DNA of 64,000 nucleotides from Lingula anatina (Eukaryota > Animalia > Brachiopoda). This document shows positions 1 to 64,000 of this stretch, piece by piece; within the stretch, counting starts at the first letter, position 1, and the number at the start of each line of letters is the position of its first letter. Location of the stretch: NCBI GenBank assembly GCA_051362555.1, contig CM120646.1, forward strand, positions 9,362,001 through 9,426,000, read 5' to 3'. The notes under the pieces are model-generated. The model saw nothing but the letters and a program-made list of their open reading frames with translations, did not search any database and was not told where the DNA came from. Position numbers and translations under genes: made by a program.

Positions 1-196
1 CACTGGGCTTTTGTTAGAGGTTAAATTTGAAATAGATCTTGTTTATTTGCCGTGTTTGATGCTGTAAAAGTGCTGTTTTTGTGAATAATTTTCAACTAAA
101 AATGCTTTGTATACCCGTTTTATATCCCTGAGTTTCACGTTTAAGAAAATCTATAGTTTTCAGAAAAATAAAGCACTATGTGACTGTCACTTTTAC

Positions 197-272
197 CGTA
201 GAGATGAGAACACAATGCCCTGAACATCCTTTCCTTCATCATCTTCCAAGTCATCTTCCTCATCTTCACCAG
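197..272 (-). CDS. UGGT1: UGGT exon 8 equivalent (AGEDEEDDLEDDEGKDVQGIVFSSLR)
   Basis: attacag acceptor and gtaaaa donor; phase fits the previous exon; matches DEVQGFLFGKLR. The gene would continue left of the window. Confidence 0.85.
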
Positions 273-859
273 CTGTAATTACAAACAAACACATCAGAAG
301 AGGACTTAACCATAAGTTCGCTTAAAGCTTCAAGTCATCTGCTAGTAAGCAGATAAAACTTTTTACAGAGATTCAAAACAACTAAAACATATATGTATGC
401 ATGAAACAGATAGAATGCAATTTCTTTGTGTTCGCAAAGGAACAAATAATAACATAATGTTGCAAATTTTACTAATTCACCTATTCACAAAACATCATTT
501 AATGTCATTTTAAATTCTATTTACATGCACACATTCTAAGGTCCTTCCTGCTCAATTACATTCTCTTTACATGTGATATTACTGTTTACTATAGAAATTC
601 ATATTTACTTGATAATGAGAAACAAAAATCAAAGCAATGAATATACTCAGTAGAAATATTAGTAGTATCAATCACTCAGTTTCTTTAACAGTTCATTTGA
701 TCTACATCTAAAACTAGATCTTGTCAATGGGTAGCCACCGCAAATCTTCTCACTTCCTCATATTCTTAAGAGTAGCTCACCCTCATGAACCCATGACATC
801 TATGATAGTGCCTGGGTTTTATATGTAAAATTATTGCAAATAAACTTGATGACAACAGA

Positions 860-1975
860 ATACAAGGCAACAAAGCTGTCAAATGTACAGACAAAAAGCA
901 GAAAATACACACGCAGAAAATATGTAATTTTGTCAATGTTGATGCAACAATAAATAATTATGGAATAACAGCACAGCCAATCAACACTGAATTTAAATCA
1001 TGCACAACAGGTAAATATGGTCGATAAGATAACAGTTTCAGGACCATGAGAGTTCAAATTCACATAATGAAAATCCCAATATGTGAAAAATGATGACAGG
1101 GCATAAAATACTTCTACATAATATTTGAAGACAAACACCAATACTATTACTTATGTAGAAATGCAGAAAATGTACAGAGCTTCAGGTGGATAGGAGTTAA
1201 AATCACATCTTGAAAATGCCAGTGTTTGAATAATAATAATAAATTAAAAAAGAAAAAAAAAATTCCAATAAAGCTGCTGTTCAAACTTTGTGAAACAGAA
1301 AGCAATCACGCTGATTTTCCAACACAAGCTGCGCTTCTGGCCTAAGAATCTATTTAGTAAGTTTGACTTGTAAATCGTATGGGAAAAAAAAAATGCATGC
1401 CACTTCCAGTGTTGAGCTCTATCTAATGCAAAAAAAAGAGGTCTCTAGCATTAACAGTTCCAGAATTAGAGAGAGTTTTCAGTTTCGGCATCTAATGGCA
1501 GCTGCTTCCGTGAACATGCACCGATTGACCCCAAACTCAAGGAGAAAGAGGACCCATGGAGAAAGAGGACCCAAGGAGAAAGAGGACCCTAATGATAACA
1601 CCTGCCAATAATATTATAGGTGAGGTTTGTGTTGTTTCTGAATATCGACACAAAAAAATTTTTTTTTTTTTTGTAAAAAATTCCTATTTTTAGAAAATTT
1701 TGGCCCGTTTCACCTTGAAATAAAGGTCAAATCGAAGGGCATATTTGAAATCTCCACATATAACTTTTGGCCAGCCATCTGTAGAAAATTTTCCTATAAT
1801 TCCTTCAGTTTAGGAGATATTGAGCATTTAATTTTGCAAACTTTGGACAAGGGTGCACTGTAATGAGTACCACACCTAGACCCCAGCACTGATGAAGCCC
1901 AAATTTTATGCGGATCGAGTTGAGATTAAAAGTGACCTAAATCCAAGGCCCTTGTAGTCTAGGAGGAGAAGCAGT
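860..1975 (-). mobile_element. Fragments of HINE-like families B (860-1290) and A (1390-1975)
   Basis: acaaggcaacaaagctgtcaaatgtacagacaaaa is the reverse of the family B 3' end; 1390-1975 aligns to 6950-7490. Confidence 0.65.
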
Positions 1976-3617
1976 GTTCCAGAAAAACAGCCGGACAGCC
2001 GGACAAATCTGGCACAAATTGAAAATGTCCGACTTGTGATGTCAACATATCAGTCACAATGTCTGTATTATCAAAAAGCAGAGCTTTTAAAATACTAAGT
2101 CCTGGCCCACTTGTCAGTGCTTTTTGCCACTGCATGACAAGCCCCAGCACAAAAAAGTAGGTCATGAATTCATACTTTTAAAATAACTTTTGCCCTAATG
2201 AGCATTTTTTAGCCTACCTGCGAAATTCTGGGGTTTCATGCATTGTTTGTACAACTTTTTATTAACTTAAAGCAAATGCATAGTCTACTGTAACTTACTT
2301 TATTGTTTTGATCCCAAATAGAATATCCATGCTTGGACTCTTAATCGGATTCTCCCAAATAACTCAAACGTATAGTAAAAAAAAAAAAAAAAAAATTACA
2401 CCGATATGTATTCCCCACCACTACACTTTTGGCCTACCACTGCTGAACCGATTAATACAAGCCACCGAGTTGAGGGGTGAACACATGTCGACAGTGCAGA
2501 TACAGTGGCGAAGATCTCTGTCTTCCTACCTGTAGTTGACCAAGGCAGATATTGTTTTGATTCCTGCTCAGCTGCCATAAAGTACAGTGATTAAAACGGT
2601 GTAAACTTATTTTTTTTAAAGCGACTGGTGGATTTTAAAAATAAATGTGAGATGATATAAATAGCTTTTTTTTTCAATCCAACATGCATATTGGATCATT
2701 GTGTTCATGTGTATTTATCATTTGATATTTTCAATTGGTAATTTATGTGATAAAAGTTTAATTTAAAATAAATTTTAAATATTTACATAGTGATTAAAAT
2801 TTAAGGTTAGTTATTATTAATAATAAATATGATATAATTAAAGCAACATCTGAGCACCATTACATGGCTTTCTCTTGCATTTTTTAAAATAAATAAGGAT
2901 TTTAAAAACATAAACAATTGTAGATAAGCATTTTGCATTTTCTTACTACCAGTATTTTGCGTGTACACATGGAAGAGTTTAATGTATGTATTACATAAAT
3001 ATCCAGTACAATTATTCACTTTTAGAAAATTTTTCAGGCAGTACAATTATTCTACCAAAATATTATTATGAAACTGAGTTTTCAGAAGATATTTTCAATT
3101 TGATTGATATTTTTCTGAATTCCAAAATTTTATATGTACAATGTAATTCTAAATCCAGAAAGATTTGACAATTAAAACAAGGTCTTGTTATAACTAGTAT
3201 GGATGTAATAGAGGTAAATGTCCAGTCTGCTGCTTTTTTTTTTTTTTTTTTTTTTGACCAGTAAATTTTTAGTCAGACCAGTAGATTTTAAGAAATTGGT
3301 GATTCGAATGGCCAGAAAACTGAAAAGTTTAAGTCACAGACTGTAACATGCTGAAAAATAAGGCCACTATTTCTCAGTGTGCCTGATGAAGGCACTATTT
3401 TGTGCTGCTGTTGTTATTGGACTTGTCTTTATAATTAAAACATGAAAATTGATATGCTTTTCAAATGTCTGACATGAACATTAGTTGAAATTGCAAGACA
3501 TAGAACAAAAGACTCGGCCGTGCTGTATGCGACATACAAGCACGTCATGTACGAGTGCGTTCCATGGTCTGTTGCATTACTAGTGTGGAAACCAATCAGA
3601 GGCCGTAGTTTAAGCCA

Positions 3618-3733
3618 GATACAACGCTCGTCGCCGAGCTGTACGTGAAAATTACTTGTGTATTGTCTCGCCTGCGGCTTGCCAATACACTCGTAATATT
3701 TCACGTAAAGCTCGGCGACTCGTATTGTATCTA
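3618..3733. repeat. Hairpin core of a small palindromic non-autonomous element
   Basis: gatacaa..gtcgccgagct..tacgtgaaa..gtgtattg [loop] caatacac..tttcacgta..agctcggcgac..ttgtatc. Confidence 0.6.
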
Positions 3734-3923
3734 TCACGTAATCGGTATCTAATATGTGATTGTTGAAAACCAGTTTGTCACACAAGTGCCGTAGGTTATT
3801 TTACGCTTTACTAGTAATAAACAATGCCCTGCAATATATACGATGCTACAACTTTTATTTTTCCTACATTGATATCAAGACAAAAGAGAGAAACTAATCT
3901 TTTACTTTATATTCAGGCCTAAT

Positions 3924-4620
3924 TCAGTCAATGTCTTTTTTTATTTTCTCCCCAATGTCATCGTTAATGTCAAACTTTATTTTAGTTTGACTGACCTGTC
4001 CGTAGACATCGCAATTAAAATACCATGCACTATCTATATGTTTATGTTGGCTGAGACTCTGTATAGGTTTTATATTCAAGTACGTAATGTTGTCAGCCAC
4101 ATGTACCCTTTTGACGGCCAGTTTGATTGCTTTTCTTTTTTTCATAATTTTTGTTTTCACTTTGGCATTTCTCGCCTTAATAATTATTGGTCTTGGTCTG
4201 CCCGCTTTTCCTGGGATTCTATATGTGGTGATGATTTCGCTCTCCTGCAGTTCGACATATGCGGCCCCTCTCAGTGTTTTTATCACTTTTTCTTTCACTT
4301 TCTCATGAGATTTACTCACTCCATAAACTTTAACATTGTTTTCTGGAGTGTTGTTCATTCCTATTTGAACAACAGCTTGTTTCCACGGCCATTTGTTTAT
4401 TGTCTTTTACTCTCTTCCCAAGTTCCTCGGCTCCCTTTCCCTCTCGGCCAGTTTTTCCCCAGCGCTTGATTGTCCATATTTACATCGTCCATTCTGTCTT
4501 TCATCTCGGTTATCATGCTGGTATGCCTTTCCTCTTTTTCCATAACATGCTCATTGAACTCTTTTTTTATTTCGTTCATAAAGTCAAGCAGTGATTGCTG
4601 GACTATCTGCCTGAGATGGT
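3924..4620 (-). mobile_element. Decayed non-LTR retrotransposon ORF1-like sequence
   Basis: A coiled-coil-like segment (4397..4579) followed by NNVKVYGV..YRIPGKAGRPRPIIIK..VHVADNIT..SAWYFN, the RRM/CTD pattern of LINE ORF1 (L1 transposase_22-like). Frame is broken and there is no ORF2. Confidence 0.75.
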
Positions 4621-4984
4621 CAGTTTTAACAGTGTTTCAATTCATTTTTTATCTCTTCTAATTCATTCTGTATCTCATTTTGTAGACTGAACGAATTCCC
4701 CTCTTCTCTGGTGCTTGATAATTGACTGTGAGATCTCTTGACACTTGGCAGCTAACAAGGTCTGTCTTTATCCTTTGCATTCAGCCTGGCTGAATTAAAG
4801 TATTGGCGATGTTATCCACTGTCTATACAATAGGTACTGTGACACTACCATTGTGTACCGTAGGCCTATACGAGTCTTCATCGTAAGTTTTACTGCATTT
4901 TCCCTGCCTATCCATACATTAAATTTGCTTGTTACAAGTCTACATTTTGGTTCGATCCTTCTAGAAAAGCTTTTAAGAAAATGG

Positions 4985-5375
4985 CCTGATCATGCTGATT
5001 TTCGACCTAGACCTGCCCATTATGAATATTCATCAGTTCTGTAAGTTTCAAGCCAAAAGGTAAAATGGCTTTCCACTTATCGTTTTATCGATGAAAGTGC
5101 ACAGCGACGATGAAGGTGACGATAGACACAGGTGATGGCTATATATACAGACACATCTGTGTCTGTACACATCTGTGTCTGTACATAAAAACAGCATAAC
5201 TTTTGAGAAAATGCCGATTTTCAGAATTGACCTATGTATTATGAATATTTATCAGTTCTGTAAGTTTCAAGCAAAAAGGTAAAATAGTTTTCCACTTATT
5301 GGTGAGAGTGCACGGTTACAACAGACGCAGGTGATGGCTATATGTATAGACACATCTGTGTCTGTACATAAAAAA
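4985..5375 (-). mobile_element. Two truncated family B 5' ends
   Basis: caggtgatggctata..tacagacacatctgtgtctgtacataaaa occurs twice, with parts of the 161-bp core. Another such end lies at ~13330-13385. Confidence 0.65.
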
Positions 5376-5737
5376 GTATCCATGAAAAAATGCTTAATGC
5401 AGTTCCCACACATACACTGGGGCATCTTCTTGATGATACTGGTAGGTCTATCAATACCAAAAGTTTGAACTTCCTCACCCTAATGATCTAGGAGGAGCTA
5501 GCTGAAGTTACAATGTAGAAATTTTGTCATTAAAGTAATTCTTCTCCAATATCTTCAATTCATTAATGTCCTGTTTGTCAATGAACGCGGATATAAATTG
5601 TTGCTTTAATCTGTACCCCAGCTGAGCAGTCCCCCTCCTCCCTTGGTGCAGACATTGTCAACATCTGCAACCTCCCTCCCTGAAGGTGACTTGACAGAAA
5701 TATAAGGTGTCACATGCATGTTTGTTTGACTCCTAAC

Positions 5738-5834
5738 CTTGCATTTTTGTATCGTCCTTTGCTTTGTATTCTGTGCTCTTTATTGCCAACTCCACACCAT
5801 ACCCAGCCAGTCTCACCTTCTCTTCAGATGGTTC
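5738..5834 (-). CDS. UGGT1: UGGT exon 7 equivalent (EPSEEKVRLAGYGVELAIKSTEYKAKDDTKMQ)
   Basis: Contains the diagnostic UGGT motif GYGVELAIKSTEYKAKDD; ttttag acceptor and gttagg donor. Confidence 0.95.
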
Positions 5835-6040
5835 CTAAAATTACACACTAATATCCTCAATGAGAAGTAAATAACTATTTGATTGTAATTTTCAGACATG
5901 CTCACAAAATTATACATGGATTCAAAATAACTGATGAAAATGAACTTCATAGGAATCTGCATTTGAAAAATGTGTCCAAAACATAATTTGCTGCATAAAA
6001 TTCTCAAGTTGACAACCAATGCACAATTTTAATATTAAAA

Positions 6041-7598
6041 CCAGAGGATCAGAGAGGCGATACCACCTCTGGGTATTGTACCACCATCTGGAGTAAGCAC
6101 ATTTGTATGGAAAACAAACAAAAAAAAAGGTGGCACCAACTCCAGTGTTGTGCTTGACAAGCTCTATAAAATGCAGTAAACAGTTTTTTGTTGAAAATCA
6201 CTATTTATAACTAAATCATGGGGAGAAGTAAAAGGTAAAATCCAAATTTGTGAAGTGCGATTAATGGTGATAAGTAGGTCAACGGTCAAATTCAAGGTCA
6301 CAGGAAGACTCAATATACAAGTTCCTGTTCAAGTTCAATAGTAACTATGGGCCAGTTTTGAAGATATAAGGGACAAAAAAATTGGCAAAGTTCAGTTCAT
6401 GGTGAAAAGAAGGTCAAGGATCAATTTTAAAGTCACTGTTAGATTGCAAGATACAGCTTCCTATTCAATTTCAATAGTAACCATAAGCCTTATCTCTGTT
6501 TTAGAGATGTAAGGGACTAAAATGTTGCAAAGTTTATTTCATGATGAAAGGTCAGAGGCCAATTTCAAGGTCACAGTAAGGCTGCCAGTATATGATTTCC
6601 TATTTAAGTTCAATAGTAATTATGGGCATATCTCTGCCAGTTTTGGAGATATAAAGGACTTATTTTGGGGTTACAGCAATTTGCCATAAAATCCTTACAG
6701 AAGAAATTAATTGAAATAACTAAAATATTGTTTTGGCCAAATTCATGAAATGGGAGGTGCTCAGAAATTCCAGATGTTCAAATTTCATGAAATTCTGTCA
6801 TTTTTGACAGTAGGTTGTCTGTCCCTGGCAAAGCCTTCTGTTATCTTTTCCTGGTGTTCTTTTATGGCATATTACCGTATTTCATATTTTATTTTCACCC
6901 CATTGTACTTTTAGATATAGCACAACTCGTAAACAGTATGGAAAAGAAAAAAATAACAAACACCACCTCCAGTGTTGTGCTTGACAAACTCTATAAGTTA
7001 CAAAAACAAGAGAGTTTTCAGTTTTGGCTTCTGATGGCCGATTCTCCAAAAAAAATGCACAGATTGACCCCAAACTCAAGAAGATGAACGATGACCCTAA
7101 GGGTAATACCTGCCCATAATATTATAGGTTAGGTCTGTGTAGTTTCTGAATATTGGCGCAAATAATTTTTTTCGTAAAAAAATAAATTCCCATTTTTAGA
7201 AAATTTTGGCCCGTTTGACCTTTAATTAAAGGTCAAAAGTTAAATCCAAGGGCATATCTGAAATCTCCAGAAATGACTTATGGTCAGCCATCTACATATA
7301 TTTTTCTCATAATTCCTTTGGTTTGAGAGATATTTAGCATTTAATTTTGGACAAGGGTGCATTGCAATGACCTCCACCCCTAACCTGTGCACTGACAAAG
7401 TCCAAAATTTAAGTGGAATGAGTTGAGATTATATATGACTCAAGTCCAAGAGATGGTTATGCAGGCTCTTGCAGTCTTGGAGGAGAAGCGGTAGTGATGA
7501 CATGGTGGCGGAGCCAGTGGATACAGTGGATGCAGCAGACGAGATGGGTTGGAACTAAAACCATGTGTACTGCCAGTGCCTATACTGGTGGTACAATA
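6041..7598 (-). mobile_element. HINE-like family A copy in UGGT intron
   Basis: Reverse-complement ends (agaggatcagagaggcgatacc..ttgtaccacc; ctggtggtacaataa) and the same core repeats as 39471-41250. Confidence 0.8.
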
Positions 7599-9043
7599 AT
7601 TTACTTTCACCCTTTTACATTAAGAAGTAACCTAAGCTTCAGAGTTCTTTTAAATGTTTCCAACAATAAAGGTATGCGAAAGAAACATGTTATACTTTTT
7701 TTATTAAATCAAAATAGCCAGTAGACTCGTACACAGCTTTCTAGTGTATGGACAGGTATGTACGTCTTCATAATATTACATGTGTATATGCCAGCTGTGG
7801 CGATATCACTTTATTTACTATCATGTGTACATGTACCAGTAGTATCAATTCATTATGATTTTTGTGTCTTGTTTAAAGGATGTCTTAAGAGATTTTTTAA
7901 ATAATAAAATGAAAAGATTCCCTGCGTTGCTTGACTCATACTGTACCTACTATGTATACAGGTAAAACTGACACGCAGATTGTTCATCGGTTAACTAATT
8001 AAATCATTTGGTACCTGATAAGGCATCAAGTGTTAATTGTTCAATTGTTTGGTAAGAGGGGCGGCCACAACTATGGTCTTTCCTCTGTAATTAAAACCTT
8101 CTAATTTTGTGTGTTAAATAGCTGAGACAGGAATTTTTGACTCCTTCCCAGATTATAATTACACTGTTTACTGTGTCTTACACTAGTATGTGTACAAAAT
8201 TTAAGACAGGTAAAAAATGTCAGACTTTTGGTCTGACAAGCGTGAAAATTCTGTCAAACTGAAACAAAACCGTCAGACCAAAACAAAATTATAGTAATAT
8301 TATTATTTGATTTATTAAAATGTTTTAATGCATATTTTTATTGTTTTCAATCAAATAAAATCATTCAAATAAAGTGTTTTCCATTTCAGTTTCTTTTTAT
8401 AACTTCATGTTTAAAGTCTTTTCTTTCTTTTTATTCTTCAATTTATTCTTCACATATTTAGGTGTTTTTTTTCACGCATTGTTTTCCCCTGAGTTCTATT
8501 TGTCGAGTCTTCGCTCGATCAGTTGATTAACTAAACTTTAATGGTTTTTATTTAAACACCGTTGATCTTCTCATATTATAGGTTTTCTTCCAGCCTTCGA
8601 AATGTTCGGCACAAACACGGTCTCCTGCTCTTGATCCAAACCTGCAAAATTTTCCTTTCTTTCTACCGATGTTGTCTACCCATATTTTTCATTTCAACGA
8701 GTTTGTTGGGAACTTATAAAAACCATGTGTCGATCTCTCTTACTGTTATTGTAGCAACGGGACACACAGCACGTAAACCCAGGCATGTTTTTCAGCACTG
8801 CTGTAAGTGTTTCCACATAGCATAGGACTCACTTTCCCACAATGCAATTTCCAACATGGAAAAGATGAAAAGGGTCAATATGCTGCATTATTTTACACAT
8901 TGTGAAGCTAAACAGGTGGATGAGGAAATAAAATACCTTATAAGGCTTACCCTCTTTTCAGACATAGTGTCTTGTCTATTTTGTTTTAAAATGGTTCATG
9001 CCACAACTTCACAACATCTTATTGTCTACCAATTTGCAAGTAC

Positions 9044-9156
9044 CTTTGAGTGCCACTGTTAATGAGTCGTTTCATTTCCTTGCTATCACACGTGACCTTG
9101 CCCTGGACGTCGACAAATGTATCACAATCACGGGGAGGGTTATTATCCTTGGCCAC
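9044..9156 (-). CDS. UGGT1: UGGT exon 5 (VAKDNNPPRDCDTFVDVQGKVTCDSKEMKRLINSGTQ)
   Basis: ttctgtgttcag acceptor and gtactt donor. Conserved PP..C..F..V.GK.TC pattern (vertebrate PPPEGCNSFFSVHGKKTC). Confidence 0.88.
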
Positions 9157-10015
9157 CTGAACACAGAAAATTCAATTAAAAAGTATACAGCAGTAAAGTT
9201 TATAAAATATGTATATACCTATACCTGGATCCTAAGAACAAAACCAACATAACCCTTTAACAGGATAAAAATTCTTCAAATGAGATTCCATTTTAAGGCA
9301 GTTTTACCACCAAAATGGCATGGATATAATATTTTTCATTTAATACTTTACAAAGCTGAGTTTTAAAGTTAACAATTTACTGCACACACAATTTAGTAAT
9401 AACTTGACCTTTTCAATAGGGAAAAAATTATCAAGACTTCAGATACATAATTTTGGAATCACCAGCATTTGTGGTAAATAGCATTATGTGTAGAAAAGAA
9501 TTAAAAGGTGGACTGCTTTTCAGTTCTGTTCCTACCAATGAATCGGAAGATTCAAATTTTAAGCAATACAGTAACTGTAAAACACAGTACCTGAAATTCC
9601 CCCCTTTGAAAAGATCAAGCTATAACAGTTATTCAACAACCAAGTTTATGGAAAACAAGTTATAAATTGGCTGAACAACCCTGTTAAAACTCATTGGTAG
9701 AACTGTGATGTAGGTTCAGAGAAATCCTTAATGTGGCAGTCTAACATTTTACATTCTGGGGGACTGGAGAACGCTTTAGGTTCTGGAGGGGGGGGGGGGG
9801 CATACCACACCCAGTAAATCACAAAAATAACTGGATGTTAGTTAATAAGTTTTAGTTTGACTGATAATGGATGTTAGATGTTTTAAAATTATGTTTGTTT
9901 GAAAGAAAATTCAGAAGCTCTTTCCTCAATTAGGCCTGGATGGATCTACAGGACAATATGTGCACATACTGCCATACCTGAACATATAAATGTTAAGACA
10001 TTTCTGTTTACTCAC

Positions 10016-10147
10016 CTGATTATGCATTTCTACAGCTGGTGAATAAGATCTTAATGATAATGAAAACTTGAGAAGGCCCAGTTGTAATTTGGAAGGAATA
10101 AGTTTTTCTGCTATGGACAGAATCATCTCATACACTTTTAGGTTCTT
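10016..10147 (-). CDS. UGGT1: UGGT exon 4 (..VYEMILSIAEKLIPSKLQLGLLKFSLSLRSYSPAVEMHNQ), apparent frameshift near its 5' end
   Basis: ttttcctttcag acceptor and gtgagt donor; the KFSLSLRSYS motif matches UGGT. Length 132 nt is incompatible with the phase-1 donor of exon 3 (reads KEPKSV*). Confidence 0.85.
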
Positions 10148-10922
10148 CTGAAAGGAAAAAACATGCTCATTAAATAATGCTCGTCATTTTTCAACCCCAT
10201 AGAGTCCGTCACCCCATACATGCGGTTCAGTTCACTCTTACCCCAAAGACCCAGAACCACGTATAGTATGCGTATCATGGAAATATTGTTTTGTTCCTTT
10301 TTGAACAGTAAATTTATGATCATTACGTTCCTTCAGATATGATTGTTGGCTCTTATTTGAGCTATCTTAGGGAATGTTAAAATGTATGAGAGGAGTCAGA
10401 AAAACATAATTTTATAGATGTTTCATAAACTAGTGGTAAAATGGGGCAGCTTCTCACCACTTCAAATATAATACTAAATTCCAGATAATTTAAAAACATA
10501 AAGAACGGTCTCGCTGAATTTTTCTGAGTACATTGGTAACTCACATCACTTCATTCTGTTGAATTCATGTACATCTGGACACCAAAATGACACTCACTCA
10601 ATGGACCTCAAGGACATCCATGTAGAATGCTAGATATCACTTTTCCCTGTACATCCATAAGTTCCATTTTTCATGTAATAATGAGAACAATTCCATTTAA
10701 TTTAACTTATTCCTGCACTGTTGCATACATTTTGACAGCAGTTATTCAATTTTAAGTAGATTATTCTCTGTCTAAAGGTTAGAATGGTTTAAAAAACCTT
10801 AAAGCACTCTCCTGTCAAAAGACAATAGGTTGGGCCATGCTTTATTTTGTGTAAAGTCACGGCATTAACGAATGCGTTCCACGCACCAGTGCACAGGGTT
10901 AATTAATCTTGCTTTAAGCCAG

Positions 10923-11032
10923 ATAAGGCACTCGGCGCTGAGCTTTACAAGAAATAGAGCAGATAATTGTCTTGGCTTCGCCTCGCCAATTATCTGCTCT
11001 ATTTCTCGTAAAGCTCAGCGCCTCGTACTTTA
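10923..11032. repeat. Hairpin core of a small palindromic non-autonomous element
   Basis: ggcgctgagctttacaagaaatagagcagataattg [loop] caattatctgctctatttctcgtaaagctcagcgcc. Confidence 0.65.
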
Positions 11033-11168
11033 CCTATACCATAAAAATAAAATTGCTCAGAGAATTACTTGCAGAATTGCAAAATTAGACTGATTTTCAA
11101 ATTCAAGCTGTATTTTTGTCCCATGTTTCTTTTCTGTAAGTTGAGAAGTGTTAATGACATGGTTTTCA

Positions 11169-11890
11169 CTAGAGGATCAGAAGGGTGTTACCGCCTCTGG
11201 AAATTGTACCACCTGCTGGAGTAAATTGGTTTTCCTTGAAATGTGTTATCAGTGTTGCATCAGTTTCTCTTGCTGACAAAAGAGAAAACCTAGGGACAAC
11301 ACTGGGCATATCTCTGCTAGTTTTGAAGATATGAGGGGCAAGAAAATATGCAAAGTTCAGTCGGTGGGGAAAAAGTAGGCCAAAGGTCAATTTCAAGGAC
11401 ACAGTATATGACTTCCTATACAAGTTCAATAGTAACAATGTGCATTTCTTTGCCAATTTTGGAGATATAAAGGTCAGAAAATATGCAAAGTTCAGTTCAT
11501 GGTGAAAAGTAGATCAAAAGTCAAATCCAAGAGCATATTTGGAATCTCCGCATATGACTTTCGGTCAGACTTCTGTAGTAATTTTTCCCATAATTCCTTT
11601 GGTTTGGGAGATATTTAGCATTGAATTTTCAAAAATTTTGTCAAGGGTGCATTTAAAAAAGCGTCACGCCCAGGCCAATGCACAGTCTGAGACAAAAAAC
11701 CCATGGGGTTTAAGTTGAGATTATATGTGACCTAAATCCAAGATATGGGGACACAGGTCCTTGTGGTCTAGGAGGAGAAGCGGTAACGGTGACTTGTTTC
11801 CGGTACCCGACTGCGGAGCCGGCAGAGCTGTACGAGACAGGTCTGGACTAAAACCACAAGTACAGCCAGCATACACACTGGTGGTACTAA
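11169..11890 (-). mobile_element. Short HINE-like family A copy
   Basis: ctagaggatcagaagggtgttaccgcctct ... ctggtggtactaa; internally deleted relative to 6041-7598. Confidence 0.75.
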
Positions 11891-12695
11891 TTAAATGGTC
11901 ACTATGGTGGCAGTGCCCAAAACAGGGTTTCCTTTAATTATTACATAATGCTTTAGAGCCACCAATTTTTAACTATGCACTGCAAGTAACATACATAGGA
12001 AAAAGATGTGATTAGCATAGGTCTTCAGGCCCATCAAAATTCAAGGTAAGTTTGAGAATCATAAGCAGCAAGTTTTCCTGAAATGGTCACCATAATGGCA
12101 TGTCCAAAATAGGTTTTCTTCAATATACATACAATAAAACATAATGCTTAACAGCATAATCATCACCTATCTTTAATTATGGTCTGATCTGATTTTCAAA
12201 CTCAACCTGTATTTCAGTAAGATTGATCACTCCTGTGAGTTTAAAACAAAAGGCCTCTCGGTTTTCCTTGACCAATCATGCCGATTTTAAAACCACATCT
12301 ACATTTTATGAATATGCATCAGTTCTGTAAGTTTTAAGCCAAAAGGTGAAACAGTTTTCCACTTATGGGGTTATCACTGAAAGTGGATTGGCAATGCTGC
12401 CAAAAATGCCCACGATGACGAATGCAGGTGACTTCTAACAGCATTCCAGTGACTGGGAATATCATGCAATGCAGATAGCAACTGCCGATTGATCACTGAT
12501 GAGGGTCACTCACTGATCCTTAAACTGAAGTATATTCTTGGCAATTCATAAAACAATCTTTTTAATAGCATGTAGTTCATTCAGTTAAACCAGTAGAAAC
12601 CACTGCGTTCATTCAGTTAAACCAGTAGAAACCACTGCGTATAAAAGATGACATGCAAAATGAAATCATATCATTCAGAAAAACTGTATACTTAC

Positions 12696-12781
12696 TATCT
12701 TGCATGTCAGCAGTGTTGGCCTCTGCCACAGTATCCACAAAAGCCCAGAACATGGCATTACTCTCTTTGGCCAGAAACTCG
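12696..12781 (-). CDS. UGGT1: UGGT exon 3 (SEFLAKESNAMFWAFVDTVAEANTADMQD)
   Basis: catttcag acceptor and gtaagt donor; phase 2 in (fits exon 2), phase 1 out. Matches vertebrate SEFLAEDSQEKFWNFVE. Confidence 0.9.
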
Positions 12782-12869
12782 CTGAAATGATATAGTCATT
12801 TTCATTTAGCTTATGCAGGTTGTGAAAATTTAGTAGATAATAAAAGCCTCATGTTCAGATTTTAATTGT

Positions 12870-12871
<2 letters not shown>

Positions 12872-12925
<54 letters not shown>
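12872..12925. repeat. (TA)n microsatellite
   Basis: Direct reading. Confidence 0.95.
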
Positions 12926-12929
<4 letters not shown>

Positions 12930-13397
12930 AAACTAAGTCAACCCAAAACCTTCAGACTATCACCCCATTTCCATAGATTAGATCGACCTACTTTAGATCG
13001 ACCTAACTCCCTGGCGGACACGAAAATTAATTACCCCCTTAAAGCTTGCAGTAGGCGGGACGGACATTTAAGTCGGATTATCTGAAAGTAATCTAGTGAG
13101 ACTCCCCGCGGGGATAGATCGATCTAAAATCTATGGGAACAGAGCCTATCTTTCACTATGAGCTAATTCTAAGTGACTGTCTTTGCTTATAAGACCTCAG
13201 GCACATGCTCACAGGACCCATACCAAAATAAGATCATCTCTTTAAGGCCCCACTATGCTATGCAGTTCTCAAGGGCCAATTTTCCATATTCCTTAAAACT
13301 TACATAAAAAAAAAGTTATTGAGACAACAGCGACGACAGACGCAGGTGACGGCTATATGTACAGACACATTGTGTCTGTACACAAAAAAAAAAATTA

Positions 13398-13632
13398 GCA
13401 GGATCAATCTATCTCAGTGAGGATGGATTCTCACCAAGGTGCAGTCAATGTAATAAGCTCACTTGTCGGGCACGTCCCATCCTAACAAAAAATACTTAGG
13501 TAAAGTCAGGAAAGCTTTGTGGTCTATGACTCTGTTCATGTTGCAGTGTGAGGGGGTGTGCCAGACAAATTAAGCTGATCAAATTGACTGTACCTAAGCA
13601 AAATTCCCACTGAGATAGATCAATCCAGCTAC
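13398..13632. mobile_element. Degenerate MITE (imperfect inverted repeat)
   Basis: agcaggatcaatctatctcagtg..cagtcaat..ttgtcgggcac versus gtgccagacaa..attgactg..cactgagatagatcaatccagct. Confidence 0.5.
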
Positions 13633-13952
13633 TGCGATAACTTCAATTCTGAACAAGGCCTATGACAGAAATATGTTAGAACTAGCAAGTGTTCTATTTC
13701 TAACAAATATTCAGACATAGGAAAAATTTTGAGAAGTGAAGGTCCAGAGGATCTGTACTACAAAAGATCTGCAGTTGCTCCCAATTCTGTGCTGGTCGAA
13801 CTAAGTATCTTATTTGTGTTAGTCTATGTTTAGCCTCTGACATATCTGCAAGCGGCGATGACCTATCAGACAATGAGTTTCCCCAAGTCTGAATATTTTG
13901 TAATTGGTTCTTATAAACGCAGTACATGAACTCACTGCCAAGCAGGCTATAC

Positions 13953-14077
13953 CTAGTTTCTAGCATCAGTGGTGTCGACTCCCATTTGGCATCTAGTGAC
14001 ACAGAGACAAATTTGGACTTGGCATCTACTTCACGGCAGGCATGCAGCACCAAGATAACTAACAAAACAAGCCCTGC
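13953..14077 (-). CDS. UGGT1: UGGT exon 2 (AGLVLLVILVLHACREVDAKSKFVSVSLDAKWESTPLMLET)
   Basis: ttttttgcag acceptor and gtatag donor. The peptide matches the UGGT N-terminus as I recall it (vertebrate SKAITTSLTTKWFSTPLLLEAS). Lies inside ORF 13700..14197(-). Confidence 0.9.
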
Positions 14078-14441
14078 CTGCAAAAAAATGAAATGGGAAT
14101 TAATTTTTATTACTTTAATTTCTAATTCTACACCATGACAGATAAGAACATTTAAATGTACAGATCTGTATTTAAATCTGTATACAGACTGCATCAATAT
14201 ATAATTAAGTAAATGACAAGCAAATGCTTAAATGAAAATTAAATCAACAAATGGACAAAAGAACAAAATTTAAGATTTGGGTTATGATCCATTAATTAAT
14301 AGGAAAATAAAAATGAAAATATAAATTAGAATATTAATAGTAATAAAATTCCCAATGCAATTTATCTGAAAGGCAGAAATACTGATCAAAGTTACCACAT
14401 GTTGAAATAAGGAATATTAATGAAAAGTCATATATATATAT

Positions 14442-14472
<31 letters not shown>

Positions 14473-14990
14473 CAGAGGCGTAATCAGACCTTTTAAAATT
14501 GTACACACAGATTTTCAAGATTCCCATGTACACTTAAGCGAACAGATAAAGGGCAGATAAAATTAAATGTGTCAAATATCATAGCTCACTTTTCACCAGT
14601 AATAAAATCATCAGTTTTAACTCGTTCAGTTTTAAAATGTTAAATACATTCCGGTGATTTAATTAAGTTCCGTTTTATTATTTCACTCAGAACCAAACAA
14701 TCAATACGATCCTCCACTGACGCTCCTTCCTGAACGAACTCCATTGAATGAATATGAAAATTTCCTTCTCGTCTCGCTGAGACCGAGCCGGTTGATGATC
14801 TTCCGCAAACAAAAGCCATTGAACGAATATGAGGTTGCAAACGATCTCCCGCTGACGATACAAAAATTGCATTCTCGTCTCGCTCTTTGGCAAATGAAGT
14901 CTCTTTAACAAATATGAAAATTGCCTCCTCGTCTCTATCGGATTGCGAATGATCTCTCGCTGAAAATAAAAAATTGCCTTTTTGTCTATC
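14473..14990 (+). mobile_element. Partial copy of the 54708-55571 family in UGGT intron 1
   Basis: cagaggcgtaatcagaccttttaaaattgtacacacag.. and internal gaatatgaaaattgcc..ctcgtctc repeats shared with 54708-55260. Confidence 0.6.
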
Positions 14991-16086
14991 AGCTTTGTCA
15001 GGTGCCATATGTATGAAGGTCTGGAAGGTGTTCCCTTTCATAATTTGGCGGTTAGTTTGCTAAGAGTTTGTTTAGGGCGTAGACGTGTTTTGTACCGCAT
15101 GAAGGCCACTCTTGTCACTGCAGCATACGGCGTGGAATGTGTATTTTAAAGTTAATGAAAATATTATATTGTGTTTTGTAAGCTTTAGAAAGTAGTTTCT
15201 TCATGACTGAATAATAGCCTGCACTACAGATTAAAGTAGTATCATTCAACTGGACGCATCATAAAAGCTGGGTACGTCAAATTACTCTTAGAAAATTTTA
15301 TGCAATTTTATGCCACCCGGACAAGCCAAGACGTCATTTTTTTTTAAATCTTAAACCGTCTAGCCCTCATTGAAAATATAGGCCATCTGGTGATGTCAGC
15401 GGCCGTCCAAATGACTGCTGGATGGTTCGCTTGGAAAAGCCTTGCTCATAACGGTATATTTATTTAACAAGGGGCTTACTGACGCAAATTTTGGACACTT
15501 ATTGTGCCTGCTTGTATCGAGCTAAATTCTGAATAACAGCGCCGCACTGCTGTTCAATGTGGTTTGCTTCAGTTATCCTGAGTTCTCAGAAAATAATCTG
15601 AAAAACAGTTGATCATTACACTATTATTAAGCCTTCTTGCGATCTTGTGATATCCATGGTCAGCTTCTCTAAGTTGAACTTATATACAGTGTATGGTATC
15701 ACCCAGCTTACAGTTCTGATATATTTAAGTTTAATTATTTGTTTGTAATTCTAAAAATTGCTCATGCCACCCTGTTTTCTTCAACTATCAAAATTTGGGA
15801 ATAAGAGCACTTTTTGCTTAAGAGTTTAAAATACACAGCAACATTTGCTTCAGTTATCCTGAATTCTCAGAAAATAATCTGAAAAACAGTTGATCGTCGC
15901 ACTATTACGCCTTCTTGCTATCTTGTGATATCCAAGTTTAAAATACACAGCAACATTTGGAACACACAAAAATGTTTGTTATAATAAGGCAAATCCATCC
16001 TCTTTTGCACGAAAGCGCTCCCATTGTTATCAAACACATAGGAATGTTTTGAAAGGCATTCAAAGATGATAACCCAATGTTGTTAT

Positions 16087-16103
16087 CCAGTATCAGGGAC
16101 GTG

Positions 16104-16185
<82 letters not shown>
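16087..16185. repeat. (TA)n microsatellite, about 49 units
   Basis: Direct reading. Confidence 0.95.
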
Positions 16186-16189
<4 letters not shown>

Positions 16190-16987
16190 CTCACATCCAA
16201 AATTATAAGTTCCAACAACAATGAGACATCAAAATTTCAACTTGGCGCCAATCTTATGAGCACACTTTCCACTTAGAATATATATATATACACAGCATCA
16301 TATTTTGCTATATATTCATTTAAACCACAGCTAGCAGTAGAACAAAAGACTTGGCTGCTGTATTCCACATACAGGCATATCACGTACTAGTGCGTTTCAT
16401 GGTCTGTTGCACTCCCGTTACTCACTAGCTAATAAGGGCCCAGTATCTGTTTATCGGGTCCTAGCGCCTACCACGGATCAGACATCAATGAAAACAAGTC
16501 ATTTCTCAAACTTTTGATATCATGAAACAGCATTTATCCAAAAACTGATAGTTAGCGTTCTCGAATTTGAATGACAAGTTGCTCAAAATACAGATTGTGA
16601 AAACGAAAGTTTAAAAATCTACACATCCAAAGTAAATGTCCTGCCTTCTTTGACAATGACAATTTTCTTAATCTGTGAAGGCATGTGAGGTATCAAGGTA
16701 TCATCACCATCATTACATGATGGGCACGGGTGGATCCAGGATTATTTGAAGGGGGTGGGGGGGGGGGGGGTCCAAAATGACAGGCCTCAGTTGTGAAGCT
16801 GCTCATCGCCCCTTGGTGTGGGGTTTGGGGCCTGCTCAAGGGCCCAATTTTTGATGTTTTGGAGAGCAAACTGTATATAAGAAGGCCAAATAAGCTCAAG
16901 GGTCAGAAGAGAAAAGCATGAGGCAATAAAGGTTGCCGTCTTGGATCTACTTGATCATAACAAACCCGTGTTCATCACACATACATG

Positions 16988-17563
16988 GGTACTTTTGTAG
17001 TATACCCCCCCACCCTGTAACTTCCTGAAACTTTCATTTTTCAAACATTTTTTTTACATTGTCTTTTTCACCTATGTCAAAGCTGTTGAAATAAAATGTT
17101 TTTGTAATTACCTGTGGTCTTTTTATTAGTTTTAATCATGTTTAATCCACCCCATTGAAATACAATATGAAAATTTACAATGTACCCGCAGTCAATAACT
17201 TGCCGCGTTTTAGTTGGCTACTCTACCTTATTTTATGTGAACATAGGATTGATACAATGTATACTTGGACTTCCTCTGTGAAATTATTATAAGCTACTTG
17301 TTCACACAAAATTACCTTAGAGTTAGCCAACGAAAACGCGGCAAGTTATTGACTGCAGGTGTAAATTGAAGATTCTAACATTGTATTTCAATGGGCTGGC
17401 TTAAACGTAATTAAAACCAATAAAAAGTCCACAGGTAATTACAAAAGCATTTTATTTCAACAGCTTTGATATAGATGAACAAGAAAATGTAAAAAACTGT
17501 TTGAAAAGTGAAAGTTACAGAAAGTTACAGGGTGGTGGGGGGGGGGTATACTACAAAAGTACC
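16988..17563. mobile_element. Palindromic MITE with GG termini and 8-bp TSD (Merlin-like)
   Basis: TIRs ggtacttttgtagtatacccc.. extend almost to the centre. TSD catacatg at 16980-16987 and 17564-17571. The empty site is visible in the paralogous segment near 35990. Confidence 0.85.
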
Positions 17564-17903
17564 CATACATGTACAGTTAACAGAATACTACTAGTGCGTG
17601 GTCAACAATCACTGTCTTTGAGTCATTCACACAGCCTCCATCGCAAACTTCAATAAATTTCATATCTTCGGGAATTTTGTAACGAAAAACACTAAACAAG
17701 ATTATGAAGAAAATCACTTCATTCTAACAATTATTCTATCTACAAACTGAAAATTTTTGACGCAAAAATCTCTTAAATTGTGGCCTCTATCACCGGACGG
17801 AAATTCGACCACGAACTCACACACAATCGCACAATCAGGCAAATAAGCTGAGCAGTAGACTTACAAAAATATTTCGCAAATAATAAACACGAATGCTGCT
17901 TAC

Positions 17904-17924
17904 CATTATAGCCGGAATCTTCAT
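17904..17924 (-). CDS. UGGT1: UGGT exon 1, coding part (MKIPAIM)
   Basis: Minus strand reads gacgacATG AAG ATT CCG GCT ATA ATG|gtaagc. The phase-0 donor joins in frame to exon 2 to give a signal peptide MKIPAIMAGLVLLVILVLHACREVDA. It lies in a CpG-richer promoter-like region. Confidence 0.7.
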
Positions 17925-18259
17925 GTCGTCTGAGAATTAGAAATGCACCGGAAAGGCATCTGCGCAGACTCGGACTCCTTCTTGAGGAGAGTTGAGATAA
18001 ACAAACAGTCGGGTTTACAAACAGAAATACCCCACCCCATTAATGCTAGAAACATTAATTCCCATTGATTTGTAAAGGTCAGCCCCGTCCTAGATTTTGA
18101 ACCAATTGGCCACGCTTACACCATTTATCTGCACCAATATATTGACACCGCCACCAACCTGACATTAAAGAATAAAGTTTACACTATTGCCGCAGATCGA
18201 CGACGATACCGGTTATGCAATCATCTTACTTAAATGACCTGGACCAATCCCAACGCTTT
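17925..18259 (-). promoter_or_regulatory. UGGT 5'UTR and proximal promoter
   Basis: CpG-richer sequence; CCAAT boxes at 18102 and 18134 (32 bp apart); ATTGGCCACG at 18105-18114, resembling ERSE-II (ATTGG-N-CCACG) without the spacer; ETS-like ACCGGAA and TGCGCA near 17947-17966. Confidence 0.55.
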
Positions 18260-21121
18260 GAGCTACCCAGCAAGGGCTAACACTTGCCAGCCACTACAGT
18301 GGCTAGATCACATTATAACATCTTTGACTTTCAAATTAAAGTGACTAGAGCCGATTTCCACAGCATCTACATTCCGATTGTGGTAGTTGAGCTGCCACAA
18401 TCGGAATATCAATGCTGTCGAAATTGGTTTAGTCCCTTTGTAGTACTTTTAAAATGCTGGAATTGGTCAGGACCAGCGCAATCGATGTGTCGCAATAGGT
18501 CAGGCTCAACTACCACAATTGGAAAATCGAAGATGTTAAATTAGGATCTAGCCCCTGTAGCAGCTGCTGGATTTTGACTCTGGCTTGGTAGCTCAGTTGG
18601 TAGAGCAGTGGCTTGGTGTGAAAGAGTCCCAGGTTTGAATCCCAGAGGAAGCCTGGAGTTTTTCTCCCAGTCTATCGATTGGTCCAGCTCAACTACCATA
18701 ATCGGAGTGTCGATGCTGTCGAAATTGGCTCTAGTCCCTATGTAGTACTTTAAAAATGCTGGAATTGGTCACGACTAGCGCAATCTGTTTGTCGCGATTG
18801 GATCGGCTCAACGACCACAATCAGAATGTCGATGCTGTCGAAATCAGCTCTAGTCCCTTTGTAGTACTTTTAAAATGCTGGAATTGGTCAGGACTAGCGC
18901 AATCGGTGTGTTGCGATTGGTCAGGCTCAACAATCACTATCGTAATGTCGATGATGTCGAAATCGGCTCTAGCCCCTGTAGCAGCTGCCGGATTTTGACT
19001 CTGGCTAGGTAGCTCAGTTGGTAGAACAGTGGCTTGGTGTGCAAGAGTCCCAGGTTCGAATCCCACAGGGAGCCTGGTGTTTTTCTCCCAGTCTATGGAT
19101 TGGTCCAGCTCAACTACCATAATTGGAGTGTCTATGCTGTCGAAATTGGCTCTAGTCCCTATGTAGTACTTTAAAAATGCTGGAATTGGTCACGACTAGC
19201 GCAATCTGTTTGTCGCGATTGGTTCGGCTCAACTACCACAATCAGAATGTCAATGCTGTCGAAATCGGCTCTAGTCCCTTTGTAGTACTTTAAAAATGCT
19301 GGAATTGGTCAGGACTAGCGCAATCAGGGTGTTGCGATTGGTCAGGCTCAACAATCACTATCGGAATGTCGATGATGTCGAAATCGGCTCTAGCCCCTGT
19401 AGCAGCTGCTGGATTTTGACTCTGGCTAGGTAGCTCAGTTGGTAGAGCAGTGGCTTGGTGTGCAAGAGTCCCAGGTTCGAATCCCAGAGGGAGCCTGGGG
19501 TTTTTCTCCCAGTGTATCGATTGGTCCAGCTCAACTACCATAATCGGAGTGTCGATGCTGTCGAAATCGGCTATAGTCCCTTTGTAGTACTTTAAAAATG
19601 CTGGAATTGGTCAGGACTAGCGCAATCGGTGTGTTGCGATTGGTCAGGCTCAACAATCTCTATCGTAATGTCGATGATGTCGAAATCAGCTCTAGCCCCT
19701 GTAGCAGCTGCCGGATTTTGACTCTGGCTAGGTAGCTCAGTTGGTAGAACAGTGGCTTGGTGTGCAAGAGTCCCAGGTTCGAATCCCACAGGGAGCCTGG
19801 GGTTTTTCTCCAAGCCTATCGATTGGTCCAGCTCAACTACCACAATCGGAGTGTCGATGCTGTCGAAATCGGCTACAGTCCCTATGTAGTACTTTAAAAA
19901 TGCTGGAATTGGTCAGGAATAGCACAATCGGTTGGTCGCGATTGGTTCGGCTCAACTACCACAATCGGAATGTTGATGCTTTCGAAATCAGCTCTAGTCC
20001 CTTTGTAGTACTTTAAAAATGCTGGAATTGGTCCGTAAAAGCGCAAACGGTGTGTTGCGATTGGTCAGGCTCAACTACCACAATCGGAGTGTCGATGCAG
20101 TCGAAATTGGCTACAGTCCCTATGTAGTACTTTAAAAATGCTGGAATTGGTCAGGAATAGCACAATCAGTTGGTCGCGAGAGGTTCGGCTCAACTACCAC
20201 AATCGGAATGTTGATGCTTTCGAAATCAGCTCTAGTCCCTTTGTAGTACTTTAAAAATGCTGGAATTGGTCCGTAAAAGCGCAAACAGTGTGTTGCAATT
20301 GGTCAGGCTCAACAATCACTATCGGAATGTCAATGCTGTCGAAATTGGCTCTAGTCCCTATGTAGTACTTTAAAAATGCTGGAATTGGTCACGACTAGCG
20401 CAATCTGTTTGTTGCGATTGGATCGGCTCAGCTACCACAATCAGACTGTTGATGCTGTCGAAATCGGCTCTAGTCCCTTTGTAGTACTTTAAAAATGCTG
20501 AAACTGGTCAGGACTAGCGCAATCGGTGTGTTGCGATTGGTCAGGCTCAACAATCACTATCGGAATGTCGATGAGGTCGAAATCGGCTCTAGCCCCTGTT
20601 GCAGCAGCCGGATTTTGACTCTGGCTAGGTAGCTCAGTTGGTAGAGCAGTGGCTTGGTGTGCAAGAGTCCCAGGTTCGAATCCTAGAGGGAGCCTGGGGT
20701 TTTTCTCCCAGCCTATTGATTGGTCCAGCTCAACTACCACAATAGGAGTGTCGATGCTGTCGAAATTGGCTCTAGTCCCGATGTAGTACTTTAAAAATGC
20801 TGGAATTGGTCAGAAATAGCACAATCGGTTGGTCGCGATTGGTTCGGCTCAACTACCACAATCGGAATGTTGATGCTTTCGAAATCAGCTCTAGTCCCTT
20901 TGTAGTACTTTAAAAATGCTGGAATTGGTCCGTAAAAGCGCAAACGGTGTGTTGCGATTGGTCAGGCTCAACAATCACTATCGGAATGTCGATGATGTCG
21001 AAATCGGATCTAGACCCTGTAGCAGCTGCCGGATTTTGACTCTGGCTAGGTAGCTCAGTTGGTAGAACAGTGGCTTGGTGTGCAAGAGTTCCAGGTTCGA
21101 ATCCCAGAAGGAGCCTGGGGT
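18260..21121 (+). repeat. Left array of tRNA-containing satellite (119-bp plain monomer plus 183-bp tRNA-bearing monomer; 302/421-bp higher-order units)
   Basis: The monomer aactaccacaatcggaatgtcgatgctgtcgaaatcggctctagtccc..gtactttaaaaatgctggaattggtcagg recurs at 119/183-bp spacing (e.g. 19112, 19231, 19350, 19533). The first ~135 bp are a degenerate unit in the opposite orientation. Confidence 0.95.
18582..21115 (+). tRNA. Six tRNA-derived (Thr-like) pseudo-tRNA / Pol III cassettes
   Basis: 72-nt copies at 18582-18653, 19003-19074, 19424-19495, 19726-19797, 20623-20694 and 21044-21115. A box TAGCTCAGTTGG, paired D arm, B box GGTTCGAATCC, GGT at the anticodon position, and a T-run just downstream (cut short in the last copy). 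Acceptor, anticodon and T stems pair poorly. Confidence 0.7.
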
Positions 21122-23625
21122 TTGGCATAAGAAAGCAAAAAGAAGGGCTTCAGAGATCAAAAAAAGAAAGGAAAAGAAGGGCTTTAGAGAGGCTTTAGAG
21201 ACACGAAAAGAAGGATTTAGAGGGACTTAGAGATAAGAAAAGAAGGGCTTTAGCGACACCAAAAGAACGGCTTTACAGAGCAAAATAGAAAGGAAAAGAA
21301 GGAAGGGCTTTAGAGACACGAAAAGAAGCTTTAGAGACACGAAAAGAATGGAATAGAAGGGCTTTAGAAGGGCTGTAAGACACGATATCAAGGTTGTAGA
21401 GACTCGAAAAGAAAGGAAAAGAAGGGCTTTAAAGAAACGAAAAGAAGACTTTAAAGACACGATATGAAAGGAAAAGAAGGGCTTTAGAAGGACTGTAGAG
21501 ACACAAAAAATAGACTTTAAAGAAACAAAAAGAAAGGAAAAGGAGGGCTTTAGAAGGGCTGTAAAGACACAATAAGAAGGTTGTAGAGACTCGAAAAGAA
21601 AGGAAAAGAAGGGCTTTAGAAGGACTGTAGGACACGAAAAATGGACTTTAACGAAACAAAAAGAAAGGAAAAGGAGGGCTTTAGAAGGGCTGTAAAGACA
21701 CAATAAGAAGGTTGTAGAGACTCGAAAAGAAAGGAAAAGAAGGGCTTTAGAAGGACTGTAGGACACGAAAAATGGACTTTAACGAAACGAAAAGAAAGGA
21801 AAAGGAGGGCTTTAGAAGGGCTGTAGAGACACGAAAAGAAGACTTTAGAGACACAAAATGAAAGGAAAAGAAGGGCTTTAGAAGGGCTGTAGTACACGAT
21901 AAGAAGGTTGTAGAGACTCGAAAAGAAAGGAAAAGAAGGGCTTAAGAAGGGCTGTAGAGACACGAAAAGAAGGTTGTAGAGACTCGAAAAGAAAGGAAAA
22001 GAAGGGCTCTTGAAGGGCCTTTAAGACACGAAAAGAAGACTTCATAGACACGAAAAGAAAGGAAAAGAAGGGCTTTAGAAGGACTGTAAAGACACGATAA
22101 GAAGGTTGTAGAGACTCGAAAAGAAAGGAAAAGAAGGGCTTTAGAAGGGCTTTAAAGAAACGAAAAGAAGACTTTAAAGACACGATATGAAAGGAAAAGA
22201 AGGGCTTTAGAAGGGCTGTAAGACACGATAAGAAGGTTGTAGAGACTCGAAAAGAAAGGAAAAGAAGGGCTTTAGAAGGACTGTAGAGACACGAAAAATG
22301 GACTTTAACGAAACGAAAAGAAAGGAAAAGGAGGGCTTTAGAAGGGCTGTAGAGACACGAAAAGAAGACTTTAGAGACACAAAATGAAAGGAAAAGAAGG
22401 GCTTTAGAAGGGCTGTAGTACACGATAAGAAGGTTGTAGAGACTCGAAAAGAAAGGAAAAGAAGGGCTTAAGAAGGGCTGTAGAGACACGAAAAGAAGGT
22501 TGTAGAGACTCGAAAAGAAAGGAAAAGAAGGGCTCTTGAAGGGCCTTTAAGACACGAAAAGAAGACTTCATAGACACGAAAAGAAAGGAAAAGAAGGGCT
22601 TTAGAAGGACTGTAAAGACACGATAAGAAGGTTGTAGAGACTCGAAAAGAAAGGAAAAGAAGGGCTTTAGAAGGGCTTTAAAGAAACGAAAAGAAGACTT
22701 TAAAGACACGATATGAAAGGAAAAGAAGGGCTTTAGAAGGGCTGTAAGACACGATAAGAAGGTTGTAGAGACTCGAAAAGAAAGGAAAAGAAGGGCTTTA
22801 GAAGGACTGTAGAGACACGAAAAATGGACTTTAACGAAACGAAAAGAAAGGAAAAGGAGGGCTTTAGAAGGGCTGTAAAGACACGATAAGAAGGTTGTAG
22901 AGACTCGAAAAGAAAGGAAAAGAAGTGCTTTAGAAGGGCTGTAGAGACACGAAAAGAAGACTTAAGAGACACGATATGAAAGGAAAAGAAGGGCTTTAGA
23001 AGGGCTTTAAAGAAACGAAAAGAAGACTTTAAAGACACGATATGAAAGGAAAAGAAGGGCTTTAGAAGGGCTGTAAGACACGATAAGAAGGTTGTAGAGA
23101 CTCGAAAAGAAAGGAAAAGAAGGGCTTTAGAAGGGCTGTAGAGACACGAAAAGAAGACTTAAGAGACACGATATGAAAGGAAAAGAAGGGCTTTAGAAGG
23201 GCTGTATGACACGATAAGAAGGTTGTAGAGAATCGAAAAGAAAGGAAAAGAAGGGCTCTTGAAGGGCCTTTCAGACACGAAAAGAAGACTTTAAAGACAC
23301 GAAAAGAAAGGAAAAGAAGGGCTTTAAAAGGGCTGTAAGACACGACAAGAAGGTTGTAGAGACTCGAAAAGAAAGGAAAAGAAGAGCTTTAGAAGGGCTG
23401 TAAGACACGATAAGAAGGCTTTAAAGACACGAAAAGAAAGGAAAAGAAGGGCTTTATAAGGGCTTTAAAGACACGAAAAGAAGACTTTGAAGACACGAAA
23501 AGAAAGGAAAAGAAGTGCTTGAGAAGGGCTTTAGAGACAGGAAAAGAAGGGCTTTATAGGCACGAAAAGAATGGAAAAGAAGAGCTTTAAAAGGGCTTTG
23601 ATAAAAGGAAAAAAAGGGTTTCGAG
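21122..23625 (+). repeat. Purine-rich (GA) satellite arm, ~66-bp unit with 262/329/526-bp higher-order repeats
   Basis: gaaaagaaaggaaaagaagggctttagaagggctgt.. repeated. Higher-order spacing is visible in the repeated spurious ORF boundaries at 21616, 21878, 22404, 22733 and 23062. Confidence 0.95.
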
Positions 23626-26600
23626 ACACTTAAAGCCCTTCTTTTCCTTTCTTTTTTGCTCTGTAAAGCCCTTCTTTTCTTTTCTTTTCGTGTCTCTAAA
23701 GCCTTCTTTTCGGGTATCCAAGCCCCTATAAAGCCCTTCTTTTCCTTTCTTTTTTGCTCTCTAAAGCCCTTCTAAAGCCCTTCTTTTCCTTTCTTTTTTG
23801 CTCTCTAAAGCCGTTCTAAAGCCCTTCTTTTCCTTTCTTTTAGTGTCTCTAAAGCGTTCTTTTCGGGTATCCAAGCCCCTATGAAGCCCTTCTTTTCCTT
23901 TCTTTTTTGCTCTCTAAAGCCGTTCTAAAGCCCTTCTTTTCCTTTCTTTTAGTGTCTCTAAAGCCTTCTTTTCGGGTATCCAAGTCTCTATAAAGCCCTT
24001 CTTTTCCTTTCTTTTTTGCTCTCTTAAGCCCTTCTAAAGCCCTTCTTTTCCTTTCTTTTCGTGTCTCTAAAGCCTTCTTTTCGGGTCTCTAAGCCCCTAT
24101 AAAGCCCTTCTTTTCCTTTCTTTTTTGCTCTGTAAAGCCCTTCTTTTCTTTTCTTTTCGTGTCTCTAAAGCCCTTCTTTTCGGGTCTCTAAGCCCCTATA
24201 AAGCCCTTCTTTTCCTTTCTTTTTTGCTCTCTAAAGCCGTTCTAAAGCCCTTCTTTTCCTTTCTTTTAGTGTCTCTAAAGCGTTCTTTTCGGGTATCCAA
24301 GCCCCTATGAAGCCCTTCTTTTCCTTTCTTTTTTGCTCTCTAAAGCCGTTCTAAAGCCCTTCTTTTCCTTTCTTTTAGTGTCTCTAAAGCCTTCTTTTCG
24401 GGTATCCAAGTCTCTATAAAGCCCTTCTTTTCCTTTCTTTTTTGCTCTCTTAAGCCCTTCTAAAGCCCTTCTTTTCCTTTCTTTTCGTGTCTCTAAAGCC
24501 TTCTTTTCGGGTCTCTAAGCCCCTATAAAGCCCTTCTTTTCCTTTCTTTTTTGCTCTCTAAAGCCCCTATAAAGCCCTTCTTTTCCTTTCTTTTTTGCTC
24601 TCTAAAGCCCCTATAAAGCCCTTCTTTTCCTTTCTTTTTTGCTCTCTAAAGCCGTTCTAAAGCCCTTCTTTTCCTTTCTTTTAGTGACTCTAAAGCCTTC
24701 TTTTCGGGTCTCTAAGCCCCTATGAAGCCCTTCTTTTCCTTTCTTTTTTGCTCTCTAAAGCCCTTCTAAAGCCTTTCTTTTCGGGTCTCTAAGCACCTAT
24801 AAAGCCCTTCTTTTCCTTTCTTTTTTTCTCTCTTAACCCCTTCTAAAGCCCTTCTTTTCGGGTCTCTAAGCCCCTATAAAGCCCTTCTTTTCCTTTCTTT
24901 TTTTCTCTCTAAACCCTTTCTAAAGCCCTTCTTTTCCTTTCTTTTCGTGTCTCTAAAGCCTTCTTTTCGTGTCTCCAAGCCCCTATAAAGCCCTTCTTTT
25001 CCTTTCTTTTTTGCTCTCTAAAGCCCTTCTAAAGCCCTTCTTTTCCTTTCTTTTAGTGACTCTAAAGCCTTCTTTTCGGGTCTCTAAGCCCCTATGAAGC
25101 CCTTCTTTTCCTTTCTTTTTTGCTCTCTAAAGCCCTTCTAAAGCCTTTCTTTTCGGGTCTCTAAGCACCTATAAAGCCCTTCTTTTCCTTTCTTTTTTGC
25201 TTTCTAAAGCCCTTCTAAAGCCCTTCTTTTCCTTTCTTTTCGTGTCTCTAAAGCCTTCTTTTCGGGTCTCCAAGCCCCTATAAAGCCCTTCTTTTCCTTT
25301 CTTTTTTGCTCTCTAAAGCCCTTCTTTTCCTTTCTTTTTTTCTCTCTTAACCCCTTCTAAAGCCCTTCTTTTCGGGTCTCTAAGCCCCTATAAAGCCCTT
25401 CTTTTCCTTTCTTTTTTTCTCTCTAAACCCTTTCTAAAGCCCTTCTTTTCCTTTCTTTTCGTGTCTCTAAAGCCTTCTTTTCGTGTCTCCAAGCCCCTAT
25501 AAAGCCCTTCTTTTCCTTTCTTTTTTGCTCTCTAAAGCCCTTCTAAAGCCCTTCTTTTCCTTTCTTTTAGTGTCTCTAAAGCCTTCTTTTCGGGTCTCCA
25601 AGCCCCTATAAAGCCCTTCTTTTCCTTTCTTTTTTGCTCTCTAAAGCCCTTCTAAAGCCCTTCTTTTCCTTTCTTTTTTGCTCTCTAAAGCCCTTCTAAA
25701 GCCCTTCTTTTCCTTTCTTTTCGTGTCTCTAAAGCCTTCTTTTCGTGTCTCCAAGCCCCTATAAAGCCCTTCTTTTCCTTTCTTTTTTGCTCTCTAAAGC
25801 CCTTCTAAAGCCCTTCTTTTCCTTTCTTTTTTTCTCTCTAAAGCCCTTCTAAAGCCCTTCTTTTCCTTTCTTTTCGTGTCTCTAAAGCCTTCTTTTCGGG
25901 TCTCCAAGCCCCTATTAAGCCCTTCTTTTCCTTTCTTTTCGTGTCTCTAAAGCCTTCTTTTCGGGTCTCTAAGCCGATATAAAGCCCTTCTTTTCCTTTC
26001 TTTTTTGCTTTCTAAAGCCCTTCTAAAGCCCTTCTTTTCCTTTCTTTTCGTGTCTCTAAAGCCTTCTTTTCGGGTCTCCAAGCCCCTATAAAGCCCTTCT
26101 TTTCCTTTCTTTTTTGCTCTCTAAAGCCCTTCTTTTCCTTTCTTTTTTGCTCTGAAAAGCCCTTCTTTTCCTTTCTTTTTTGCTCTCTAAAGCCCTTCTA
26201 AAGCCCTTCTTTTCCTTTCTTTTCGTGTCTCTAAAGCCTTCTTTTCGGGTCTCCAAGCCCCTATTAAGCCCTTCTTTTCCTTTCTTTTCGTGTCTCTAAA
26301 GCCTTCTTTTCGGGTCTCTAAGCCCCTATAAAGCCCTTCTTTTCCTTTCTTTTTTGCTTTCTAAAGCCCTTCTAAAGCCCTTCTTTTCCTTTCTTTTCGT
26401 GTCTCTAAAGCCTTCTTTTCGGGTCTCCAAGCCCCTATAAAGCCCTTCTTTTCCTTTCTTTTTTGCTCTCTAAAGCCCTTCTTTTCCTTTCTTTTTTGCT
26501 CTGAAAAGCCCTTCTTTTCCTTTCTTTTTTGCTCTCTAAAGCCCTTCTAAAGCCCTTCTTTTCCTTTCTTTTAGTGTCTCTAAAGCCTTCTTTTCGGGTC

Positions 26601-29600
26601 TCCAAGCCCCTATGAAGCCCTTCTTTTCCTTTCTTTTTTGCTCTCTAAAGCCGTTCTAAAGCCCTTCTTTTCCTTTCTTTTAGTGTCTCTAAAGCCTTCT
26701 TTTCGGGTATCCAAGTCTCTATAAAGCCCTTCTTTTCCTTTCTTTTTTGCTCTCTTAAGCCCTTCTAAAGCCCTTCTTTTCCTTTCTTTTCGTGTCTCTA
26801 AAGCCTTCTTTTCGGGTCTCTAAGCCCCTATAAAGCCCTTCTTTTCCTTTCTTTTTTGCTCTCTAAAGCCCCTATAAAGCCCTTCTTTTCCTTTCTTTTT
26901 TGCTCTCTAAAGCCCCTATAAAGCCCTTCTTTTCCTTTCTTTTAGTGTCTCTAAAGCCTTCTTTTCGGGTCTCTAAGCCCCTATGAAGCCCTTCTTTTCC
27001 TTTCTTTTTTGCTCTCTAAAGCCCTTCTAAAGCCTTTCTTTTCGGGTCTCTAAGCACCTATAAAGCCCTTCTTTTCCTTTCTTTTTTGCTTTCTAAAGCC
27101 CTTCTAAAGCCCTTCTTTTCCTTTCTTTTCGTGTCTCTAAAGCCTTCTTTTCGGGTCTCCAAGCCCCTATAAAGCCCTTCTTTTCCTTTCTTTTTTGCTC
27201 TCTAAAGCCCTTCTTTTCCTTTCTTTTTTTCTCTCTAAACCCCTTCTAAAGCCCTTCTTTTCGGGTCTCTAAGCCCCTATAAAGCCCTTCTTTTCCTTTC
27301 TTTTTTTCTCTCTAAACCCTTTCTAAAGCCCTTCTTTTCCTTTCTTTTCGTGTCTCTAAAGCCTTCTTTTCGGGTCTCCAAGCCCCTATAAAGCCCTTCT
27401 TTTCCTTTCTTTTTTGCTCTCTAAAGCCCTTCTTTTCCTTTCTTTTTTTCTCTCTAAACCCCTTCTAAAGCCCTTCTTTTCGGGTCTCTAAGCCCCTATA
27501 AAGCCCTTCTTTTCCTTTCTTTTTTTCTCTCTAAACCCTTTCTAAAGCCCTTCTTTTCCTTTCTTTTCGTGTCTCTAAAGCCTTCTTTTCGTGTCTCCAA
27601 GCCCCTATAAAGCCCTTCTTTTCCTTTCTTTTTTGCTCTCTAAAGCCCTTCTAAAGCCCTTATTTTCCTTTCTTTTAGTGTCTCTAAAGCCTTCTTTTCG
27701 GGTCTCCAAGCCCCTATAAAGCCCTTCTTTTCCTTTCTTTTTTGCTCTCTAAAGCCCTTCTTTTCTTTTCTTTTCGTGTCTCTAAAGCCTTCTTTTCGGG
27801 TCTCCAAGCCCCTATAAAGCCCTTCTTTTCCTTTCTTTTTTGCTCTCTAAAGCCCTTCTTTTCTTTTCTTTTCGTGTCTCTAAAGCCTTCTTTTCGGGTC
27901 TCCAAGCCCCTATAAAGCCCTTCTTTTCCTTTCTTTTTTGCTCTCTAAAGCCCTTCTAAAGCCCTTCTTTTCGGGTCTCCATCGTGTCTCTAAAGCCTTC
28001 TTTTCCTTTCTTTTTTGCTCTCTAAAGCCGTTCTAAAGCCCTTCTTTTCGGGTCTCTAAGCCCCTATAAAGCCCTTCTTTTCCTTTCTTTTCGTGTCTCT
28101 AAAGCCTTCTTTTCGGGTCTCCAAGACCCTATAAAGCCCTTCTTTTCCTTTCTTTTTTGCTTTCTAAAGCCCTTCTAAAGCCCTTCTTTTCCTTTCTTTT
28201 CGTGTCTCTAAAGCCTTCTTTTCGGGTCTCCAAGCCCCTATAAAGCCCTTCTTTTCCTTTCTTTTTTGCTCTCTAAAGCCCTTCTTTTCCTTTCTTTTTT
28301 TCTCTCTAAACCCCTTCTAAAGCCCTTCTTTTCGGGTCTCTAAGCCCCTATAAAGCCCTTCTTTTCCTTTCTTTTTTTCTCTCTAAACCCTTTCTAAAGC
28401 CCTTCTTTTCCTTTCTTTTCGTGTCTCTAAAGCCTTCTTTTCGGGTCTCCAAGCCCCTATAAAGCCCTTCTTTTCCTTTCTTTTTTGCTCTCTAAAGCCC
28501 TTCTTTTCCTTTCTTTTTTTCTCTCTAAACCCCTTCTAAAGCCCTTCTTTTCGGGTCTCTAAGCCCCTATAAAGCCCTTCTTTTCCTTTCTTTTTTTCTC
28601 TCTAAACCCTTTCTAAAGCCCTTCTTTTCCTTTCTTTTCGTGTCTCTAAAGCCTTCTTTTCGTGTCTCCAAGCCCCTATAAAGCCCTTCTTTTCCTTTCT
28701 TTTTTGCTCTCTAAAGCCCTTCTAAAGCCCTTCTTTTCCTTTCTTTTAGTGTCTCTAAAGCCTTCTTTTCGGGTCTCCAAGCCCCTATAAAGCCCTTCTT
28801 TTCCTTTCTTTTTTGCTCTCTAAAGCCCTTCTTTTCTTTTCTTTTCGTGTCTCTAAAGCCCTTCTTTTCTTTTCTTTTCGTGTCTCTAAAGCCTTCTTTT
28901 CGGGTCTCCAAGCCCCTATAAAGCCCTTCTTTTCCTTTCTTTTTTGCTCTCTAAAGCCCTTCTAAAGCCCTTCTTTTCGGGTCTCCAAGCCCCTATAAAA
29001 CCCTTCTTTTCCTTTCTTTTTTGCTCTCTAAAGCCGTTCTAAAGCCCTTCTTTTCGGGTCTCTAAGCCCCTATAAAGCCCTTCTTTTCCTTTCTTTTCGT
29101 GTCTCTAAAGCCTTCTTTTCGGGTCTCCAAGACCCTATAAAGCCCTTCTTTTCCTTTCTTTTTTGCTCTCTAAAGCCCTTATAAAGCCCTTCTTTTCCTT
29201 TCTTTTAGTGTCTCTTAAGCCTTCTTTTCGGGTCTCCAAGCCCCTATAAAGCCCTTCTTTTCCTTTCTTTTTTGCTCTCTAAAGCCCTTATAAAGCCCTT
29301 CTTTTCCTTTCTTTTTTGCTCTCTAAAGCCCTTCTAAAGCCCTTCTTTTCCTTTCTTTTAGTGTCTCTTAAGCCTTCTTTTCGGGTCTCCAAGCCCCTAT
29401 AAAGCCCTTCTTTTCCTTTCTTTTAGTGTCTCTTAAGCCTTCTTTTCGGGTCTCCAAGCCCCTATAAAGCCCTTCTTTTCCTTTCTTTTTTGCTCTCTAA
29501 AGCCCTTCTAAAGCCCTTCTTTTCCTTTCTTTTAGTGTCTCTAAAGCCTTCTGTTCGGGTCTCTAAGCCCCTATAAAGCCCTTCTTTTCCTTTATTTTTT

Positions 29601-30500
29601 GCTTTCTAAAGCCCTTCTAAAGCCCTTCTTTTCTTTTCATTTCGTGTCTCTAAAGCCTTCTTTTCGGGTCTCCAAGCCCCTATAAGGCCCTTCTTTTCCT
29701 TTCTTTTTTGCTCTCTAAAGCCCTTCTTTTCCTTTCTTTTTTTCTCTCTAAACCCCTTCTAAAGCCCTTCTTTTCCTTTCTTTTAGTGTCTCTAAAGCCT
29801 TCTTTTCGGGTCTCCAAGCCCCTATAAAGCCCTTCTTTTCCTTTCTTTTTTGCTCTGAAAAGCCCTTCTTTTCTTTTCTTTTCGTGTCTCTAAAGCCTTC
29901 TTTTCGCGTATCCAAGCCCCTATAAAGCTCTTCTTTTCCTTTCTTTTTTGCTCTCTAAAGCCCTTCTAAAGCCCTTCTTTTCCTTTCTTTTCGTGTCTCT
30001 AAAGCCTTCTTTTCGGGTCTCTAAGCCCCTATAAAGCCCTTCTTTTCCTTTCTTTTTTGCTCTCTAAAGCCGTTCTAAAGCCCTTCTTTTGCTTTCTTTT
30101 AGTGTCTCTAAAGCCTTCTTTTCGGGTCTCTAAGCCCCTATAAAGCCCTTCTTTTCCTTTCTTTTTTGCTCTCTAAAGCCCTTCTTTTCTTTCTTTTCGT
30201 GTCTCTAAAGCCCCTATAAAGCCCTTCTTTTCCTTTCTTTTTTGCTCTGTAAAATCCTTCTTTTCTTTTCTTTTCGTGTCTCTTAAGCCTTCTTTTCGTG
30301 TCTCTACAGCCCCTATAAAGCCCTTCCTATCTTTCCTTTTCGTGTCTCTTTAGCCTTGATTTCGTATCTTTAAAGCCCTTCTAAAGCCCTTCTTTTCGTT
30401 TCTTATGGTTTCTCTAAGTCCTTCTTTTTGTGTCTCAAAAGCCCTTCTTTGACCTTCTTTTTTGTTCTCTGAAGCCCTCCTTTTTGCTTTTTTATGCCAA
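23626..30500 (-). repeat. Pyrimidine-rich (TC) satellite arm built from ~11-, ~22- and ~33-nt modules
   Basis: Shuffled modules aaagcccttcttttcctttcttttttgctctct, aaagcccttct and aaagccttcttttcgggtctc; a reverse-complement relative of the left arm. Confidence 0.95.
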
Positions 30501-33500
30501 TTTTACAGTATTTTTAAAGTACTACATAGGGACTAGAGCCGATTTCGACAACATCGTCATTCCAATTGTGTAAGTTGAGCCTGACCAATGGGGACAAACA
30601 GGTTTCGCAAGTCCTGAGCAATTCCATCATTTTTAAAGTACTACATAGGGACTAGAGCCGATTTCGACAGCATCGACACTCCGATTGTGGTAGTTGAGCT
30701 GGACCAATCGATAGGAGAAAAACCCTTGGCTCCCTGTGGGATTCGAACCTGGGACCTTTTCACACCAAACCACTGCTCTACCAACTGAGCTACCTAGCCA
30801 GAGTCAAAATCCAGCAGCTGCTACAGGGGCTAGAGCCGATTTCGACAGTAGCGACATTCCCAATGTGGTAGTTGAGCCTGTCCTATCACGACACACCGAC
30901 TGCGCTAGTCCTGACCAATTCCAGCATTTTTAAAGTACTACATAGGGACTAGAGCCGATTTCGACAACATCGACATTCCGATTGTGGTAGTTGAGCTGGA
31001 CCAATCGATAGACTGGGAGAAAAACCCTTGGCTCCCTGTGGGATTCGAACCTTGGACTCTTGCACACCAAGCCACTGCTCTACCAACTGAGCTACCTAGC
31101 CAGAGTCAAAATCCAGCAGCTGCTACAGGGGCTAGAGCTGATTTCGACAGTATCGACATTCCCAATGTGGTAGTTAAGCCTGACCGATCGCAACACACCG
31201 ACTGCGCTAGTCCTGACCATTTCCAGCATTTTTAAAGTACTACATAGGGACTAGAGCCGATTTCGACAGCATCGACACTCCGATTGTGGTAGTTGAGCTG
31301 GACCAATCGATAGGCTGGGAGAAAAACCCTTGGCTCCCTGTGGGATTCGAACCTGGGACCTTTGCACACCAAACCACTGCTCTACCAACTGAGCTACCGA
31401 GCCAGAGTCAAAATCCAGCAGCTGCTACAGGGGTTAGAGCCAATTTCGACATCATCGACATTCCGATTGTGGTAGTTGAGCCTGACTGATTGTGACACAC
31501 CGATTGCGCTAGTCCTGACCAATTCCAGCATTTTTAAAGTACTACATAGGGACTAGAGCCGATTTCGACAACATCGACATTCCCATTGTGGTAGTTGAGC
31601 CTGACCGATCGCGACACACCGACTGCGCTATTCCGGACCAATTCCAGCATTTTTATAGTACTACAATGGGACTAGAGCCGATTTCGACAACATCGACATT
31701 CCGATTGTGGTAGTTGAGCTGGACCAATCGATAGACTGGGAGAAAAAACCCCTGTGGTATTCGAACCTGGGACTCTTGCACACCAAGCCACTGCTCTACC
31801 AACTGAGCTACCTAGCCAGAGTCAAAATCCAGCAGCTGCTACAGGGGCTAGCGCCAATTTCGACAGCATCAACATTCCGATTGTGGTAGTTGAGCCTAAC
31901 CGATCGTGACACACCGATTGCGCTAGTCCTGACCAATTCCAGCATTTTTAAAGTACTACATAGGGACTAGAGCCGATTTCGACAACATCGACATTCCGAT
32001 TGTGGTAGTTGAGCCAAACCAATCGCGACAAACAGATTGCGCTAGCCCTGACCAATTCCAGCATTTTTAAAGTACTACATAGGGACTAGAGCCGATTTCG
32101 ACAGCATCGACACTCCGATTGTGGTAGTTGAGCTGGACCAATCGATAGGCTGGGAGAAAAACCATTGGCTGCCTGTGGGATTCGAACCTGGGACTCTTGC
32201 ACACCAAGCCACTGCTCTACCAACTGAGCTACCTAGCCAGAGTCAAAATCCAGCAGCTGCTACAGGGGCTAGAGCCGATTTCGACAGTATCGACATTCCC
32301 AATGTGGTAGTTGAGCCTGACCTATCACGACACACCGACTGCGCTAGTCCTGACCAATTCCAGCATTTTTAAAGTACTACATAGGGACTAGAGCCGATTT
32401 CGACAACATCGACATTCCGATTGTGGTAGTTGAGCTGGACCAATCGATAGACTGGGAGAAAAACCCTTGGCTCCCTGTGGGATTCGAACCTGGGACTCTT
32501 GCACACCAAGCCACTGCTCTACCAATTGAGCTACCTAGCCAGAGTCAAAATCCAGCAGCTGCTACAGGGGCTAGAGCCGATTTCGACAGTATCGACATTC
32601 CCAATGTGGTAGTTAAGCCTGACCGATCGCAACACACCGACTGCGCTAGTCCTGACCAATTCCAGCATTTTTAAAGTACTACATTGGGACTAGAGCCGAT
32701 TTCGACAGCATCGACACTCCGATTGTGGTAGTTGAGCTGGACCAATCGATAGGCTGGGAGAAAAACCCTTGGCTGCCTGTGGGATTCGAACCTGGGACTC
32801 TTGCACACCAAGCCACTGCTCTACCAACTGAGCTTCCGAGGCAGAGTCAAAATCCAGCAGCTGCTACAGGGGTAGAGCCGATTTCGACAGCTTCGACATT
32901 CCGATTGTGGTAGTTGAGCCTGAACGATCGCGACACTCCGACTTCGCTATTCCGGACCAATTCCAGCATTTTTAAAGTACTACAAAGAGACTAGAGCCGA
33001 TTTCGACAACATCGACATTCCAATTGTGGTAGTTGAGCCAAACCAATCGCGACAAACAGATTGCGCTAGTCCTGACCAATTCCAGCATTTTTAAAGTACT
33101 ACATAGGGACTAGAGCCGATTTAGACAGCATCGACACTCCGATTGTGGTAGTTGAGCTGGACCAATCGATAGGCTGGGAGAAAAACCCCAGGCTCCCTGT
33201 GGTATTCGAACCTGGGATTCTTGCACACCAAGCCACTGCTCTACCAACTGAGCTACCTAGCCAGAGTCAAAATCCAGCAGCTGCTACAGGGGCTAGAACC
33301 AATTTCGACAGCATCGACATTCCGATTGTGGTAGTTGAGTCTGACCGATCGCGACACACCGACTGCGCTAGTCCTGACCAATTCCAGCATTTTTTAAAGT
33401 GCTACATAGGGACTAGAGCAGATTTCGACAGCATCGACAATCCGATTGTGGTAGTTGAGCCTAACCAATCGCAACTTACTAATTGCAGTAATCCTGACCA

Positions 33501-34689
33501 ATTCCAGCATTTTTTAAAGTACTACAAATGGACCAGAGCAGATTTCGACAGCATCGACATTCCAATTGTGGTAGTTGAGCCTAACCAAACGCAACAAACA
33601 GATTGCACTAGTCCTGATTTTTCCAGCATTTTTTAAAGTACTACATAGGGACTAGAGCCGATTTCGACAGTATCGACACTCCGATTGTGGTAGTTGGGCT
33701 GGACCAATCGCGACTAGAGCAGATTTTGTCAGCATCGACATTACGATTGTGGTAGTTGAGCTGGACCATTTGCTAGGCTGCTAGAAAAACCCTAGGCTCC
33801 CTCTGGGATTCGAACATGGGACTCTTGCACACCAAGCCACTGCTCTACCAACTGAGCTACTGAGCCAGTGTCAAAATCCAGCAGCTGCTACAGGGGCTAG
33901 AGCCAATTTCGACAGCATCGATATTCCGATTGTGGTAGTTGAGCCTGACCGATCGTGACACACTGATTGCGCTAGTCCTGACCAATTCCAGCATTTTTAA
34001 AGTACTACAAAGAGACTAGAGCCGATTTCGACAGCATCGACATTCCCATTGTGGTAGTTGAGCCTGACCGATCGCAACACAACGATTCCCCTTACTGGAC
34101 CAATTCCAGCATCTTTAAAAGTACTACAAAGGGACTAGAGCAGATTTCTAAAGCATCGACATTCCGATTGTGGTAGTTGAGCCTAACCAATCACAACTTA
34201 CAAATTGCAGTAGTCCTGACCAATTCCAGCATTTTTTAAAGTACTACAAATGGACCAGAGCAGATTTTGACAGCATCGACATTCCGATTGTGGTAGTTGA
34301 GCCTTACCAATCGCAATAAACAGATTGCGCTTGTCCTGACCAATTCCAGCATTTTTTCAAGTACTACAAAGGGACTTCAACAGCATCGACATTCCGATTG
34401 TGGTAGTTGAGCTGGACCAATCGATAGACTGGGAGAAAAACCCCAGGTTCCCTATGGGATTCGAACCTGGGACTCTTGCTTACCGAGCCATTGCTCTACC
34501 AACTGAGCTACCCAGCCAGAGTCAACACCCGGTAGCCGCTGCAGGGGCTAGAGCCTATTTTAACATCTTCTTTTTTCCAATTGTGGTAGTTGAGCCTGAC
34601 CGATCGCGACACACCTATTGTGCTATTCCTGGCCAATTTCAGTATTTTTAAAGTACTACAAAGGGACTAGAGCCGATTTCGACAGCATC
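30501..34689 (-). repeat. Right array of the same tRNA-containing satellite, reverse orientation
   Basis: Reverse-complement monomers (gtactacatagggactagagccgatttcgacagcatcgacattccgattgtggtagttgagc) with the same 119/183 periodicity; ends at a poly-C run near 34689-34704. Confidence 0.95.
30728..34517 (-). tRNA. Ten tRNA-derived (Thr-like) pseudo-tRNA / Pol III cassettes
   Basis: Reverse copies at 30728-30799, 31030-31101, 31332-31403, ~31749-31817 (short deletion), 32167-32238, 32469-32540, 32771-32842, 33191-33262, 33795-33866 and 34446-34517. Same A and B boxes and downstream T-run on the minus strand. Confidence 0.7.
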
Positions 34690-34746
34690 CCCCCCCCCCC
34701 CCCCATCGCTCTAATTTCTGGAATTTGTCGCAATTTCGGTGTGTGT

Positions 34747-35584
34747 AAAGCGTTGCGATTGGTCCAGGTCATTTAAGTAAGATGATTGCATAACCGGTAT
34801 TGTCGTCAATCTGCGGCAATAGTGTAAAATTTATTCTTTAATTGTCAGGTTGGTGGCGGTGTCAATATATTGGTGCAGATAAATGGTGTAAGCGTGGCCA
34901 ATTGGTTCAAAATCTAGGACGGGGCTGACCTTTACAAATCAATGGGAATTAGAGTTTCTAGCATTAATGGGGTGGGGCATTTCTGTTTGTAAACCCGACT
35001 GTTTGTTTATCTCAACTCTCCTCAAGAAGGAGTCCGAGTCTGCGCAGATGCGTTTCCGGTGCATTTCCAATTCCCAGACGACACGAAGATTCTGGCTTTA
35101 ATGGTAAGCAGCATATACGTGTTTATTATTTGCGAAAGATTTTTGTAAGTCTACTGCTCAGCTTATTTGCCTGATTGTGCGATTGTGTGTGAGTTCGTGG
35201 TCGTCCGGTGATAGAGGCCACAATTTAAGAGATTTTCGCGTCAAAAATTTTCAATTTGTAGATATAGATATTTGGGTACTTTTGTAATGGGCTGGATTAA
35301 ACGTGATTAAAACTAATAAAAAGTCCACAGGTAATTACAAAAGCATTTTATTTCAACAGCTTTGACATAGATGAACAAGAAAATGTAAAAAACTGTTTGA
35401 AAAGTGAAAGTTACAGGGTGGGGGGGTATACTACAAAACTACCGATAATTGTTAGAATGAACTGATTTTCTTCATTATCTTGTTTAGTGTTTTTCCGTTA
35501 CAAAATTCCTGAAGATTTGAAAATTATTTAAGTTTGTGATGGAGGTTGCGTGAATGACTCAAAAACGGTGATAGTTGACCACAT
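34747..35584 (+). pseudogene. Inverted duplicate of the UGGT promoter, exon 1 and start of intron 1 (start codon ATG>ACG)
   Basis: Reverse-complement copy of 17596-18259, roughly 90-96% identical by eye. The exon-1 copy at 35083-35103 reads ACG AAG ATT CTG GCT TTA ATG|gtaagc. I found no downstream UGGT exons. Confidence 0.88.
35275..35443. mobile_element. Internally deleted copy of the same MITE family
   Basis: ggtacttttgta ... tatactacaaaactacc; TSD gatatttg/gataattg. The corresponding site in the left arm (~17725) is empty. Confidence 0.8.
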
Positions 35585-36314
35585 CAGACATGCTGAAAAC
35601 TTTTCAGAATGGTCGGACATTTGGATCGGCAGTAATGAAAAATTTGCTAGACCAAATGGATATTTGTTGGACCAAAAAACACCCTATTCGTTTGAGACAG
35701 ATACTGTCAGTAAGATTGGGAAGCTTACTTTGTTTGTGAATGTGATAGGTTTAAAATGGAGGGGAAAACGCTTTGGGTTTTATATAATTTATGTCGAATG
35801 ATGACTGTAAATTCAAAATTGTGGTTCTTAAAACACTTATCGGTCCTTTGTACCGACCAAGTCCAATTTTTTACCGGTCTGGACAAAAAACAAGTCGTTT
35901 CTCAAACTTTTGATATCATGAAACAGCATTTATCCAAAAACTGATAATTAGAGTTTTGGATCTACTTGGCTATTATTGATCATAACAAACATACATGTAC
36001 AGTTAACAGAGTACTACTAGTATGTGCAGACATGCTGAAACTGTTGGTCCGACATACCCTGAGCGTCAGAGCAACGTAAAAGCTAGCTTGCGAAATATAC
36101 CTTGTGGCGGAGTCGCTTTTACTAACTCTGAAGACCAGCGGCCATGAAAGTTTTCCATCAATCAAATAGAATTGCTCCGCAGTGAAAATGCAGTTGAATG
36201 TCATCAGACCAAAATAGCTACAGCTACACTGTATGCCCGATACCACTATAAGGGCTGCGCAATGGCTACACGAAAATAAGTTTTTACAGCAGAATGTTGC
36301 TTGTATTGTGGCAC
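35585..36314. mobile_element. Rearranged ends of a DNA transposon with cagacatgctgaaa termini and 5-bp TSD (atgtg)
   Basis: The terminus cagacatgctgaaa occurs at 35585 (after cacat) and at 36027 (after atgtg). Between them lies host sequence (35891-36026) matching 16495-16560, 16941-16965 and 17564-17600. Confidence 0.6.
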
Positions 36315-39300
36315 TGATAGTCCGTGGGCCAAATACCGAAACCCTCCCCCCCTTAGTGATTTTCGTTCACTATTTTTTTCTGATAGCTTAGGTCCTTAGC
36401 TTTTATTTTCTGCTTGTTTGCCATTAAACTGGTGGTGGGTGTGTGTGCTACAGCCGTTGCCATGGTAACACACGGGTTAAAAATTGACATTTCTGAGCCC
36501 AACAAAATCTAAAATATTTCAAATACATAAACTAAATAGAATTCAAAATCGTTCTAGACATATAGTCTAAGATGTGCACTATACCTAACGATGAACAAAA
36601 TTTTCCAAGATGGCGGCAAATCCAAGATGGCGGCCAATTTTTGCTGTTTTTTAAGAAATTTTGATAATTTTTAATATTTTAATTCTTATTTAATTATTAA
36701 AGAATTGCAATATCTGAGATATTTTGATGCACCAGTGAAGCATGGAATCTCTACTTTCTGCCTGTGGTGTTTGTTCAAGGTGCAATCTTTTTATTGAGAT
36801 GAAAAATCCTGAAGTCCAACATGGCTGCCACAAAACAAGTCTTTTACATGTAGCTGTCCTGTCTGGAAATATGACAAATTTATCATCCCAAATTAAGTTC
36901 TTCATTACTTTTGGTGCACTGAATATAAAAACAGAACCCTTTTCAATTACTTGACTTAATTTGGATTACAGTATGGCTTTCAAAATTCAAAATGGCCGCC
37001 AATGACCGTGAATTTACATCTTTGTAACCAGTAGACTAAAATATGACAGCAATATTCCTAATTTTATCTTAAGTTTGGATGAATACTTATGTTTTAATAG
37101 TGCTGATCACTACTAGATGTGTGGTCATGTAAAATGATTTAAAAAAAGAAAGATCAAATGGTCAACAATAACCTAGACTAGATAAAAGACCTATAATACC
37201 CCCCCATAAATGCAAGTCACTCACATTTGACCTAAGAAATCACACAAAGTTTCATGTACATGCTAATCACTCACATTTGACATGGGAAAGAATACTTTTG
37301 AGTTGAAATACTAATGTATTCTGTCGCATTTGAAAGAAATGGCTGTCAATGAGTATAGGGGACTATATATTGATGGTCAATATCATACACTCTTGCAAAA
37401 AAATTGATAGAAAATTATATTCCAAAAGAATGTTACTTAGATTGATTTAATTAACCTGAACCCCCCTTTAGCGACTTTTATTTACTATTATATATCGCTT
37501 ACATCCTAAGATCCCATGTTCTGCTTGTTTTCTATTCATTTAACCCAGCCATTGCCATACTAACACAGGGGTTCCAAATTGACATTTCTGAGACTAAGAA
37601 AATTTAATACATTTCAAATATATGAACTTCAACAATAATGTAAACTTTAGAAGACATCTGTATTCGTGGTATGATGGCAAAACATTCTTTGAACGTCCAA
37701 GATGATGTGATTTTTTTCAAGATGGCAGCAATATCAAAATTGCGGTCGGTTTAAGCTGATTTCTAAACCTGTTTCTACTGTAAGTAACTAACGTTGAAAA
37801 TTTAATAATTTAATGGGATCGAGAAATGTTAAGTATTTGATATCCATATGGTATTTAGTCTTTACTTACGGCTTATAGTGTTTGTTATTTCTACACTGTA
37901 TAATTTTCAAAAAAAAAAAAAAATTGAAATCCAAAATGACCCCAACAAATCCTGGGTGATTTACTTCGGTAGGCCCCTATATATTGCTGTCCTATTAAAC
38001 TTCTAATATTGTATATTGTTCTCCGAAATTGCCTTCTTTCTATCTGTATTTATTCTTTTATTCTTTTGTATTTGTTGTTACCTTTTGATGTATTGAATTT
38101 GAATAATATGAAGCCAAGATCGTGAACATTTGTAATAACTCAATATGGTCTACAAGTATTTAAATTATCGTGCGGTAGATGGCTGAAATTATTTGATCAT
38201 CTCTTACCATCTATTGGGCAAGTTGAATGACACAAAATAGTCTGATTTTGAGTAAAAGGCAACTAGTTTGCAAATATAGATGGCGATTTTGCATTTCTAT
38301 ACAATTATATTTTAAGTAAAATGCTATGAAAAATTAAATTATATATTCAGTTGAAATAAGTGGATATATTGATTTTTCCAAAACGTGGATATAATTTTAC
38401 CTCTTTAGCAGTTTGAAGCTGAGTTAGGGCATATACCGGTACATGTAAATGTTTTATTCCATTTATTCATATAGATGAACACCATCTTAGATTGTAACAA
38501 AAACTCAGTTTCAGAGGTAACAGCAAATTTTAATTGGCTTTCCAGTGAACATTCTTCATTAAAAAAGACTACAGCCAAGACATTTCATCCATTTCCAAAA
38601 AGCCTAAATCCTAAATATTTAACTAAATATGGACAAGTGTTTCCGTGAAAGCAGTGTAGAAAGGGCATATTTGATTATAATTAGCTGCACAAATTTTAGA
38701 ATTATTTGTTTGTTGCACTGTTTAATATTATTGCAACAAAATTCATACCTGCACTGTCATGGCCATTTGTGGCCATGGTGAATTTTGGAATAGCCAAGTA
38801 AATATAATTTGGCTGAAAATGAATAGAAATGATTTATATTTAGATAATATCCTGATAGGTTAATTTAGTTTATCAGAAAGAGCAAAAGAGGCATTTTGAA
38901 ACGAAAATGTAATATGTATTCGGTCAGCTCAGCAATATGTATAAACCCTGTTTTGTGATGGCCACCATGGGTTTCAGGTTTTAATACACTTAAAAAAGAG
39001 GATGTAGGAGTAACAATCACTGAAAACAGTAATTATGCAATTCTGTTCATATCAGCATATCCAAAAACCTAACATTTTTCAATTCCAATGCTGCTTTCAA
39101 AGTTTACAAAAAGCTACTTTCAGTAATAAGAAGAAAATTTACATAAATCTATCGTCATCTTGCATTGGCTGCCATTTTGGCAATTTAACTATGATAATTT
39201 TTTCAAATAATTGTATTGATAACTGAGGTCCAAGTCTAATTTTTAAAAAAAAGTTTACAATACAGCGAGTTCATATATTTGAAATACATGTCAATTTAAA

Positions 39301-39470
39301 GGTCTCAGAAATTATAATTTAAAAACCCCTGTGTTACTATGGCAACAGCTGAATCTGTCACACCTTTCACCTATTACATGGCAAACAAGCAGAAAATTTG
39401 AACTTAGGGCCCAAGCTATCAGAAAATCACAGTAAATAAAAATTGCTAATAGGGCTGAGCTAGCTTGAGT

Positions 39471-42400
39471 TTATTGTACCACCAGCGTAGGCGCTGGCGG
39501 TACACATGGTTTTAGTCCCGACCCGTATGTTCCGCCGGCTCCTGCGGCTCCGCCGGCTCCGCCGGCTCCTGCGGCTCTGCCGCCAAGTCACCGTTACCGC
39601 TTCTCCTCCTAGACGGTAATGGCCTCCATACCCATCTCTTGGATTTAGGTCACCTATAATCTCAACTCGTTCCACGTAAAATTTGGGCTTTGTCGGTATT
39701 GGGGTCTAGGTGTGGCACTCATTGCAATGCACCCTTGTCCAAAAATGGCAAAATTAAATGCTAATTATCTCCCCTACGGAAGGAATTATGGGAAAAATTT
39801 CTACAGACAGCTTTCCAAAAGTCATATGTGTAGATTTCAAATATGCCCTTGGATTTGACCTTTGACCTTTATTTCAAGGTCAAACGGGCCAAAATTTTCA
39901 AAAAAACAAAATTTTTGCTGAAAAAAAAATTATTTGCGGTCTTATTCAGACACCACACAGACTTAACTAATAATATTAATGGAAAGTGTTACCCTTCAGG
40001 TCATCTTTCATCTCCGTGAATTTGGGGTCAATCGGTGCATTTTCACGGAATTAGCGGCCATAAGATATCGAAACTGAAAACTGTCTCTAAATCGGGAACC
40101 GTTAATGCCAGACACCCATTCTTTTTTGCATTTTGTAGAGCATGTAAAGCCCAACACTGGGGGTGGTCTCCGTTTTTTTGTATTCCATACGGTTTTCGAG
40201 TTACGCTGTATCAAAAAGTACATATTGGTGGTGAAAGCAAAATGTGCAGTACGGTAATGGATAATAAATTTTGAACTCCGGAAAAATAAAACATAAGGCT
40301 TGGCAAAGCAGACAACTTGTGGTCAAAAATGACATTATTTCATCAAATTTGAACATCTGGAACTTCAGAGCACCTCCCATTTCAAGAATTTTGACCAAAA
40401 TGACCTTTTCTTTATTTTAATTAATTTTTTCTGTAGGAAATTTATGGCACATTATGGTAACTCCAAAATTATAACATTTAGTCCCTTATATCTCCAAAAC
40501 TGGCAGAGATAGGTCCATAGTTACTATTGAAGTTGAATAGGAAGACATATACTGGCAATCTAAATGTGACCTTAAAATTGACCTTTGACCTACTTTTCAC
40601 CATGAACTGAACTTTGCAAATTTTGCTTCCCTTTTATCTCCAAAACTGGCAGAGATAGGTCCATAGTCTCTATTGAAGTTGAATAGGAAGTCATATACTG
40701 GCAATCTACATGTGACCTTAAAGTTGACCTTTGACCTACTTTTCACCATGAACTGAACTTTGCAAAATTTGATTCCCTTTTATCTCCAAAACTGGCAGAG
40801 ATAGGTCCATAGTCTCTATTGAAGTTGAATAGGAAGACATATACTGGCAATCTAAAAGTGACCTTAAAATTGACCTTTGACCTACTTTTCACCATGAACT
40901 GAACTTTGCATATTTTGCTTCCCCTTTATCTCCAAAACTGGCAGAGATAGGTCCATAGTTACTATTGAACGTGAATAGGAAGTCATATACTGGCAATCTA
41001 AGTGTGACCTTGAAATTGACCTTTGACCTACTTATTATCATGAACTGAACTCTGCTAATTTCTTTCTCTTTTAACTCCAAACCTGGCAGAGATAGGCCCA
41101 TAGTTACTATTGAAGTTGAATAGGAAGTCATATACTGGCAATTTACTGTGACCTTGGAATTGACCTTTGACCTACCTTACGATGAACTTAACTTTGATTG
41201 TACCATTTTTAGTAATATATATATTTTTTGCATATTTTGAAAATTCTTGTTGATTGCATTTTTATGTACAGACACAGATGTGTCTGTACATATAGCCATC
41301 ATCTGCGTCTGTCGTCGCCGTCGCCGTCGTCGCTGTCGTCGCCGTCGTCGCCGTCGCTGTCGCCGTGCACTTTTACCGATAACACGATAAGTGGAAAACC
41401 ATTTTACCTTTTGACTTGAAACTTGCAGAACTGATGAATATTCATAAAACGCAGGTCAAGTTCGCAAATCAGCATGATCGGGTCACTTTTAGGTAATTTA
41501 TGCTGTTTTTTCACTTTTTTCAGCATATATGCAGCACCGATAACACGATAAGTGGAAAACCATTTTACCTTTTGACTTGAAACTTACAGAACTGATGAAT
41601 ATTCATAATACGCAGGTCAAGTTCGAAAATCAGCATGATCGGGTCACTTTTAGGGAATTTATGCTGTTTTTTCACTTTTTTCAGCATATATGCAGCACCG
41701 ATAACACGATAAGTGGAAAACCATTTTACCTTTTGACTTGAAACTTACAGAACTGATGAATATTCATAATACGCAGGTCAAGTTCAAAAATCAGCATGAT
41801 CGGGTCACTTTTAGGTAATTTATGCTGTTTTTATGTACAGACACAGATGTGTCTGTACATATAGCCATCATCTGCGTCTGTCGTCGCCGTCGCCGTCGTT
41901 GCCGTCGTCGCCATGCACTTTTACCGATAACACGATAAGTGGAAAACTGTTTTTTCTTTTTGTTTGAAACTTACAGAACTGATGAATATTCATAATACGC
42001 AGGTCGAGTTCGAAAATCAGCATGATCGGGTCACTTATAGGGAATTTATGCTGTTTTTTCACTTTTTTCAGCATATATGCAGCACCGATAACACGATAAG
42101 TGGAAAACCATTTTACCTTTTGGCTTGAAACTTACAGAACTGATGAATATACATAATACGCAGGTCAAGTTCGAAAATCAGCTTGATTGGGTCATTTTTA
42201 GTGAATTTAGGCTATTTTTTCTCTTTTTTCAGCATATATGCAACACCGATAACACCATAAATGGAAAACCATTTTACCTTTTGGCTTGAAACTTACAAAA
42301 CTGATGAATATTCAAAATACGCAGGTCAAGTTTGAAAATCGGCATGATCGGGCCATTTTTAGGGATGTTATGCTGTTTTTTCACTTCTTTCAACATATAT

Positions 42401-45400
42401 GCAATGCTTATAACACAATATAAGAAAAACAGATAGGCCAATTGTCATTATACTCACAGGAGTAGTCAAACTAACTAAAACGCAGGTTGAGTTCCAAAAT
42501 CAGCATAATCGGGCCATTCTTTTAGAAGTTATGCTGTTTTTTCATATTTCCTCAGATGCAATTGTTAGGCATATTAACAGTCTCATTATTGAACTAATAA
42601 GAAACGTAAAAGTGTTTGTTTGACATTTCCTGCATCTTAGTAACATTGTTAGTTGATTATGTAAAAATGATGGTAAACTTGTTATTGTGTATTATGTTAT
42701 AAAGTGTCAAAAATGGAAATAAACAAATATCATTGCAGTTTGTCAGATTCAATCATCTACTATATTCATTATCTCAGAATGGAGGAAATTGGACATTAAA
42801 CACTGTTCTATTGATATTTTTCCCATCTCATCAATTTTCTTAGTTGATCATATACAAATGGTAGAAAACTGTTTATTTTGTTTTATGTTAAAAAAGTGTT
42901 TTAAAAATGGAAGTAAACCCATTGCAGAACAGTGCTGTCTTGCTTCAGCATATATGCAGCACCGATAACACGATAATTGGAAAACCATTTTACCTTTTCC
43001 CTTGAAACTTACAAAACTGATGAATATTCATAATACGCAGGTCAAGTTCGAAAATCAGCATGATCGGGTCATTTTTAGGGAAGTTATGCTGTTTTTCACT
43101 TTTTTCACCATATATGCAACACTGATAACATGATAAGTGAAAAATCATTTTACCTTTTGGCTTGAAACTTGCAGAACTAATGAATATTCATATTACGTAG
43201 GTCAAGTTCGAAAATCAGCATGATCGGGTCATTTTTAGGGTAGTTATGCTGTTTTTTCACTTTTTTTTTGCATATATGCAGCACCGATAACACGATAAGT
43301 GGAAAACCATTTTACCTTTTGGTTTCAAACTTACAGAACTGATGAATATTCATAATACGCAGGTCAAGTTTGAAAATCAGTATGATTGGGTCATTTTTAG
43401 GGAAGTTATGCAGTTTTTCACTTTTTTCAACATATATGCAACACTGATAACATGATAAGTGGAAAACCATTTTACCTTTTGGTTTGAAACTTGCAGAACT
43501 AATGAATATTCATAATACGCAGGTCAAGTTTGAAAATCAGCATCATCGGGTCATTTTTAGGGAAGTAATGCTGTTTTTTCACTTTTTTCAGCATATATGC
43601 AACACCTTTGTGCTATATGATGGTACTGTATGGATGACAGTCTATAAAATTGTCCCTTGGGTGATCATTAATTAAATTAAGGTCTATAAAGTCACTTGCC
43701 TACTCATTAATTTTCAATTGGCCATTAAATGAGATTACATAAAACACTCCTTGAGATTTCCCTGTAAAGTCCCATAGGTTTAGCTCTCTTAACTGTGTCA
43801 CAAAATAAGGATTTGGTGATAATTGTGCAGATAAATGGTGTTTAACATTGCAAATAAATTTACAACAAAAAGAATGTGTTATGCCAACATGCTATAGATG
43901 AATAACAGTGCTTTATTTTTCTCAAACTTGGTGGGGTTATTAATATAAAGTTAATACAGCTAGATTAAAAGTTTGAATAGCAGCTTTATTGGAATTTTTT
44001 ACGTTTTATTAAAAATTTTTTTAAAATTATTTTTCAAACACAAGCATCTTCAAGATGTGATTTTATACTCCCATCCACCAGAAGTGCTGTGCATTTTCTG
44101 TATTTTTGTATATAATTGTTATTTCTTCAGATTTAATTCTTAGGCATGTTAACAGTCTCATTATGGAACTAATAAGATATGTAAAAGTGTTGTTTTGACA
44201 TTTTGTGCTTCTTAACAATATTGTTTGTTGATTATATAAAAATGACGGTAAACCTGTTATAATATTGTGCATTGTGTAATAAAGTATCATAAATGGAAAG
44301 GAACTCATCATTGCAGTTTGTCAGATTTAATCATTCACTATGTTCAGCATCTGCAAATGGAGCAAATTGGACATTGAAAATTGTTCTATTGCTATTTTTC
44401 CTATGTCAACAATTTTCCTAGTTGAACATTTAAAAATGACAGTTTATTGATCATTTTTTTTGAAAAAAGGTGTTGAAAATGGAAAGAAAATCATTTCAGT
44501 ACAGTTATCTCTTGTTTACATTTTGGCATTTTGAAAGTGTGACTCTGAACTTCCATGGCCTTGAAGACCTTCCCAAATCACATTTTTATGTACAGACACA
44601 GATGTGTCTGTACATATAGCCATCATCTGCGTCTGTCGTCGCCGTCGTCGCTGTCGCCGTCGTCGCCGTCGCCGTCGCCGTGCACTTTTACCGATAACAC
44701 GATAAGTGGAAAACCATTTTGCCTTTTGATTTGAAACTTGCAGAACTGATGAATATTCATAATACGCAGGTCAAGTTCGAAAATCAGCATGATCGGGTCA
44801 CTCTTAGGGAATTTATGCTGTTTTTTCACTTTTTTCAACATATATGCAGCACCGATAACACGATAAGTGGAAAACCATTTTACCTTTTGACTTGAAACTT
44901 ACAGAACTGATGAATATTCATAATATGCAGGTCAAGTTCGAAAATCAGCATGATTGGGCCATTTTTAGGGAATTTATGCTGTTTTTTCACTTTTTCAGCA
45001 TATATGCAGCACCGATAACACAGTAAGTGGAAAACCATTTTACCTTTTGGCTTGAAACTTACAGAACTGATGAAAATTCTTAATACGCAGGTCAAGTTCG
45101 AAAATCAGCATGATTGGGCCATTTTTAGGGCATTTATGCTCTTTTTTCACTTTTCAATATAAATGCAACACTGATAACACAATATAAGAAAAACGGATTG
45201 GCCAATTGGCATTATATTCACAGGAGTGGTCAATCTTACTAAAATGCAGGTTGAGTTCGAAAATCAGCATAATTGGGCCATTATTTTAGAAGTTATACTG
45301 TTTTTTCACATTTCCTCAGATTCAATTATTAGGCATGTTAACTGTCTCATTATTGAACTAATTAGATGCGTAAAAGTGTTTGTTTGATATTTCCTGCATC

Positions 45401-48400
45401 TTTACAACATTGTTAGTTGATTATGTAAAAAAACATGGTAAACTTGTTATCATGTATTGTGTGATAAAGTGTCAAAAATGGAAATAAACTCATATCATTG
45501 CAGTTTGTCAGATTCAATCATCCACTATGTTCAGAATCTCAGAATGGAGGAAATTGGACATTTAACACTGTTCTATCGATACTTTTCCCATCTCATCAAT
45601 TTTCTTAGTTGGTCATATAAAAATGGCAGTAAAATGTTTATTTTGTTTTATGTTAAAAAAGTGTTAAAATGGAAATAAACCCATTTCAGGACAGTGCTGT
45701 CTTGTTTACATTTTGGCATTTTCAAGATGTGACTTTGAAGTTCCATGGGCCTGAAGACCTTTGCTTGTCATGTTTTCTGAATGTCCATGTTACTAATATT
45801 TTATTCATAACATTTGATGGTTATTATGCTGTTAAACATTATGTAACGTTGCATCAAAATTTGAAGAAACCCCTATTTAGGGCACTGCTCCTATGATGAC
45901 CATTTAAGGGAAAACATGTCACTTGCTGTTCTCAAACTTACAAGAAAGAAACATGGGTCTAACATACAGCCTCAGTAGGCAATGCAGTCTGTTTGGTAAA
46001 TTTTTCTGGCAGTTAAACAGTTTTTTGTGAAAATTTAATTTTTCACTTATTGACATTTTCAAGGTGCGACTTAGAACCTCCACGGGCTTGAAGACCCTTG
46101 CTAGTCACATTTTCTGAAAATCCATGACACGTATATTTTATCATTTAAAATTGATGGTCATTAAGCATTATGTAATGTTGCATCAAAATAGAAGAAAACA
46201 CAATATTTGGTGCTGCTGCCATGATGACCATTATGGGAAAACGGTGTTACTTATTACTGTCAAACTTTCAAAAAAGAAACACAGGACTAAAATGCAGCCC
46301 GAGTTGGAAAAGCAGTCTAATTGGCTTCTTTTTCTGGAAGTTATACACTTAGTGAAATATTCATTATCTTTTTGGCATATTCATTGTGGGACTCAGAGCT
46401 CCCATGGACAAGAAGCCTAATGGTAATCAAATTTTCTACATGTCCATGCTATTTATAGTCAATAATCAAAAATTGGTGATAATTATTCTATAATTTATTA
46501 TGTAATGTTACATCAAAATTGACAGTAATCTTTTTGCACTGCTACTGCAAACATTATGAAAAGAAAACTGTGTTACTTATTATTATATTTAACTTATAAG
46601 TACGATTTTTAGGATTGGCATGCAGTTCAAATTAGAAAGCCAGGTCAATTGGGTCATCATTTTTATTAAATTTATGCATTTTTTGTGAAATTTTCATTTT
46701 TCTCATTCTGGCACTTCCTAATTGAAAACTTGAACTCTGATGGGCCTGGAGCCTTATGCTTTTACTTTCATCAGCGTTACCTGTTGTGCATAATTAAAAT
46801 TTTATGTTGACTGTGCAGTTAAACATAATGTATTATTGCATCAGAATTGGGCAGTCTCCTGTTTTTGTGCATTATTGTTTTCTGCTTTTCTTAAGGTGTG
46901 ACTTATGGGCCTGAAGACCTTTGATAGACAAATTTGTGTGGTCAGTCTGTTAATTCCCCTTGGGTATTCACAAGGCTAATTTCAGTGCTATAAACTCATT
47001 TACCTAATTAAGTAGCCATTAATTGAAATTTCATAAAGCACACTTGTTGATATTTCCCTGTTAAGCTCTCTGCTAGATAACATAGTGTCCATAATAAGGA
47101 AGCAGTGAATAACAGCTTCATTAGAATTATATTTTTGTTGTTTCTATTTAATTTTTTCTCCAACACTGGCATTTTTAAGATGTGATTTTTAACTCCCATC
47201 CACCTGAGGCTGTGCACATTTTCAGTATTTCCACATAAGCAGCTGTATTGGTATTTATGTCTTTAAACACTATGTAATATTATTTTATGCACTGTCATCA
47301 TTTTTCATATATAGGGACTTTCATCATGTGAATTTTAACTCTCATGGTCCTGACATTGTAATCTTATTGAAAGGGTGGATTAAGACCATTTTCTGGGTCT
47401 CCTGGAAGACAGTCAGATTTTAAAGTTAATATTTACGGGTTTCTGTTGGAAGACTATCAAAATGGAGGATGGATCAACAGAGATACTTTGGAATACTGTC
47501 AGAAAATATCTCTGAATCTGCTCCTGTTATTGACCATGTTACCTGTTGTGCATGATTAAAAATCAGTGTTGACTGACTGTGCTATTATAAGCATTTATTA
47601 TTGCATCAAAATTGACATAATGACCTATTTTGCATCTTTTTTTTCTGTTTTTTGTCTGTACATTTGACAGCTTTGCTGCCTTGTTTCACTTTTTTCAGCA
47701 TATATGCAGCACCGATAACACCATAAGTGGAAAACCATTTTACCTTTTGACTTGAAACTTACAGAACTGATGAATATTCATAATACGCAGGTCAAGTTTG
47801 AAAATCAGCATGATTGGGCTATTTTGAGGGAATTTATGCTGTTTTTTCACTATTTTCAATATAAATGCAACACTGATAACACAATATAAGAAAAACGGAT
47901 TGGCCAATTGTAATTATACTCACAGGAATGGTCAATCTTACTAAAACGCAGGTTGAGTTCGAAAATCAGCATAATCGGGCCATTATTTTAGAAGTTATAC
48001 TGTTTTTTTCACATTTCCTCAGATTCAATTCTTAAGCATGTTAACAGTCTCATTATTTAACTAATAAGATGCCTAAAAGTGTTTGTTTGATATTTCCTGC
48101 ATCTTTACAACATTGTTAGTTGATTATGTAAAAAACATGGTAAACTTGTTATCATGTATTGTGTAATAAAGTGTCAAAAATAGAAATAAACTCATATCAT
48201 TGCAGTTTGTCAGATTCAATCATCCACTATGTTCAGAATCTCAGAATGGAGGAAATTGGACATTTAACACTGTTCTATTGATACTTTTCCCATCTCATCA
48301 ATTTTCTTAGTTGGTCATATAAAAATGGCAGTAAAATGTTTATTTTGTTTTATGTTAAAAAAAGTGTTAAAAATGGAAATAAACCCATTTCAGAACAGTG

Positions 48401-48698
48401 CTGTCTTGTTTACATTTTGGCATTATCAAGGCGTGACTTTGAAGTTCCATGGGCCTGAAGACCTTTGCTAGTCACATTTTCTGAATATCTGTGATACAAA
48501 TATTTTATAATTAAAAATTGATGGTCATTAAGCTGTTAAACATTATGTAATATTGCATCAAAATTTGAAGAAACCCCTATTTTGGGCACTGCTTCCATGA
48601 TGACCATTTAAGGAAAATCATGTCACGTACTGTTCTCAAACTTACAGGAAAGAAACATGGGACTAAAATACAGCTTCAGTAGGCAATGCAGTCTGTTT

Positions 48699-48732
<34 letters not shown>

Positions 48733-49294
48733 GCAGTTAAACAGTTTTTTGTGAAAATTTAATTTTTCACATATTGGCATTTTCAAGGTGTGACTTTAAA
48801 GTTCCATGATCTTGAAGACTTTTGCTTGTCACATTTTCTGAATGTCCATGTTACTAATATTTTATTAATAACATTTGATTGTCATTATGCTGTTAAACAT
48901 TATTTAATGTTGTATCAAAATTTGAAGAAACCCCTATTTTGGGCACTGCTCCTATGATGACCATTTAAGGGAAATCATGTCACTTACTGTTCTCAAACTT
49001 ATAGGAAAGAAACATGGCACTAAAATACAGCTTCAATAGGCAATGCAGTCTGTTTGGTAAATTTTTCTGGCAATTTAACAGTTTTTTGTGAAAATTTAAT
49101 TTTTCACTTATTTGCATCTTTATTTTCTGTTCTTTGTCTGTACATTTGACAGCTTTGCTGCCTTGTTACAGCTTGTCAAGCACAAGACTGGTGGCTGTGT
49201 TCCTTATTTTGTATATGTGGGGGTCTATACGAATGCTCTTGCTCCAGCTGGTGGTACAATATTCGGAGGCGGTATCGCCTCTCTGATCCTCTAG
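39471..49294 (+). mobile_element. HINE/DINE-1-like non-autonomous Helentron, family A (interrupted by family B)
   Basis: 5' subTIR plus inverted partner (ttgtaccaccagc..gctggcggtacac), (ccgccggct)n microsatellite, ~146-bp core repeats at 40490-41200, 3' subTIR gctggtggtacaat, hairpin and ctag|tt end at 49294. Confidence 0.8.
41259..49176 (+). mobile_element. Cluster of nested HINE-like family B elements
   Basis: 5' ends atgtacagacacagatgtgtctgtacat followed by (gtcgcc)n at 41259, 41828 and 44583; ~161-bp tandem core repeats; 3' ends tgtctgtacatttgacagctttgctgccttgtt at ~47685 and ~49176. Inserted in a T-run of family A. Confidence 0.8.
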
Positions 49295-51109
49295 TTAAAT
49301 TTTATTTTGTATTGGAATAATGTATCATATCATTTCATGTGTAAGCAAATTGGCGGCCATTTTGAATTTCGAAAGTCATAATGCAATCTGAATTAACACA
49401 ATTTATAGAAAAGGGTCCTAGGTCCATATTCAGTACACCTAAAAGTAATAAAGAATGTAATTTGAGATGATTAATATGGCATCATTCCAGTTAGGACAGC
49501 CGTATGTAAAAGACATGTTTTGTGGCAGCCACCTTGGATTTCAGGATTTTACGTCAAAATTAAAAGGTTACATCTTCAACAAGCACTTTAGGCAGACAGC
49601 AGAGGCTTTTTACCATTATGGAACATCAAAACACATGCCACATTGCAATTTCTTAATAATTAAATAAAAACTCAAATATAAAAATATTCCCAAAATTATT
49701 AAAAAATGAGCAATAATTGGCAGCCATCTTGAATTTGCTGCCATCTTGGGACATTTTGATGATTGTGAAGTATAGCACACTTCTTAATTTACACATCTGG
49801 TATAATTGTGAATTCCATGATTTTAAATGCATTTGATATATTTAATTTTTATTTTTGGTCTCAAAAATATCAATTTTCAACCCCAGACATTACCATGGCA
49901 ACAGCTCTGTTACTCAGACTCACCACCTGTTTAATGGCAAACAAGCAGAATATAAAAGCTTAGGGCCTTACCTACCAGAAAATAATAGAAAACAAAAATC
50001 AATAATGGGACTAAGTTGGTGGGAGATAATTAAAATTAATATTCTGTTGGAAGAATATATTATATCAATTTTAGCCAGTGTGTATAAGCATATTGGCGGC
50101 CATTTTGAATTTTGAAAGTCTTAATGTAATCAGAATTAATGCAAATTGTTTTAAAAAGTCCTAAGTTCGAATTCAGTTTATTAAAAGTAATAAAGAATGA
50201 CACTTTGATGATAAATCTGGCATCTTTCCAGTTGGGACAGCAGACTTATATTTTGGCCACCATTTTGGATTTCAGGATTTTACAACAAAATTAAAAGGTT
50301 TCATCTAAAATAAATACTGTAGGTAGCAAGTAGAGACTGTATGCTATTCTGGAGCATCAAAACATATCCCACATTCTTATTCCTTAATAATTGAATAAAG
50401 ACTCAAATATGACAAATAATTGAAATTACCCAAAAATTAGCAAAAATTGGCCGCCATCTTGAATTTACAGCCATCTTGGAATATTTTGAGGATCATAAAG
50501 TATAGTGCAGCTCTTAAACTATACATCTGAAAAGATTTTGAATTCCATTCACTTAACACATTTGAATAATTTAATATTTTTTTGGTCTCAGAAATTTCAA
50601 TTTTTAATCTCAGACGTTACCATGGCAACGGCTGTAGCACACACACCCACCACCAGTTTAATGGCAAACAAGCGGAAAATCAAAGCCTAGGACCTAAGCT
50701 ATCAGAAAAACATAGTGAACGAAAACCACTAAGGGGGGGGAGGGGGGTCTACATTGGCCCATAGACTATGACCTTCGACTGCAAGATATTTTCATTTCAA
50801 ACTTCTAACTCCGCGTCAGGCACTTTAATTGCTTCTTGTCTCGCCTGCACGAGACTTCAGCGCAAGGCAGGAAAGGCAGCTCCAGGCGGCCAAACCTGTG
50901 ACGTACGAGACTTATGACTTCCAAATATGGATCCAGGCAGACACAGCTGTGATGTGTGACTTCCAAATATGGAAGCGCCCCAGGCAGAATTTTGAAGAAG
51001 AACGCCCCCGAGTTGCCACTGTTCGCTAGAGCCTGGTATTGCTACTATGGGTTATATATGAAATCAAGATCGAGCTGGCAATACCGGAATCTAGAACCTA
51101 GGGTAGTCC

Positions 51110-52946
51110 GACATTATGCTGTTTAGCATTATGTAATATTGCATCAAAATAGAAGAAAACACAATTTTTGGTGATGTTGCCATGATGACCATTATGGGAA
51201 AACCGTATTACTTATGATTGTTAAACTTTCAAAAAAGAAACACAGGACTCAAATGCAACCTGAGTTGGAAAAGCAGTCTAATTGGCTTCTTTTTCTGGAA
51301 GTTATTTATTTTAGTGAAATATTCATTACTATAGTATTGGCATATTCATTGTGGGACTCTGAGCTCCCATGGACATGAAGCTGCATGGTAATCAAATTTT
51401 CTATATGTCTATGCTATTTATAGTCAATAATTAAAAATTGGTGATCATTATTCTGTAATTTATTATGTAATGTTACATCAAAATTGACAAAAATCTTTTT
51501 ATACTGCTACTACAAACATTATGAAAAGAAGACTGTGTTACTTATTAGTATTTTTAACTTACAAGTATGGTTTTTAGGATTGGCATGCAGTTTTTCGCAC
51601 ATTGGCATTTTCAAGGTGTGACTTAGAACCACCACAGGCTTGAAGACCCATGCAAGTCACATTTTCTGAAAATCCATGATACGTATATTTTATTATTAAA
51701 AATTGATGGTCATTATGCTGTTAAGCATTATGTAATATTGCATCAAAATAGAAGAAAACACAATTTTGGGAGCTGCTGCCATGATGACCATTATGGGAAA
51801 ACCATGTTACTTATGATTGTCAAACTTTCAAAAAAGAAACACAGGACTAAAATGCAGCCCGAGTTGAAAAAGCAGTCTAATTGGCTTCTTTTTCTTGAAG
51901 TTATACATTTAAGTGAAATATTCATTTTTATCGTGTTGGCATATTCATTGTGGGACTCAGAATTCCCATGGACATAAAGCCATATGGTAACCAAACTTTC
52001 TACATGTCCATGCTATTTATAGTCAATAATCAAAAATTGGTGATAATTATTCTGTAATTTATTATGTAATGTTACATCAAAATTGACAAAAATGCACTGC
52101 TACTATAAACATTTTGAAAAGAAAACTGTGTTACTTATTATTTTTAACTTACAAGTATGATTTTTAGGATTGGCATGCAGTTCAAATTAGAAAGCCAGAT
52201 CAATTGGGTTATCATTTATTATTGAACTTATGCAATTTTGTGTAAAATTTTCATTTTTCTCATTCTGGCACTTTCAAAGTGTGAACTCTCATGGGCCTGA
52301 AGCCTTATGCTTGTTACATATTTTACTTACATTGGTATTACCTGTTGAGCATAATTAAAATTTGATATTGAATTTGCGGTTAAGCATAATGTACTTTTGC
52401 ATCAGAATTGACAGTAGCCTATTTTGTGCATTTTTATTTTCTGCTTTTTGTCTGTACATTTGACAGCTTTGCTGCCTTGTTAATTTTATCTTTATTTGCA
52501 TATGACTAATATGTATAACTAACTGTGCAGCATTGGTACCTGATAACATCTCAAACATCAGTAATTACCACATGGCCTGCACTTTGAATATTTGGCTGGT
52601 AACTTCTTAATAAAACAGTTTGCTGCCATGTTAAATAAACACCTGGGCCCGGTTGCACCAACCGGTCGTAAGTGAGGCGTAGCAGTTGCGCCGGCGTAAA
52701 CCGGGCACAAATCGCTACGCCCGAGTAAAGCCAGTTGCACCAAAATAGAATAGTGTTTATGTCGGTCTTAACTTAGTCGTAAATTTACGCCTGCCAGCTA
52801 GGTGGTGTAAGTCGGTCGTAGCTCGTTTTCCACTATGGCTAGGCAAGCACAGAGAGAGTTTGATGACAATAATCTTAGTTAACGTAGAAAATGTGGGTTG
52901 CTATTTGTTAGTTTCCTACTCAAATCTTCCCTCTGTATAGCTTGGT

Positions 52947-52981
<35 letters not shown>

Positions 52982-54527
52982 TAAGATTATTAAATACATT
53001 ATATATGTAGCCATGTACATGTATATGCATATGTTCAAATTAAATCTTACCACTCGTAGGTACGTCTTGGCTCTCAGCAGTACGGTTTCTTTAATTCTTT
53101 TTCTTTTCACAATTTTGACAAACCATAACTAACTATAGTAATTCTTTCTTCACATTTTATATCATTTATATTTTACTATATATAAACATAGAGACGAAAG
53201 CTTAAAATATCAACTTTTTAAGGCTCATATAATGTGTATTAGGTCTCTTGTATTTCTTAATCTCCAAGATGTAAGCTCGATTGAGTTAAATAATCTCTCA
53301 CGGTGTAACCATAGATAAGAAGGTCATGAAATTGTTGGCACTGTTGTAAAAATATAAAAAGAGAGCAATGTTGGCGTTTTTGCATTATTTTCAGTCTCAA
53401 AAGTTTCAATAACAAATGTGAAGGTGTTCAAATCCATTAATAAGCCAATGAAATACATACTGCCTCCGACGCGTTTTTCTCATTTACAACAGCATACTAT
53501 AATAGCTTATTATAATAATATTTTGATTCGGAATATATTTACGATTTTATTGCTATATATCCAAGGCAACAGCAAAGTTAACGTATTTCAACGTTCTTGT
53601 TACTAAATCAAAATGGAATAATGTAGCTTATGAATTTCTCCGTCTCTGAAATGCTCCTTTTGTGTTTATTTATGTCATCATTCCATTATGACTGCAGCTG
53701 AGATCACCTCATTTGCCCAATTATACCATTCACGTATTGTTGGCCAGTGGCGCAACGGAGCGTTACTCGGGCGTAGTTACGACAATCAGTTTTTGTCTTG
53801 GTGCAACGGGCGTAAGCAGGGAGAGTAAACCTGGCGCACGGACGCCAGGCGTTGCGGTTTACGACAGTCGTAGCCGAGTAAATTTACGCCCTGTTGGTGC
53901 AACCGGGCCCTGATGATCAGGCATACCTTATGGGTATGCTAGTGAAACTCAAAAGTTGGGGTTCACACGTCTGGTGTTTACTTATTAATTTTTATTGTAT
54001 GTATATATGTGACTCTTCATTGATATTCCTTATTTCAACATGTGGTGACTTTGATCAGTGTTTCTACCTTTCAGGTAAATTGCATTGGGAATTTTATTAC
54101 TATTAAACATGATGTAATATTATTTTATGCACTGTCATCATTTTTCATATAGAGGGACTTTCATCATGTGAATTTTAACTCTCATGGTCCTGACATTGTA
54201 ATCTTATTGAAAGGGTGGATTAAGACCATCTTCTGGGTCTCCTGGAAGACAGTCAGATTTTACAGTTTATATTAACGGGTTTCTGTTGGAAGACTATCAA
54301 AATGGAGGATGGATCAACAAAGATACTTTGGAATACTGTCAGAAAATATCTCTGAATCTGCTCCTGTTATTGACCATGTTACCTGTTGTGCATGATAAAA
54401 AATCAGTGTTGACTGACTGTGCTATTATAACAGTTATTATTGCATCAAAATTGACATAATGACCTATTTTGCATCTTTTTTTTTTTCTGTTTTTTGTCTG
54501 TACATTTGACAGCTTTGCTGCCTTGTT
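51110..54527 (+). mobile_element. Further family B 3' fragments (51110-52480 and 54110-54527)
   Basis: Direct similarity to 46060-46900 and near-identity to 47270-47685; both fragments end in tgtctgtacatttgacagctttgctgccttgtt. Confidence 0.7.
52646..53909. mobile_element. Non-autonomous PIF/Harbinger-like element
   Basis: TIR ggcccggttgcaccaac / gttggtgcaaccgggcc, 3-bp TSD ctg on both sides, subterminal cgtaa/ttacg motifs. Confidence 0.8.
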
Positions 54528-54707
54528 GTACAGAGTGCATTCTCAGCTGTGCCTCGATTTAATTACTGTGACTCTCCTATAAGTGTGTACAGTCTTTGTT
54601 GTCACTGTTAGCAATTGTTGTGAAGTATAATCTGATTGAAATGTACATTCTGTTTTGTCACTGTTTGTTTCAGTGTAACATATTCTGATAGTTATAATTG
54701 TACATTT

Positions 54708-55571
54708 CAGGGGCGCAACCAGACATTTTAAAATTGTACGCACAAATTTTCATAATTCCCAGGTACAGCTAAATGTAGACTTATGCAACAGATGAAGGAC
54801 AGTTTAAATTATATGTACTAAATATAATAGCTTATTTTTCACCAGAAATAAAATCATCACTCAAAGTTAAAGTATTCACCACCATATAATTAAGGTATAG
54901 TATATTATTTCGCCAAGAACCAACACTTTTTCTCGGAAATTTCAGTGCGTCCTACTTTTCCAAGTGCCATGACGTGTGTCTGTGTGTGTGTGTGGGGGGG
55001 GGGGGGGGGGGGAGGGAGGTGAAATTAAATGAAAAAAAATTAAAGAATAATAAATTTCAAGGGGGGGGGTTAAAAATAATCGATAACGATCTCCCATCGA
55101 CGCGCCGATTCACTCCACTGAATGAATATGAAAGTTGCCTTCTCGTCTCTCATTCGGATTGGTAACGGTCTCCGGCTGACAACATACCGCAAACGAAGTC
55201 CCTTGAACGAATATGAAAATTGCTTTCTTGATTCCCTCGGTTCGCGACTGATCTCCTGCTGAAGAGATGAGAATGATCCCTCCTTTCAATTTCTGAAAAA
55301 ATCACACCAATGGCCCTTTCTTGAAATTAAAATTTTGACTAGCTGAATCAAACGTACCAATTGGCACAGTTCACCCTCTAAATTACAAAAAATTTTGGGC
55401 CCCGAACCTCACGCCAATTGGGGGTGGGGGGGGGGGGGTCGGCTTACAATCAAAGGGGATTTTAGATTATATTCTGTGAAAAATACACTACATTTATAGA
55501 GAATAATATCATGGTTGGCCCAGAAAATTGTATGCACAGTGCATCCATGCGTATGCCTGGTTACGCCCATG
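54708..55571. mobile_element. Non-autonomous hAT-like element with 5-bp TSD
   Basis: caggggcgcaaccag ... ctggttacgcccatg, flanked by cattt on both sides. Confidence 0.7.
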
Positions 55572-55687
55572 CATTTTCTATTTTGATCACTGTGTTAATC
55601 AGATTTGTCACTCTATTGGTTCGTATTCATTTTGATTACTGTACATGTTTATTTTGTCACTATAAGTTTTTGTGACTGTTCACATTC

Positions 55688-56491
55688 TTATTATCCCCGC
55701 ACTCTTGGGACAAAAGTCGGGGATCATGTTCTCCCGCCCGTCCTACATCTGTGCGTCTGTGCATTTGGGCATTCTTGCGTCTGTGAGTTAGTTATTTCCG
55801 CTATCTCCTCCTAGACTATTGCAGGTAGGAAGTTGAACTTTTGGGAATTGGTAGACCCATCTTCAGGGATGTGCATGGGCACATTAGAATTTTAGTGCCA
55901 CAGGGGGTTGGGCTGTCCCTGGGGGGTAGTTGATTCAAAATTCTTATGACATTGTAATTTTTGCTATCTCCTCCTAGACCGTTATAGGAAATTGAAACTT
56001 TGGGATATTTGGGACCGGGATAGGAAATTGAAACTTTGGGAATTGGAAGATCCGTCATCAGGGATGTGCATATACACTTAGGAATTTTATTGCAACAGGG
56101 GGCTGGGCTTTCCCCGGGGGTTGGTTGATTCTGAATTCTTTTCACAGTGTAGTTTCTGCTATTTTCTTCTAGACCATTGTAGGTAGGAAGTTGAAACTTT
56201 GGTGATTAGTATACCCATCATCAGAGATGTGCATGGGCACTTTTGAATTGTAGTGCAACAGGGGGTTGGGCTGTCCCTGGGGGTTGGTTGATTCTAAATT
56301 CTTTTATCATTGTAGTTTTTTTTTTACGTTTATATTTTTAAATACTTTTGGATGAAGCAGTGATGTGTGTATGTGTGTGCGTACATGCGTGTATACGTGC
56401 ATGTGTGGTAAGTGGTCCCTAGGGGTGAGCTGCTCTTGATAATATGGGGAAGTGCCGGGATATGCGATGGCTACTCATCAACACCATCTAG
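55688..56491 (+). mobile_element. HINE-like family C element
   Basis: 5' atccccgcac..gtcggggat, short simple-repeat tract, three ~165-195-bp core repeats, 3' gtgccgggatatgc, gatgg..ccatc hairpin and ctag|tt end. Confidence 0.7.
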
Positions 56492-59400
56492 TTACAAATA
56501 TGTGTCTGCAAATATTCTTATCACTGTGTATGTTTGTCTTGTCATTATTTGTTTCCATATATTATGATCACTGTGTACAGTCTTTGTTGTCACTGTTAGC
56601 AGTTGTGTTTATATATATATATCCTGATTGCAGCATACATTCTGTGTTAACACTGTATGTGTTTGTTTATCTGCATACCCACGATATACTGGGTAACAGC
56701 AGGGGGCGATCATCTCTGAAAGTCTGTCAAAATATTCCTATGCATTGGATTACATTATCTTTACCCTAACTGATTCATAGGTGCGACAGACAATTAAGCC
56801 AATTAAGTTGATAGCAATTTAGTGAGACTCCCCTGGGAGTTGGACCAATCCAGATGAATCAATCTAGGCATGGTAACTCAGTCTAAAACAGAGCTTAAAT
56901 CTGGGACACAGACACACCAGTCTATTTTGTAGCTGTATATTATGAGAAAGAAAAGTATTGTCGTTTTTTTTTTTTCTTTCTTTTTTTTTTTTTTTTTTTT
57001 TTGTCATATCAGGGATAATTTAGGGCACACACACTAGAAAAAAAGAAAAATTGTTCTTCGGAGCAAATTTTCTATTGTCACTGTTTGTCTTTCTATATAT
57101 TCTTATCAAGTCTGTATTGTCACTCTGTTTGTTTGTAATCCTCATGATTTCTGTGTATGTTAGTGTTGTCACTTTAAGCTGTGTCTGTTATTTTCTGATC
57201 GCTGTATACATTCTGTGTTGTCATACATTCCGTATATCTGCTATTGATATTATAGTATTGGTATTATGATATTATTGGTTTAGCTGTATGTGTTTGCACA
57301 TATTCTGATCACTGCGTACAGTCTTTGTTGTCAGTGTTAGTAATTGTGTTTATAGATATTCTGATTGCTCTGTACATTGTATGTTAACACTGTATTTGTA
57401 TATAATATATGCGCTGATTACTTTATACAGTATATCCATGTTATAGCTCTATGTTTTTCTATATATTTTGATCTTGATATAAGTGTTTTGTTGCTATATG
57501 TATCTGTATATAATTTGATCACTGTTTGTATTGATTTTGATTACTGTGCATGTCAGTTTTGTCACTCTGTTTATAATCATTACTATTTTGCTGAATGTTG
57601 GTGTTGTCCATGTATGTCTATGTGTCTGTTTATATTCTGTTTGCTGTGTCTATTTTGTATTGTTACGTTACTGTTATCACTATATATGTTAATATGTTTT
57701 TGATCACTGTGTATGTTTGTGTTGTTACTGTTTGTGTCTGCAAATAATTCTGATCACTGTGTACGTCTGTATTGTGACAGTGTTTGTAAGTAATTATTTT
57801 GATTACTGTGCATGTTGGTGTTGTCACTGTACGTGTTTGTATATATTGTGAGCACTGTGTATGTGGATTTTGTGACTCTACTTGTTTGCAATCATTACTA
57901 TTACTCTGTGACTTCTCTGTGAGACAAGAGCTCTACCGCCTGAGCTATACGGCCAATCCCGTTATGGCAGGTCTAAATTTGCTTGGGCCCTACTACCACA
58001 ATAGGTAAGTAGAAGGTGTCACAATTGGGTGTAATCCTTTTAAAAGTACTTTTAAAATTCTAGGATCTGTCGCAAGTATCGCAATCGGTGGGTTTGAAGC
58101 ATTGGAATTGGTCGGGCACTACCACCACAATCGGTAAATGTCAACAGCCTTGTGAGCAACCGGCCTCGTTTTCAGAAAGAGGTTGCGCCGCTCAGCAAAA
58201 TGGCGCTAGTAGAAGGCCATAGAGACAGGTAAGATGTACGTATGTTATACAATGACCAGTTGAATTATAAATTCAACAGGAAAAAACAGTTTATGCTTAA
58301 GTTACATTTTATATGCCAGAGGAATGTTCATGTATCGATTTCATTGAGTATTCTCTGAAGTGACATTCGTCTTCCAAAATGGCCGCACACAAAACGGCAT
58401 TGTAAACATGTATTTGGATGAAATATTTTTTCCTTATCTGTTGAGGTTTTTCCATAGTTTGACATTCATTTTTGAACATATAAAATCTTCAGGAACTATT
58501 CAAACCTGTAACCTGGTGATTTTTGATATTTCCAACAAGGTCTATATTTGGCATAATCGATTACAGTGTCGGATAGCCCTAGCAGCCAAGTCTCGAAGGT
58601 TGCATGAATTAACATTATATATATATATATATACAGTTTTGTGCAGAGAAGGTGACATTACGGATATGGATAAACTTACGTATCGCAAATTGCACATAAT
58701 TACAGGGTAAACACAATAGGACACAATGCTTAGAGTAAGTCAGCTGGGGTAAGGGAAGTTAGTTGAGTTGGCCTCGTTTAAGGTGATGAGTGACAGCCTT
58801 AATTGCCACCTCTCCCTCTACCGATGCTGCTGAGTGACAGCTTTAATAGAGGCTGTCCGGGTTCTCAACGAGAAGACCAAGTTTCTCCGTGATTTTACGA
58901 GATCTGCCTTGAGGTGGGGTTAAAATATGGAGTCCACAAGGAAGTAGAGCAGCGATTTCTTTACTTGAAAAATAGCTGAACTTACACATTGGATGGATGC
59001 CATATCAGAACATTAGACTTGCCTGCATCTTTGATTTAATTTCACTAAATTTATAGTAACTAATTCAAAAAGCTCGAGTTTGATCATAAGGTTAATTTTC
59101 TTCATTTATTTACTTATGAAAATGATGCTATAGAAACTAATGGATAGCATTCACAAAATGTAAGTTTCATTGTGATCAGATCCGACTTAAATGACAGGAA
59201 AGATGACAAAAGAAAGTATTAAAATGGACAACATATAAGTTGAAATTTTCACAAAATCATTGCATTTTATTGACAGTTATACACAAATGCAACAAATAAA
59301 CACATCACAGGCGAACTTGTAATTGTGATCTGAGTAATTGATATGAAAAACAGGTGTCATATAGTTATTAAAAAAAGTCACTACAGTAACATAAGAATGA

Positions 59401-60663
59401 TACTAGCAAGTAAAATAATTTTCTTCATTAAATCACTAGTGCAGTACAATACATAGGCCTATATACATATATATATATTCATAAAACTAAATATTTCATT
59501 TTAAAGTAATAAAGAAAATGCCTGATACTGTAAGTGACACCCAGAAAAAATGCCATCTGTTGACTCCTGATATAATTAAGTAAACAACATAATAACTAAG
59601 GACATAAGAGATTAATATACACTGAGCAATCTTCAACATCTGATTATCCTGACGACATGACTCTCGCAGTTCTTGACTGGTTCAATAACATGTGCTGTGT
59701 CTGTCATGCTCTAAAATAAATAAAAAATAACTCACTTAGTTTTCTGAAATATATATCATTATGTGATAAATGTTGTTGTAAAATACCAACTCTAATTTCC
59801 ACTTTACTTGCAAATTGCAATTATCATAACTGACCACCCGGCATGGAATGTTACAACTGAACATTGTGTATACTTAATAGGTGTGGAAGGTTCACCAGTA
59901 TTTCATAATCAGGTACACGTTATATGGAGATAGGAATGGTACAAGCAAATTTGTCTGATATAGTTACCGTAAAAGACTATTAATCACAAGTTATGGGCTG
60001 TATTACATTAATAAACCATGGTGTCCTGTAAACTACACACAAAACTTACTTATTAATATGCCCCTCGACCGTTGATGATACGGTCTGTACGGTGATGCCA
60101 TGGAGCCAGTGACGTGCAGGGTGCGAGTTGTCTGCAGTTGGTCCCTTTATTTCTACAAAATACTGCGACCTGATCTGTACTTTAAATATTTCGGCATTTA
60201 GTCCTTTTAATCTAATCAAGCCCAACTTCTCTTTCTTCACTTCACTTCTCTCGCCAGTCATGTTCGTCATCCATAGTCATTTTCCTGGTTTTCTCGCTTT
60301 ACTTTATCTGCAATGCACCCTACGACACAACATTAGCAATTCGCCATTGCGTTGCTTTATCTCAAATTACATGACAACGCCAAATTTTACTCAATGCAAT
60401 CCTAAAACATAGACTTGTGCCTGACCGCGAGAGAAGTTTCAATGGCAGATTTTAACCCCACCTCTCGTGAAATCTCGCTCCAATCCAGGTCTCGTTTGAC
60501 GTCATCTGCTGCGCAGATGTTCAAAATAGGCTATCCCGGACATCCCCTATTGTCATCTCCCAAGTCCCAACCGCTTATCTGATTATCTGCCCGACTGCAC
60601 ACAATCATTGTTTATCTATATGTGGCACGCTTTCATCGTATTCGTCCTTCAGTTAGTATTTAA

Positions 60664-61102
60664 AGCCTAGGTCCCAAATACGTTTTCCACGCACGGTATT
60701 TTAGGTTCCTTGCGTCCGGCTAGGACGTAGCAAGATCGCACGTAGCGGCTGTTGATCATGTCGAAAAGTTAAGCTTAGGTCCCAACTACGTTTTCCAAGC
60801 ACGGCTTTTAGGTTCCTTGCGTCCGGCTAGGACGTAGCAAGATCGCACGAAGCGGCTGTTGATCATGTCGAAAAGTTTCTACGTGCTGTTTGCGTCCTCC
60901 AAAAGTCGCACGATGGACGTGCTCCTCACGCACGAACTCCCACGTTTTCCCCCATTTTTTGGCCGTAGACCACGCATAGCAGCCCATACTTTCGGTTGGG
61001 ATCTAGGCTTTATTTGATTCCCTCCCTGCGATTTAGCTACGCCCTAGACGGACGCAAGGAGCCTAAAAACCGTGCGTCCAAAACGTAGTTGGGACCTAGG
61101 TT
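60664..61102. mobile_element. Harbinger-like MITE with a duplicated left end
   Basis: TIR agcctaggtcccaa / ttgggacctaggtt, TSD taa; the first ~108 bp are tandemly duplicated. Confidence 0.7.
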
Positions 61103-64000
61103 TAAGATAGCATTTTCTCTCTTCACGATGTCTTGGTTCACAAGGCTCGGTTACAAATTAATGTCACTCCTAAAATTGTTTCAACAGGCGTTTTTGCTGC
61201 GCACATAGTTACAGTTTTTTTTTTGCTGTAAATTGTGTTGTACATTTTGAAATTCCCATGTGTTGTTGATTCTGAATATTGAAAATAAAGGAACAATAAC
61301 CCAAATAAGACAGTGTATTTTACGTTTTTCCTTGAGGTATCAATTTCAGCTCAAATTATTACATTGAAATGCTCACACTATTATAAATTTTGAGAACATA
61401 ATTGATTGCAGTTTAACCTGGCTTTGCCCTAACCTTTTCGATCACGAAAAACAACAGGGACCGGGTAATCTATCCAAACGCGTTTTTTTTTTCTTTACTT
61501 TTAATTATGAAGCGGCGCGGAGTATTCAATCGGAGATTAAGACGACGACGATAATATCCAGTGACTCGTACGTCAAATTATGGCTGTACCCACGCACCAT
61601 TTTTCCATTATTTATACCCACCATCCCTAATCAACGATCTCACCTGGTTTCTGACGAATATCGACGCTCGCTTACCGTCATTACAATTTTAGAAATATCC
61701 TAATGGCAACTGGATATAACACTTCTACATATTAGTTTGAAGACCTTCATTTGAATAAGCTGTTTTCTTTGGTACCAATGTCTTACTAATGAACCACAAC
61801 TTTAAAACAGGTCGAAAGCGAGCATATAAAAAATGCTCTTGTATTAAGCCATTAAAATTCACCATAGATAAGGGTTTTTCTTAACTGAAGGAACTTGCAG
61901 GCAACATAATTGTACATCACAATAATTTATATGTGTCCACACAATGATCAAAGACTACAGCATGGTTATATAATGTTTTCATGAAATCTGACCGGCTATC
62001 ATAACCAATAAATGTTACAATTTTTTTGGTTGAACTTTGCTTGGTTTGGTGCATGCAAGCTCGTTCTGTCACATGTATAATGTTACCGATACGGACTGTC
62101 ACCAGCACCTATTACTGGCGACGGATGTTTCTTCTGTGTTTTTTTTTCGAATTTATATCAGAATATTTTATTTATCGCAATAAAGGAAATGTCTGGCATA
62201 TATTTATATAGCAAATACTCTTATATGACATTATCCATACAACTTATTCGATCCAGACTTAGTTCACGTGTATCTTGATGGAATGATTTAAGCAAGCAGT
62301 TTTTTAAGAACTTTATTTTAAATTGCAATTTTCAAAGAACTTTATTTTAAATTAATAGTTTTATATTCCCGTTCTTCTGCTGAAACGAGCAGATTTCTTA
62401 TTGTTTCATGAATAAAATAATAAATAAAAATCCCTTCTTCATGCAATGTTCTTCGTTTGATAATTATCCTTGTTGAACAGTGAACGAAAATAAAGGCAGT
62501 CTCAAGAAATATGTTGATGGAGAGATAGGAAGATGGCGATCTTATCGGAGCTCTCAATTTACCTGTACGTTGCAGTAATTAAACTGTTAGCTTACGTGGC
62601 AGCTCTGATTCAAAGTGTCACCTGAAAATCTTTTGTCCGACTTAAACTTTCAAGATGTGCCAAGTTTGATTTCAATCACGATCCCTGCGGCAACTGCCGA
62701 TACGAAACCAGTACCTGACAACAGTGAAATTATCATCCCAAGAGGAAATCTAAAGCACGGAGCTGTCTGCAAGCCAGCTGTCCAAAGTTGGTAAGTTAAT
62801 AGTGCAGTTTCAAAATATACGAAACCCTACACCCTGGAATTGATCACAGCATTAAGGAATGTGCTTTTGTGCGACTACATGTAGCCCTATTTCTACAATT
62901 ATTATAATCATTGAATAATAAGACATTTCCCACCATCAATTAACTCAAACATTACAGAAAGAGATTCCGTTAAGATGTATGTTGTTGTTGTGATCTGTAA
63001 GTTTGATGTTCATTACATAGGATTGGACGTTGCTTTTACAGGTAAAAAAAAAAACCCACAATACTCTTAAAATTAGACTGCGCTAAATAGGGTATCGACT
63101 AGTTAGCAAACTAAAATCAAGGATGGAGGGATGTGCTACAGAAACGGCATAATTACGGATTACTATTAGCACCTCTTTACTATCTAGAATTGTTCACCAT
63201 ACTGACTCTTGTCAAAGCCGTCACAGGCTCTAAATATTGTAATACAATAGATGTAGCGTTTAACTCCCCCCTCACCCCCACCGATAATGACTGGCCTGTA
63301 ATTGTGCGCTTAACAAAGGTAGTGTTACAGTGATATTCACACCTTAAGCCTCTGGCGATAGTCAAGCAAGCAGAACAAGATATAAAACCTCCTTCACTAT
63401 AAACTGAGCCACACAACATTGGTCAAATTCCTGCTTAAATCAAGACGGCTATTCCAGCCCACTTTCCCGCCATTTTGCATTAATTTGACACATGTAGTCG
63501 TACGTGTAGCGTAAAATGTCAACGAAGTACTGATTGGCTTAAAAACCGGAAGCTAGAGGAAATGAACCAAGCGTTTACCTTGGCACAAATGGCCTTCGTT
63601 AAATTTGTACGCAGTTGTGTGACGTGAAAGTGCCGTGAAACTTATTACGAGTTTTCGCATTTATGTTACTCCAATTGAACAGTATGATTAGTCGGACGTC
63701 GGTGAAAAAAAGGGAAATTATTTTGGGTTTAAATGTTATTTATTATTTATTTATTTATTTTTTTTTTTTTTGGACATTTTAAAGTCGGCTCACTGACTCA
63801 CTTAGTCAAAGTTATGCCTGGGTTGCATCACAGTTAGCGGGAAACTGGACCTGCAGTATTATAGACCACAACAGTGACGTATCATCAACTCGTTGACAAA
63901 GGTATCATTTACAAGAAATCAGTAAATCAATGTGAATAACTCTTAAACATCCCATTCTAACCAGAGCAAAGGGTCGCGTCGCAGCGTAACACAGGACGAT

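Follow-up and report, generated by a model that had tools for sequence, protein, structure and literature searches.

An imperfect 18-kb palindrome upstream of the UGGT gene of Lingula anatina is probably a decaying single inverted duplication

The window analyzed here, a stretch of 64,000 nucleotides from Lingula anatina, holds an imperfect 18-kb palindrome upstream of a UGGT gene. Self-comparison resolved three inverted layers around position 23629/23630 which, read inward from either end, are the UGGT promoter with exon 1, a satellite of 119- and 183-bp units carrying tRNA-like cassettes, and a GA-rich or TC-rich core satellite. This order and its coordinates had been proposed in a sequence-only reading of the same DNA and were confirmed by the self-comparison, which refined the abutment of the GA-rich and TC-rich satellites from ~23625 to the junction given above. 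The block is probably a single inverted duplication in decay, with repeats turned over separately in each arm and a centre that was cut again afterwards. It would thus be a worked case of a large palindrome ageing beside an essential gene through satellite turnover, insertions and a re-cut centre. The features are as follows, in window positions.

Near 195-279, 5736-5834, 9040-9159, 10015-10138 and 12700-12783, minus strand: further UGGT exons, leftward of exon 2 (tblastn; PF18400)
13953-14077 (end approximate), minus strand: UGGT exon 2 (tblastn with P0001)
16491-17595, no strand: intron-1 stretch within the duplication, pieces of which recur at 35887-36026
16979-17572, no strand: palindromic MITE, missing from the right-hand copy of the intron stretch
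17598-18259, minus strand: left outer layer with the start of intron 1, exon 1 and the promoter, reading outward
18241-18391, minus strand: worn reversed satellite/LTR remnant (nhmmer E 2e-8 and 7e-12)
18392-21123, plus strand: left 119/183-bp satellite with 6 cassettes, delimited by unit cutting
21124-23629, plus strand: left GA-rich satellite with 66/131-bp periods, worn at both ends
23629-23630, no strand: head-to-head centre, bridged in run X4 and with one version per run
23630-30500, minus strand: right core satellite, with a 109-bp period made of 33/44/65-bp units, fresh as far as the centre
30501-34689, minus strand: right 119/183-bp satellite with 10 cassettes, delimited by unit cutting
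34747-35582, plus strand: right copy of the promoter, exon 1 (35083-35103) and intron start, reading outward
35266-35444, no strand: shortened MITE of the family of 16979-17572, skipped by contigs in X1, X2 and X4
35585-35886, plus strand: dispersed element with a 14-bp terminal repeat, inserted at the match of 17595/17596
35887-36055 (far end approximate), no strand: secondarily inverted piece made of an intron-1 copy and, from 36027, the other end of the element

We compared the window with contigs of three DNA runs from three separate studies (X1, X2 and X4) and with raw reads of two RNA runs (X13 and X16), five of 22 listed runs in all, with 6% of each RNA run being read. The gene lies on the minus strand, and its earlier identification as UGGT stands: three exon frames of the seven searched matched PF18400, and the protein named Lingula anatina UGGT1 (P0001), the sole protein found among 34 candidates, aligned by tblastn over six exons at 84-97%. 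A PDB sequence search with one UGGT exon was uninformative. On the left, exon 1 has the frame MKIPAIM (17924-17904) followed by a GT donor. On the right, the first ATG has become ACG. We rejected this loss as proof of a null exon, since the donor and the last ATG, where P0001 starts, are retained. Searching with UGGT1 (tblastn) found no exon 2 downstream of the right exon 1 copy.

The outer layer aligns between the arms as two inverted pairs, 17598-17734 with 35445-35582 (90.6% identity) and 17728-18259 with 34747-35274 (94.2%). Since the intron sequence differs at 12 of 137 bases (95% CI 4.6-14.8%) and a heterozygosity of 1.6% is given for L. anatina in the accessible text of PMC4595640, the arms are old. 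The longest exact match between them is 111 bp, which rules out a read fold-back and upholds the earlier description of an aged, real structure. Promoter and exon have diverged less than the intron (17/511, p 0.01). This level fits constraint that acts on the working copy only (p 0.28 when tested against half the rate of the intron), and constraint on the right promoter copy is unneeded to explain it. We infer that selection was absent from the block except on the working promoter. At 34808-34842, once tabulated depths had been subtracted, there were four promoter contig versions in X2 (depths 128.7, 84.4, 72.3 and 71.6) and four in X4 (36.1, 21.2, 17 and 25.3); X1 had three. Two extra versions lie 7-9% from the right copy (12/174 and 23/~250 letters, plus gaps), more than separates the left copy from the right, and are unexplained by a single duplication event. 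Possible sources are older paralogues at other loci or haplotypes of the dead copy that have diverged.

The ends formerly given to the block, 17596 and 35584, hold only in part: the layers are present, but the homology extends to 16491, and 35584 is the edge of a later insertion. Three pieces of intron 1 (16491-16559, 16941-16964 and 17564-17600) recur in direct orientation at 35887-36026, with 127 of 134 bases matching. The MITE of 16979-17572 is absent from the right copy, and a shortened member of its family lies at 35266-35444; private MITE insertions had been noted in the earlier reading. The element at 35585-35886 is dispersed, with a high summed depth and varied flanks in the X runs. 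Its flanks carry a 5-bp duplication that corresponds to the left-arm point 17595/17596, and its 14-bp terminal repeat starts at 35585 and again at 36027. In the simplest reading, the right end would result from an insertion that duplicated 5 bp and from a later local inversion. The remnant at 18241-18391, which shares 13 identical bases with the start of the Helenus-2_LAn LTR, is a small and older fold-back where the left satellite has its outer edge (~18391).

The middle layer has 20 satellite units in the left arm and 30 in the right arm, each of 119 or 183 bp, and is about 90% identical between the arms, in agreement with the earlier statement that these differ in length and in sequence. 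The identities and the tree exclude the 3 of 50 units whose length falls outside 108-123 or 170-186 nt. The nearest neighbour of a unit was found in its own arm for 28 of the 32 119-bp units and for 14 of the 15 183-bp units. In the tree of units, a single clade (99/94) unites the outermost 183-bp units of the two arms, and the outer core edges of both arms also align, so the arms derive from one and the same array. Within the 119-bp units, CpG transitions are four times as frequent as changes of this type at other C/G sites (62/512 vs 40/1312, the copies not being independent), a decay which suggests long-term methylation. CCAAT words reach 11-14 per kb in the arrays vs 1-3 elsewhere. A lone old 119-bp monomer (57987-58142, E 3e-13) lies beside a Helenus-like scrap, the two together spanning 57928-58142, which indicates that the monomer was once dispersed. 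In X1 the satellite depth is ~3 times that of one window-sized locus and far below that of the dispersed MITE, depth being no copy number.

The 16 tRNA-like cassettes, six on the plus strand in the left arm and ten on the minus strand in the right arm, all face inward as had been described, but they are probably LTR-derived and are not tRNA genes. The left LTR-like starts are at 18556, 18977, 19398, 19700, 20597 and 21018. ARAGORN recognized no cassette at its default setting and one of the 16 at a 95% threshold, Rfam gave no tRNA match at E 0.1, and the cassettes fold no better than shuffles; functional tRNA genes were rejected on these three tests. Both box motifs are kept in 11 of the 16 cassettes and the B motif in 13, and in 15 a T-run follows at a distance of 69-77 nt. 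The exception is the innermost left cassette, after which none is met for 2,598 nt. Variable columns are not significantly rarer in the boxes (5/23) than in the rest of the cassette (20/49, p 0.18).

The accessible part of PMC10886601 describes Helenus as non-autonomous LTR retrotransposons of small size whose LTR holds a tRNA-like Pol III promoter, and lists three families in L. anatina. Six words of the window were tried against the supplement of that paper, as far as accessible: three (13, 15 and 19 bases) occur once each, all in Lingula LTRs, and three others (two from the satellite monomer, one from a cassette) are absent. Aligned by hand from the first base, the common cassette matches the Helenus-2_LAn LTR in 89 of 123 columns (~72% identity by hand count), with many CpG-type changes. 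As far as the accessible description goes, the two share the start point, a 26-nt lead, a tRNA-Thr-like core with A and B boxes, and a T-rich tail. Unlike Helenus-2_LAn, the cassette has an incomplete LTR end: by eye, the 5' start is present and the 3' terminus is missing in all 16, which leaves no flank pair for the 4-bp target-site duplication that marks a Helenus insertion. It also lacks a primer-binding site, a polypurine tract (5-7 purines stand in the 15 nt before each start) and paired LTRs around an internal part, and it is a passenger in a satellite monomer instead of being dispersed. Overall, the cassettes are likely worn-down Helenus-type LTR ends multiplied within the satellite. 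Each would be a derivative of a Helenus-type LTR and not a Helenus element, and its A box, B box and T-run would therefore be inherited features. A plain SINE head was set aside solely because the colinearity with the Helenus LTR also covers the lead and the tail. We also discarded an intact Helenus tandem array: 183 bp is close to an LTR plus internal length, yet the 61-nt remainder is satellite monomer.

Tandem TRIM and SINE arrays likewise contain Pol III-type retroelement sequence in tandem, sometimes palindromic and inside genes; the accessible portions of the literature report LTR-11_DR arrays (PMC10886601), Cassandra arrays (PMC7215508) and SINE arrays with palindromes in a blood clam (PMC11481361). 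In contrast to these, the repeating unit here is an unrelated 119-bp monomer with the LTR in one third of its copies, and a second satellite separates the array from its mirror image. We did not find, in the open literature searched, another case of an LTR carried along in a satellite that is itself mirrored about a further satellite at the promoter of a gene, and no paper on this locus or on the 119-bp satellite was found there, subscription papers being outside the scope. In this array a satellite, and not retrotransposition, would have spread the LTR of a retroelement. The array also calls for caution, since what looks like an array of tRNAs in a lophotrochozoan genome can be debris of Helenus LTRs.

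The core proceeds in steps of 11 bp, with higher-order periods that differ between the arms (66/131 bp on the left, 109 bp on the right) and a purine content of 75% on the left and 24% on the right. It is ~72% identical between the arms vs 80-87% within an arm. Left 21-mers have a perfect partner on the right arm for 36% in the promoter, 34% in the satellite and 14% in the core. Purine runs of at least 15 number 36 and 122 in the core vs ~9 and 28 in shuffles. Purine tracts stall replication forks, and central asymmetry stabilizes palindromes. The centre is lopsided: over the last 120 bp, local-alignment scores are 0.50-0.59 on the left, as worn as the outer edges, and 0.96-1.0 on the right, where the array is homogeneous up to the junction. 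The ~120 bp of worn left end have no mirror on the right. This asymmetry points to a later deletion into the right array, by which the original fold-back point would have been lost; with the original centre gone, the repair route can no longer be read. A 4-5 bp microhomology depends on a unit variant that occurs 16 times on the right and 0 times on the left. The depth of the core peaks at 63,000 in X1, 350,000 in X2 and 212 in X4, figures which are no copy number, and in some animals the core may extend further or occur at other places.

These observations fit a history of four steps. An old dispersed-repeat monomer at the edge of the promoter would have fused with a Helenus-type LTR, and tandem amplification of both unit types would have followed next to a GA-rich satellite. 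Within the GA-rich tract or beyond it, a break or a stalled fork would have been repaired by fold-back or template switching, the repair copying at least 7.1 kb back into intron 1; the start of UGGT intron 1, exon 1, the promoter and the two neighbouring satellites would thus have been duplicated. Each arm would next have had its arrays lengthened and homogenized by unequal exchange of its own; in the meantime both arms would have received transposons, and the right end would have been scrambled by a short inversion. A deletion would finally have brought the worn inner end of the left core against fresh interior sequence of the right one. Fold-back repair through short inverted microhomology is a documented route to inverted duplications (PMC3907307, accessible part). 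In those cases, as here, the inverted copy adjoins the original, with a head-to-head copy of local sequence that includes part of a gene and an asymmetric centre. The present block differs from them in being old, common to several samples and reshaped in its arms by satellite turnover, so far as the accessible text of PMC3907307 allows the comparison, and its original spacer and microhomology can no longer be read.

We consider it highly improbable that the assembler joined arms from separate haplotypes or loci. In run X4, record 17 spans 23530-23710 with 3 other letters and 1 gap, reaching ~100 bases to the left of the centre and ~80 to the right. A contig of X1 reaches 60 bases to the left and 27 to the right, short of our 31-base rule, and one of X2 runs up to the junction and stops. 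Each of the three DNA runs has a single contig version at 23600-23627; position 23607 differs from the window in all of them, and one base is missing at 23630 in X1 and X4. The centre, bridged in a contig of another study and with one version per run, is therefore not a mis-join and is present beyond this assembly; for the lengths of the arms and their complete linkage the evidence is the window itself, which has no N gap. In favour of a mis-join are the right-copy letters at 35476, 35567 and 35573, seen in none of X1, X2 and X4. Nor did any contig record of these runs cross the whole block, or any listed piece of them bridge the satellite-to-promoter join (near 34690) or the satellite-to-core join. 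Against it, an X4 contig that lacks the MITE joins the right promoter copy to 28 bases of the inserted element. Promoter, satellite and core could also form a low-copy mobile or repeatedly duplicated unit, of foldback or Pack type, with a captured UGGT promoter. Foldback transposons such as Tetris have long inverted arms with outer unique and inner tandem domains (PMC4079207, accessible part), and the promoter versions (at least four in X2 and X4, three in X1), the lone monomer with its Helenus-like scrap and the core depth of X2, far above that of X1, are compatible with such a unit. However, no duplication of at least 5 bp was found within 6 bp of three candidate end pairs, whereas that accessible text gives 8-10 bp for Tetris, and at a fourth pair nothing matches but the inserted element's terminal repeat. 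The homology does not stop at the supposed ends and runs into intron 1. The outer domain is a working host promoter with its intron, the left arm being the 5' end that the gene uses, so that the ends lack the independence from the host gene expected of a foldback transposon. The centre has one version per run, and the satellite depth of X1 given above, though no copy number, is far below that of the dispersed MITE. A mobile unit is thus unlikely, and the composite foldback transposon suggested earlier is not sustained.

Two functional readings also have to be weighed against the decaying duplication. The cassette satellite, whatever its origin, might now act as a TFIIIC/Pol III barrier and keep a methylated GA-rich core from affecting the UGGT promoter, a reading that is compatible with the duplication history. 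The kept boxes and T-runs, the position of this CCAAT-rich array between a housekeeping promoter and the core, and the precedent of fission yeast, with the B-box inverted repeats IR-L/IR-R and centromeric tDNA barriers (PMC7474672 and PMC2040200, accessible parts), are in its favour. In both systems inverted repeats with several B boxes enclose a domain of similar size, but here the arms are diverged and unequal and the boxes come from a retroelement. Moreover, boxes and T-run are standard in the source LTR, the conservation of the box columns shows no significant excess, the satellite is itself CpG-decayed, and the right array has more cassettes yet no intact gene to guard. We therefore regard a present barrier as improbable, and the self-bounded chromatin domain put forward earlier is unsupported. 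It is equally doubtful that Pol III promoters of an LTR, multiplied by the satellite, were co-opted as a barrier array and that the mirror duplication closed the domain on both sides, in the manner of the fission yeast mating-type region. Ordinary processes would have made the block, with a modest chance of a boundary role. If the barrier were true, parts of a retroelement and of a satellite would have made an animal insulator, and the dead right promoter would serve as its internal control; should the array bind TFIIIC and mark a chromatin step, the question of whether such debris can become an insulator in animals would become testable. Production of a long hairpin or double-stranded RNA for small-RNA silencing, as by the inverted duplications of maize Ac/Ds (10.1101/2020.01.07.897926, accessible part), is very unlikely. 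The perfect 21-mer partners between the arms and the absence of a T-run after the innermost left cassette speak for it. Against it, both exon-1 copies, and with them the Pol II promoters, read away from the centre, and the earlier proposal of a hairpin driven from the two promoter copies is unsupported. Read-through from that cassette would end 13 bases beyond the centre, at 23642. Shuffles of core make-up gave such a T4-free tract in 362 of 1000 cases, so we rejected selection for a core strand free of T4. With Rfam, the only matches were sub-threshold and miRNA-type, from hairpins at 18355-18424 and at the centre. In the RNA reads, 6% of each run and of a kind that misses small RNAs, X16 had 0 reads on 23530-23627 and 5 on the right side, and X13 had a depth of ~1 on one cassette and of 2-4 on the exon-1 region.

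The start of the named Lingula anatina UGGT1 protein, P0001, corresponds to the last ATG of exon 1 (17899-17924 compared with P0001), and the first in-frame ATG of the exon in the window lies six codons ahead of it. Since the last ATG and the donor are both retained in the right copy of exon 1, this copy could still be able to splice, as judged from sequence. In the promoter, we observed two CCAAT boxes with GC-rich words close by (18100-18175), identical in both copies, an arrangement which we take to be reminiscent of ER-stress elements.

Within 21018-23642, the T-run is missing from the innermost left tRNA-like cassette, and T4 is absent from the + strand over 2,598 nt, a stretch that ends 13 bases beyond the centre of the palindrome and is no rarer than in shuffles. 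If the cassette is active, the sequence predicts a long Pol III read-through from it.

The inserted element (35585-35886) was strongly present in the polyA RNA of the read run X13, mostly from one strand. As letters and flanks differ, this signal is assigned to copies elsewhere. A near copy of its terminal repeat was observed at 16480-16496, immediately past the outer limit of the duplicated part of intron 1; it may have directed the small inversion, or be there by chance.

Outside the palindrome, a single old 119-bp-type monomer (approximately 67%) was found on the + strand within 57928-58142, adjoined by a - strand scrap matching the Helenus-3_LAn LTR. The same divergent arrangement is seen in the remnant at 18241-18391, which hints that the monomer and Helenus pieces moved about jointly. 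Other repeats and elements in the window include:

41257-49124, element cluster in which a GTC-type microsatellite accompanies tandem repeats of 160/161 bp
4970-5377 and 12189-12388, scraps of elements of this type, in UGGT introns
6244-7599 and 39471-41196, element with 142/146-bp tandem repeats, two copies in opposite orientations

The cluster is presumably similar to Helentron-related elements of bivalves. Inside a UGGT intron, frames at 3924-4636 showed a weak match to Baculo_FP (E 0.009) and are probably a retroelement ORF1 remnant. Broken frames on the - strand at 8548-8790 carry a CxxxxC...HF pattern, in our assumption reminiscent of a THAP domain.
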